Position numbers and translations under genes: made by a program. Of a DNA stretch of 38,217 nt, positions 1-38,217 are shown one piece after another. The stretch lies in NCBI GenBank assembly GCA_035655715.1, contig DASRTX010000170.1, positions 1 to 38,217 on the forward strand, given 5' to 3'. The notes beneath the pieces were generated by a model, which made no database searches, was not told the origin of the DNA, and was given only the letters and a program-made list of their open reading frames with translations. Source of the stretch: Myxococcales bacterium. GTDB lineage: Bacteria > Myxococcota > Myxococcia > Myxococcales > 40CM-4-68-19. Numbering within the stretch: the stretch's first letter is position 1; the number at the start of each line of letters is the position of its first letter.

Positions 1-1189
1 CCTTTCCAGCGCCGCCATCCACGCCGTCTACCGGCCGGTGATCGTCCGGCCTCCGCCGCAGCTCCCGCCCGACGCCACCGCGGTGTTCCTCATCAACCAC
101 CGCAGCAACTTCGACTACGTGGTGGTGGGCTGGGCGCTGGCACGGCAGGTGGCCATCAGCTACGCGGTGGGCGAGTGGGCCCGGGTCTTTCCCCTCGACG
201 CGCTCTTCAAGGCGTTCGGCGGCTTCTTCGTGCGCCGCGGATTCCGCGATCCGCTCTACCACACGGTGCTGCGCCGCTACCTCCAGCTCATCACCCGCCG
301 CGGCGTCACCCAGGGCATCTTCCCCGAGGGCGGGCTGACGCGCGACGGCGCCCTGCTGCCGCCCAAGGTGGGGCTGCTCGATGCCCTGCTCCAGCTCGCC
401 GAAGGCTGCGAGCTGTACTTCGTGCCCGTCGGCATCAACTACGACCGCGTGCTCGAGGACGAGGCCCTGCTCGCGGAGCTCCGCGGCCGCCAACGCCCGC
501 CGACGCGCGCGGAGAAGATCCGCGGAGCGTTGCGGCTGTTCTGGCTGATTCCCTGGCGCGCTGCGGTGAACGCCGTGCGCGTCGCCACCGGCCGCCTGCA
601 GCGCAACGGCTACGTCGCGGTCGCCTTCGGCGAGCCGGTGCGCTTCGCCGATCTTCCCCAGGCCCGCGGCATCGCCGCGCTCGGCGACGAGCAGCGGCGC
701 GCCCGCGCCAAGGAGGTGGCCGCGCTGCTGATGGAGCGGATTGCGCGGGTGGTCCCCGCCACGCCGGTTTCGTTGGTGGCGCGCGCGGCGCTGGATCTTT
801 CCTGCCAGGCCAGCGAGAGCGATCTGGCGCGCCGCGTCCGCGAGCTGCGGATTTCCCTCGAGCAGCGCGGCGTTCCCACCGCCATGGGCCGCGAGTTCGA
901 CGAGCAGCGCGCGGCCAGGGAGGGCCTGCGCGAGGACCTTGCCCGCACGCGCGAGCTGCTGCGGCTGGAGGACGATCTCCTGGCCGGCGAGGAGGCGGAG
1001 GAGATCGTGCGGCTCGGGCTGCAGCGGCTGGTGCAGCGAGGCGCGCTGGCGGCGCGCGAGGGCCGGGTAGGCCCGGGACGGCACCCGCACGCCGGCGAGC
1101 TGCTCGCCTATTATGCGCGCTCGCTCGACCAACCGGCTGCAAGGCCGGACGACCTCCCGCGGCAGGCGCAGGGTTTGATGCGTTCCTAG
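1..1189 (+). CDS. PlsB/PlsC-type glycerolipid acyltransferase (5-prime end outside window)
   Basis: The frame of ORF 38..1189 stays open back to position 2. It carries the HX4D motif (NHRSNFDY) and the FFVRRG, FPEGGLTRDG and VPVGINYDR blocks in PlsB-like order. Confidence 0.75.
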   Translation, partial: LSSAAIHAVYRPVIVRPPPQLPPDATAVFLINHRSNFDYVVVGWALARQVAISYAVGEWARVFPLDALFKAFGGFFVRRGFRDPLYHTVLRRYLQLITRRGVTQGIFPEGGLTRDGALLPPKVGLLDALLQLAEGCELYFVPVGINYDRVLEDEALLAELRGRQRPPTRAEKIRGALRLFWLIPWRAAVNAVRVATGRLQRNGYVAVAFGEPVRFADLPQARGIAALGDEQRRARAKEVAALLMERIARVVPATPVSLVARAALDLSCQASESDLARRVRELRISLEQRGVPTAMGREFDEQRAAREGLREDLARTRELLRLEDDLLAGEEAEEIVRLGLQRLVQRGALAAREGRVGPGRHPHAGELLAYYARSLDQPAARPDDLPRQAQGLMRS

Positions 1190-1199
1190 ATTTGAACGG

Positions 1200-3203
1200 A
1201 TGAGCGACCCGGGCCTCGCCAGCGAACCCAGGCGACTCGCCGACTTCTTGCGCGAGCGGCGCGAGGAGATCCTGGACCACTGGGAGCGCCAGGTGCGCTC
1301 CGTGGGTGCGGCCCGCAACCTCGAGCGGCCCGTCTTGCTCGACCACCTGCCCCAGTTCATCGACGACCTGGCGGAATACGTGGGTGAGGTCCGGACCGGA
1401 GTGGAGCTACCGCCGCCCGAAGAGCTCTCCCGCATCCACGCCCTGGAGCGGTTGGAGGTGGGCTACGACCTCGCCGAAGTGGTCGCCGAGTACGGCATCC
1501 TGCGCCGCTGCATCACCGAGCTGGCGGCGCACGAGCACGCGCCCTCCCTCCGCTCGGCAGAATTGCCCCGCCTCCACCAGGCCATCGACCATGCGATCGC
1601 CATCTCGGTGGTCCGCTACACGGCGGCGCGCGAGCGGACGCTGCGCGCGCTGGACCGCATCTCCAGCGCGGCGCTGGTGCATCACGACGTCGAGTCGCTC
1701 CTCCCCCGCACGCTCGACGCCTTTCTCGGGACCACCGCCTCGGTCGACTCGGTGGCCCTCGCCCTGCGCGAGGACGGCGACGGGTTGCGCATCCGCGCGG
1801 CCGTGGGATTTCCCCCGTCCGCGGACGGACAAGCGCGCCTGTCCGCGCAGGGCTTCATCGCCCGGGTCGAGCAGCGCGGAGAGCCGGTGTTCGTGCGCGA
1901 CGCGGAGATCGATCCGGAGCTGCGCGCCGAGGCGGAGTTCCCTCCGGGCACGCAGGCCCTCTACGGCGTACCGCTGACCATGGGGAAGGACCTGCTCGGC
2001 GTGGCGGTGATGGGCTCGCGCTCGACCCGCGAGTTCTCGCAGGAGGACCAGTTCCTCTTCCGCACCATGGTCAACCGCCTCGCCGCCCTGATCGCGCAGG
2101 CGCGGCTCGACGCCCAGGTGGCGCACCGCGCGGCGGAGCTGGAGGCGGTGATCGAGAGCATCCCCGAGGCCGTCTACGTCGGCGACGCGACCGGCATCAA
2201 GCGCGCCAACCGCGCCGCGCTGGAGATGCTGGGCTACGGCGCGCCGGGCGAGCTGAACAAGGACATCTCCAGGCTTTCGGGTGAGATCCAGGTCCGGTCC
2301 CTGGACGGCGCCGCGGTGCCCATCGAGGAGCAGGTCTTCGCCATGGCGCTGCGCGGCGAGCACGCGGTGCGCGAAGTGATCGTGCGCCATCGCGGCAGCG
2401 GCGAGGATCTGGTGGTGCGATCGAGCGCGGCTCCCATCCGGCTTGGGGACCGGATCGTCGGCGTGGTGGCGGTGAACACCGACATCACCGCGCGCATGCG
2501 GGAGGAGCGCGATCTGCGGACGGCGCTGGCCTTCCGCGACCGGATGCTGGGCGTGTTGAGCCATGACCTGCGCAACCCGCTGAGCGTCATCCTCACCTCG
2601 GCCGAGACGCTGCAGCGGCAGGAGCACGACGACCGGCACCGCGCGACGCTGCGACGGGTCATCGACAACGCCCGCCGGATCGAGCGCATGATCCATGACC
2701 TGCTCGACTACACCCGCACGCGCGAGGGCCGGGGCCTGCCCATCTCCCGCACCGAGGCCGACCTCGTCGCGCTCTGTCAACAAGTGCTCGACGGCATGCA
2801 GGTGCTCCACCCGGACCGGGCGTTGCGATTGAGCACCAGCGGCGACACCAAAGGCTCCTTTGACCCTGACCGCGCCACGCAGGCCATCGGAAATCTGCTC
2901 AGCAACGCGATCCGCTACAGCCCGGACGGTTCTCCGGTCACCGTGACGCTGTCGGGCCGCGATACGGAGATCGTGCTGGAGGTCCACAATCAGGGGACGC
3001 CCATCGCGGAGGACCTGCTCCCGCGCCTCTTCGACGCCTTCCAGCGCGGCGTGCCGGACGAGCGAGGCTGGCGCGCGGGCCTCGGCCTCGGCCTCTACAT
3101 CGTGCAGCAGATCGTCGAGGCGCACGGGGGCAGCATCGAGGTGCGCTCGACGGCAAAGGACGGCACCACCTTCGCCGTCCGCTGGCCCCGCCGCGCGGCG
3201 TGA
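1200..3203 (+). CDS. Sensor histidine kinase (N-terminal RsbRD-like helix bundle, GAF, PAS, HisKA, HATPase_c)
   Basis: 667-aa ORF. H-box SHDLRNPL, N-box LLSNAIRYS, G-boxes GLGLGLYIV. The central region is GAF-like (AVMGSRSTREFSQEDQFLF) and PAS-like. The ATG lies 10 nt after the upstream stop. Confidence 0.9.
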   Translation: MSDPGLASEPRRLADFLRERREEILDHWERQVRSVGAARNLERPVLLDHLPQFIDDLAEYVGEVRTGVELPPPEELSRIHALERLEVGYDLAEVVAEYGILRRCITELAAHEHAPSLRSAELPRLHQAIDHAIAISVVRYTAARERTLRALDRISSAALVHHDVESLLPRTLDAFLGTTASVDSVALALREDGDGLRIRAAVGFPPSADGQARLSAQGFIARVEQRGEPVFVRDAEIDPELRAEAEFPPGTQALYGVPLTMGKDLLGVAVMGSRSTREFSQEDQFLFRTMVNRLAALIAQARLDAQVAHRAAELEAVIESIPEAVYVGDATGIKRANRAALEMLGYGAPGELNKDISRLSGEIQVRSLDGAAVPIEEQVFAMALRGEHAVREVIVRHRGSGEDLVVRSSAAPIRLGDRIVGVVAVNTDITARMREERDLRTALAFRDRMLGVLSHDLRNPLSVILTSAETLQRQEHDDRHRATLRRVIDNARRIERMIHDLLDYTRTREGRGLPISRTEADLVALCQQVLDGMQVLHPDRALRLSTSGDTKGSFDPDRATQAIGNLLSNAIRYSPDGSPVTVTLSGRDTEIVLEVHNQGTPIAEDLLPRLFDAFQRGVPDERGWRAGLGLGLYIVQQIVEAHGGSIEVRSTAKDGTTFAVRWPRRAA

Positions 3204-3215
3204 TATCTCCCGCCC

Positions 3216-4031
3216 ATGAGCATCGCATTGGTCACCGGGGCGTCGGCCGGCATCGGCCTGTCCATCGTGCAGAAGCTTGCCGCGCAGGGCCATCGCCTCG
3301 CGCTGGTCGCGCGCACGGAGCAGACGCTGCGGGCGGCGGCGGCTTCGCTGCCGGCGGGGGCAGCCGAGATCTTCGTCTGCGACGTGAAGAATCTCGCCGC
3401 CTGCGCCGCCCTGCCGGGCCGGGTGGCGGCCCGCATGGGCGGGCTCGACGTGCTGGTCAACAATGCCGGCTTCCACCGCCGCGGTCCCTTGCTGGAGGTG
3501 GACCCGCTCGATCTGGGCGAGATGGTGGGCGTCAACCTCGCCGCTCCGATGGTGCTGACGCGGGCCGCGGCGCCGCTGATGCCGCGGGGCGGCCGCATCG
3601 TCAACGTGGCCTCGCTGGCCGGAATGGTGCCGATGCGGTTCCAGGTCGCCTATGGCGCCACCAAGGCAGGCCTGCGCGCCTTTTCCCGCGCCGCCCGGGA
3701 CGAGCTGGAGCCGCTCGGCATCGCCGTCTCGGTGGTCTCTCCCGGCCCGGTGGACACCGGCTTCTTCGGCGAGGAGCTCGAGCGCGTGGCCGACATCGTC
3801 TTCTCGCAGCCGATGAGCACCGCCGATCAGGTGGCGGATGCGGTGCTGGAGTGCATCCGGACCGGCGCGGCCGAGATCGCGGTGCCCTGGTTTTCGGGAA
3901 AGCTCTGCACGCTGGGATACCTCTCGCCGCGGCTCTCCCGCCTGCTCCGCCCGGCGCTGGAGAAGCGCGGCGCGCGGAACAAGGCGGCGTACATCCGGCG
4001 GAAACGTGCACCCGGGGCGCCTGCGACCTAA
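3216..4031 (+). CDS. SDR-family short-chain dehydrogenase/reductase
   Basis: TGASAGIG Rossmann motif, NNAG, and the catalytic YGATKAG (YxxxK). Confidence 0.9.
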   Translation: MSIALVTGASAGIGLSIVQKLAAQGHRLALVARTEQTLRAAAASLPAGAAEIFVCDVKNLAACAALPGRVAARMGGLDVLVNNAGFHRRGPLLEVDPLDLGEMVGVNLAAPMVLTRAAAPLMPRGGRIVNVASLAGMVPMRFQVAYGATKAGLRAFSRAARDELEPLGIAVSVVSPGPVDTGFFGEELERVADIVFSQPMSTADQVADAVLECIRTGAAEIAVPWFSGKLCTLGYLSPRLSRLLRPALEKRGARNKAAYIRRKRAPGAPAT

Positions 4032-4045
4032 ATTCAACCGTACGC

Positions 4046-4621
4046 GTGTACGCTGCCTTGGCGATCTTCGGAGCGGTCCTCTCCACGCTCGTGCTCCCCC
4101 TCCCGGAAGAGCTGGCCCTGATGGGCGCCGGCTGGTGGGCGCACGAGGGCGCGCTGCCGCTCTGGGCGGCCTGGGTCGCCGCCACCGCCGCCAACGTGAC
4201 CGGCGACACCATCTCGTACCTGGTGGGTCGATACTTCCTGGAGAAGCTGCTGCACACGCGACTCGGCAAGCGCGTCGTCTCGCCGGAGATGCGCAACTGG
4301 GGCGAGGACTTCGTCAAGCGTCACGGTTTCTGGGCCATCGTGCTGGGCCGCTTCCTGGTGGCGGTGCGCGGGCCGGTGTACTTCGCCATCGGCGCCTCCA
4401 AGTACCCGCTGGGCCGGTTCGAGGTCATCAACACCGCCGTCGCGCTGATCGAAGGCGCGGTGCTGGTCTGGCTCGGCTACCAGTTCGGCGAATCGGTCAA
4501 GGTCTCGCACGAGGCGCGCTGGATCGAGATCTCCATCGGAGTCGCCGTGCTGTTGTTCATCATTCCGGCGCTGCTGAAAGCCTGGCTTACCCGCCGCCAC
4601 CGCCCTCCCGCCAACGCCTGA
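4046..4621 (+). CDS. DedA/SNARE-associated family membrane protein
   Basis: This is the C-terminal part of the 473-aa ORF 3200..4621. Only this part is protein-like (GDTISYLVGRYF, FWAIVLGRFLVAVRGPVYFAIG). The GTG at 4046 is my chosen start and is uncertain. Confidence 0.7.
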   Translation: MYAALAIFGAVLSTLVLPLPEELALMGAGWWAHEGALPLWAAWVAATAANVTGDTISYLVGRYFLEKLLHTRLGKRVVSPEMRNWGEDFVKRHGFWAIVLGRFLVAVRGPVYFAIGASKYPLGRFEVINTAVALIEGAVLVWLGYQFGESVKVSHEARWIEISIGVAVLLFIIPALLKAWLTRRHRPPANA

Positions 4622-4648
4622 CGCAGCAAGCCGCTTGCGCGGACGGTT

Positions 4649-4669
4649 CTGCATCCCGACTTTTTTCGG

Positions 4670-4675
<6 letters not shown>
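4649..4675 (+). promoter_or_regulatory. Hairpin CTGCATCC-(11 nt, T6)-GGATGCAG that pairs the glgX start codon
   Basis: 8-bp perfect stem. The right arm contains the ATG at 4670..4672. No SD is visible upstream. Confidence 0.35.
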
Positions 4676-6790
<2,115 letters not shown>

Positions 6791-6795
6791 TGGAT

Positions 6796-6868
6796 CTACG
6801 GGGACACGCTATTGCGTTTGCCCGTATCTGGGGACACGCAATAGCGTGTCCCCGTAATTCCGTAATCC
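6796..6868. repeat. Nested palindromic repeat element, GGGGACAC family, copy 1
   Basis: CTAC-GGGGACACGCTATTGCGT (6800..6817) is the reverse complement of ACGCAATAGCGTGTCCCC (6836..6853). GGGGACACGC-AATA-GCGTGTCCCC (6830..6853) is itself a hairpin. It is followed by GTAATTCCGTAATCC. The element lies between the convergent glgX and PilZ gene ends. Confidence 0.85.
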
Positions 6869-6872
6869 GCAG

Positions 6873-7523
6873 TTACCCAAGGAGGACTATGTTCGGTCTG
6901 CTGATCCCGCAGTGGCACCGCGACGGGTGCTCCGCCGCCCGGGCCTCGCGCCACTCGTCCCGGGCGTGATCGATCATCCTGCGCACCGCCGCTGCGGTGG
7001 GCGCATGCTCCTTGTCCCACTCCACTCCCACTTCGCTCTGCTGGACCCACGCGACCCATCCGCGCGCCTCCAGCTGCTCGCCCGATTCGCCGGCCTCCGG
7101 CAGCGCCACGCGCACGCGCTGCCCCGGCCTGCCCGCATCCGCCGGCAAGGCCGCCAGCCGCGCCCCGCCCTCGCTCACGTCGCGCAGGCGGCAGAGCAAC
7201 GCGGCGAGACCTGAGGCTTCCAACAGCACCAGCTGCTCGCTGCCCATCCTTAGCTCGGCGCGCAGCGGGAGCCGCTCGATGCGGGTGAGCGCGCGCTCGG
7301 CCCCCGCCAGCTCCAGCCAGATGCCGCCGCTGCCGCGTGCCCATACCCAGCCGCTCAGCAGGGTCACCTGGTCGGTGGCGGAGAAATCGACCCGCAGCGA
7401 GGCGAGCGTGCCCTTCGGCGCCACCGCCTCGGGGAAGAAGAAATACCCCGCGCCGTCCACGAAGTGCAGGTGCTCGCGCATCGCGCGCGGGCTCTGGATC
7501 CGATATCGCAGTCGCAACGCCAT
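6873..7523 (-). CDS. Tandem PilZ-domain protein (N-terminal myxobacterial PilZ-like domain plus canonical C-terminal PilZ)
   Basis: Internal ATG at 7523, preceded by GGGGGAGG. The C-terminal domain has RAELR (RxxxR) and DVSEGG (DxSxxG), the c-di-GMP binding motifs. The part of the 324-aa ORF upstream of 7523 is not protein-like. Confidence 0.75.
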   Translation of the reverse strand: MALRLRYRIQSPRAMREHLHFVDGAGYFFFPEAVAPKGTLASLRVDFSATDQVTLLSGWVWARGSGGIWLELAGAERALTRIERLPLRAELRMGSEQLVLLEASGLAALLCRLRDVSEGGARLAALPADAGRPGQRVRVALPEAGESGEQLEARGWVAWVQQSEVGVEWDKEHAPTAAAVRRMIDHARDEWREARAAEHPSRCHCGISRPNIVLLG

Positions 7524-7548
7524 CCCCGACCTCCCCCGGCGCGCGTAG

Positions 7549-7564
7549 AGCAATCGCCCCGCCA
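7549..7564 (-). promoter_or_regulatory. Candidate sigma-54 promoter (-24/-12) for the PilZ gene
   Basis: Minus strand reads TGGCGG-GGCGA-TTGCT (consensus TGGCAC-N5-TTGCW) with correct GG/GC spacing. The GC lies about 27 nt upstream of the ATG at 7523. Confidence 0.5.
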
Positions 7565-7632
7565 ATCCGAAGTGTCGGAAATCACATCGGTTGGGCAATG
7601 ATCTGGCGTGTAAAAGGGCACGGGGGCGGAAG

Positions 7633-7662
7633 GCGACTTCCCATCGCTTCCAGCGACTTTCC
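7633..7662. promoter_or_regulatory. Direct repeats GCGACTTCCC / GCGACTTTCC spaced 20 bp apart (possible enhancer/UAS)
   Basis: Two 10-mers matching at 9 of 10 positions, at 7633..7642 and 7653..7662. They lie 70-100 bp upstream of the candidate -24 element of the PilZ gene. Confidence 0.3.
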
Positions 7663-7815
7663 CGGATCGCACCGGACGTTCCGCGACCTGGAAACGAAGG
7701 TGCACGGCGGCTTGCCTGCTGGAGTCCGGCCAGCGTCCGATCGCGACTCCATCCGCGGAAGCGCCCCGGAGCGACGCGGTACGTCGGGCAGGCGGAAGGC
7801 GAAATCGCTTCCCAG

Positions 7816-8223
7816 TCAGCTGCCGGCGTCCGGACCCGCGCAGGCAAGCTCCCCCAGGGCGCGCAGGGCGTCGGCGCGGGTGAAGATACCGATCAACGTC
7901 CCATCCCGGACGACCAGCGCCGACCCGTAGCGGTGCTGCCACATCTGCCGCGCCACGTCGGCGAGCTCGGCCTCGGGCGGCACGGTGAAGGGATAGGCGG
8001 TCATCGCCTCCTCCACCGGCTCGCGCCGCGGGTCCACGCTCTTGACCGTCTCGAGCAGATGCAGGTCGCGTTCGCTGACGACGCCCACGAGCCGGCCCTG
8101 GTCCGTCACCGGAAGGTGGCGGATGCGATACGTGCGCATCAGCCGGTGCGCCGCCACCAGCGGCTCGCCCTTGCCGATGCTTCGTGGCTCCGCGCTCATG
8201 TACTCCGCGATGGCCCGCTTCAC
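7816..8223 (-). CDS. Stand-alone CBS-pair domain protein
   Basis: 135 aa with two CBS repeats (RHLPVTDQGRLVGVVSERDL and ALVVRDGTLIGIFTRADAL). GTG start with AGGAGGG 8 nt upstream. Confidence 0.85.
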   Translation of the reverse strand: MKRAIAEYMSAEPRSIGKGEPLVAAHRLMRTYRIRHLPVTDQGRLVGVVSERDLHLLETVKSVDPRREPVEEAMTAYPFTVPPEAELADVARQMWQHRYGSALVVRDGTLIGIFTRADALRALGELACAGPDAGS

Positions 8224-8293
8224 GCCCCCGCCCTCCTGTTCGGGACGCCGGCTCCGCCGCAGGGGCGGAGCCGGGTCCGTCTCTCCCGTCCGC

Positions 8294-9436
8294 TCACTTC
8301 TCCGCCTTCACGTCCTCCTTCGGTTCGATGGCGAACACCGTGAGCGGGCCGCGCGGATATTTGCCCCCCGACGTCTCGGCACGCAGGTTGTGGTCGTGGG
8401 CGATGGAGAGGCCCTTCCCCAGCCGGCAGCTGGGGCAGTACCGGTTGGCCTTGTCCTGCACGGGCACCAGCACGTCGTAGCGCTCGCCGGAGGAGACGGG
8501 CAACGTGTCCTTCCAGTACGGCTGCGGCAGCGCGCGGCCGTCGGTGCCGATCACCTGCATGTGGAAGGCGTGCGGGTGGAAGACGAACTGGTGGTCGAAA
8601 CCCATGGCGAGGAAGCGCAGCAGGATGGTCTCGCCCTCCCTGGCCTGGATGAGCGAGCTGGGGTCGGCGATGGTGGAGAGCTTGTTCTTCAGATCGGCGG
8701 TGAAGATGCGGCCGTTGAGCAGGTAGTAGTTGCTCTTCCACTTCATCATGTCGTAGTCGCCGACGTCGTGGATGGCGTCGTTGTGCTCGGTGTCCATCTC
8801 GCTGAACCAGAGCGTGTACTCGCGGTCGTAGTGCTTGCCGTAGATGGTCTTCGGCTTCTCGCCGTCGACGATCAAGGCGCCGTACATGCCCAGCATGGCG
8901 TGTGTCGAGGTGTCCACGTGGCAGTGGTACATGTACGTGCCCTCGTGCTGCGCGGTGAACTCGTAGACGAACGAGTCGCCCGGCGGAACGCCCGCGAGCA
9001 GGCGATCGGGAATCCCTTCCGTCGGCACGCCCGGGACGCCGTCGTAGGTCGTCACCAGATCCAGGCCGTGGAAGTGGATGGTGTGCGTCACGTTGCCGAA
9101 GGCGGAATTCGGGTCCAGGTGATGATGCCCGGCGTTGTGCAGCACGACGCGGACGTTGTCGCCCACTTTCATGCGCAAGGTCGGCGCCGGGATCTTCGGC
9201 GCGGGCAGCGCGGCGCCCACGGGCGCCTCCTCGAACCTGTCGTTCCAGGCTACGTAGCTGACGATGTACGTCTTCTTTCCGTCAGCGAACTCCCACTCGC
9301 CGTCGTTGGTGTAGAGGTGGAAGACCTTCCACGGCTTCGCGGCGGCCGGAGCCTTGACGGCCGCCAGCTTCGCCTGCTTCGGCGCAGCGGCGAGCGGCAG
9401 CGCCAGCAGAAGGGCGGCGATGGCGAGGCGGCGCAT
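8294..9436 (-). CDS. Secreted two-cupredoxin-domain multicopper oxidase family protein
   Basis: Signal peptide [19 protein letters not shown]. Copper ligand blocks HTIHFHG, YHCHVDTSTHAMLGM and HPHAFH. The start ATG overlaps the upstream stop (ATGA). Confidence 0.8.
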   Translation of the reverse strand: MRRLAIAALLLALPLAAAPKQAKLAAVKAPAAAKPWKVFHLYTNDGEWEFADGKKTYIVSYVAWNDRFEEAPVGAALPAPKIPAPTLRMKVGDNVRVVLHNAGHHHLDPNSAFGNVTHTIHFHGLDLVTTYDGVPGVPTEGIPDRLLAGVPPGDSFVYEFTAQHEGTYMYHCHVDTSTHAMLGMYGALIVDGEKPKTIYGKHYDREYTLWFSEMDTEHNDAIHDVGDYDMMKWKSNYYLLNGRIFTADLKNKLSTIADPSSLIQAREGETILLRFLAMGFDHQFVFHPHAFHMQVIGTDGRALPQPYWKDTLPVSSGERYDVLVPVQDKANRYCPSCRLGKGLSIAHDHNLRAETSGGKYPRGPLTVFAIEPKEDVKAEK

Positions 9437-10005
9437 CAGATCACCTTCACCGGCGACGAATCCGCCGAGACGGGGATCTTCTTCGCCCGCTGCTCGTCGT
9501 TGAGCTCCGGCCCGAAGATGCGCAGCGTGTAGTCGCCGGAGGGGATGCCTTCGATGGTGAACTTCCCGCTCTTGTCGGGCGCGACGAAGAACGGATTCTG
9601 CAGCACCAGGATGTCGGCGCTCATCTCCTTGTGGATGTTGCAGGAGAGGTGGACGATGCCCGGTTCGGCGATGGTCTTCTCGAACTTGTTCTTCGGCAGC
9701 AGGGCCTGGTTGAAGAGGACGGACTTGCCGGCGCGCGCGTAGACGTTGTGCAGCTCGGGGTCCTGGCTCTGGAACTCGACCTTCTGGCCAGCGAGCACGG
9801 GCAGCACGCGCGGCGCGTAGGTGTTGCCGATCTGGTTGATGATCGCGGCAGTGGCGGGCGGGCTGAACTTGCCCGGCACGCTCTCCACGTAGACGAGGGT
9901 GGTCTTGCGGCGCAGGGCCGGATCGTCGATGGAGCCGCTCAGGGTTCCGGCGCGGGCAAAGGGCGCGGCCAGGGTGAGTGCGGCAAGCATGGTTGCGGTC
10001 CTCAT
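9436..10005 (-). CDS. Secreted type-1 copper (amicyanin-like cupredoxin) protein fused to a CarboxypepD_reg-like beta-sandwich
   Basis: Start chosen at [17 protein letters not shown] (signal peptide) with AGGAGC upstream. Ligand pattern H(NV)...C-x2-H-x2-M (SCNIHKEM). C-terminal [18 protein letters not shown]. Confidence 0.65.
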
Positions 10006-10048
10006 GTCAGTCGATGCTCCTGTGGTTTCGGGGGACTCCCGAGCGATC

Positions 10049-10064
10049 AGCAAGCTGCAGGCCA
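10049..10064 (-). promoter_or_regulatory. Candidate sigma-54 promoter for the cupredoxin-MCO operon
   Basis: Minus strand reads TGGCCT-GCAGC-TTGCT. The GC lies about 45 nt upstream of the ATG at 10005. Confidence 0.5.
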
Positions 10065-10250
10065 ACGATCCCGGGGAGGCCAGGTAGATCTTCGCGCAAG
10101 CCCTGCGCGCGGCGCGGCCGGCTCGCCGCAGCCGCGCGCAACTTTTGCGGGGCGCGGGGCACGGAGCCGGGCGCATCGATTGCACCGGGCGCAGGGATTT
10201 CCCGATCCCCGTTGCGGAGCCCGGCGCGTTGCCGGTACGTTCTGCGCGAC

Positions 10251-11393
10251 ATGGCGGAAAGCGTGCTGGAGGAGTTGCAGCGCTATGTGAACTGGAGCCG
10301 CGCCGACGAGGACGCGCTGCGAACGCTGCTCCCCATCGCCCGGCCCCAGTTCGAACGCATCGCCACGGTGTTCTACGACCGCATCCTCGAGCACGACGAG
10401 GCGCGCAAGGCGCTGGTAGGCGGCGAGAGCTCGGTGGGCCGCCTCAAGATGACGCTGGTCGCCTTCATGGAGCGCCTCTTCTCCGGGCCCTGGGATGCCG
10501 ACTACTACGAGCTGCGCTGTCGCATCGGCCGCGTGCACGTGCGCATCGCGCTGCCCCAGCATTACATGTTCGGCGCCATGAACGTGCTGCGCCGGCAGCT
10601 CAACGCCATCATCGACACCGAGTACGCCAACCGGTCCTCCGAGCTGGCCGTCGCGCGCGCCGCGCTGGGGAAGGCGCTCGACATCGAGCTGGCGATCATG
10701 CTCCACACCTACCGCGAGGACATGCTCGCGCAGCAGTCCCGGGCGGAGCGCCTCTCCACCTTCGGGCAGCTGGTGGGGTCCATCGGACACGAGCTGCGCA
10801 ACCCGCTGGGCGTGATGGAGACGTCGCTCTTCATCCTCAGGCGGCGTATCCAGGACGACGAGCGGGCGAAGAAGCACGTGGAGCGCATCGGCGAGCAGCT
10901 GGGCATCGCCAACAGCATCATCACCGACCTCCTGGACATGATCCGCGACAAGCCGCTCTCGCGCGAGCGGCTGGCGCTGGCGCAGATCGTCGAGACGGCC
11001 GCCGCCGCGGTGAAGCGGCCGCAAATGGTGGAGCTGCACCTCGCCGGGTTGATGGACGTCCCCGAGGTGGACGGCGACGCCGGCCAGCTCCGGCAGGTCT
11101 TCGTCAACCTGATCGACAATGCGGTCCACGCAGCCGGCGAGGCGGGGCACGTCCGGGTGCAGGCCAGCGCCGACGGCCACCACGTCGAGGTGGCGGTGGA
11201 GGACAGTGGCAAGGGCCTGGATCCCGCCATCCGCGCGCGCCTGTTCGAGCCGTTGATGACCACCAAGGCCAAGGGCATCGGCCTCGGCCTCGCGCTGGTG
11301 AAGCGCATCGTCGAGCGGCATGGCGGGACGGTCCGGTACGCGCCGGGCGACAAGGGAGCGCGGTTCGTGGTGCGCTTGCCGAGGGCTGCATGA
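10251..11393 (+). CDS. Globin-coupled histidine kinase (protoglobin-type sensor globin plus HisKA plus HATPase_c)
   Basis: The N-terminal 150 aa match the globin-coupled sensor pattern (FYDRIL..., [16 protein letters not shown]). H-box [11 protein letters not shown] and G boxes NLIDNAVHA and GIGLGLALV. See the finding for residue correspondence with AfGcHK. Confidence 0.85.
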
Positions 11394-12094
11394 AGAGCTT
11401 CCTCCTCGTCGACGACAACCTCGCCTTCGCCGAGAACCTGGCGGAGATCCTCCGCGACGCCGGGCACGAAGTGTTGATCGCCACCAACGGCGAAGCCGCG
11501 TTGCGGGCCGCGGAGAAGGAGCGCTTCGACGCGCTGGTGACGGACATGCGCATGCCGGTGATGGGCGGGGCGAGCCTGGTGCACGAGATCCGGCGGGGCG
11601 ATGCGGACCTGCCGGCCATCGTGGTCACGGCCTACAGCGGCGAGGAGGACCTCGCTGCCGCCCGCAACGAGGGCCTGCTGGCGGTGCTGCCCAAGCCTGT
11701 GCCGGTGGATCGGCTGCTGGAGCTGCTGGAGCTGGCGCGCCGGGACGCGCTGGTGGCGCTGGTGGAGGACGACGCGGCCCTGGCCGACAACCTCTGCGAG
11801 GCGCTGCGCGACCACGGCTTCTCCACCGTGACGGCGCGCTCGATCTCGGATGCGCAGAAGTTCGGCGAGGTGAAGCCCTTCGTGGCCCTGGTCGATCGCC
11901 GGGTACCGGGCGGCCCCGACGGTGAGGCGATGAACTTGCTGGCGCGGCGCTTTCCCCACCTTCCCCAGATCGTCATCACCGCCTTCGCCGACGGCCTGAC
12001 CGAGGACGGCGTCACCGTCTTCACCAAGCCGTTCGACACGGCCACCCTGCTGCAGACGGTGGGCCGCCTTCACCAGGAGCGGGGCGGCGCGTGA
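11390..12094 (+). CDS. Response regulator made of two receiver domains with no output domain
   Basis: 234 aa. The ATG overlaps the kinase stop (ATGA). Receiver 1 has acidic pocket DD(8-9) and D52 (ALVTD). Receiver 2 has D169 (ALVD). Confidence 0.85.
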
Positions 12095-13179
12095 CCGAGC
12101 ACGACGCGCGCATCCTGGTGGTCGACGACAACGTCGCGCTGGTGGAGAATCTGCGGCAGATCCTCGAGGACGAAGGCTACCAGGTGGCCACCGCTCCCTC
12201 CGCCGCCGAGGCGCTGCGGATTGCCGCACCGTCGTTCGAGGTGGCGCTGGTGGACCTGCGCCTGCCCGACGCGTCGGGCACGCAGCTGGCCGTGCAGCTC
12301 AAGGAGACCTCGCCGGGCGGCGAGATCGTGCTGCTGACCGGCTTCGCCACCCTGGAGACTGCCATCGGCGCGGTGCGCGCCGGCGCCTTCGCCTACCTGG
12401 TCAAGCCCTGCAGCACCGCCGACCTGCTCCTCACCATCGAGCAGGCGCTTCGCCAAGTGAGGCTGCACGCCGAAAAGCGCGAGCTGGCGCGCCGCGCCCA
12501 GGTGGCGGAGAAGCTGGCGGCGGTGGGCACGCTGACCGCGGGCATCTCGCACGAGATCCGCAACCCGCTCAACGCCGCCGGCCTGCAGCTGGCGGTGCTG
12601 GAACGGAGGCTGCGCAAGCTTCCGGAGGAGCTGCAGAAGCCGCTCACCGAGCCGCTGGGGCTCGTACGCGACGAGATCCGCAGGCTCGAACATCTCCTGG
12701 AGGACTTCCTCCAGTTCGCCCGCCCGCGGGAGCTCGATGCGCGTCCGGTGGACGTCCACGGGGTCCTCGAGGCCGTCCTCGGCCTGTTGGCCGGCGACGC
12801 GGAGCGGAGGGGCATGACGCTGGAAGCGAAGATCGACGGCAAGCTTCCCCCCGTCCTCGGCGACCCCGAACGCCTGCGGCAGGTGCTGATGAACCTGACC
12901 CTGAACGCCCTGGAAGCGGCCCCGGCCGGCGGTCGCGTGCGGGTCACCGCCCATGCGCAGGGGCGAGAGGTCTCGTTGTCCGTCGAAGACAGCGGCCCCG
13001 GCATTCCCGCCGAGCTGGCCGAGCGGATCTTCGAGCCCTTCTTCACCACCAAGGCGGCGGGGTCGGGCCTCGGGCTCCCCATCGTGCACGCCATCGTCTC
13101 GCAGCACGGGGGCAACATCGGATACGAGAAGTCGGCCCTGGGAGGCGCGAAGTTCTGGGTGACGCTGCCGCGGGCGTGA
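12091..13179 (+). CDS. Hybrid receiver-histidine kinase (REC plus HisKA plus HATPase_c)
   Basis: The GTG start overlaps the upstream stop (GTGA). REC with D55 (VALVDLRLPD), H-box GISHEIRNPLN, N box LMNLTLNALEA, G box GSGLGLPIV. Confidence 0.85.
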   Translation: MTEHDARILVVDDNVALVENLRQILEDEGYQVATAPSAAEALRIAAPSFEVALVDLRLPDASGTQLAVQLKETSPGGEIVLLTGFATLETAIGAVRAGAFAYLVKPCSTADLLLTIEQALRQVRLHAEKRELARRAQVAEKLAAVGTLTAGISHEIRNPLNAAGLQLAVLERRLRKLPEELQKPLTEPLGLVRDEIRRLEHLLEDFLQFARPRELDARPVDVHGVLEAVLGLLAGDAERRGMTLEAKIDGKLPPVLGDPERLRQVLMNLTLNALEAAPAGGRVRVTAHAQGREVSLSVEDSGPGIPAELAERIFEPFFTTKAAGSGLGLPIVHAIVSQHGGNIGYEKSALGGAKFWVTLPRA

Positions 13180-13195
13180 CACACCCGCCCACGGC

Positions 13196-13246
13196 GGACA
13201 AAATAATTTTCCTTGACATATAAGTTTGTCGGTCCAGACTGCTCCC
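13196..13246 (+). promoter_or_regulatory. AT-rich promoter-like region upstream of the ArsR-like gene
   Basis: GGACAAAATAATTTTCCTTGACATATAAGTTTGTCGG contains a perfect TTGACA (13213..13218) and flanking ACAAA...TTTGT inverted pentamers. I could not place a convincing -10 element. Confidence 0.3.
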
Positions 13247-13810
13247 ATGGGTGACGCTGCCGTTCTGCTTCGGCCCCTCCGGACACGCATCCTCAAGATG
13301 CTCGCCGAGCCGCAATCCGCGGCCGGCATCGCGCGCACGCTCGACGTGGCGCGGCAAAAGGTCGGCTACCACCTGAAGGAGCTCGAGAAGCATGGGCTCG
13401 TCGAGCTCGTCGAGGAGAAGAAGGTCGGCAACTGCGTCGAGCGCATCGTTCGCGCGACCGGGCGTGCCTGGCTGGTGTCGGCCGAAGCGCTCGGATCGCT
13501 CGCGCAAGGCGCGGCGGAAGCGACGGATCGGTTCTCCGCGGCATACGTGATCGCGGTCGCGGCGCGCGCGCTTCGCGAGGTGACGCGCCTGCGCCAGGCG
13601 GCGGACGATGCCGGCAAGCGCCTCGCGACGCTCACGCTCGAGACCGAAATCCGTTTCGCGACGGCGGCCGATCGCGCTGCCTTCGCCGAGGAGCTTGCGC
13701 GCGAGGTCGCGCGCCTCACCGGCAGATACCACGACGAGTCCGCTCCGCGAGGACGCGTGCATCGCATCGTTTCTTTCGCGTACCCGAAGCCTGCAGACAC
13801 CGATCGATAA
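13247..13810 (+). CDS. ArsR-family winged-helix transcriptional regulator
   Basis: HTH region RILKMLAEPQSAAGIARTLDVARQKVGYHLKELEKHGLV. ATG at 13247 (alternative TTG at 13226). GC3 is visibly lower than in flanking genes. Confidence 0.75.
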   Translation: MGDAAVLLRPLRTRILKMLAEPQSAAGIARTLDVARQKVGYHLKELEKHGLVELVEEKKVGNCVERIVRATGRAWLVSAEALGSLAQGAAEATDRFSAAYVIAVAARALREVTRLRQAADDAGKRLATLTLETEIRFATAADRAAFAEELAREVARLTGRYHDESAPRGRVHRIVSFAYPKPADTDR

Positions 13811-13820
13811 GGACACCACC

Positions 13821-14606
13821 ATGAACGAGAAGAACACGCGCGACATCCAGCTCTCCGTCGAGCTCGACGCCTCTCCCGAAGAGGTCTTCCGTGCCGTCAC
13901 CGTCGGGACCGAAATCGCGAAATGGCTCGCGCCCGAAGCGCGCGTCACCGCGCCGGAAGGCGGGAAAAAAGGCAGCATCTGGATCTCGTGGGGCGAAGGC
14001 ATGAGCGCCGAACACGAGATCGAAATCTTCGACGCGCCGAAGCGGATGCGTCATCCGTCCGGCCAGAACGGCGAAACCAAGGCGCCGCTCTACGCCGATT
14101 GGTCGATCGAAGCGCGCGAAGGCGGCAAGACCACGCTCCGCCTCGTTCATTCCGGTTTCAGCGCCAGCGCCGACTGGGACGACGAGTACGAGGCGCACGC
14201 GCGCGGCTGGAGGGTGATGCTCCAGAACCTCCGCCATTACTTCGCGCGGCACGCGCACGAGCCGGCCGTCCACCTCCCTTTGATGTCGAATGTCGAGTCC
14301 CCGCGCGGGCCGATCTGGAAGGAGCTTCTCGGCAAGCTCGGCTTTTCGGCCACACCACTGAAAAGCGACCCATTCCGCTTCACGACGCCGGCAGGCGACG
14401 TCCTCACGGGCGTGGTCGATCTCGTAACCGAGACGCGCGCCCTCGCGCTCGTCGTGCGCGAGTACGACGATGCGCTGCTCGGCTTCACCCTGGAAGGCAA
14501 AGCGGATGCGCCATCCACTTTCGTGTATGGCTATGTGATCGCGTACGGCGCTGCACGCGAGCGCGCGAGCGGGCTCGTCGCGGCCGCCAGCAGCGCAATC
14601 TCCTAG
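13821..14606 (+). CDS. SRPBCC/AHSA1-like (Aha1 domain) protein with a C-terminal extension
   Basis: DASPEEVFRAVT...IAKWL and LRLVHSGF are typical of the AHSA1/SRPBCC fold. This is the usual gene partner of ArsR regulators. The ATG is 10 nt after the arsR-like stop. Confidence 0.65.
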   Translation: MNEKNTRDIQLSVELDASPEEVFRAVTVGTEIAKWLAPEARVTAPEGGKKGSIWISWGEGMSAEHEIEIFDAPKRMRHPSGQNGETKAPLYADWSIEAREGGKTTLRLVHSGFSASADWDDEYEAHARGWRVMLQNLRHYFARHAHEPAVHLPLMSNVESPRGPIWKELLGKLGFSATPLKSDPFRFTTPAGDVLTGVVDLVTETRALALVVREYDDALLGFTLEGKADAPSTFVYGYVIAYGAARERASGLVAAASSAIS

Positions 14607-14636
14607 GCTCTTCGGCGCGAAGGCCGTTCAGGAGAA

Positions 14637-16028
14637 TCACGCGTCGGGTTCGTGGTTCCCCGCGCCGGCCGGGACCTCGCCCGAGTATTCCTTGAGCCGG
14701 TACTGGATCTTGCGGATCGAGATGCCGAGCATCTCGGCGGCCTTGGCGCTGGATCCTCCCACCAACTCCATCGTCCGGAGAATCGCCTCCCGCTCGATCT
14801 CCGCCATCGTCGCGCCCGGGATCAGGCTAGCCGCGTCGCGCCCGGCGGGCCGCGGCCCCTGCAGCGTGGGCGGCAGGTCGTCGGCGGTCAGCTCGCGCGA
14901 CTTGCAGAGCACCACCGCCCGCTCGACGGCGTTCTCCAACTCGCGCACGTTGCCGGGCCAGTCGTAGCCGAGCAGCGCGTTGAGCGTGCCGGGCGCCAGG
15001 CCCTTCACCTGCTTGCCGTAGCTGGAGGCGTACTTCTCCACGAAGTGGCTGACCAGCGCGGGGATGTCGCCCTTGCGCCGGCGCAGCGGGGGCAGCGTCA
15101 CCGCCACCACGTTGAGGCGATAGAAGAGATCCTCGCGGAAGCGGCCCGCCTTCACCTCCGCGGCCAGATCGCGGTTGGTGGCCGCCACCAGGCGCACGTT
15201 TACTGTAAGGCTCTGCGTGCCGCCCACCCGCTCGAACTCGCGGGTCTGCAGCACGCGCAGGAGCTTCACCTGGGTGGAAAGGCTGATCTCGCCGATCTCG
15301 TCGAGGAAGAGCGTGCCGCCGTCGGCCAGCTCGAAACGGCCTTCCCTGCGGCCCGCCGCGCCGGTGAAGGAGCCCTTCTCGTGGCCGAACAGCTCTGACT
15401 CGAGCAGCGTCTCGGAGAGGGCCGCGCAGCTCACCTTGACGAAGGGCTTGTCGCTGCGGTCGCTCTCCTCGTGCACGGCCTGCGCGATCAGCTCCTTGCC
15501 GGTGCCGGACTCTCCCAGGACGAGCATGGTGGCGCGCGTGGGTGCCGCCTGCTTCACCACCTGGTAGACGGCCTGCAGCTCGGGCGCCTCGCCCACCATG
15601 CCGGTGAGCTTGTACCGGTCGCGCACGCGCTCGCGCAGCGCCTGCGACTCGCGCAGAAGCCTGCGCTTCTCCACGGCCTTCTGGAGGAAGACCAGGACCG
15701 AGTTCACGTCCAGGGGCTTGACCAGGTAGTTCTCGGCGCCCGCCCGCATCGCCTCCACCGCCGCTTCGACGGTGGCAAAAGCGGTCATCATGATGAAGAC
15801 GGCGTCGCTGCCCCGCTCCTTCGCCTTGCGCAGGAGCGCGAGGCCGTCCATGCGCGGCATCCGTACGTCCGCCAGCACCACCGCCGGCGCGAACTCCTCC
15901 ATCCGCGAGAGCGCGACCTCGCCGTCCTCCGCCTCGGCGATCTCGTACCCCTCCTCGCCCAGGATGAGGCGCAGCGCGGAGCGGGCGTTGGGCTCGTCGT
16001 CGACGACGAGGACGCGTTCCTTGGCCAT
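14637..16028 (-). CDS. Sigma-54-dependent response regulator (NtrC family: REC, AAA+, Fis-type HTH), copy 1
   Basis: REC D54 (ADVRMP). Walker A GESGTGKE. GSFTGA loop variant, ESELFGHEKG, WPGNVRELEN. C-terminal HTH AAEMLGISIRKIQYRLKE. Confidence 0.92.
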   Translation of the reverse strand: MAKERVLVVDDEPNARSALRLILGEEGYEIAEAEDGEVALSRMEEFAPAVVLADVRMPRMDGLALLRKAKERGSDAVFIMMTAFATVEAAVEAMRAGAENYLVKPLDVNSVLVFLQKAVEKRRLLRESQALRERVRDRYKLTGMVGEAPELQAVYQVVKQAAPTRATMLVLGESGTGKELIAQAVHEESDRSDKPFVKVSCAALSETLLESELFGHEKGSFTGAAGRREGRFELADGGTLFLDEIGEISLSTQVKLLRVLQTREFERVGGTQSLTVNVRLVAATNRDLAAEVKAGRFREDLFYRLNVVAVTLPPLRRRKGDIPALVSHFVEKYASSYGKQVKGLAPGTLNALLGYDWPGNVRELENAVERAVVLCKSRELTADDLPPTLQGPRPAGRDAASLIPGATMAEIEREAILRTMELVGGSSAKAAEMLGISIRKIQYRLKEYSGEVPAGAGNHEPDA

Positions 16029-16087
16029 ATCGCGCCGACTCTACCCTGCTCGCGACGGCAGCGCGCGATTCCTCGCGAGAGAGCCGC

Positions 16088-16534
16088 TCATGCGTCGCTC
16101 GCGTCGAGCTGGAGGACGTCGTCGCGCAGCACGCGCGCGCCCAGGAGATCCCGATCCTCCGCGTCCATGTCGGCGAGGATGTCGTCGAGGAGTCCGAGCA
16201 CCCGACGCGCCAGCAGCGACGGGGAAAGGACGCCCCGATCCGACCGCAGCACCGCCAGGACGGCGCGCTGGTGCGCATGCTCGGCGCGCATCAGATCCAG
16301 TCGCACCGGCCCCCAGGCGTCGATCTTCTCCAAGACAGGTCCCAGAAGCGCCTCCTCGGTGGCGAGGTGCTTCTCCATCTGCTCGTGGAGGTCGCCCACG
16401 AGGTTGCGCAGCGCACCGGGAGGTCCGCCCTCCGCTTCGAGCGTATCGCCTGCCGTGTCGCGAACGCGGGCGATGAGCGCGCGGAGCCCGCGGTGCTGCG
16501 TCTCGAGGATCTGCCGGCGCTCTTCGTGATTCAT
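16088..16534 (-). CDS. Hemerythrin-like (HHE cation-binding) domain protein
   Basis: 148 aa starting from the ATG at 16534 with GGGAGG upstream. Helical His/Glu pattern HR..., HEQMEKHLATEE, EHAHQR. The assignment is from pattern only. Confidence 0.55.
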   Translation of the reverse strand: MNHEERRQILETQHRGLRALIARVRDTAGDTLEAEGGPPGALRNLVGDLHEQMEKHLATEEALLGPVLEKIDAWGPVRLDLMRAEHAHQRAVLAVLRSDRGVLSPSLLARRVLGLLDDILADMDAEDRDLLGARVLRDDVLQLDASDA

Positions 16535-16559
16535 CTGTGCCTCCCTCGCAGGGGGTAGG

Positions 16560-16575
16560 TGCAAGGCGCGCGCCG
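16560..16575 (-). promoter_or_regulatory. Candidate sigma-54 promoter for the hemerythrin-like / EBP1 operon
   Basis: Minus strand reads CGGCGC-GCGCC-TTGCA with correct spacing. It lies about 27 nt upstream of the ATG at 16534. Confidence 0.35.
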
Positions 16576-16603
16576 CTGCAGTGCTCGCCGCTCACCCCGG
16601 GGC

Positions 16604-16619
16604 AGGCGCAGGAATTGCG
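16604..16619 (+). promoter_or_regulatory. Candidate sigma-54 promoter A for the OFOR operon (overlaps palindrome copy 16606..16620)
   Basis: AGGCGC-AGGAA-TTGCG with correct GG/GC spacing. Confidence 0.35.
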
Positions 16620-16620
16620 C
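16606..16620. promoter_or_regulatory. Palindromic motif copy GCGCAGGAATTGCGC
   Basis: In the divergent hemerythrin/OFOR intergenic region. Matches the other two copies at 13 of 15 positions. Confidence 0.5.
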
Positions 16621-16684
16621 CCGGCAGTCATCTCCCTGCTCGAAATTGCGCGCCGGCGAGAGCGCGCCGCGTCCTCGATGCGCA

Positions 16685-16700
16685 TGGCATGCGCCGTGCT
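16685..16700 (+). promoter_or_regulatory. Candidate sigma-54 promoter B for the OFOR operon
   Basis: TGGCAT-GCGCC-GTGCT. It lies only about 14 nt before the ATG at 16714, which would imply a near-leaderless mRNA. Confidence 0.35.
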
Positions 16701-16713
16701 CCGTGCGCATTCC

Positions 16714-17685
16714 ATGACCTCACGCGCGCAGGCATTGAAGGAGCGGCTGGCCCGCGGAGACTCCATCGACCTGCGCGGGTACGGCAAGGCCGGCGGCGGA
16801 CTCATGCTCGCGGTCCAGGCGTTCGCCGCGGCGCTGGCCAAGGTGCCGGAGCTGGACGTACAGGACTGGCCCCTGTTCTCCAGCGCCCGCAAGGGCGCCA
16901 CGGTCTGCGCGTACCTCCGCGTCGCGCGAGGCAAGGTGGAGCAGTCGAGCGCCGTCTCCGAGCCCGACGTGGCGGTGCTGATGAACGAAGCCGCCGCAGA
17001 AGACGCGGACTTCGCCGAGGGCACCAAGGACGCGCTCTACGTGGTGAACACGTGGCATTCGCCGGAGATGGCCGCGGGGCGTTACCGGCTGGGCGGCACG
17101 GTGGTGACCATCGCCGGCGACGACCTGGGCCGCAAGTACCTGAACCGCCCGCTGGCCAACGTCGCGGTGCTGGCTGCGCTGGTGCGCACCACCGGGCTGG
17201 TGGAGCCGGTGGCAGCGCGCGCCTCGCTGGAGTCGCGCCTGGTCAAACGGCGGCTGCCGCGTCGCATCGTCGACGCCAACCTGGCCATGTTCGACACCTC
17301 GCTGGAACAGATGCGCGTCGGCCAGTTTCCCCCCGCCGGGCACCCGCGCAAGCCGTTCACCGGCTACGGCAGGCTGCCTGCGGGCGCGCAGAGCGCGCTG
17401 CGCACCTCGGTGCACAACCGCACCTCGGGATATGGCCGCCCCGGCGTGAAGGTGGAGTTCGCCGATCCGCTCTCGAAGTGCAACGGGTGCTCGCTCTGCG
17501 TGGTGCAGTGCCCCGAGGGCATCATCCAGTTCGACGCCGATCCCGCCCGGGGAACGCTGGTGCACGGCGCGCGATTCGCCGACTTCTGCAAGGTCTGCCG
17601 CGAGTGCGTGACGGCCTGCCCGCTCGATCTCTTCAAGGAGCTCGTCGCATCGACCCGGCCCGAGGGTCATCCGGTGGAGGCGTAG
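16714..17685 (+). CDS. 2-oxoacid:ferredoxin oxidoreductase gamma subunit fused to a delta-type 2x[4Fe-4S] ferredoxin domain
   Basis: PorG-like N-terminus (RGYGKAGGGLMLA...PDVAVLMN...VVN). C-terminal CNGCSLCVVQCP and CKVCRECVTACP motifs. The start is uncertain: ATG at 16714 has no obvious SD, and alternatives are 16678 and 16537. Confidence 0.75.
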   Translation: MTSRAQALKERLARGDSIDLRGYGKAGGGLMLAVQAFAAALAKVPELDVQDWPLFSSARKGATVCAYLRVARGKVEQSSAVSEPDVAVLMNEAAAEDADFAEGTKDALYVVNTWHSPEMAAGRYRLGGTVVTIAGDDLGRKYLNRPLANVAVLAALVRTTGLVEPVAARASLESRLVKRRLPRRIVDANLAMFDTSLEQMRVGQFPPAGHPRKPFTGYGRLPAGAQSALRTSVHNRTSGYGRPGVKVEFADPLSKCNGCSLCVVQCPEGIIQFDADPARGTLVHGARFADFCKVCRECVTACPLDLFKELVASTRPEGHPVEA

Positions 17686-19002
17686 ATGCAGATCGTGGGG
17701 ACGTACGGCGCCAGGTACGAGAACGCCATCGATCTCTCCGCGCTGCGCGGCGCGCACCAGCCGCAGTACGCCGCGCGGACCGAGATCGCGGTCGACGGGA
17801 ACACGGCGGCCGCCATTCCCTTCTTGCAGTGGTGGCGCGCCCCGATCATGGCCGGCTTCCCCATCACGCCCTCCACCAAGTGGCTGGAGCACCTGGCGGC
17901 CGTGGTGGGAGCGGGCAAGTGCGGCAAGGCCAAGCGCGTCAAGCTGCTCGAGGCGGAACACGCCGCTGCCGACTACCTGGTGGGAATGGCCGGGTCGTGC
18001 CGCGAGCTGATCGCCGGCACCGCCACCAGCTCGGTGGGCCTGGACCACATGACCGAGACGGTCCGTTCGCTGGGCGCCTCGGGCCTGGGCAACGTGATGA
18101 TCGTCAACGTCTGCCGCGCCACCGCCAACTACCCGCTCTGCATCGAGGGAGATCCGAGCGATCACTTCGCCCACCGCGACGACGGCTTCATCCAGGTGAT
18201 GTGCCGCGGCAAGCAGCAGATCTACGACACCATCTTGCAGCTCCCCGCGGTGGGGATGAACCCGCGCGTGCTCACGCCCACCATGCCGGGCTTCTTCGGC
18301 ATCAAGGACAGCCACCGCAGCGGCAAGCTGGTGGTCGAGCCTGACGAGGCGGTGAACTCGTTCCTGGACGAGGCGCTGGCCTCCACCGAGCCCACGCCGC
18401 CCGGACTCCTCGACGGCGACACCAGCATGGGCAGCTGCGTGACCAGCGCGTACTTCCAGGGCTTCAAGGTGGGGCAGAAGGCGCGCCTGCAGGCGGCGTT
18501 GGACGTCATCCCCAGGGTGGCCGGGCTGTTCGAAAAGCGGTTCGGCAGGCGCGGGATCGAGCTCTTCGAGCAGTTCGCCATGGAGGACGCCGAGGTGGCG
18601 CTGGTCTGCCTGGGCCCCGACGCGGGCACCGCGGTGCAGCAGCTTCCCCGGATGCGCGACGAGCTGAAGGCGCGGGTCGGCTTGATCGTGCTCCGCGTGC
18701 TCACACCGTTTCCCTCGGTGGCGCTGGCGCGCGCGCTGCGCAAAGTGAACGCCGTCGGCGTGGTCCAGCACGCCTATCACCATGGGCGCGGACACATCGC
18801 GCTGGATCTCGCCGACGCGCTGGCCGAGTCGGGTCGGCTTCTGCCCACCGAGTCCTTCTTCTGCGGCCTGGGCGGTGCGGACGTCTCGCCCTCCACCTGG
18901 CGCGAGATGGCTCGCCTGACCGTGAGCTGCGCCATGCGGGGCAAGCCGTCGCGAAGGTGGCACCTCTTGCACGAGGGCCACGAGCTCTCGGAGGAGAACT
19001 GA
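17686..19002 (+). CDS. 2-oxoacid:ferredoxin oxidoreductase alpha subunit
   Basis: VDGNTAAA...GFPITPSTKWLEHL corresponds to the PorA/KorA N-terminal GNEA...YPITPS block. The ATG directly abuts the upstream TAG. Confidence 0.85.
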   Translation: MQIVGTYGARYENAIDLSALRGAHQPQYAARTEIAVDGNTAAAIPFLQWWRAPIMAGFPITPSTKWLEHLAAVVGAGKCGKAKRVKLLEAEHAAADYLVGMAGSCRELIAGTATSSVGLDHMTETVRSLGASGLGNVMIVNVCRATANYPLCIEGDPSDHFAHRDDGFIQVMCRGKQQIYDTILQLPAVGMNPRVLTPTMPGFFGIKDSHRSGKLVVEPDEAVNSFLDEALASTEPTPPGLLDGDTSMGSCVTSAYFQGFKVGQKARLQAALDVIPRVAGLFEKRFGRRGIELFEQFAMEDAEVALVCLGPDAGTAVQQLPRMRDELKARVGLIVLRVLTPFPSVALARALRKVNAVGVVQHAYHHGRGHIALDLADALAESGRLLPTESFFCGLGGADVSPSTWREMARLTVSCAMRGKPSRRWHLLHEGHELSEEN

Positions 19003-19003
19003 G

Positions 19004-20008
19004 ATGGCCCGCGCGCTCCCCACCTTCAAGTCGCACGCCCAGCGCGACGACGCCTTCCTCGAGGGACACACGCTCTGCCCCGGCTGCACCGAGGCGGTGG
19101 CCTTCCACGAGATCGGCCGGGCCACCGACAACGGGCGCAAGACCCTGGTTGCCCTCGGCACCTTCTGCGGCGAAGTCTCCACCCTGCTGTACCCCAACGT
19201 GATCTCCTGGGGCCGCGGCAAGCGCGAGCCGGCCGAGGTGGAGAAGTCGGTCGGCATCATCCACAACGTCTTCGAGAGCGCGCCCACGGTGGCCGAGGCG
19301 ATGAGCGACACCGCCCGCGTGCTGGCCGACGTGGGAGCATGGAAGGGCCCGCAGCCCAACGTGATCTCGGTCTCCGGCGACGGCGGCGCGCTCAGCATCG
19401 GCCTGCGCTCGCTCCTGCACTCCATCCACCGGCGCGCGCGCGTCACCGTGGTGGTCTACATCAACGAGGTGTTCGCCAACACCGGCTTCCAGTACAGCCC
19501 CACTTCGCTGCCCTTCGCCGACAGCTCCACGCTGCCGCACGGCGGAGCGGCCGAGCCCATCGATCACATCGGGCTCGCCATCGTGGCCGGCGCCGGCTAC
19601 GTGGCGCAGGCCACCACCGGCTACGCGCCGTTCTTCGCCGAGTGCGTGGAGGAGGCGCTGGCAGCGGAGGGGACCTCGGTGATCTTCGTGCCTGCTCCCT
19701 GCATCACCGGCTGGAAGTTCGAGGAAGGGCTCACGGCCGAACTGGGGCGGTTGGGGTCGCAGACGGGACTCTTCCCCTGCTTCCGGAAGAAGCGCGGCGA
19801 GCCCGGGCAGATCAAGCACGTGCCGGAGAAGGCAAAGCGGCCGGGCGTGGAGCAGTTCCTGGTGGGCCAGCAGCGGTTCGAGCACGTGGTACGCGCGGTG
19901 GACGGAAAGCCGCAGATCGTGCCGGGCCGCGAGTCCGATGTCGCGGCGCTGCAGTCGTACGCGGACCGGAACGTGGAGCGGCTGGAGAAGCTGGCGTTGT
20001 TCCCCTGA
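19004..20008 (+). CDS. 2-oxoacid:ferredoxin oxidoreductase beta subunit (TPP and [4Fe-4S] binding)
   Basis: CPGCTEAVAF cluster motif and GDGGALSIGLRSL...NEVFANTG TPP-binding block. The start is 1 nt after the alpha stop. Confidence 0.88.
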   Translation: MARALPTFKSHAQRDDAFLEGHTLCPGCTEAVAFHEIGRATDNGRKTLVALGTFCGEVSTLLYPNVISWGRGKREPAEVEKSVGIIHNVFESAPTVAEAMSDTARVLADVGAWKGPQPNVISVSGDGGALSIGLRSLLHSIHRRARVTVVVYINEVFANTGFQYSPTSLPFADSSTLPHGGAAEPIDHIGLAIVAGAGYVAQATTGYAPFFAECVEEALAAEGTSVIFVPAPCITGWKFEEGLTAELGRLGSQTGLFPCFRKKRGEPGQIKHVPEKAKRPGVEQFLVGQQRFEHVVRAVDGKPQIVPGRESDVAALQSYADRNVERLEKLALFP

Positions 20009-20016
20009 GTGCCGGT

Positions 20017-20796
20017 CTATCCTCGCCGCTCCCTCGGTAGCCAGGCCAGCCCCGAGTCCGTCGCGCCGGCCGGCTTGTACTCGAGCCCCACCGCGCCCTG
20101 ATATCCGCCGGCATCCAGATCGTTCAGGAATTCCGCAATCGGCTGCGTCCCGCTGCCGGGCTCATGCCTTCCCGGCACGTCCGCGACCTGCACGTGCGCC
20201 ACCAGCGCGCGGTGCTTGCGCAGCGCCTCGCGCGGGTCCACGCCCATCATGCCGGCGTGGTACTGATCGAGCTGCAGCCGCACCGCCGCGGAGCCCGCCG
20301 CGCGCACCAGCGAGGCGGCGATGTCCGGGGTGGCGGCGTAGTAGCCCGGCATGTCCACCGTGTTGATCGCCTCCACCAGCAGCTGCATGCCGGCCCGCTC
20401 GATCAGCGGCGCCGCCGCGCGCAGGTTCGCAATCGCCGTCTTCTCCGCCTGCGCGGGCGATGTTCCCTTGGGAATGCCGGCCAGCGCATTGAGCTTTCGC
20501 GTCCCGAAGCGCTGCGCGAGAGCGATGGCCTCGCGCACACTGTCCAGGAACTCGTCCTCCCGACCGGGCAGCGAGAGCAAACCGCGCTCGCCGCCTCCCC
20601 AGTTCCCCGGCCGCGGATCGAAGAGCACCAGCTCGAGCTTCAGGTCGCGCAGCGTCTTCTCCAGCAGCGCCGGATCGAGCTCGTGCGCGAAGAGGATCTC
20701 CACGCGCGTGAAACCCGCCTCGGCCGCGGCGCGGAACCGATCCAGCTGCGGCAGGTCGGGCCAGAGCAGCGTCATGTTGGCGGCGAAGCGCGGCAT
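20017..20796 (-). CDS. hyi: Hydroxypyruvate isomerase (TIM-barrel, xylose-isomerase-like)
   Basis: MPRFAANMTLLW... is the characteristic Hyi N-terminus, together with VEAIN and LEYKP. The ATG overlaps the upstream stop (ATGA). The 560-aa six-frame ORF is this gene plus an out-of-frame run through the next gene. Confidence 0.85.
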   Translation of the reverse strand: MPRFAANMTLLWPDLPQLDRFRAAAEAGFTRVEILFAHELDPALLEKTLRDLKLELVLFDPRPGNWGGGERGLLSLPGREDEFLDSVREAIALAQRFGTRKLNALAGIPKGTSPAQAEKTAIANLRAAAPLIERAGMQLLVEAINTVDMPGYYAATPDIAASLVRAAGSAAVRLQLDQYHAGMMGVDPREALRKHRALVAHVQVADVPGRHEPGSGTQPIAEFLNDLDAGGYQGAVGLEYKPAGATDSGLAWLPRERRG

Positions 20797-21671
20797 CAGG
20801 CCACCTCGGTTCCGGCGGCCTCTTCCCAGAGCCGCACCAGCGCCGCCATGTCCTGGTCGCCCAGCCCGCGCGACTTCGCCTCCAGGAAGCGCTGCTCGGC
20901 CAGGGCCCCGAGCAAGAGCGGCACCCCGGCGCCCTTGGCCTGGTCGTGGATCAACCCCAGGTCCTTGAGGATCAGGGTCATCGGCGTGGCGGGCGAGAAG
21001 TCGCGCGAGATGAACCGCGGCATGTGGCGGGTCATCATCGTCGAGCCGCCGTAGGAGGTGCCGATCACTTCCAGCACCGTCTTCGCGTCCGCGCCGAGCT
21101 TGGCGCCGAACACCGCCGCCTCGGCGATGGCCGCGGTGTGCACTCCCACCAACAGCTGGTTGACGAGCTTCACCACCTGGCCCGCGCCCGGTCCTCCGCA
21201 CAGCCGGATGTTCTTGCCGAAGGCCTGGAAGATCGGCAGCGCGCGGTCGAAGGCGGCCTGATCGCCTCCCACCATCACGGTCAGCGTTCCCGACTGGGCG
21301 CCCATCGGGCCGCCCGAGACCGGCGCGTCGAGGAAGGCGGCGCCGCGCCCCGCCAACAGCTCGCGCGTGCCGCGGCTCTGCTCCACGCTGACGGTGGAGT
21401 GGTCGGCGAAGAGCGATCCCTTGCGAGCGGCGGCCGCCAGCTCCCGATAGACCTCGTCGACCGAGGCGGGCGTGGGCAGCGCGGTCAGCACCACGTCGGC
21501 GCGCTGGGCCACCTCGCCCGCCGACCCGGCGCGCTTCGCTCCCCGGGACACGAGCGCGTCCACGGCCGCCGGAGACCGGTTGTGCACGTGCACGGTGAAC
21601 CCCGCCGCAAGCAGCCGCTCCACCATGGGCCGACCCATCTTGCCGAGCCCGACGAACCCGATCTGCTCCAT
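20796..21671 (-). CDS. NAD(P)-dependent beta-hydroxyacid dehydrogenase (2-hydroxy-3-oxopropionate / 3-hydroxyisobutyrate reductase family)
   Basis: GFVGLGKMGRPM Rossmann motif and DAPVSGG. Coupling to hyi suggests tartronate-semialdehyde reductase. Confidence 0.85.
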   Translation of the reverse strand: MEQIGFVGLGKMGRPMVERLLAAGFTVHVHNRSPAAVDALVSRGAKRAGSAGEVAQRADVVLTALPTPASVDEVYRELAAAARKGSLFADHSTVSVEQSRGTRELLAGRGAAFLDAPVSGGPMGAQSGTLTVMVGGDQAAFDRALPIFQAFGKNIRLCGGPGAGQVVKLVNQLLVGVHTAAIAEAAVFGAKLGADAKTVLEVIGTSYGGSTMMTRHMPRFISRDFSPATPMTLILKDLGLIHDQAKGAGVPLLLGALAEQRFLEAKSRGLGDQDMAALVRLWEEAAGTEVA

Positions 21672-21718
21672 GCCGCCTCCTCGCGGACGGGGATATCACG
21701 GCGGCAGGCGGCCGCGCC

Positions 21719-22066
21719 TCACGCCGCCAAATCTGCCGTCGAGTCGGATGCTCGCAGACCGATGCTGGCGCAGATCTCCTCGAACTCGATGCGGAAGCCG
21801 TCGGCGTTTCGGTGCGCCGCGCCGCCCAGCTCGACCGCCTCGACCGTCACGCGGGCCCAGACGCGCTTGTGCGAGGTGGAGAAGGCGATGACACACCCCG
21901 CGAAGAGGAAGAAGCAGGGATACTTCACCTGCCAGTAGATCCGGGGCAGGCGCTCGATCGAGCAGGCGATCAGGTTCAACGCCAGCGAAAGCAACAGCCG
22001 CCATGGCGAGGAAGAGCACGAGCAGGTTGGTCAGCGTCAGCTTCAGCGGAAGATCCGGTCGACCAT
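21719..22066 (-). pseudogene. ResB/CcsB-like remnant downstream of ccsA (frame-disrupted); includes the 91-codon high-GC3 ORF 21719..21994
   Basis: ATG at 22066 overlaps the ccsA TGA. After 7 codons (MVDRIFR) there are three in-frame TGAs. The neighbouring frame reads LKLTLTNLLVLFLAMA. The original frame then resumes with SPWRLLLSLALNLIACSIERLPRIYW, which resembles ResB/Ccs1 signature segments. Confidence 0.4.
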
Positions 22067-23502
22067 CACCCCGCTCCGTAGCTGTGCAGGCCGTCGCCGG
22101 TGAGGCCCAGGTTCACCCCCATGAAGGTGAAGATCACCACCGCGAAGGCGGCCACGGCGATGGCGGCGGTGCGCTTGCCCGTCCACCCCAGCGTGATGCG
22201 CGTGTGCAGGTAGCCGGCGTAGACGATCCAGGTGATCAGCGCCCAGGTCTCCTTGGGATCCCAGCCCCAGAAGCGGCCCCACGCCTCGTTGGCCCACACG
22301 CCGCCCATCACGATGCCGACGCCGAGCAGCGGCCAGGCGGCGATCACCGTCTTGTAGGTCACGTCCTCCAGGCGGCGTGCGTCGGGCAAGAGCGCCTCGA
22401 TGCGCGGGCGCCACTGCGCGGTGATGAGGAAGCCCAGGGTGGTGCCCCAGAGCAGTGCGACCAGCCCCAGAGCGTAGTTGGAGGCGATGCCGAAGAAGTA
22501 GGGCCCAGGCTCCATCGGCTGGACGCCGGCTGGGAGCTCCACGCCGGTGGAGGAGGCGATCTGTGCCAGCAGCACGCCGATGCCAGCGGTGAGCGCGAAG
22601 AAGGCGGCCAACGTCACGCGGAAGCCGGTCTTCTCGCGGCCCTTGAGCGAGTACACCGCTGCCGCCGCGGCGAAGAGCACCAACGCAGCGAGCAGGAAGG
22701 GGCCCACGCCCGGCACCGGCAGGAGGAGCTTGAACTGCTTTCCGGTGCCGGGGTCGAGCTGGTGCACCGCGGAGACCACGTCGAGGAACTTCCCGGGCCG
22801 CAGCTGCGAGGGAACTTGATGGAGGAACGAGGGCGCCATCTCGAAGCGCCCGCCGAAGAGCAGGGAGGAGCCGCCCACCATGGCGAGCAGCACCGCCACC
22901 ACCGCGGCCTGCGCGCGGCCCAGCACGGCGTTCGCGGTTCCCGAGCGCACCAGGAAGAGCAGCGCCGCCGCCGCGCCCAGCGTGAAGAGGGCGTAGGAGA
23001 CGAAGAGCATGGCCACGTGGATGAGGATCCAGTAGCTCTGCAGCGCCGGCACCAGCGGCTCGATGCCCTGGTCGCTGACCAGCATGGACTCGCCCATGGC
23101 CACCAGCGCCACCGCCGCCGCCAGCGCGCCCAGCACCTGGAGAGCGAACTTCCGCTGGATCACCAGCCAGCAGATCATCATCGCCCAGGCGGTGAAGTTG
23201 AGCGCGTCGAAGAGGTTGGTGAATGGCGGGTGGGAGATCATGTACCAGGCGCGGTCCATCGCCGTCAGCACGTCGCCCGTCCGCTCGCGGGCGATGATCT
23301 CCACCTGGCCCGCGGCGATCCAACGCGATGCCAGGTAGGCGGTGTGGGCCGCCACCCCCAGGAGGGCCAGGGTGCTCGCGGCCTTCTTCAGCAGGCGGCG
23401 ATCGACGGCCAGCGACGACGCGTATCCGGCGAATGCGCCCGCGTACGCAAAGGCCGCGGCGACGCGGAGCCCGACACCAAGCTGCAGCAGATCCTCGAAC
23501 AC
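22066..23502 (-). CDS. ccsA: Cytochrome c biogenesis heme lyase CcsA/ResC (system II)
   Basis: WWD motif WGRFWGWDPKETWALITW plus a conserved downstream His (YLH). Polytopic. GTG start at 23502 with GGAGG 7 nt upstream. Confidence 0.85.
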   Translation of the reverse strand: MFEDLLQLGVGLRVAAAFAYAGAFAGYASSLAVDRRLLKKAASTLALLGVAAHTAYLASRWIAAGQVEIIARERTGDVLTAMDRAWYMISHPPFTNLFDALNFTAWAMMICWLVIQRKFALQVLGALAAAVALVAMGESMLVSDQGIEPLVPALQSYWILIHVAMLFVSYALFTLGAAAALLFLVRSGTANAVLGRAQAAVVAVLLAMVGGSSLLFGGRFEMAPSFLHQVPSQLRPGKFLDVVSAVHQLDPGTGKQFKLLLPVPGVGPFLLAALVLFAAAAAVYSLKGREKTGFRVTLAAFFALTAGIGVLLAQIASSTGVELPAGVQPMEPGPYFFGIASNYALGLVALLWGTTLGFLITAQWRPRIEALLPDARRLEDVTYKTVIAAWPLLGVGIVMGGVWANEAWGRFWGWDPKETWALITWIVYAGYLHTRITLGWTGKRTAAIAVAAFAVVIFTFMGVNLGLTGDGLHSYGAG

Positions 23503-23607
23503 GGTGGACCTCCGGGAGTTGCCGTCCCTGCAGAGCAAGGCCGGGGCCAGCGCGAAAACCCTGCGTACTCCGCCTTGGCGCGCAAACGGCGGAGGCGGCT
23601 CTGTCCT

Positions 23608-23623
23608 TGGTGCCGAACCTGCA
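23608..23623 (+). promoter_or_regulatory. Candidate sigma-54 promoter for EBP2 (ntrC-like copy 2)
   Basis: TGGTGC-CGAAC-CTGCA. It lies about 137 nt upstream of the ATG at 23760. Confidence 0.45.
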
Positions 23624-23700
23624 ATGAAGGAGTGCCAGGGGCGAAAGCGCTGCTGGAAGTGCGCAGCGCGTGCGTCGGGCGGGCAAGCGGCGCGAGGCCT

Positions 23701-23715
23701 GCGCAAGGATTGCGC
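23701..23715. promoter_or_regulatory. Palindromic motif copy GCGCAAGGATTGCGC (6-3-6 perfect arms)
   Basis: In the divergent ccsA/EBP2 intergenic region. With flanks it reads TGCGCAAGGATTGCGCGG. Confidence 0.6.
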
Positions 23716-23759
23716 GGGGGGTGCCGGCGGACGGCACGGATGTGACGGAGGTTCACCAT

Positions 23760-25163
23760 ATGGGTACGAAGCAGCGGATCCTGATCGTCGACGACGAGCA
23801 GAACGCGCGGACGGCGCTCCGGACCCTTCTGGGCGAAGAAGGGTACGAGATCGCCGAGGCGGCAGACGGCGAGGAGGCGCTCTCGAAGATCGCGGAGCTG
23901 GATCCCGAGGTGGTCCTCACCGACATGCGGATGCCGAAGATGGACGGCATCACGCTGATCAAGAAGGCGCGCGAGTCGGGCAGCGAAGCGGCCTTCGTGA
24001 TGATGACCGCCTACGCCTCGGTCGAGGCCGCGGTGGACGCGATGAAGGCGGGCGCCGAGAACTACCTGATCAAGCCGCTGAACCTCCAGGCGGTGCTGGT
24101 CTTCCTGGAAAAAGCGCTGGAGAAGCGGAGCCTGCAACGCGAGACCGTGTCCCTGCGCGACCGCGTCCGCGAGCAGTACCGCCTGGAGGGCCTGGTGGGC
24201 GACGCGCCCGAGCTGCGGGCGGTCTACGAGGTGGTGCGGCAGGCAGCCTCCACCAAGGCCACCGTGCTGGTGCTTGGCGAGTCGGGCACCGGCAAGGAGA
24301 TCATCGCCCACGCGCTGCACGAGGAGAGCCCGCGACGCGACCAGCCCTTCGTCAAGGTGTCCTGCGCGGCGCTGTCGGAGACACTGCTCGAGTCCGAGCT
24401 GTTCGGCCATGAGCGCGGGTCGTTCACCGGCGCCCTCGGCCGCAAGGAGGGCCGCTTCGAGCTGGGCGACGGCGGCACCCTCTTCCTCGACGAGATCGGC
24501 GAGATCTCGCCGGCGACGCAGGTCAAGCTGCTGCGCGTGCTGCAGACCCGCGAGTTCGAGCGGGTGGGCGGCACGCAGACCCTCAAGGTGGACGTGCGGC
24601 TGGTGGCGGCGACCAACCGCGACCTCGTCGCCGAGGTGAAGGCGGGGAGGTTCCGCGAGGATCTCTACTACCGCCTCAACGTGGTGGCGGTCACGCTGCC
24701 GCCGCTGCGCCGCCGCAAGGGCGACCTGCCGGCGCTGTCCTGGCACTTCATCGAGAAGTACGCGCGCCTCTACGGCAAGGACGTGCACAGGCTGGGCGAG
24801 GGCACGCTCAACGCGCTCTTGGCGCACGACTGGCCCGGCAACGTGCGAGAGCTGGAGAACGCCATCGAGTGCGCGGTGGTGCTGGCCCAGACCCAGGAGA
24901 TCACCCCCGAGGACCTGCCCTGTTGGCTGCGCGGCTCGCGTCCGAACCGGGGCGAGGCCGGATCGCTCATCCCGGGCGGCACGCTCTACGAGATCGAGCG
25001 CGAGGCCATCCTGCGCACGCTCGAGTTGGTGGGCGGCTCCACCTCCCGCGCGGCAGATCTGTTGAAGATCTCGGCGCGGAAGATCCAGTATCGGCTGAAG
25101 GAGTACGCGCAGACGGAGCAGCAGGGGCTGCGGCCGCAAGAGGCCGCGCCGGCAGCGAACTGA
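23760..25163 (+). CDS. Sigma-54-dependent response regulator (NtrC family), copy 2, paralog of 14637..16028
   Basis: Same architecture and motifs as copy 1 (TDMRMP, GESGTGKE, GSFTGA, WPGNVRELEN, HTH). GGAGG precedes the ATG at 23760. Confidence 0.92.
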   Translation: MGTKQRILIVDDEQNARTALRTLLGEEGYEIAEAADGEEALSKIAELDPEVVLTDMRMPKMDGITLIKKARESGSEAAFVMMTAYASVEAAVDAMKAGAENYLIKPLNLQAVLVFLEKALEKRSLQRETVSLRDRVREQYRLEGLVGDAPELRAVYEVVRQAASTKATVLVLGESGTGKEIIAHALHEESPRRDQPFVKVSCAALSETLLESELFGHERGSFTGALGRKEGRFELGDGGTLFLDEIGEISPATQVKLLRVLQTREFERVGGTQTLKVDVRLVAATNRDLVAEVKAGRFREDLYYRLNVVAVTLPPLRRRKGDLPALSWHFIEKYARLYGKDVHRLGEGTLNALLAHDWPGNVRELENAIECAVVLAQTQEITPEDLPCWLRGSRPNRGEAGSLIPGGTLYEIEREAILRTLELVGGSTSRAADLLKISARKIQYRLKEYAQTEQQGLRPQEAAPAAN

Positions 25164-25174
25164 GAGGCACCGCA

Positions 25175-25417
25175 CTAGCCGTCGATCGGCAGGGACCTCA
25201 CCAAGCTGACGCGACGCTCCTCGGGCTCGACCACGTACCAGAACCGCCAGCCAGCCAGGTCCAGGTGCAGCTTGAGCCCCCGCACCGAGTTCCAGAACAT
25301 GCTTCCCAGGGGCATGGTCGCGACGGCGGCCGCGATTTCCTGGAGAGAGGCCGAAAGGCTGCTCCTCGTGTCCTCGGGGACCCCCTCGGCCGCGGTCCCC
25401 ACCACCACGGTGAACAT
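25175..25417 (-). CDS. Small hypothetical protein (80 aa) with a weak RelE/ParE-like C-terminal pattern
   Basis: High GC3 throughout. The C-terminal GWRFWYVVEPEERRVSLVRSL resembles the (G)yRiiYrv...v.vl.v strand pair of RelE/ParE toxins. No SD and no partner gene. Confidence 0.4.
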   Translation of the reverse strand: MFTVVVGTAAEGVPEDTRSSLSASLQEIAAAVATMPLGSMFWNSVRGLKLHLDLAGWRFWYVVEPEERRVSLVRSLPIDG

Positions 25418-25425
25418 GGGAGCCC

Positions 25426-25453
25426 AGCATATAGGACTTTAGTTGATGGTCAA
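25426..25453 (-). promoter_or_regulatory. Sigma-70-like promoter (TTGACC, 16 nt spacer, TATGCT) 8 nt upstream of the small-ORF ATG
   Basis: The minus strand of an AT-rich 67-bp gap reads TTGACCatcaactaaagtcctaTATGCTgggctcccATG. This would give a leaderless or near-leaderless transcript. Confidence 0.35.
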
Positions 25454-25484
25454 ATCATTTCAGGGGGTCCCGCCGCCGGCTCCC

Positions 25485-26837
25485 TCAGACGGCCCTCGAG
25501 AAGCTCCGCGCCCCGTGCTCGAGGTACGCGTCGAAGACGCAGGCCACATTGCGGACGAAGATGCGGCCCAGCGGCGTCAGCTCGATCTCGCTGCCGCGGA
25601 CGGCCACCAGCCCTTCCGCTTCCAGTGCGCGCAGCCGCAGCAACTCGCGCTCCCAGCCCTGGGTCGTGCCCAGATCCACCCAGGAATTGCACATGATGGA
25701 GTTGATGACGGCACGGCGGCGCCGGTCGTCGTCGTTACAACGGAAGCCGCGCTCGGTGGCGAGCTTTCCCTCGGCGACGGCCGCGTGGTACCGGGGCAGG
25801 CCGCGCGCATTCTGGGCATAGATGCCGCTCACGTCGCTGATGGCGGAGGCGCCTACCGCGATCACGTCGCCCGCCGCCTTGACGGTATAGCCCTGGAAGT
25901 TGCGGGTCAGGGTTCGCTTCGCCTGCGCTTTGCCCAGGTCGTCCTCGGGCAGCGCGAAGTGGTCCATGCCGATGGGCCGGTAGCCCGCCGCCGTGAACGC
26001 CTCCCAGGCGGTGCGGAACAGGTCCAGCTTCTGCGCTCCGCGCGGGATGCCCGCCACCGGCAGCCGCTTCTGGTTGGTGCGCTGATCGGGAACGTAGGCG
26101 AACCCGTAGACCGCGGCGCGATCGGGCCGCATGGCGACCACCTGCGCCAGCGTCCGCTTCCAGCTCTCCTGCGTCTGGCAGGGAAGCCCATAGATGAGGT
26201 CGACGTTGATCCCGGCGAACCCGAGCGAGCGCGCGTACTCCAGCACGCCGCGCGTCTCCTCCTCGGTCTGGATGCGGTCGATGGCCTTCTGCACCGTCGG
26301 ATCCAGGTCCTGCACACCGAGCGAGATGCGGTTGAACCCGAACGAGCGCAACAGCGCCAGCTGTCCGCGGGTGGTGACCACGGGATCCACCTCGACGGCT
26401 ACCTCCGCGTCGGGCAGCACGTGGAAGCGGCGGGTGATGGCCGACCAGAGCGTGGTCAGCTGCGCCTCGTCGAGGAAGGTGGGCGTGCCGCCGCCGAAGT
26501 GGACCTGCGAGAGGAAGCGCCGCTCTCCGAGCAGCTGGGAGACCTGGTCCATCTCGCGCGCCAGCATCGCCAGGTACCTGTCGGCGGTGTTCTGGCTGCG
26601 CGCGATCACCACGTTGCACCCACAAAAAGTACACCGCTCCTTGCAGAAAGGGATGTGCACGTAGAGCGAGAGCGGAGCCGCCGGCCCCTTGGCGCCTGCG
26701 GCCTGGAGCGCCGCGGCATGGTCGGCCGGGCCGATGCTCTCGGTCCATTCCGGCGCGGTGGGGTAGCTCGTGTAGCGCGGCGCCGGGACGTCGTAGCGCC
26801 GGACCAGGTCCTCGGTCACGGGCGGAAAGGCGGACAT
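25485..26837 (-). CDS. hemN: Oxygen-independent coproporphyrinogen III oxidase (radical SAM, HemN)
   Basis: 450 aa starting from the ATG at 26837. YVHIPFCKERCTFCGC is a CxxxCxxC radical-SAM motif. The N-terminus RYDVPAPRYTSYPTA is typical of HemN. Confidence 0.92.
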   Translation of the reverse strand: MSAFPPVTEDLVRRYDVPAPRYTSYPTAPEWTESIGPADHAAALQAAGAKGPAAPLSLYVHIPFCKERCTFCGCNVVIARSQNTADRYLAMLAREMDQVSQLLGERRFLSQVHFGGGTPTFLDEAQLTTLWSAITRRFHVLPDAEVAVEVDPVVTTRGQLALLRSFGFNRISLGVQDLDPTVQKAIDRIQTEEETRGVLEYARSLGFAGINVDLIYGLPCQTQESWKRTLAQVVAMRPDRAAVYGFAYVPDQRTNQKRLPVAGIPRGAQKLDLFRTAWEAFTAAGYRPIGMDHFALPEDDLGKAQAKRTLTRNFQGYTVKAAGDVIAVGASAISDVSGIYAQNARGLPRYHAAVAEGKLATERGFRCNDDDRRRRAVINSIMCNSWVDLGTTQGWERELLRLRALEAEGLVAVRGSEIELTPLGRIFVRNVACVFDAYLEHGARSFSRAV

Positions 26838-26868
26838 GCGCGAAGCTCGCTTCACGAAGCGTGCCGGG

Positions 26869-26884
26869 TGGAATGGGCCTTGCT
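26869..26884 (+). promoter_or_regulatory. Candidate sigma-54 promoter for hemY
   Basis: TGGAAT-GGGCC-TTGCT. It lies about 78 nt upstream of the ATG at 26962. Confidence 0.45.
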
Positions 26885-26933
26885 GGACGTGCGCACACGC
26901 GCGGGGTGCAGGAGGTGCGCGCGGCGAGCAGGT

Positions 26934-26948
26934 GCGCAAGAATTGCGC
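26934..26948. promoter_or_regulatory. Palindromic motif copy GCGCAAGAATTGCGC (6-3-6 perfect arms)
   Basis: In the divergent hemN/hemY intergenic region, abutting the hemY SD. With flanks it reads TGCGCAAGAATTGCGCGG. Confidence 0.6.
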
Positions 26949-26961
26949 GGAAGGAGCCTCG

Positions 26962-28224
26962 ATGCGGGTGGCGGTCATCGGCGGGGGTGTGGCGGGGCTC
27001 TCGGCGGCCCACGAGCTGTTGCGGCGGGGCGCCGATCCCGTGGTCTTCGAGGCCGAGGAGCGCGCGGGCGGAAAGGTGGGCACGCGCGCCGAACGGGGCT
27101 GGGTGACGGAGGACGGCCCGAACTTCCTGGCCCGTCCGCTGGACGCGCTGCTCGATGCGAGCGGATTGCGCGGCGAGGTGGTGAAGCCGCGCCCTCCCAC
27201 CACGCGCTGGGTGCACCTCCAGGGCCGCGTGCTCAAGGCGCCGAGCCTGGGACTGCTTGCGCGCGCCGGCGCGTTCCGCGCGCTTCTCGAGCCGCTCTTC
27301 GCCCGGCCGCTGCGCGAGGACGTGTCGCTGCGCAGCTTCCTCGAGGCGCGCCTGGGCAGGAAGGCCGGCGGGCTCGCCGCCACGCTGATGAGCGCGGGGG
27401 TGTACGCAGGCGATCCCTCGCTGCTCTCCGCTCGTGACGCGTTCCCCACCTTGGGGGAGTTGGGAGCGAAAGGCTCGCTGATCGTCAACGCCTTCCGGCG
27501 CCCCAAGGCAGCGCCGCGCACCGGTCTTTGGACGCTCCGGCGTGGGCTCGGGACGCTGGTGGAGGCGGTCTCGGCGCGGCTGGCCGGCAGCGTGCGCCTG
27601 GGCGCGCGCATCACGCAGCTGGCGCCGGCGGCGCGCGGCTGGGACGTGCAGGGCGAGCGGTTCGATGCGGTGGTGCTGGCGGTTCCCGCCGCGGCAGCGG
27701 CCGCGATCGCGCGGCCGTTCGCGGCGCGCTTCGCGGAGGTCGCAGGCGCGTTCCACAGCGCGCCGGTGACGGTGGTGCACCTCGGCTTTGCACAGGAAGG
27801 GCTGCCGCGCGGGTTCGGGATGCTGGACGCCGACGGAACGCTCCACGGCATCGGCACCCTGCTCCCCAGCAGCATGCTGCCCGGGCGCGCGCCGGAGGGA
27901 CGCGCGCTGGTGACGGTCATCTGCGGCGGCGCAAAGCATCCGGACCGGGCGGCGCTGCCCGACGGCGAGCTCGTCCCAGGCATCCTGGGCGATCTCTCGC
28001 GCACCTGGGCCGTGAAGGCGCAGGTCGAATATGTGCGCGTGGTGCGTTGGGGCGCGGCCATTCCGCAGTACGCGCCGGGCCACCGCGAGGCGGTGCGCGC
28101 CGCACGCGAGTCGCTCGCGGGTCTCCCGCCCATCGAGGTGGCCGGCGCCTCGTGGGACGGTGTGGGAGTCCCCGATGTGGCCCGGTCCGGCGCGGTGGCC
28201 GCGGCGCGGCTGGCGCCGGCCTGA
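26962..28224 (+). CDS. hemY: FAD-dependent protoporphyrinogen/coproporphyrinogen oxidase (HemY/PPOX family)
   Basis: MRVAVIGGGVAGLSAA dinucleotide fold, EAEERAGGK, and the C-terminal GASWDGVGVPD block. GGAAGGAG precedes the ATG at 26962. Confidence 0.85.
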   Translation: MRVAVIGGGVAGLSAAHELLRRGADPVVFEAEERAGGKVGTRAERGWVTEDGPNFLARPLDALLDASGLRGEVVKPRPPTTRWVHLQGRVLKAPSLGLLARAGAFRALLEPLFARPLREDVSLRSFLEARLGRKAGGLAATLMSAGVYAGDPSLLSARDAFPTLGELGAKGSLIVNAFRRPKAAPRTGLWTLRRGLGTLVEAVSARLAGSVRLGARITQLAPAARGWDVQGERFDAVVLAVPAAAAAAIARPFAARFAEVAGAFHSAPVTVVHLGFAQEGLPRGFGMLDADGTLHGIGTLLPSSMLPGRAPEGRALVTVICGGAKHPDRAALPDGELVPGILGDLSRTWAVKAQVEYVRVVRWGAAIPQYAPGHREAVRAARESLAGLPPIEVAGASWDGVGVPDVARSGAVAAARLAPA

Positions 28225-28314
28225 GATGCAAAGGTTGCGACCCGGCGCGGGCCGGCGCGGGCTGCGGGCGGCGGCATCGTTCTTGAAGTGCCTTGGATCC
28301 GTGGAGGCACGCCG

Positions 28315-28683
28315 ATGAACGAGATCGCGAAGGAAGCACGCAAGCGGCTCCTCGATCGACGCAGGGTGATCGAAGGCATGATCGGCGAAGTGGAGCGCAA
28401 CGAGTCCGCCTTGCAGAACGGCACCCATTCCGACGTGCTCGATCGTGCGGCGCACCGCGAGCCCATCGCGGTCCTCGAGTCCTTGCGGGGCGTCCACCAC
28501 GGCGAGCTGGCGGAGTTGGACGCGGCGCTCTCCCGGATCGAGCACGGTAGCTACGGTACCTGCCAGGGCTGCGGCCGCGCCGTCGGACGCCAGCGCCTGC
28601 GAGCCATTCCCGAAGCCCGCTTCTGCATCGAGTGCGTCTCCACCCAGGTGCGCGGAGCGCGGCGGGCGCCTGCCGGATCATAG
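28315..28683 (+). CDS. DksA/TraR-family C4 zinc-finger protein
   Basis: CQGCG-x17-CIEC four-Cys finger at the C-terminus. Coiled-coil-like N-terminus. GGAGG precedes the ATG. Confidence 0.8.
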   Translation: MNEIAKEARKRLLDRRRVIEGMIGEVERNESALQNGTHSDVLDRAAHREPIAVLESLRGVHHGELAELDAALSRIEHGSYGTCQGCGRAVGRQRLRAIPEARFCIECVSTQVRGARRAPAGS

Positions 28684-28790
28684 AGCGCGCAGGTCTTGCG
28701 CCGGAAGCAGATTTCTCCTCCCTCCTCCGCCCCGCCGCCCTCGATCGGTCGGCGGCGCAGTGTTGCGATGTCCGCCTTTTCAAGTCGCAG

Positions 28791-29210
28791 CTACGTCGCC
28801 GACCGATGCGGGCCCAAAGCTGCGTCCGACGGTCCGGACGTCCGCTTCGGCAGCGGCGCCAGCCGCCAGCGGCCGTACGCGATGAACGCGGCGAGGAGCC
28901 CGACGACGAAGGGAATGAGCGCCACCGGGCCCATCTTCAGGCTCACCGCCGTTGCGCCGATCATCACGATCGCCAGACCGGCAGCGGCCAGCGGCGTCAG
29001 CCCAGGGCGAATGCGCGTCAGCCCGGGGAGGACGAGCCCGAGGCCGCCCAGCAACTCGACGACACCGATGAAGCGCAGGAACCCGACCGGGAACGAAGTG
29101 TCCTTGGTCAGGTCGGCGGCGGACATGACGAGCTTGCTGCCGCCGGCGAAGACGAAGAGCAAGGCGAGGAGGATCTGCAGCGTCCAGAGCAGCTTGTGGG
29201 TCTTGGCCAT
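28791..29210 (-). CDS. DoxX-family membrane protein
   Basis: 139 aa with 4 TM segments. FVFAGGSKL and GVVELLGGLGLVLP are DoxX hallmarks. Confidence 0.8.
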   Translation of the reverse strand: MAKTHKLLWTLQILLALLFVFAGGSKLVMSAADLTKDTSFPVGFLRFIGVVELLGGLGLVLPGLTRIRPGLTPLAAAGLAIVMIGATAVSLKMGPVALIPFVVGLLAAFIAYGRWRLAPLPKRTSGPSDAALGPHRSAT

Positions 29211-29295
29211 GTCCGTGGGTCCTTGATCGAAGGTTTGGCTCCACCGATGCGACGAACGAGGGCAGAGGAGATCGACACCTTGCGCTGATACGCCG

Positions 29296-29640
29296 CTATT
29301 GTCCTACGGCGCGTTGCCGGAACGCCAGGCGCCACCCGTCGCCGTCGAGGTCGGCCGTTCGGAGCATGTCGGCGGCCACCGGCAGCGAGCTTGCTTCCGT
29401 CCATCCGGAGGGGGTCCCGCGAAAGATGACGATGCGGTCGCCAGCGGCGATGACCAGCCGTCGATGCCAGCGCCTTCGAACTGCCCGAAGACCATCTTCT
29501 GCGTCCCCAGCGAACCCAGCCCGGTGTTGACGGAGGGCCCGCGCACGAATCGACCAAGGGGCCGCGAGAGGAACGAGCTGACCGTGCCGTGCGCCTCGGC
29601 ATCTGGATAGCCACCGGAGGGGCAAACGTATCGGGATACG
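29296..29640 (-). pseudogene. FG-GAP/VCBS-repeat-like C-terminal remnant split over two frames
   Basis: One frame reads VFGQFEGAGIDG. After a 1-nt shift near 29455..29462, the next frame reads LVIAAGDRIVIFRGTPSGWTEASSLPVAADMLRTADLDGDGW...stop(29296). GC is lower than in the surroundings. Confidence 0.35.
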
Positions 29641-30119
29641 CCATCGGCAGCCTCGCAAACCAACAGGCTTGCAAGGGGATCGCAATGATTGATTGCAGGC
29701 GATTGAACCGCATGTGCGATTCTGACGCGAGGGACTCGCCTCATCGCGGTGAGGACGAGGGACACCGCCATGGCCACCTCGAGCGTGTAGGTGAGCGCGC
29801 CTCCGAGCGTATGCAGCGGATGGCGAGGGCGCTGGAGGATCCCGGCCGCATGCGCCGCGCGCGCAACGACGATCGCTGCTCCGAACGCGATCAGCGCGGC
29901 AGAGCGGGCACCGAGAAGCTCCAGGAGGAGCATCGCGAGGAGCAGGAGCGGAGAGTGCTCGACCGCGTTTCCGTGGGCGCGCTGGAGCCGGATGAAAGTC
30001 GCGTCGCCTGCCATGCCGGGTCCGATGCGTTCCCGCCTGCGGCGCATCGAGATGGCCATTCCCAACCCGGCGATGAGGAGCAAGAGCGGCGCGGCGACGA
30101 GGGCCGTGATGAGGGGCAT
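29304..30119 (-). CDS. MAPEG-family membrane protein (first ~130 codons) with an anomalous ~140-codon read-through tail
   Basis: ATG at 30119 with GGGAGGAA upstream. RAHGNAVEHSPLLL and three or four TM segments are typical of MAPEG. There is no stop until 29304, so the ORF runs into the FG-GAP-like remnant. Confidence 0.6.
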   Translation of the reverse strand: MPLITALVAAPLLLLIAGLGMAISMRRRRERIGPGMAGDATFIRLQRAHGNAVEHSPLLLLAMLLLELLGARSAALIAFGAAIVVARAAHAAGILQRPRHPLHTLGGALTYTLEVAMAVSLVLTAMRRVPRVRIAHAVQSPAINHCDPLASLLVCEAADGVSRYVCPSGGYPDAEAHGTVSSFLSRPLGRFVRGPSVNTGLGSLGTQKMVFGQFEGAGIDGWSSPLATASSSFAGPPPDGRKQARCRWPPTCSERPTSTATGGAWRSGNAP

Positions 30120-30169
30120 GCACCGTTCCTCCCATTCGCGGGAACGCGGCGCAAGATCACTTCCGGCCT

Positions 30170-30805
30170 TCAGATGCCCAGCAGCGTCACCGCCAGGCCC
30201 ACCACCGCGATGATTCCTCCCGCTGCTCCATCGCCGTAATGATCCAGCCAGTGCCACTTCAATCGCGAAACTCCCGCACGGGAGAGCAGCACCAGCGGCA
30301 GCATCGCTCCCAGCGTCGCTACCTCGTACACCAGCACCACCGCCGTGGCCTGCCCCACGCCCAGCGGCGCCGCCGCGAACAGGATGGGCATCACCGCCAC
30401 GCAGGGGTCGAGCGAGAAGAGCAGGAAGAGCGTCCACGCCGTCAGCCGCGAAGGCTCGTCCACGCCGTGCGCGTGCACGTGCAACCGCTCGTGGGTGGCC
30501 TTGCGCAGGCCCCAGACGGCGTAGGCCAGACCAAAGCCCATCAGCAGCAGCCCGGCCACCGACTCGAGCCGCTCGCCCAGCACCCGCAGCGCGCCCCACC
30601 CCAGGGCCAGCGCCAGCACCCCCAGCGCCGCGGACACCGTCACGTGGCCCAGGCCGCAGGCGAGCGTGATGCGCGCGGTCTTCCAGGGCGACCAGCCCCG
30701 CGCGCGCGCCAGCGCCGCGAAGGGCACCCAGTGATCCGGCGCGATGGAGTGCAGCGCGCCCACCGAGGCGGCGGCAAGCGCCAGCGCCCAGAACGCCGCG
30801 GTCAA
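30170..30805 (-). CDS. Metal (Ni/Co-type) transporter-like membrane protein (HxxxPDH motif; NicO/UreH-like)
   Basis: LHSIAPDHWVP and GLGHV motifs, 6 TM segments, and a His-rich loop HERLHVHAHG. TTG start at 30805 overlaps the upstream TGA (TTGA). Confidence 0.5.
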   Translation of the reverse strand: MTAAFWALALAAASVGALHSIAPDHWVPFAALARARGWSPWKTARITLACGLGHVTVSAALGVLALALGWGALRVLGERLESVAGLLLMGFGLAYAVWGLRKATHERLHVHAHGVDEPSRLTAWTLFLLFSLDPCVAVMPILFAAAPLGVGQATAVVLVYEVATLGAMLPLVLLSRAGVSRLKWHWLDHYGDGAAGGIIAVVGLAVTLLGI

Positions 30806-31185
30806 GCGCGCACCCTCAGCAGCCTTGCGACGTCCGCGGCCCCCAGCCCGAACAGCGCCTTCAACTCGCCCAGCACCTGGAACTCCACCTGCGCGATCAC
30901 GCCGTCCGCTTCGAGCACGCGTGCGCAGCACACGAACGCAGCCTCGCGCACGGCGGCGCTGTCCAGCGGAGCGGCGGCGTCGCGCAAGGCATCGCGCAGC
31001 CCGCGGGATTCCAAGCTTTGCCGCGCGGCCTGCGCCAGCGCCTGCTTGTCAGGCACCGCCGCCGCGGCGTCCACGTCGGAGGCTGCTGCTTCCGTCACCA
31101 GCGCTTCCGAGGCGTCCAGCCAGCCGTCCGCCCAGGCGGTGATCATCATCAACTCGTAGACGGCGCGGGCGTGGCGCGGGTCCAT
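30802..31185 (-). CDS. TerB-like (tellurite-resistance TerB/DjlA N-domain fold) protein
   Basis: 127 aa. AWADGWLDASE and EADGVIAQVEFQVLGELKALFGL repeat pattern. Only the last 127 codons of the 366-aa six-frame ORF look coding. Confidence 0.55.
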   Translation of the reverse strand: MDPRHARAVYELMMITAWADGWLDASEALVTEAAASDVDAAAAVPDKQALAQAARQSLESRGLRDALRDAAAPLDSAAVREAAFVCCARVLEADGVIAQVEFQVLGELKALFGLGAADVARLLRVRA

Positions 31186-31261
31186 CGTGCCGATTGTACC
31201 TCCTCTGCCGTGCAGGCGCCTGCCCGTTTGCGCGCACGGACACGATCTCCAGATTGCAGGT

Positions 31262-32182
31262 ATGGCGAGCCTGCACGGCAAGATCAAGAACGCCCTCGAC
31301 GAGGCCCGCATCCTCATCCTGGGCGCGCAGGTGCTGCTGGGGTTCCAGTACCGCGCCTTCTTCGAGCCGGGTTTCGAGAAGCTGGGGCGGGGCGAGCGCG
31401 CGCTCGAGCTGATCGGCCTCTTCGCGCTCTTGGCGACCGCCGGCGCCCTCTTCTTGCCGGCCGCCCGCCATCGCATCGTGGAGCACGGATACGATACCGG
31501 CCGGTTCCACCGCTTCACCATGCTGGTGATGCGCGCCGCGCTGTTCCCCTTTGCGGTGGGCCTGAGCGTGGATCTGGCGGTGGTGGGCAACCGCATCGCG
31601 GGGCCCGTGGCCGGCGCCCTCTGCGGCGCATTCACCGCGCTGGCGGCGCTGGGACTCTGGTACGGCCACTTTGCCCGCAGCGATCGCCGCCAAAGCCAGG
31701 AACCGGAGGACAGCATGGAAGACACGCCGCTGCCGGATCGTATCGTCCAGGTGCTCACCGAGGCCCGCGTGGTGCTTCCCGGTGCCCAGGCCCTGCTCGG
31801 TTTCCAACTGGCGATGGTGCTGATGGATGCCTTCGCCAAGCTCCCCCAGGGAGTGCAGCTCGTCCACCTCTTCAGTCTCGGATTGGTGGCCCTGGCCACC
31901 ATCGTGCTGATGGCTCCCGCCGCCTACCACCGCATCGTCGAGCGCGGCGAGGACACCGAGCGGTTCCACCGGTTCGCCTCGCGGATGGTGCTGCTCGCTC
32001 TGGCGCTGCTGGCGCCCGGATTCTGCGGCGACCTGTACGTCGTCCTGCGCCGAGCGGGATTCGATCGCCCTGCGCTGCCGGTGGCCGCGGGGATGCTGCT
32101 GGTCTTCTACCTGGCCTGGTTCGGCTCGACGCTCCTCTTGCGGCGCACGGCGCGTCCCGAGTTGAAAGCCAAAGGGCTGTAG
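31262..32182 (+). CDS. Membrane protein built from two copies of a DUF6328-like module
   Basis: Residues ~10-150 and ~170-300 repeat the same pattern (EARxxLPGAQxLLGFQ ... AxxHRIVExGxDTxRFHRF). Confidence 0.6.
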   Translation: MASLHGKIKNALDEARILILGAQVLLGFQYRAFFEPGFEKLGRGERALELIGLFALLATAGALFLPAARHRIVEHGYDTGRFHRFTMLVMRAALFPFAVGLSVDLAVVGNRIAGPVAGALCGAFTALAALGLWYGHFARSDRRQSQEPEDSMEDTPLPDRIVQVLTEARVVLPGAQALLGFQLAMVLMDAFAKLPQGVQLVHLFSLGLVALATIVLMAPAAYHRIVERGEDTERFHRFASRMVLLALALLAPGFCGDLYVVLRRAGFDRPALPVAAGMLLVFYLAWFGSTLLLRRTARPELKAKGL

Positions 32183-32190
32183 GCCCTTTT
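32171..32190 (+). terminator. Hairpin AAAGGGC-tgtag-GCCCTTT followed by T, at the end of the duplicated membrane-protein gene
   Basis: 7-bp stem whose loop contains the TAG stop (32180..32182). The T-run is partly inside the stem, so terminator function is uncertain. Confidence 0.3.
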
Positions 32191-32212
32191 CCCGTGTGAC
32201 AGCCACCCCCGC

Positions 32213-32230
32213 GCGTGCGAGATTGCACGC
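32213..32230. promoter_or_regulatory. 18-bp palindrome GCGTGC-GAGATT-GCACGC abutting the lutA start codon
   Basis: Perfect 6-bp arms with an AT-rich core. It ends 1 nt before the ATG at 32232. Confidence 0.35.
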
Positions 32231-32231
32231 G

Positions 32232-32972
32232 ATGGACGCCGCGCTCTTCGTGCCCTGCTACGTGGACCAGATCTACCCATCTGTTGGCCTCGCCACCGCC
32301 GACCTGCTCGAGCGGCTGGGCGTCACCGTCCATTTCCCCGAGGCGCAGACGTGCTGTGGCCAGCCCATGGCCAACTCCGGCTTCTTCGACGACGCGCGCC
32401 CCCTGGCGGAGAAGATGCTGGAGGTGTTCGCGCCGTACGAGCACGTGGTCTGTCCCTCCGGAAGCTGCACCAGCATGGTGCGCAACCACTACGGCATGCT
32501 CCTGCCGCGCGATCCTCGGGTGGCGGCGCTGGGAGCGAAGACCCGCGAGCTGTGCGAGTTCCTCCACGACGTCCTTCAAGTCAAGCCGCGCGGCCGTTTC
32601 CCCCACAAGGTGGGACTGCACCAGAGCTGCCACGGCCTGCGCGAGCTGCGGCTGGGCAGCGGCAGCGAACGGCTGGTCCCCGCCTTCTCCAAGACGCAGG
32701 CGCTGCTGGAGAACATCGAAGGCCTGCAGCTCACCGAGCTTTCGCGCAACGACGAATGCTGCGGGTTCGGCGGCACCTTCGCGGTCAGCGAGGAGGCGGT
32801 CTCCTGCGCCATGGGCCGCGACCGCATCGCCGACCACGAGCGGGCCGGGTCGGAGATCATCGCCGGCGCCGACGTCTCCTGCCTGATGCACCTGGACGGG
32901 CTGTTGCGCAGGGAGAAGAAGCCCATCCGCGTGCTCCACGTCGCCGAGCTGCTCGAGGAGGCCACCCGATGA
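32232..32972 (+). CDS. lutA: Lactate utilization protein A (CCG-domain Fe-S oxidoreductase)
   Basis: FVPCYVDQIYP start. Two CCG motifs (CCGQP and CCGFGG). Confidence 0.88.
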   Translation: MDAALFVPCYVDQIYPSVGLATADLLERLGVTVHFPEAQTCCGQPMANSGFFDDARPLAEKMLEVFAPYEHVVCPSGSCTSMVRNHYGMLLPRDPRVAALGAKTRELCEFLHDVLQVKPRGRFPHKVGLHQSCHGLRELRLGSGSERLVPAFSKTQALLENIEGLQLTELSRNDECCGFGGTFAVSEEAVSCAMGRDRIADHERAGSEIIAGADVSCLMHLDGLLRREKKPIRVLHVAELLEEATR

Positions 32973-34315
32973 CCGGGCATGCCGAGCGCGCCGCCGAGTT
33001 CGTGGAGAACGAGGCGCGCCTGCACTGGCACGACCAGGCGGTGTGGTTCGTCCGCAACAAGCGCGACATCGCCCGCAGCTTCGTGCCCGAGTGGGAGGAG
33101 CTGCGAACGCTCGGTTCGCAGATCAAGGCGCACACGCTCTCGCGGCTTCCCGCCTATCTGGAGCAGTTCGAGCGGAACGCGCGGGCCGCCGGCGCGCAGG
33201 TGCACTGGGCCCGCGACGCCGAAGAGCACAACCGCATCGTCCACGGAATCCTCGAGCGGCGCTCTGTCACCCGCCTGGTCAAGAGCAAGTCCATGCTCAC
33301 CGAGGAGTGCCACCTCAACGAATACCTCGAAAAGAACGGCGTCGAGGTGGTGGACACCGACCTGGGCGAGCGGATCGTGCAGTTCCGCCGCGAGCCGCCC
33401 TCGCACATCGTCATGCCCGCCATCCATTTGAAGAAGGAGGAGATCGGCGAGCTGTTCCACGAAAAGCTCGGCACGCCGGCCGGCCTGGCCGACCCCAAGG
33501 CGCTCACCGAGGCGGCGCGCCAGCACCTGCGCGAGAAGTTCCTCGGCGCGCAGGCGGGGCTCACCGGGGTCAACTTCGCCATCGCCTCGACCGGCGGCGT
33601 GGTGGTCTGCACCAACGAGGGCAACGCCGACCTGGGCACCTCGCTGCCGCCCATCCACATCGCCTGCATGGGAGTGGAGAAGCTGGTGCCCTCGCCCCGC
33701 GAGCTGGCGGTCTTCCTCCGGCTGCTGGCGCGCAGCGCCACCGGCCAGCCCATCACCACCTATACCTCGCACTTCCATGGGCCGCGGTCGGGCGCGGAAA
33801 TGCACGTCGTCATCGTCGATCACGGCCGCAGCCGCATCCTGGCGCGCGAGGAATACAGGAACAGCCTCAAGTGCATCCGCTGCGCGGCGTGCATGAACAC
33901 CTGCCCGGTGTACCGGCGCAGCGGGGGCCACAGCTACGGCGTGACGGTCCCTGGCCCCATCGGGTCGATCCTCGCCCCGCACATCGATGCGAAGAAGCAC
34001 GCCGGCCTGCCCTTCGCGTCCTCCCTGTGCGGCTCGTGCACCGACGTCTGCCCGGTGCGCATCGACCTGCACCACCAACTGCTGACGTGGAGGGGCGAGC
34101 TGGCCAGCAGGGGGCTCGTGCCGCTGGGCAAGCGCGTGGTCTCGCGGGTCGGCGGCTGGGTGCTGGCGCGGACCTGGGCCTACCGCCTCTTCGGGAAGCT
34201 GGCCCGCCTCTTCGCGCCGCTCTTGCCCAATCCCTGGACGCGGCAGCGCGAGCTGCCGCCCATGCCGCGCGAGAGCTTCCGCGCGCAATGGAGGAAACGT
34301 GGACGCGCGCGATGA
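32969..34315 (+). CDS. lutB: Lactate utilization protein B (LUD domain plus 2x[4Fe-4S])
   Basis: ATGA overlap with lutA. CIRCAACMNTCP and CGSCTDVCP motifs. LUD-domain block GVNFAIASTGGVVVCTNEGN. Confidence 0.9.
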   Translation: MTGHAERAAEFVENEARLHWHDQAVWFVRNKRDIARSFVPEWEELRTLGSQIKAHTLSRLPAYLEQFERNARAAGAQVHWARDAEEHNRIVHGILERRSVTRLVKSKSMLTEECHLNEYLEKNGVEVVDTDLGERIVQFRREPPSHIVMPAIHLKKEEIGELFHEKLGTPAGLADPKALTEAARQHLREKFLGAQAGLTGVNFAIASTGGVVVCTNEGNADLGTSLPPIHIACMGVEKLVPSPRELAVFLRLLARSATGQPITTYTSHFHGPRSGAEMHVVIVDHGRSRILAREEYRNSLKCIRCAACMNTCPVYRRSGGHSYGVTVPGPIGSILAPHIDAKKHAGLPFASSLCGSCTDVCPVRIDLHHQLLTWRGELASRGLVPLGKRVVSRVGGWVLARTWAYRLFGKLARLFAPLLPNPWTRQRELPPMPRESFRAQWRKRGRAR

Positions 34316-34892
34316 GATCCTGCGCGCGCTCCGCGCCGCCGCAGTCCCGGAGCTACCGCTGCCCGATCTCTCGCGGCTGGAGGCGGTGCGCTATCCCGAC
34401 GTGCGCGAGCGGTTCGCGAAGAGCGTCGTCGAGGTGGGCGGCAGCTGCGTGGCGCTTGCCGCGGGCCAGCCGCTGGAGCAGGCGTTGCTCGCCGTTCCGG
34501 AATATGCCGCGGCGCGGAGGGTGGCCTCGCTGGTGCCGGGCGTCGCCAAGGTGAACGTCGAGGTGGAGTCGGTGCGCGATCCGCACGACCTGCGCGACGT
34601 GGACTATTGCGTTCTGCCCGCCGAGCTGGGGGTCGCGGAGAACGGCGCCTGCTGGATCGTCCACCACGGCGGCGCCAACCGGGCGGTGGCCTTCCTCGCC
34701 CAGCACATCGCCATCGTGGTCCGCGGCGACACGCTGGTGCACAACCTCCATGAAGGCTACGAGCGCGCCGACATCCCCGTCCCCGGCTTCGCCATGTGGC
34801 TCTCCGGGCCCTCGAAGACCGCCGACATCGAGCAATCCCTGGTCATCGGCGCCCACGGCCCCCGCTCCTGCACGGTCTTTCTCGTGGACTAA
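34299..34892 (+). CDS. lutC: Lactate utilization protein C (LUD domain)
   Basis: GTG start preceded by GGAGGAAAC. Overlaps the lutB end by 17 nt. GVAENGACWI and SKTADIEQSLVIGAHGP blocks. Confidence 0.85.
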   Translation: MDARDEILRALRAAAVPELPLPDLSRLEAVRYPDVRERFAKSVVEVGGSCVALAAGQPLEQALLAVPEYAAARRVASLVPGVAKVNVEVESVRDPHDLRDVDYCVLPAELGVAENGACWIVHHGGANRAVAFLAQHIAIVVRGDTLVHNLHEGYERADIPVPGFAMWLSGPSKTADIEQSLVIGAHGPRSCTVFLVD

Positions 34893-34972
34893 TTCGGGGA
34901 CACGATACGTAATTCGTCGTATTGTGTCCCCGAATTGGGATACGACGAATTACGTATCGTGTCCCCGAATTA
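34890..34972. repeat. Nested palindromic repeat element, GGGGACAC family, copy 2
   Basis: 32-nt arms AATTCGGGGACACGATACGTAATTCGTCGTAT (34891..34922) and their exact reverse complement (34940..34971). The 17-nt spacer carries an extra GTGTCCCCGAATT. The outer TAATT/AATTA ends provide the TAA stops of lutC and the permease gene. Confidence 0.9.
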
Positions 34973-36064
34973 TTTCGTGGCGCCGGTGGTCATGCCGCTG
35001 ATGAAGTAGTTCAGCGACAGGCCGTAGACGATGACCACAGGCAGCGAGCCGAGGATGGCGCTGGCCATCAGCGGGCCCCAGAAGTAGACGTCCCCGCGGA
35101 TCATCTCCACCGAGATTCCCACCGGCAGCGTGCGGTTGGCCGTGCTGGAGATGAAGGTCAGCGCGTAGACGTACTCCTGGAAGCTGAGCGTGAAGGCGAA
35201 GATGGCGGCGGTGAGGATGCCCGGGAGCACCACCGGAATCACCACCAGCCGCAGCATCTGCATGCGCGTGGCGCCGTCGAGCAGCGCGCGCTCCTCGATC
35301 TCCTTGGGCACGCCGCGGAAGAAGCCCATCAACAGCCAGGTGCAGAACGGGATGGTGAAGGTGGGGTAGCTGAGAATCAAGGACCAGATGGTGTTGTCGA
35401 TGTGGAGCGCGCCCACCAGCTGCGAGAAGGGAATGAAGAGGATGGTGGGCGGGATCAGGTAGGTGAGGAAGATGGCGATGCCGATGCCGCGGTTTCCGGG
35501 GAAGGTGAGCCGCGCCAGCGCGTAGGCGGCCGGCACCGCGACCAGCAGCGTGATCAGCACCACCGCGAGCCCGGTGAGCAGGCTCACCTGCATCCAGCGG
35601 TAGAACGGCGTGGAGTTGAGGAACTCGTAGTGCGACAGCGTAGGGTTGTCGACGTTGATGTCGCCAATCTCCTGGTTGGGATGTGCGATCTGCCCCTCGG
35701 GCACGTCGATGCGGCTGAGCGTGCCGCTGACGGGGCTGAGGATCTCCTGCTCACCGATCATCGCGATGGGCTTGGGGTTCGCCTCGGCATCGCTGCGCCT
35801 GGTGTGCGAGTTGAGGGGCTGCTGCCAGTGGATGGGCCCCTCCTGGTAGGAGGCCGGGACGATGATGTCCTTGTGGTACGGCTTGCCGGTGCGGCCGTCG
35901 ATGGTGGAGATCAAGAGCGGGTTGCGCGAGAGGTCGTAGAGGTTCGCGTCGGCCTTGAACGAGGTGATGACGCCCCAATAGAAGGGAAAGAGCGCGAAGG
36001 CGAGGAACGGCGCGAGGAACGCCCAGGAGAACAGGTCGTGCCGCAGCCCGCGCAAGAACGTCAC
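34970..36064 (-). CDS. ABC sugar-type transporter permease (MalG/UgpE-like) with a ~95-aa periplasmic insertion after TM1
   Basis: EAA loop region EERALLDGATRMQML. GTG start overlaps the upstream TGA (GTGA). The insertion lies between SFKADANLY and LSHYEFLNSTPFYRW. Confidence 0.85.
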   Translation of the reverse strand: MTFLRGLRHDLFSWAFLAPFLAFALFPFYWGVITSFKADANLYDLSRNPLLISTIDGRTGKPYHKDIIVPASYQEGPIHWQQPLNSHTRRSDAEANPKPIAMIGEQEILSPVSGTLSRIDVPEGQIAHPNQEIGDINVDNPTLSHYEFLNSTPFYRWMQVSLLTGLAVVLITLLVAVPAAYALARLTFPGNRGIGIAIFLTYLIPPTILFIPFSQLVGALHIDNTIWSLILSYPTFTIPFCTWLLMGFFRGVPKEIEERALLDGATRMQMLRLVVIPVVLPGILTAAIFAFTLSFQEYVYALTFISSTANRTLPVGISVEMIRGDVYFWGPLMASAILGSLPVVIVYGLSLNYFISGMTTGATK

Positions 36065-37377
36065 ATGTTCTCCTTGCGCAGCGACTGCAGCATGCCGAAG
36101 ACCGTCACCGCCATGATGGGAAAGAGGAAGAGCGAGATGGCGGCGCCCTTGCCCAGGTAGCCCGCGTTCACGCCCACCTGGTACGCATAGGTCGCGAGCA
36201 TCTGCGTCTGGTCGTAGGGGCCGCCGCGGGTGATGATCCAGATGGTGTTGAAGTCGGTGAAGGAGAACACCACCGAGAAGAGCAGCGAGACCATGAGGAT
36301 GGGCCGCACCATCGGCGCCATGATGTAGAAGAAGCGCTGCAGGGCATTGGTGCCGTCCAGGCGCGCCCGCTCCAGGATCTCGTCGGGGATGGAGGTGAGG
36401 CCGGCGAGGATCACGACCGTGGTGAAGGGAAACCCGCGCCACACGTTCACCACCACCAGCGAGAGCATGGCCAGGGTGGGGTCGCCGCGGAAGTTGAGGA
36501 TGTTGGCGGGCGAGATGATCCCGCTGTGGACCAGGCCCCAGTTGATCACCGAGTAGGTGCTGTCGAGGATCCACAGCCAGGCCTGCCCGGAGATGGCGAT
36601 GGGAATCACCCAGGGGATGACCAGCAGCCCGCGCAGGAACTGGCGGCCGCGGAACTTGCGGTGGAGCAACAGCGCGCAGGGGATGCCGAAGAACAGCTTC
36701 ACCAGCTCGGTGCCGAAGGTGTACTTGAGCGTGTTCTTCACCGCCAGGATGAAGTTGGGATCCTGCTGCACGCCGGTGCCATTGGCCTTGAGCTGCGTCC
36801 CGGCCTTGACCAGGATCGATTCCTTCTCCGCCTTCTTGGCGGTGGCGTGGTCGCTGAAGTTGCCGAACGTGAGCGGCGAGTCGGCCGAGTGGGCCACCAC
36901 CTTGCCGCCCTGGAGCTGCCAGTCCAGGTCGTTGAGGATGGTGGTCGCCACGTAGGTGGCGTCGCCCTCGTTCTCCGACGACACCACCGGGATGGTGCGA
37001 CCCGCCACCTCGAGAGAGGCCTTGAAGCGGGCGCCGTCCGGCGCGGTGGTCACCTTGCCGTCCTTCTTGCCCGCCAAGAACGCCTTCGCTTCCTCGTTCT
37101 TGCCGTCGAAGAGCACGAAGTCGTTGGCGAGCAGGTCGTAGCTCTCCACCTTCGAGTAGTTGGACATCCCGACGTAGTTCCACTTCTGCGCGCCCGCCTG
37201 CGCGTCGGTGAGGCTGAGCCAGATGCTCATCGCGAACGGATAGGCGATGAAGGCGGTGAGATAGAGCAGCGCCGGAATCACCAGCGCGTACCCGAAGGGC
37301 GCCTCGCGCTCCGAGAAGCGCAGCTTGCGCGCCCTCTTCTGGACCTTTGCGTCGGACGGGATGACTAGAGGGCGCAT
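36061..37377 (-). CDS. ABC sugar-type transporter permease (MalF/UgpA-like) with a ~125-aa periplasmic insertion after TM1
   Basis: EAA loop ERARLDGTNALQRFF. The ATG at 37377 overlaps the ATPase gene end by 13 nt. A Lys-rich, lower-GC insert lies between MSNYSKV and DPNFILAVKNT. Confidence 0.85.
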   Translation of the reverse strand: MRPLVIPSDAKVQKRARKLRFSEREAPFGYALVIPALLYLTAFIAYPFAMSIWLSLTDAQAGAQKWNYVGMSNYSKVESYDLLANDFVLFDGKNEEAKAFLAGKKDGKVTTAPDGARFKASLEVAGRTIPVVSSENEGDATYVATTILNDLDWQLQGGKVVAHSADSPLTFGNFSDHATAKKAEKESILVKAGTQLKANGTGVQQDPNFILAVKNTLKYTFGTELVKLFFGIPCALLLHRKFRGRQFLRGLLVIPWVIPIAISGQAWLWILDSTYSVINWGLVHSGIISPANILNFRGDPTLAMLSLVVVNVWRGFPFTTVVILAGLTSIPDEILERARLDGTNALQRFFYIMAPMVRPILMVSLLFSVVFSFTDFNTIWIITRGGPYDQTQMLATYAYQVGVNAGYLGKGAAISLFLFPIMAVTVFGMLQSLRKENM

Positions 37378-38217
37378 TCGTCGGCCTGGTCGAAGAGGTG
37401 CGCCCGCGACAGGTCGAAGAACAGGTCCGCGTTGTCTCCCGGCTTGAGGCCCGGCATGGCCTCGGCCTCGAGCTGTAACAAACCTGCGGGAGTCCGCGCG
37501 GTGAGGATGGTGCGGTGTCCCAGGGGCTCCACCACTTCGATGGTGGAGGGAACGCGCGCCGCGTGCTGGTTGCCGTTCTGCCGGAGCGCGATGTGCTCGG
37601 GCCGCATCCCGAACACCACCTTGCGGCCCGCCAAGGCGGAGAGTCCCGCGCGCGGCACCGGCATGCTCACTCCGCCGGGCAGGGTCACGCCCGCGGCGGT
37701 GATCTCGCCGTCGAAGAAATTCATCGGCGGCGTGCCGATGAAGCCGGCGACGAATCGGGTGGCCGGCTTGTCGTAGACCTCCATCGCCGTGCCTACCTGG
37801 CAGATGCGGCCGCCGTTCATGATCACGATGCGGTCGCCCATGGTCATGGCCTCCACCTGGTCGTGGGTGACGTAGACCATGGTGGACTTCACTTGCTGGT
37901 GCAGGCGCTTGAGCTCGGTGCGCATGTGCACGCGCAGCTTTGCGTCGAGGTTCGAGAGCGGCTCGTCGAAGAGCAGCACGCCCGACTGCCGGCACAGCGC
38001 CGCCCCCACCGCCACGCGCTGGCGCTGGCCGCCGGAGAGCTGGCGCGGCTTGCGCTCGAGCAGCGGCGTGAGGCCGATGATGGCTGCCACCTCGTCGATG
38101 CGGCGGGTGATCTCCTTCTTGGCCACGCCGTGCAGTTCCAGCGCGAAGGAGAGGTTCTTGCGCACCGTCATGTGCGGGTAGAGCGCGTAGCTCTGGAAGA
38201 CCATGGCGATGTCGCGG
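37365..38217 (-). CDS. ABC transporter ATP-binding protein, MalK/UgpC type (N-terminus outside window)
   Basis: Q-loop region (R)DIAMVFQSYALYPH at the window edge. LSGGQRQRVAVG signature, Walker B LLFDEPLSNLD, H-loop YVTHD. C-terminal MalK-like regulatory/TOBE domain. Confidence 0.92.
   Translation of the reverse strand, partial: RDIAMVFQSYALYPHMTVRKNLSFALELHGVAKKEITRRIDEVAAIIGLTPLLERKPRQLSGGQRQRVAVGAALCRQSGVLLFDEPLSNLDAKLRVHMRTELKRLHQQVKSTMVYVTHDQVEAMTMGDRIVIMNGGRICQVGTAMEVYDKPATRFVAGFIGTPPMNFFDGEITAAGVTLPGGVSMPVPRAGLSALAGRKVVFGMRPEHIALRQNGNQHAARVPSTIEVVEPLGHRTILTARTPAGLLQLEAEAMPGLKPGDNADLFFDLSRAHLFDQADECAL

Follow-up and report, generated by a model that had tools for sequence, protein, structure and literature searches.

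A palindrome recurring at redox genes of an uncultured soil myxobacterium matches the NmpR box and is probably a sigma-54 enhancer

In the window analysed here, a 38,217-nt stretch of DNA from an uncultured soil myxobacterium, a 15-bp palindrome, GCGCARGRATTGCGC, recurs upstream of heme and redox genes, which raises the question of what reads it. An exact-match search finds exactly three copies in the window, at 16606, 23701 and 26934, all on the + strand and all where the original prediction had placed them, while none of 100 dinucleotide-preserving shuffles holds any match (expected 0). As had been claimed, all three lie between divergently transcribed genes (hemerythrin/oxidoreductase, ccsA/second activator and hemN/hemY), whose identities are correct by Pfam, and the second and third copies share TGCGCAAGRATTGCGCGG, identical at 17 of 18 positions. 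The sequences first given for the degenerate copies at 10094, 10136, 10171 and 28687 are likewise accurate. The features are listed in Table 1.

The original prediction took the palindrome for the site of an unidentified regulator, not a described box. The motif, however, matches GCGCA-N5-TGCGC, the NmpR consensus that EMSA and lacZ reporter experiments established in Myxococcus xanthus (PMC11841059; McAllister et al. 2025, J Bacteriol 207:e00280-24), and two NmpR-like activators adjoin the sites. NmpR is the sigma-54 activator that ends the myxobacterial oxygen-sensing NmpRSTU relay (PMC11841059), of which the oxygen-utilisation regulon in M. xanthus was also described by Bretl et al. 2018, PLoS Genet (PMC6211767). 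The M. xanthus box is a sigma-54 enhancer (activator) site, bound in vitro and required for activation in vivo; the GCA-N5-TGC core is perfect in all bound sites, and there are two or more sites per promoter, 5–50 nt apart, with 14–15 nt preferred (PMC11841059).

Searched with the published consensus, the window contains six perfect boxes against 0.49 expected (about 12 times commoner), a number reached in none of 100 shuffles. All six are non-coding, in a sequence where non-coding DNA is only 12.9% of bases 1–29300 (P about 5e-6), and five of them are within four divergent intergenic regions that also carry sigma-54-type promoters; one-mismatch matches inside genes occur at roughly the chance rate. 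The copies inventoried originally are all present, but a perfect box at 16680–16694 and the one-mismatch partners at 23661, 23690 and 26906 had been missed. The GCA-N5-TGC core is intact in four of the five non-coding one-mismatch partners, 23690 being the exception. Among the 37 sites compiled, position 6 is an A in 54%, and the strong sites favour extended arms, GCGCAA-N3-TTGCGC. Neighbouring boxes lie 13 nt apart upstream of hemN; one pair at ccsA/second activator is 14 nt apart, those of the kinase operon 27 and 20 nt, and those of hemerythrin/oxidoreductase 59 nt. The distance is within 5–50 nt in three of the four regions, and the M. xanthus preference for 14–15 nt is only approximated.

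In each of the four regions, sigma-54-like elements agreeing with 9–10 of the 12 consensus positions separate the boxes from the - strand genes, and the strongest and most conserved ones face these genes. The + strand hexadecamers noted earlier upstream of the second and third copies do exist (23608–23623 and 26869–26884), but only + strand genes had then been considered, and the better promoters on the - strand were overlooked. The promoter placement expected of NmpR sites as in M. xanthus (at most 500 nt from the sites and at most 400 nt from the start codon, in the gene's orientation) occurs in all four regions of the window, and the ccsA and hemN elements are conserved in relatives. The box itself partly resembles a sigma-54 promoter (GGCGCA...TTGC), so that some of the promoters called on top of boxes may not be genuine. 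Three further observations are counted against an assignment to NmpR: some predicted promoters (hemN, second activator gene) are missing the canonical -12 GC, several predicted transcripts are nearly leaderless, and hemY and the second activator gene have their strongest + strand sigma-54-like elements upstream of the boxes.

Table 1. Genes, NmpR-type boxes and sigma-54-like elements in the window
Feature	Position	Strand	Remarks
sigma-54-like promoter TGGCCTGCAGCTTGCT	10049..10064	-	10/12; faces - strand genes
three boxes upstream of globin-kinase operon	10094..10185		10094 perfect; 10136 and 10171 one mismatch each
nmpU-like protoglobin histidine kinase	10251-11393	+	Pfam; globin domain matches AfGcHK 5OHE, E 1.2e-53
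nmpT-like receiver protein	11390-11925	+	Pfam
nmpS-like receiver-HisKA-HATPase hybrid kinase	11926-13179	+	Pfam
first NmpR-like activator	14637-16028	-	Pfam; receiver, sigma-54 AAA+ and HTH_8 domains
hemerythrin	16088-16534	-	Pfam
sigma-54-like promoter CGGCGCGCGCCTTGCA	16560..16575	-	10/12; hemerythrin/first NmpR-like gene operon
box, site 1, GCGCAGGAATTGCGC	16606..16620		perfect match
second perfect box GCGCATGGCATGCGC	16680..16694		GCGCA-N5-TGCGC; 7-bp arms; identical in L094
sigma-54-like TGGCATGCGCCGTGCT	16685-16700	+	overlapped by box 16680-16694
2-oxoacid:ferredoxin oxidoreductase genes, three subunits	16714..20008	+	Pfam; candidate new target
ccsA, cytochrome c biogenesis	22066-23502	-	Pfam; candidate new target
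sigma-54 promoter of ccsA, TGGCCCCGGCCTTGCT	23534..23549	-	10/12 consensus positions
one-mismatch box GCGCAGCGCGTGCGT	23661-23675		14 nt from box at 23690
one-mismatch box GCGCGAGGCCTGCGC	23690-23704		overlaps site 2
box, site 2, GCGCAAGGATTGCGC	23701..23715		perfect match
degenerate sigma-54-like element CGGCACGGATGTGACG	23722..23737	+	tentative; poor -12 region; just upstream of second NmpR-like gene
second NmpR-like sigma-54 activator	23760-25163	+	Pfam; paralog of first
hemN, O2-independent coproporphyrinogen oxidase	25485-26837	-	Pfam; conserved NmpR target
sigma-54-like hemN promoter, CGGCACGCTTCGTGAA	26851..26866	-	without -12 C
proximal partner box S2 of hemN promoter, GTGCAGGAGGTGCGC	26906..26920		one mismatch; 13-nt spacer to S1
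box, site 3 (distal site S1 of hemN promoter), GCGCAAGAATTGCGC	26934..26948		perfect GCGCA-N5-TGCGC
hemY	26962-28224	+	Pfam
orphan perfect box GCGCAGGTCTTGCGC	28687..28701		between convergent dksA-like and DoxX-like genes

Upstream of hemN, where the predicted transcription start precedes the ATG at 26837 by about 3 nt, a perfect or near-perfect equivalent of S1 is present in loci L009, L012 (M. xanthus), L013, L014, L016 and L019, and its pairing with S2 recurs in L009 (spacer 13) and in L011 and L012 (spacer 15). The element GGCAYG-N5-TG is kept 30–50 nt upstream of hemN in L009–L014, L016, L019 and L020. Most of the Myxococcota loci compared keep box pair and promoter, also where hemN has a neighbour other than hemY. 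In M. xanthus (L012), a perfect box at hemN is accompanied by a second box at a distance of 15 nt, and the 21 kb contain no further perfect box; the pair is positionally conserved between this locus and the window.

Two close relatives, L093 and L094, keep boxes and sigma-54 promoters at ccsA and at oxidoreductase/hemerythrin, while the surrounding sequence has diverged. The ccsA promoter reads TGGCCCCGCCCTTGCT in L093 and TGGCCCCGACCTTGCT in L094, and boxes lie upstream of both. By eye, site 2 corresponds in position to the L093 box GCGCACCTCTTGCGC (at 9261) upstream of the orthologous activator gene, and the tentative element CGGCACGGATGTGACG lines up with CGGCACAGGACTTGCG upstream of the same gene. 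L094 retains the divergent oxidoreductase/hemerythrin layout with both boxes (site 1 as GCGCACGAATTGCGC) and the sigma-54-like element, as well as the TTGCA block of the hemerythrin promoter. In the window, the two perfect boxes of this region, with only a conserved half-site 16 nt from the first, would have their centres about 65 and 139 nt ahead of the start predicted on the hemerythrin side.

The window also encodes the relay that would serve such boxes. The long ORF matches the AfGcHK globin domain only from residue 93 onwards, which places the true start of the globin kinase at the ATG at 10251; the gene does not include the three copies near 10100, which precede it, as had been supposed. 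The TGGCCTGCAGCTTGCT promoter faces - strand genes for, by Pfam, an uncharacterized protein, a multicopper oxidase and possibly a CBS-domain protein. The nmpS/nmpT/nmpU domain sets adjoin an activator gene in the same relative order in L089–L092 (Anaeromyxobacter and three other genomes). The orphan box at 28687 follows a stop codon between convergent genes, with no obvious promoter, and is counted against an assignment to NmpR.

The two activator paralogs are 72–74% identical, and each has its own ortholog in L093; the first is 77% identical to an Anaeromyxobacter paludicola activator that adjoins protoglobin-kinase genes and the nmpS/nmpT/nmpU domain sets. Both paralogs have the same HTH_8 helix, RKIQYRLKEY, as do all orthologs compared but one, the L093 EBPa, which has a single L-to-M change (RKIQYRMKEY). 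M. xanthus NmpR (MXAN_4240) was not among the best 120 hits of the activator search. We call the window activators NmpR-like, of putative NmpR type, and base their orthology on gene order and on the Anaeromyxobacter homolog that PMC11841059 names. To judge from these sequences, NmpR appears to have been duplicated in one lineage.

The regulon of M. xanthus NmpR includes hemN, hemerythrin, the nmpR operon, the nmpU operon and a CBS-domain protein; NmpR binds the hemN promoter there, and the nmpU promoter is an NmpR target (PMC11841059). All five have counterparts in the window, and boxes occur at the counterparts of validated targets: hemN, hemerythrin, both activator genes and the globin kinase. 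The likeness to NmpRSTU extends from the consensus, with several sites per promoter beside sigma-54 promoters, to the component proteins (protoglobin kinase, receiver protein, hybrid kinase and NtrC-like activator) and to shared targets (hemN, hemerythrin, the activator's own operon and the kinase operon); a CBS-domain gene is also in the window, and Usp genes adjoin boxes in relatives. In contrast to M. xanthus, the window has two activator paralogs, a receiver protein with one clear receiver domain instead of two, and a hemerythrin gene linked to an activator gene and not to hemN; its candidate extra targets are ccsA, the ferredoxin oxidoreductase, the multicopper-oxidase operon and perhaps hemY-dksA; the strong compiled sites favour the extended arms, and box spacing is less regular.

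The window sensor shares its globin-kinase architecture with AfGcHK of Anaeromyxobacter sp. Fw109-5 (PDB 5OHE), and the Anaeromyxobacter locus L089 has the same module and boxes. The genes under Nmp control in Anaeromyxobacter were unknown to the authors of PMC11841059, whereas the window and its relatives suggest candidates. NtrC-type enhancers are similarly clustered, dyad-symmetric sites of about 15–17 bp, roughly 50–190 nt upstream of -24/-12 promoters, and are bound by activators of the same receiver/AAA+/Fis-type HTH build. The NtrC half-sites differ, however (TGCACC-N5-GGTGCA), and the signal for NtrC is nitrogen status, not O2 relayed through a heme kinase. FNR/CRP-family and NnrR/Dnr boxes (TTGAT-N4-ATCAA type) are the usual O2/NO-responsive control of hemN and, like the window's system, concern hemN and respiratory genes induced at low O2, but they belong to another protein family with promoters of sigma-70 type. 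Their half-sites have the opposite order, as the original prediction rightly held and a direct reading (GCGCA...TGCGC) confirms; no FNR/CRP-type TTGAT-N4-ATCAA-like box is seen at the window's motif sites by such reading.

Palindromes with 5–6-bp arms would fit many dimeric regulators, and the boxes at hemY and the second activator lie 50–80 nt downstream of + strand sigma-54-like elements, as expected if they were operators of another DNA-binding protein, e.g., a repressor that blocks elongation from + strand promoters at 23608 and 26869. We consider this improbable: NmpR binds the same consensus in vitro and needs it for activation in vivo in M. xanthus (PMC11841059), boxes accompany NmpR-like genes across Myxococcota, the hemY-side element at 26869 has lost its invariant GG in L009, and the boxes upstream of hemN persist where the neighbour is not hemY. 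Still less probable is an action as RNA, in which the palindrome would be a 5′-UTR or 3′ hairpin governing mRNA stability, translation or termination. Folding energies of the 21-mers do range from -7 to -13 kcal/mol whichever strand is read, 14 nt separate the end of site 3 from the hemY ATG, with the ribosome-binding site following directly, and the 28687 box comes after a stop codon. An Rfam search nevertheless gave no family match, no T-tract terminator tail was found at 28687, and the hemN, ccsA and hemerythrin boxes are upstream of the predicted promoter and would be outside the mRNA. Moreover, orthologous hemN promoters keep the arms GCGCA/TGCGC invariant around a variable centre and show no compensatory changes, which suggests that a protein recognises the sequence.

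Chance recurrence, or a REP-like dispersed repeat with no specific regulatory role, is the least probable of these explanations. Short GC-rich palindromes are common in high-GC genomes, and the in-gene one-mismatch matches are as frequent as chance would have them; the excess of perfect boxes and their confinement to non-coding DNA speak against it, as do their persistence at orthologous positions although the hemN proteins are only 58–69% identical, and their constant company of sigma-54-like promoters of one functional gene set. The roadblock or 5′-UTR hairpin once proposed gives way before an activating box in M. xanthus, arms kept without compensation and hemN boxes that are not transcribed with the gene: the match to the NmpR consensus, the module genes and the conserved box and promoter are best read as pointing to activator enhancers.

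We conclude that the palindromes are very probably enhancer (upstream activating) sites for an NmpR-type, NtrC-family sigma-54 activator. What the sequences show directly is that the motif exists, in excess and confined to non-coding DNA, that a regulatory gene set accompanies it, and that box and promoter are conserved at orthologous positions. The shared operator proposed originally stands as a common cis-site for hemN, ccsA, the oxidoreductase, hemerythrin and the globin-coupled O2 sensor; what does not stand is that its regulator is unidentified. Binding and activation by NmpR at the consensus, demonstrated in M. xanthus (PMC11841059), would carry over to the window by analogy; the window activators would then bind the boxes, and the assignment of boxes to promoters and the sense of the O2 response are inferred likewise.

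If the relay works as NmpRSTU does in M. xanthus, the NmpU-like heme/protoglobin kinase would be active with O2 bound and would control the NmpS-like hybrid kinase reciprocally, the NmpT-like receiver serving as a phosphate sink; a fall in O2 would lead the hybrid kinase to phosphorylate NmpR. Phosphorylated NmpR dimers would occupy the GCGCA-N5-TGCGC boxes, usually two or three per promoter, and would oligomerise there before the ATP-driven opening of nearby sigma-54 promoters. The most likely targets are hemN, the hemerythrin/first NmpR-like operon, ccsA, the second NmpR-like gene, the nmpUTS-like operon and the multicopper-oxidase operon. To these the divergent ferredoxin oxidoreductase can probably be added as a co-target, and hemY possibly. 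More speculatively, and on balance doubtful, the NmpR circuit of this uncultured lineage may have been duplicated and have broadened: one box would be shared by two old paralogs whose helix has stayed the same, and the regulon would have grown from better use of scarce O2 towards a low-O2/anaerobic switch by adding ccsA, the ferredoxin-dependent 2-oxoacid oxidoreductase and possibly hemY-dksA. The hemY and second-activator boxes might then lie in the 5′ leader and act from downstream of the promoter, and hemN-type promoters would share a -12 region without the canonical C and give nearly leaderless mRNAs.

A false lead is removed: the NmpR box was published in 2025, and the palindrome first called "undescribed" matches it. 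The novelty is modest (two NmpR paralogs and the candidate extra targets ccsA, oxidoreductase and possibly hemY), and the understanding of such systems is unchanged. The longer consensus, GCGCAA-N3-TTGCGC, is suggested and could sharpen regulon prediction, and ccsA, the ferredoxin oxidoreductase, the multicopper-oxidase operon and the activator-adjoining genes in relatives are offered as candidate targets. The palindrome, in matching the published box, represents a new instance of the known NmpR regulon in an uncultured soil myxobacterium, and an experimentally defined O2-response regulon is extended to uncultured soil Myxococcota and Anaeromyxobacter.

The palindrome GCGCARGRATTGCGC occurs in three exact copies in the window, whereas 100 dinucleotide-preserving shuffles contained none, and all three have the AAGRATT centre on the + strand. 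The sequences of four degenerate copies (at 10094, 10136, 10171 and 28687) were verified as well. The original prediction took the motif for an undescribed box of an unidentified regulator; it is, however, the published consensus of the NmpR enhancer site of Myxococcus xanthus, GCGCA-N5-TGCGC (PMC11841059), with one extra conserved base in each arm. Re-scanning with that consensus identified six perfect boxes in the window, against 0.49 expected; none of 100 shuffles reached six. All six are located in non-coding DNA, which constitutes only 12.9% of bases 1-29300 (P about 5e-6). For one-mismatch boxes, we found 27 in the window versus 11.3 expected; some of these are non-coding and adjoin perfect boxes, while matches within genes are about as frequent as chance predicts. 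Amongst 37 compiled sites, position 6 is preferentially A and position 10 preferentially T (54%).

In M. xanthus, the O2-sensing relay NmpRSTU consists of the heme-dependent protoglobin kinase NmpU, the hybrid receiver-kinase NmpS (under reciprocal control by NmpU), the receiver-only phosphate sink NmpT and the NtrC-like sigma-54 activator NmpR; its regulon comprises the CBS-protein/nmpR operon, nmpU-T-S, a Usp gene, hemN with hemerythrin, pilR, and an operon for a P-type ATPase and a cbb3 oxidase (PMC6211767, PMC11841059). Binding of NmpR to the box was determined by EMSA with mutated sites, and lacZ reporters depend on the box as well as on the sigma-54 site; the sites are paired, in most cases with 14-15 nt between them, and no bound site departs from the GCA-N5-TGC core (PMC11841059).

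Because the window is 69% G+C, genes were called by third-position GC and Pfam, and the gene labels of the original prediction stand. For ccsA, we discarded the long-ORF start at 23706 on account of its overlap with the motif and chose a GTG preceded by a GGAGG ribosome-binding site. Similarity of the protoglobin histidine kinase to 5OHE, the globin structure of AfGcHK, begins at residue 93 of the long ORF (E 1.2e-53); the start of the gene was therefore placed at ATG 10251, so that the three copies near 10100 are upstream of the kinase gene. In tblastn, only residues 82-99 and 380-441 of the 447-residue ResB of the close relative L094 align with the window, where an internal deletion seems to have taken out most of resB. 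The small ORF after hemN has a counterpart in another close relative, L093 (49% identity over 72 residues), is present in all same-species contigs and seems to encode a small protein conserved in the hemN neighbourhood. The hemN protein of the window has matches only on soil-metagenome contigs.

Genes, boxes and sigma-54-like elements of the window (EBP1 and EBP2, first and second NmpR-like activators)
Feature	Coordinates	Strand	Remarks
CBS-domain gene, multicopper oxidase, secreted-looking protein	7816-10005	-
Receiver protein	11390-11925		between the two kinases
EBP1	14637-16028	-	receiver / sigma-54 AAA+ / HTH_8 activator
Hemerythrin	16088-16534	-	Pfam Hemerythrin, E 9e-13
2-Oxoacid:ferredoxin oxidoreductase	from 16714	+	three subunits
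resB remnant	21719-22019	-	100 residues, after ccsA
ccsA	22066-23502	-	GTG start 23502
EBP2	23760-25163	+
Small ORF after hemN	25175-25417	-	80 residues; no Pfam match
hemN	25485-26837	-
hemY	26962-28224	+
dksA-like gene	28288-28683	+
Perfect boxes, exact copies of GCGCARGRATTGCGC	16606, 23701, 26934
Other perfect boxes	10094, 16680, 28687		consensus scan
Non-coding one-mismatch partner boxes	10136, 10171, 23661, 23690, 26906		adjoin perfect boxes
Half-site	16637-16654		16 nt past box 16606
Sigma-54-like element	10049-10064	-	region 10006-10250; likely drives secreted-looking protein, multicopper oxidase, possibly CBS protein
Sigma-54-like element	16560-16575	-	region 16535-16713; likely drives hemerythrin and EBP1
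Sigma-54-like element	23534-23549	-	region 23503-23759; likely drives ccsA
Sigma-54-like element	26851-26866	-	region 26838-26961; likely drives hemN
Sigma-54-like element	16685-16700	+	oxidoreductase
Sigma-54-like elements	23608-23623, 23722-23737	+	EBP2
Sigma-54-like element	26869-26884	+	hemY

The loose promoter pattern TGG-N9-TGCW has 40 matches versus 8.9 expected, mostly within genes, and was not counted as evidence; the excess probably reflects codon usage. Instead, we scored intergenic DNA only, with a 12-position sigma-54 consensus. In each of the four box-bearing intergenic regions, a sigma-54-like element matching at 9-10 of the 12 positions separates the boxes from the - strand gene, and the predicted transcription starts would be about 64 to 186 nt downstream of the box centres. 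Less confidence attaches to the + strand elements: one of them shares sequence with a box, another is poor at its -12 region, and the hemY element has lost its GG in L009, a hemN locus from another member of the Myxococcota. In addition, the box sequence resembles a sigma-54 promoter in part. The good sigma-54-like promoter upstream of the CBS-domain gene, the multicopper oxidase and the secreted-looking protein faces the boxes at 10094-10185, and these genes may be another predicted NmpR-controlled operon; the M. xanthus nmpR operon is headed by a CBS protein.

The palindrome GCGCA(A)-N3/5-(T)TGCGC is kept upstream of hemN in most Myxococcota compared, both in loci with hemY as the adjacent gene and in loci with another neighbour. 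A hemN scan of species-representative genomes assigns the window to Myxococcota: the nearest hemN belongs to a "Deltaproteobacteria" MAG (85% identity), and identity falls to 67-69% in two MAGs and to about 58-61% in Myxococcus, Pyxidicoccus and Archangium. The boxes read GCGCAAGGATTGCGC and GCGCAAGTTTTGCGC in two Myxococcaceae MAGs (L014 and L013), GCGCAAGGGTTGCGC in Archangium (L016), GCGCAAATGTTGCGC in a Myxococcales MAG (L019) and GCGCAACCCCTGCGC in M. xanthus (L012), the arms being invariant and the centre variable amongst those compared. In the 21-kb M. xanthus hemN locus, our positive control, a single perfect box occurs, located upstream of hemN, with a second box 15 nt off. The palindrome and the hemN start are separated by a conserved block, GGCAYG-N5-TG, with the -24/-12 geometry of sigma-54 promoters. 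The pattern GGCAYG-N5-TGNW is not enriched across the whole window (2 versus 1.6 expected); its value comes only from this positional conservation. Promoters of the regulon share a sigma-54-like element in which the -12 is not the canonical C (GGCACG-N4-GTGAA or TTGGAA), found at the window's hemN, upstream of hemN in L009-L014, L016, L019 and L020, at 2697-2711 in L019, and at 8842-8856 and 15310-15324 in the Anaeromyxobacter activator locus L089. If promoter spacing is standard, several mRNAs are predicted to begin only 2-6 nt ahead of the start codon and to be nearly leaderless.

Several hemN loci include a nearby activator gene whose product is 74-79% identical to both EBP1 and EBP2; these genes have clear sigma-54 promoters with palindromes upstream and are accompanied by globin-kinase and hybrid-kinase orthologues. 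EBP1 and EBP2 are 72-74% identical to each other. L093 carries both paralogues: the counterpart of EBP1 is encoded downstream of hemerythrin (84%) and that of EBP2 close to ccsA and hemN (88%), which makes the duplication an old one. The HTH_8 helix, RKIQYRLKEY, is identical in EBP1, in EBP2 and in all six orthologues compared except EBPa of L093 (RKIQYRMKEY), and, judging by this helix, both paralogues probably read the same box.

The regulatory genes of the window match the NmpRSTU set, with the receiver protein encoded between the two kinases. EBP1 is also 77% identical to an activator of Anaeromyxobacter paludicola, whose locus has CBS, dksA/traR, radical-SAM and activator genes on one strand. 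On the other strand come genes whose domain sets are those of nmpS, nmpT and nmpU, together with a Usp gene, and after these another CBS gene; this fits the arrangement described for Anaeromyxobacter Fw109-5 (PMC11841059). Box-like sites lie there upstream of promoter-like GGCACG-N4-NTGAA blocks. Three more activator orthologues, on long contigs, adjoin the same module, with boxes in intergenic DNA. In two of these genomes (L090 and L092, 6368-9869), the cluster divergent from the NmpR orthologue encodes a molybdopterin oxidoreductase with iron-sulfur subunits, with boxes between; the low-O2 respiratory enzymes under control of the NmpR-type activator seem to vary from lineage to lineage.

Candidate new targets were footprinted in L093 and L094, retrieved through ccsA homologues. 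Both keep the ccsA promoter, TGGCCCCG-N-CCTTGCT, and have boxes upstream of it, which read GTGCAGGAATTGCGC in L093 and GCGCACCCTTTGCGC and GTGCACGAAATGCGC in L094. The distant relative L095 (ccsA 66% identical) was searched for boxes and window synteny and has neither, so that ccsA control seems limited to close relatives of the window. In L094, the oxidoreductase/hemerythrin region keeps both perfect boxes, both sigma-54-like elements and the TTGCGC half-site amid intervening sequence that has diverged. This half-site, GAAATTGCGCGC, is perfectly conserved in L094; its other half departs from the consensus, and it may be a weak partner site. In L093, ccsA, resB, PFOR, DHODH, hemerythrin and an activator gene are all co-directional, and a Usp-hemN operon has the box pair (spacer 13) plus CGGCACGGTTCGTGAA. 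In both relatives, a gene for a small cbb3-type cytochrome c is transcribed divergently from ccsA, from a sigma-54 promoter of its own; tblastn found no trace of this gene in the window (region 23503-23759), where the first of the two EBP2 elements may be a leftover of that promoter.

The perfect box 28687-28701 is flanked by the dksA-like and DoxX-like genes, which converge on it, and has no promoter close by. Since NmpR loci elsewhere (L089-L092) also contain DoxX and dksA/traR-like genes, this box may be a relic, or else an enhancer acting at a distance.

The original prediction also proposed a repressor or hairpin mechanism, neither of which is borne out: in M. xanthus the box is an activator site. 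That the boxes act as RNA hairpins is very unlikely: such hairpins would be stable on either strand, so that folding does not discriminate; the boxes have no Rfam match and no compensatory variation in their arms, they lie upstream of the best-supported promoters, and no terminator tail was found at 28687. Binding of another regulator, or a roadblock, is also unlikely, given that the consensus is identical to the EMSA-validated NmpR box and that the boxes travel with NmpR-like genes. A REP-like repeat or chance recurrence is contradicted by positional conservation and the box statistics, and we consider it extremely unlikely.

The underlying observation is real and significant, and the idea of one shared regulator for an O2/heme/redox regulon was right in spirit, the box being of NmpR type and the window carrying NmpR-like genes. 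The window is a further case of the already known NmpR regulon; the novelties are modest, namely the NmpR-like paralogue pair, the candidate extra targets of NmpR-type control, the recurrent non-canonical -12 of hemN-type promoters and the A6/T10 preference in the boxes.

Follow-up and report, generated by a model that had tools for sequence, protein, structure and literature searches.

Two convergent genes, lutC and an ABC sugar-transporter permease gene, meet at an 83-bp palindrome, here called E1, in a 38,217-nt stretch of Myxococcales DNA that was analysed as a whole and is referred to as the window. E1 is the longest inverted repeat of the whole window; a second, related element, E2, lies elsewhere in the window. 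The features are as follows.

6798–6856, no strand: E2, a second related dimer, starting 8 nt past the TAG stop of the ORF at 4670–6790; it reads TA-C-GGGGACAC-GC-TATT-GC-GTTTGCCC(degenerate foot)-G / TATCT / GGGGACAC-GC-AATA-GC-GTGTCCCC-G-TA
34299–34892, plus strand: lutC, LUD domain (PF02589), 197 aa; stop TAA at 34890–34892, its last two bases being the first two of unit A
34890–34972, no strand: E1, the whole palindrome, 83 bp, here taken for an inverted dimer built from a 46-nt hairpin repeat
34891–34936, no strand: unit A, a complete family unit of 46 nt, AATTC-GGGGACAC-GATACG-TAATTCGT-CGTATT-GTGTCCCC-GAATT
34896–34903, plus strand: GGGGACAC motif at the hairpin foot, fitting the published GGGGWSAS (PMC3733652)
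34924–34931, minus strand: GGGGACAC motif of the 3' foot of unit A (GTGTCCCC on the plus strand), the "third copy" of the sequence-only reading
34937–34939, no strand: GGG, probably what erosion has left of unit B's inner GGGGACAC, as read from the sequence
34940–34971, no strand: unit B in flop (opposite) orientation, the last 32 nt of the unit; its first 14 nt, AATTCGGGGACACG, are absent
34959–34966, minus strand: GGGGACAC motif of the 3' foot of unit B (GTGTCCCC on the plus strand)
34970–36067, minus strand: permease gene (BPD_transp_1), its start approximate and set by alignment to the 365-aa gene of the related locus L007; stop TAA at 34970–34972, its last two bases from the end of unit B

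A sequence-only reading of this DNA had described exact reverse-complementary arms, a further copy of the arm end in the spacer, and a repeat that supplies the TAA stops of both genes. The symmetry is as described: the arms (34890–34922 and 34940–34972) are 33 nt each, 100% complementary and separated by a 17-nt spacer, and AATTCGGGGACAC occurs exactly three times, at 34891 (+), 34924 (−) and 34959 (−), the copy at 34924–34936 being the one in the spacer. Both stop codons, 34890–34892 (+) and 34970–34972 (−), lie inside the arms, and the repeat does overlap both coding ends. Predicted folding of either strand is far beyond chance: −64.9 kcal/mol (+) and −62.2 kcal/mol (−) as RNA, with z about −10 and none of 200 shuffles as good, and −41 kcal/mol on either strand as DNA, with z of −13 and −11. 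By these predictions, the term "strong bidirectional hairpin" used earlier for E1 is true thermodynamically.

E1 is not a canonical intrinsic terminator. The stem is followed by the tails TTTCGTGG (+) and GTCCACGA (−), with no T/U run on either strand, and a terminator scan of 34600–35300 was empty on both strands; because the T-run is missing, a terminator function of E1 is unproven. RNA data at E1 consist of one metatranscriptome contig that runs from the permease gene into the right arm. A gathering-score search of Rfam 15 returned nothing in the window and nothing over related elements in 18 loci, while an E-value search at E1 gave only sub-threshold matches to generic miRNA hairpins.

The sequence of E1 is best explained by an inverted dimer of the 46-nt unit in which the inner arm has eroded. 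A complete unit (34891–34936), which alone is predicted to fold as DNA at −20.3 kcal/mol, would be followed by a unit in the opposite orientation whose inner foot has eroded to GGG; this would leave the outer halves as a perfect palindrome of 33 bp, with the inner foot that survives falling in the spacer. Unit B is identical to the final 32 nt of the copies in two other loci, L178 and L195 (AATTCGGGGACACGATACGACGAATTACGTATCGTGTCCCCGAATT). The same E1 sequence would result if the left arm had been copied by a templated inverted duplication. The dimer reading requires a loss of 7 nt from the inner foot.

The repeat family and its position at gene ends

The suggestion that the palindrome belongs to a repeat family proved right, and E1 is not unique to its locus: the same 46 nt stand at about 20 other insertion sites. 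The unit was recovered in 29 metagenome loci, amounting to about 20 distinct sites, in both orientations and with unrelated flanks and loops; these copies come from GC-rich soil contigs rather than from a census of the source genome. Unit A aligns position by position with 19 further copies and is 97.9% identical to those in L188, L189 and L178, differing from the first two at a single nucleotide. Soil-run contigs with unrelated flanks match only from 34889/34891 to 34933/34936. Over E1, the Logan word depth rises from 5–7 to 80–620 in three soil or rhizosphere runs (10- to 80-fold) and peaks at about 29 in a fourth, low-coverage run; the sequences flanking the high-depth element in the soil runs mutually disagree. 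A blastn search of plasmids with the consensus unit gave no match. A joint of 34913 to 34950 in soil contigs was considered as an empty or shorter allele and rejected: its 21–22 nt on each side are all repeat sequence, and the joint is therefore another family member at an unplaced locus.

The family unit has a 19-bp stem with the foot AATTC-GGGGACAC and a variable 8-nt loop. Across 20 aligned copies GGGGACAC is invariant; the whole stem is conserved and base-paired in 95.6% of cells, the loops vary and flip, and stem pairs 14/33 and 15/32 are repeatedly mismatched, in 6 of 19 distinct copies. With 14 of the 19 stem pairs invariant, conservation leaves too little variation for a covariation proof of folding. 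The unit occurs singly, as dimers and in clusters, the same arrangement as in the published TIR families, with E1 and E2 as dimers. E2 has a predicted DNA fold of −33 kcal/mol, and a handful of further contigs from run X1 contain its 3' hairpin too. All six occurrences of GGGGACAC in the window fall in E1 and E2, where 1.4 would be expected in the window.

Copies of the family sit almost only at gene 3' ends, and their closeness to stop codons, and ability to donate them, can here be given in numbers. A gene stop lies within 12 nt of 23 of 25 copies, compared with 6.9% of random placements, and ten copies lie between convergent genes whose two stops are both no more than 12 nt away or fall within the copy. 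Of 44 ends, 35 (80%) have A or T directly before AATTC, and a junction-spanning T|AA is present in 17. As T|AATTC ends carry TAA both ways, one insertion between tightly spaced convergent genes can exchange both native stops and leave each protein unchanged. This placement may arise because, at 70% GC, most of the A/T-rich targets on offer are stop codons, or selection may purge copies elsewhere. REP ends that donate stop codons to adjoining ORFs have been reported earlier, with TAG from GTAG, as have REPs inside ORFs (Di Nocera 2013, PMC3733652). In our set, an ORF reads through a family unit in L184, and a motif doublet lies inside mutL in L059.

An empty orthologous locus, L007, has the order lutC-TAG-cg-CTA-permease, with the stops 2 nt apart. 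Its LutC is also 197 aa long and its permease likewise ends in ...GATK; at 34891|34892 and 34970|34971 the E1 locus ceases to be homologous to the two empty loci, L007 and L006. The idea that both genes were trimmed or extended onto stops of the element does not hold, because L007 ends both genes at the same codons without it. The sequence-only reading had named such relatives as the test of its account, which would fall if they showed the same end codons, the same TAA stops and no target-site duplication, and if the element were unique to its locus. The end codons agree and there is no duplication, but the stops are TAG, not TAA, and the element is one of a family. Since T|AATTC...GAATT|A is the usual end of the family, the A's of both TAA codons come from E1; excision of 34891–34971 in silico leaves lutC without a stop. 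Reconstruction of the exact pre-insertion site was attempted from the diverged empty-site relative and is not possible at its 81% LutC identity. We infer the mobility of E1 from the distribution of copies together with this one diverged empty site.

The GGGGWSAS motif and Y1 transposases

The motif GGGGWSAS, or GGGG[AT][CG]A[CG], has been described in inverted repeats flanking TIRYT genes (PMC3733652; PMC6006769). The repeat families built on it, the "TIR" families and "TIRtrons" of Di Nocera, De Gregorio & Rocco 2013 (BMC Genomics 14:522, PMC3733652), occur singly, as dimers and in clusters (PMC3733652; PMC6006769). TIRYTs are RAYT-like HUH/Y1 transposases with a C-terminal HTH domain, classed as TnpA_REP subclass 2.1, and no REP-like sequences were reported near subclass 2.1 genes (Quentin et al. 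2018, BMC Genomics 19:475, PMC6006769). The GGGGACAC feet within E1, at 34896 (+), 34924 (−) and 34959 (−), fit this motif. GGGGWSAS was originally described solely from the termini of certain TIRYT genes; the present case widens its reach: it marks whole hairpin repeat families in Myxococcota and, as judged by the scan, in at least a dozen phyla.

The link between the motif and Y1 genes was found again in the present data. L094 encodes a Y1_Tnp domain (Pfam E 3.9e-10) with GGGGACAG hairpins on both flanks and matches NCBIfam REP_Tyr_transpos at E 6e-21 and 74.9 bits, slightly below the model's 80-bit cutoff; motif-flanked Y1 transposase genes also occur in L201, L203 and the plasmid genes L207–L209, and degenerate TIRYT-like ORFs adjoin GGGGACAC clusters in L079 and L113. 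A tblastn search with approximate E. coli RayT and IS200 TnpA sequences as queries found only L094, and a profile made with the TIRYT alignment from the literature added L183, L175, L113 and L079. Within the roughly 0.35 Mb covered of this Myxococcales lineage, the profile search found no Y1 gene flanked by the AATTC-GGGGACAC-GATACG unit. RayT-like Y1 genes do share contigs with repeat copies (L183:2007–2954 and L175:854–1525). The L183-type gene was considered as the cognate transposase and is rejected for now: neither hairpins with the motif nor inverted repeats stand on its flanks in L183, L175 or the Myxococcales relatives L211, L214 and L216.

A scan with a three-motif grammar returned at least 118 loci in many phyla, where about 4–20 are expected by chance; in 75 of these, the stem extends at least 3 bp past the motif. 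Clustering of the ORFs within 3 kb of the 118 elements gave no recurrent neighbouring protein family, hence no generally linked gene. Upstream half-copies were also considered as an attenuator-type switch, which was rejected: the upstream copy is identical, not complementary, to the 5' arm, and TIRtron left ends show this grammar too. In viral contigs, a scan for CGGGGACAC-N0-30-GTGTCCCCG gave 45 matches, about the chance number and mainly unrelated small hairpins; a full-text literature search for GGGGACAC and GTGTCCCC returned primer noise only.

Readings of the palindrome

We consider E1 to be, probably, a non-autonomous REP-like hairpin repeat present as an inverted dimer. The unit would correspond to the left end of a TIRYT-type element joined to its right end, with the gene omitted. 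A Y1 transposase acting in trans may recognise the folded single strand at the replication fork, and would cut and rejoin it without duplicating the target; for this cognate enzyme, the 46-nt hairpin with its invariant foot offers a concrete, testable substrate. Both host mRNAs would gain a 3' hairpin of very high stability, and the DNA a site prone to cruciform formation. E1 is an ordinary selfish repeat of the known GGGGWSAS kind, neither a new device nor a sign of a new kind of system. A bolder and rather doubtful proposal is that insertion by the Y1 transposase is actively directed to stop codons, or to the A/T step where genes end, and that GGGGACAC-foot hairpins form a third pan-bacterial REP-like superfamily beside the GTAG and CGTC kinds. 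If true, bringing TAA on both strands would make for a "safe-harbour" insertion, and the position at gene ends would reflect target choice, not just survival after random insertion.

Among known systems, the TIR families share with the E1 family the foot motif, since GGGGACAC fits GGGG[AT][CG]A[CG], as well as short, partly self-complementary, dispersed units of moderate copy number found in many phyla. The E1-family units differ in being complete hairpins with a 19-bp stem, the left end fused to the right; no flanked transposase gene was found for the Myxococcales family, and neither AATTC/TAA ends nor a tight association with stop codons has been reported for TIR families. GTAG-tagged REP elements and REPINs are reportedly mobilised by RAYTs (Nunvar 2010; Bertels & Rainey 2011; Ton-Hoang 2012). 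They, too, are imperfect palindromes of 20–46 nt, dispersed, extragenic and mostly located downstream of genes and between convergent genes, with occasional copies inside ORFs; like the E1 family (unit −20.3, dimer −41 kcal/mol as DNA), they form inverted dimers folding to one long hairpin, make no target duplication and have ends that can give a flanking ORF a stop codon. In the E1 family, however, the conserved motif lies inside the stem foot and the stop is TAA from T|AATTC, not TAG; an unpaired GTAG or GTGG tag beside the stem is absent from all 20 copies, whose (T/A)AATTC ends are paired. Rickettsia palindromic elements are longer and restricted to Rickettsia. As with these, members of the E1 family may lie in coding sequence with the frame intact (L184; L059 mutL), but the sequences are unrelated, and E1 itself is not in a gene.

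Correia-type elements of Neisseria exceed 100 bp and have a TA target duplication and DDE-type inverted ends. They resemble E1 as small intergenic inverted-repeat elements near genes with possible hairpins in transcripts, but E1 carries no duplication and its ends are the bases of the stem. The first option of the sequence-only reading was insertion at a TA/TAA-containing site with a target duplication typical of some MITEs. In full, this would be a classical MITE, moved by a DDE transposase into a duplicated TA, TAA or AATT target. We regard this as quite unlikely. The TA/AATT ends of E1 are self-complementary, which is compatible with a duplicated AATT or TA there but also makes E1 itself blind to the test; E2 is bracketed by TA...TA, and most ends have an A or T next to the unit. 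Yet the flanks of about 22 copies have no direct repeat in common outside the unit. Variant copies end GTTTC...GAAAC or AAGTC...GAAAC, inverted rather than direct repeats, and the 5-nt ends are therefore stem bases and not duplicated target. The 46-nt length and 19-bp stem are REP-sized, and the motif is that found at the ends of Y1 transposase genes (PMC3733652), as re-confirmed here.

Two functional readings were weighed as well. A hairpin evolved locally at this convergent pair, selected as a bidirectional terminator or mRNA 3' stabiliser, would account for the very low folding energy on both strands, the exact placement between two convergent stops and the metatranscriptome contig. It is very unlikely, given the same 46 nt at about 20 sites with unrelated flanks, close relatives that have only 2 nt between the genes and no element, and the lack of terminator features on both strands; a secondary, exapted stabilising role is compatible with the REP-like reading. 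The GGGGACAC copies could alternatively be double-strand binding sites for a host or element-encoded protein, with the TIRYT HTH or a nucleoid protein as candidates. E. coli REPs bind gyrase and IHF. In addition, only the 8–10-nt motif is common across phyla while the adjoining stem differs, the motifs frequently stand as two to four direct repeats with inverted ones added, numerous short GGGGACA-N2-3-TGTCCCC palindromes lie between genes in certain phage contigs, and TIRYT proteins have their C-terminal HTH (PMC6006769). Within a genome, however, it is the whole stem that stays paired while the loops vary and flip, which fits recognition of the hairpin, and binding sites explain how a repeat is recognised, not how its copies spread. 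We hold this reading to be unlikely.

Amplification or assembly errors can also create perfect palindromes, but a chimeric fold-back join is extremely improbable at E1. Both junctions (lutC with the left arm, or the right arm with the permease gene) are reproduced in independent soil and rhizosphere runs, this independent-contig support stopping short of the innermost 25 nt (34919–34943), and the gene order on both sides is that of L006 and L007. Contigs break only inside the element, not at its edges, because an assembler with k=31 must break at 33-nt arms. For annotation, both TAA stops and gene ends are right, and the 83 bp are best masked as repeat. More generally, short-read assemblies of such genomes will be interrupted wherever a dimer of this family forms a perfect palindrome with arms longer than the assembler word.

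The palindrome and its gene ends

By its sequence, the palindrome E1 is best read as two inverted copies of a REP-like hairpin of the GGGGWSAS kind, which is associated with TIRYTs (RAYT-like Y1 transposases whose genes are flanked by such repeats). Its repeat is a previously undescribed member of this kind, found in Myxococcota.

34890-34972: E1, reading TAATTCGGGGACACGATACGTAATTCGTCGTAT / TGTGTCCCCGAATTGGG / ATACGACGAATTACGTATCGTGTCCCCGAATTA
34299-34892, plus strand: lutC ORF, stop codon TAA at 34890-34892
34970-34972, minus strand: stop codon TAA of the permease ORF
~6798-6856: E2, the second palindromic element of the window

The sequence-only reading had described a palindrome that supplies the stops of both convergent genes and forms a strong hairpin, and the analysis bears this out, for the hairpin in terms of folding energy. 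A repeat finder returned arms of 33 nt each, 100% complementary across a 17-nt gap, making E1 the longest inverted repeat of the 38-kb window, and both TAA codons lie within it. The third copy of the arm terminus reported in the spacer is also there: AATTCGGGGACAC occurs forward at 34891 and reversed at 34924 and 34959. As RNA, the two strands fold with -64.9 and -62.2 kcal/mol (z ~ -10, far beyond shuffled controls); as DNA, each reaches -41 kcal/mol. Both junctions were reproduced independently in contigs of soil and rhizosphere runs, which cover all but the innermost 25 nt (34919-34943) and break inside the palindrome only, as a k=31 assembler will on 33-nt arms. No T-run follows the stem on its 3' side, and a terminator scan was negative. 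Metatranscriptome contigs show that lutC and the permease gene are both transcribed; one of them, of unknown strand, crosses the permease 3' end and enters the right arm as far as 34943. Within the permease gene, soil-run contig depth spikes 20-40-fold at 35306-35367, probably reflecting a conserved ABC-permease segment, at least 90% shared among many soil bacteria, and no repeat.

Did the element reshape the proteins on either side, as had been proposed with genes trimmed or extended onto its stops? The relatives of LutC come from uncultured soil Myxococcales or 'Deltaproteobacteria', and the window has ~70% G+C. The MAG GCA_050256775.1 (locus L007) encodes a LutC 81% identical to that of the window in the same gene order, lutB-lutC-permease-permease-ATPase-binding protein, with 2 nt separating lutC from the permease gene (...GTG GGC TAG cg CTA CTT CGT...). 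Nucleotide homology to the window extends up to 34891 and again from 34971 in L007, and up to 34887 and again from 34971 in a second relative, L006. In the window and L007 alike, LutC has 197 aa and the permease ends in ...GATK; the stop codons, TAA in the window and TAG in L007, are the sole difference at the gene ends. E1 has therefore left the length of both proteins unchanged, and the proposal finds no support. At the same junction, L006 carries ~1 kb of other DNA including a 145-aa ORF, and in L004 an MmeI-family restriction-modification gene (988-3918) directly 3' of lutC replaces the sugar transporter, which marks the lutC 3' junction as a variable spot. Just downstream of lutC, L006 (6600-6760) and L004 (700-860) also contain a different repeat of ~150 nt, with G+C-rich inverted ends of ~30 nt (GCCGGGGCGAGGCGGGGTGGG...CCCACCCCGCCTCGCCCCGGC) and an A/T-richer core, which looks like another miniature inverted-repeat element in this junction.

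A dispersed 46-nt hairpin unit

The window's six GGGGACAC octamers all lie in E1 or E2, against 1.4 expected. When contigs of four soil and rhizosphere runs were placed on 34500-35400, word depth in three of them climbed to 80-620 within 34872-34964, against 5-7 on either flank, and peaked at ~29 in the fourth, low-coverage run. Many run contigs match 34889/34891 to 34933/34936 alone, beyond which their sequences are unrelated to one another. A metagenome scan with AATTC-GGGGACAC-N16-26-GTGTCCCC-GAATT gave 29 loci, most of them on contigs of 0.68-0.73 G+C that belong to two assemblies of one organism; counting variant-ended copies, there are ~20 distinct insertion sites, confirming that E1 belongs to a repeat family. 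All copies are 46 nt long: AATTC GGGGACAC (G/C)(A/T)TACG, an 8-nt loop, CGTAT(C/G) GTGTCCCC GAATT. Their alignment has 29 invariant columns, 95.6% of its stem cells are paired and 14 of the 19 stem pairs never vary; mismatches at pairs 14/33 and 15/32 occur in 6 of 19 distinct copies. The loops vary freely, with either orientation represented (TAATTCGT and ACGAATTA). Copies with variant ends have GTTTC...GAAAC or AAGTC...GAAAC, so the outer five bases are stem and no duplicated target, which speaks against the MITE-type duplication suggested earlier.

Within E1, 34891-34936 is a complete unit with one mismatch to the copies at L188 and L189, and 34940-34971 is identical to the last 32 nt of the L178 and L195 copies, where the loop is oppositely oriented. 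E1 is thus most simply read as an inverted (flip/flop) dimer sharing AATT, in which the second unit's inner foot (CGGGGACACG) would have been reduced to GGG. Joining two consensus units would automatically make the outer halves perfect complements and turn the first unit's 3' foot into the 'third copy' of the spacer. E1 may instead have arisen by templated inverted duplication of its left arm, which would yield an identical sequence.

E2 follows a plan like that of the E1 dimer with a different and shorter stem: GGGGACAC-GC-TATT-GC-GTTTGCCC (a degenerate foot), TATCT, GGGGACAC-GC-AATA-GC-GTGTCCCC. It has just CGGGGACACG/CGTGTCCCCG in common with E1, starts 8 nt past the TAG stop of the ORF at 4670-6790 and is followed after ~35 nt by an AAGGAGG-ATG start (6890); the 3' hairpin of E2 was found again in a few further contigs of one soil run. 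Partial copies occur as well. In L184, 3' halves of a hairpin unit follow one another head to tail at 6812-6938 with a period of 47 nt (GGATTGAACGCACCATCGGAGCCGAA(C/G)GCAGATGGTGTCCCCA(G/C)C), and this tandem array opens with one GGGGACAC...GTGTCCCC hairpin. Direct half-copies of the first 9-10 nt (AATTCGGGG) often stand immediately 5' of a full unit:

L171, 124-134: half-copy
L177, 9282-9293: half-copy
L183, 6964-6974: half-copy
L206 and L207: half-copies upstream of the transposase gene

The left ends of TIRYT genes are likewise tandemly duplicated, and in other phyla the duplicated piece can extend over the stop codon of the upstream gene itself (e.g. L098, L085).

Copies at stop codons

In 23 of 25 copies, the stop of a GC3-rich ORF lies at most 12 nt from an end, compared with 6.9% when positions are drawn at random in these loci, and 10 of the 25 separate two convergent genes whose stops both fall inside the copy or at most 12 nt from it. 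A or T stands directly outside AATTC at 35 of 44 ends, and a T|AA stop codon spans the junction at 17 of 44. Some neighbouring genes run into the copy: one stops at the loop TAA (L174), and in L184 the ORF continues through the entire unit. The shared stops of E1 are therefore a family habit and no peculiarity of the lutC/permease locus. Either target choice or purifying selection could account for the position at gene ends. REPs are alike in donating stop codons: their termini often provide the stop of flanking ORFs, and most lie 3' of genes, in gaps between neighbours that are convergent or point the same way, with some inside ORFs (Di Nocera et al. 2013, PMC3733652). In an alphaproteobacterial MAG (L059), a GGGGACAC-loop-GTGTCCCC hairpin doublet at 3614-3678 lies within mutL with the frame intact and lengthens the ATPase domain by ~22 residues; another doublet (4134-4201) overlaps the mutL start region.

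Y1 transposases and relatives in other phyla

In Sphingomonadales (L094), nested GGGGACAG-TTACGTAA-CTGTCCCC hairpins lie on both sides of a gene for a 192-aa Y1 transposase (Pfam Y1_Tnp, E 3.9e-10), which just misses the NCBIfam cutoff for REP-associated tyrosine transposases (74.9 against 80 bits) and carries that name in its source annotation. Its Allosphingosinicella homologues (L201, L203) are flanked by AAAA-GGGGACAG-TCACAGTGA-CTGTCCCC-TTTT, hairpins also dispersed nearby, in one place between rpsL and rpsG. Plasmid homologues from Pseudomonas, Rhodospirillum and Iodobacter have inverted ends f-GGGG(A/T)CAG-x, with the left end also tandemly duplicated in Pseudomonas; that of Skermanella has tandem upstream copies only. 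Degenerate homologues adjoin GGGGACAC clusters in one Pirellula and one Clostridia MAG. These genes match the published pattern: such genes were named TIRYT and their units TIRtrons, GGGGWSAS is the motif common to the flanking inverted repeats, and dispersed TIR families of moderate abundance occur singly, as dimers or in clusters (Di Nocera et al. 2013, PMC3733652); most TIRYTs belong to TnpA_REP subclass 2.1, the motif being quoted as GGGG[AT][CG]A[CG] (Quentin et al. 2018, PMC6006769). The 46-nt unit differs in that it equals the left and right TIRtron ends joined.

In the ~0.35 Mb of the lineage examined, E1-type units were not found to bracket any TIRYT gene, so the family's cognate enzyme is one that we infer. 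Unit-bearing contigs do carry two RayT-like Y1 genes, L183:2007-2954 and L175:854-1525 (Pfam Y1_Tnp, E 4e-6 and 5e-7), whose relatives JGI annotates as 'REP element-mobilizing transposase RayT'. No motif hairpins or inverted repeats surround these genes or their Myxococcales relatives L211, L214 and L216. Together these five represent a Myxococcales-wide family with an arginine-rich N-terminal extension (GGRRxGAGRKPKG), at least two paralogues of which occur on contigs with E1-type units; the family may be domesticated or orphan.

A wide scan of one genome per species with GGGGACAC-N8-38-GGGGACAC-N2-32-GTGTCCCC found at least 118 loci, where by our estimate chance would give 4 at uniform composition, or perhaps 20 once G+C-rich genomes are taken into account. 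The matches listed come from Alpha-, Beta-, Gamma- and 'Delta'-proteobacteria, Actinomycetota (Amycolatopsis, Streptomyces), Clostridia, Planctomycetota, Acidobacteriota, Poribacteria, Omnitrophota, Elusimicrobia, Bacteroidota and others. Among these 118, the stem extends at least 3 bp past the motif in 75, and the same 4 nt follow the first and second motif in 56. An ORF of at least 150 codons ends within 20 nt of 42% of the clusters listed and 9% of random placements, a contrast overstated because the control includes coding positions. No recurrent protein family lies beside the elements listed. Some of them resemble E1 in particular: TAATTC-GGGGACAC appears in Poribacteria, Riflebacteria (as TAATTCG-GGGGACAC) and one uncultured MAG, and GGGGACAC-(A/G)ATACTTAATTC in several Proteobacteria, with the near variant GGGGACAC-CTTACTTAATTC in a Riflebacteria copy. 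Motif-footed hairpins that hug and donate stop codons across many phyla go beyond the descriptions of Di Nocera 2013 and Quentin 2018, and this pattern deserves a systematic census. Five phage-like IMG/VR viral contigs of 52-62% G+C (L020, L021, L026, L039, L052) contain 3-6 short GGGGACA-N2-3-TGTCCCC palindromes each, many between ORFs and several just 5' of ribosome-binding sites, which resemble a phage motif for regulation or termination.
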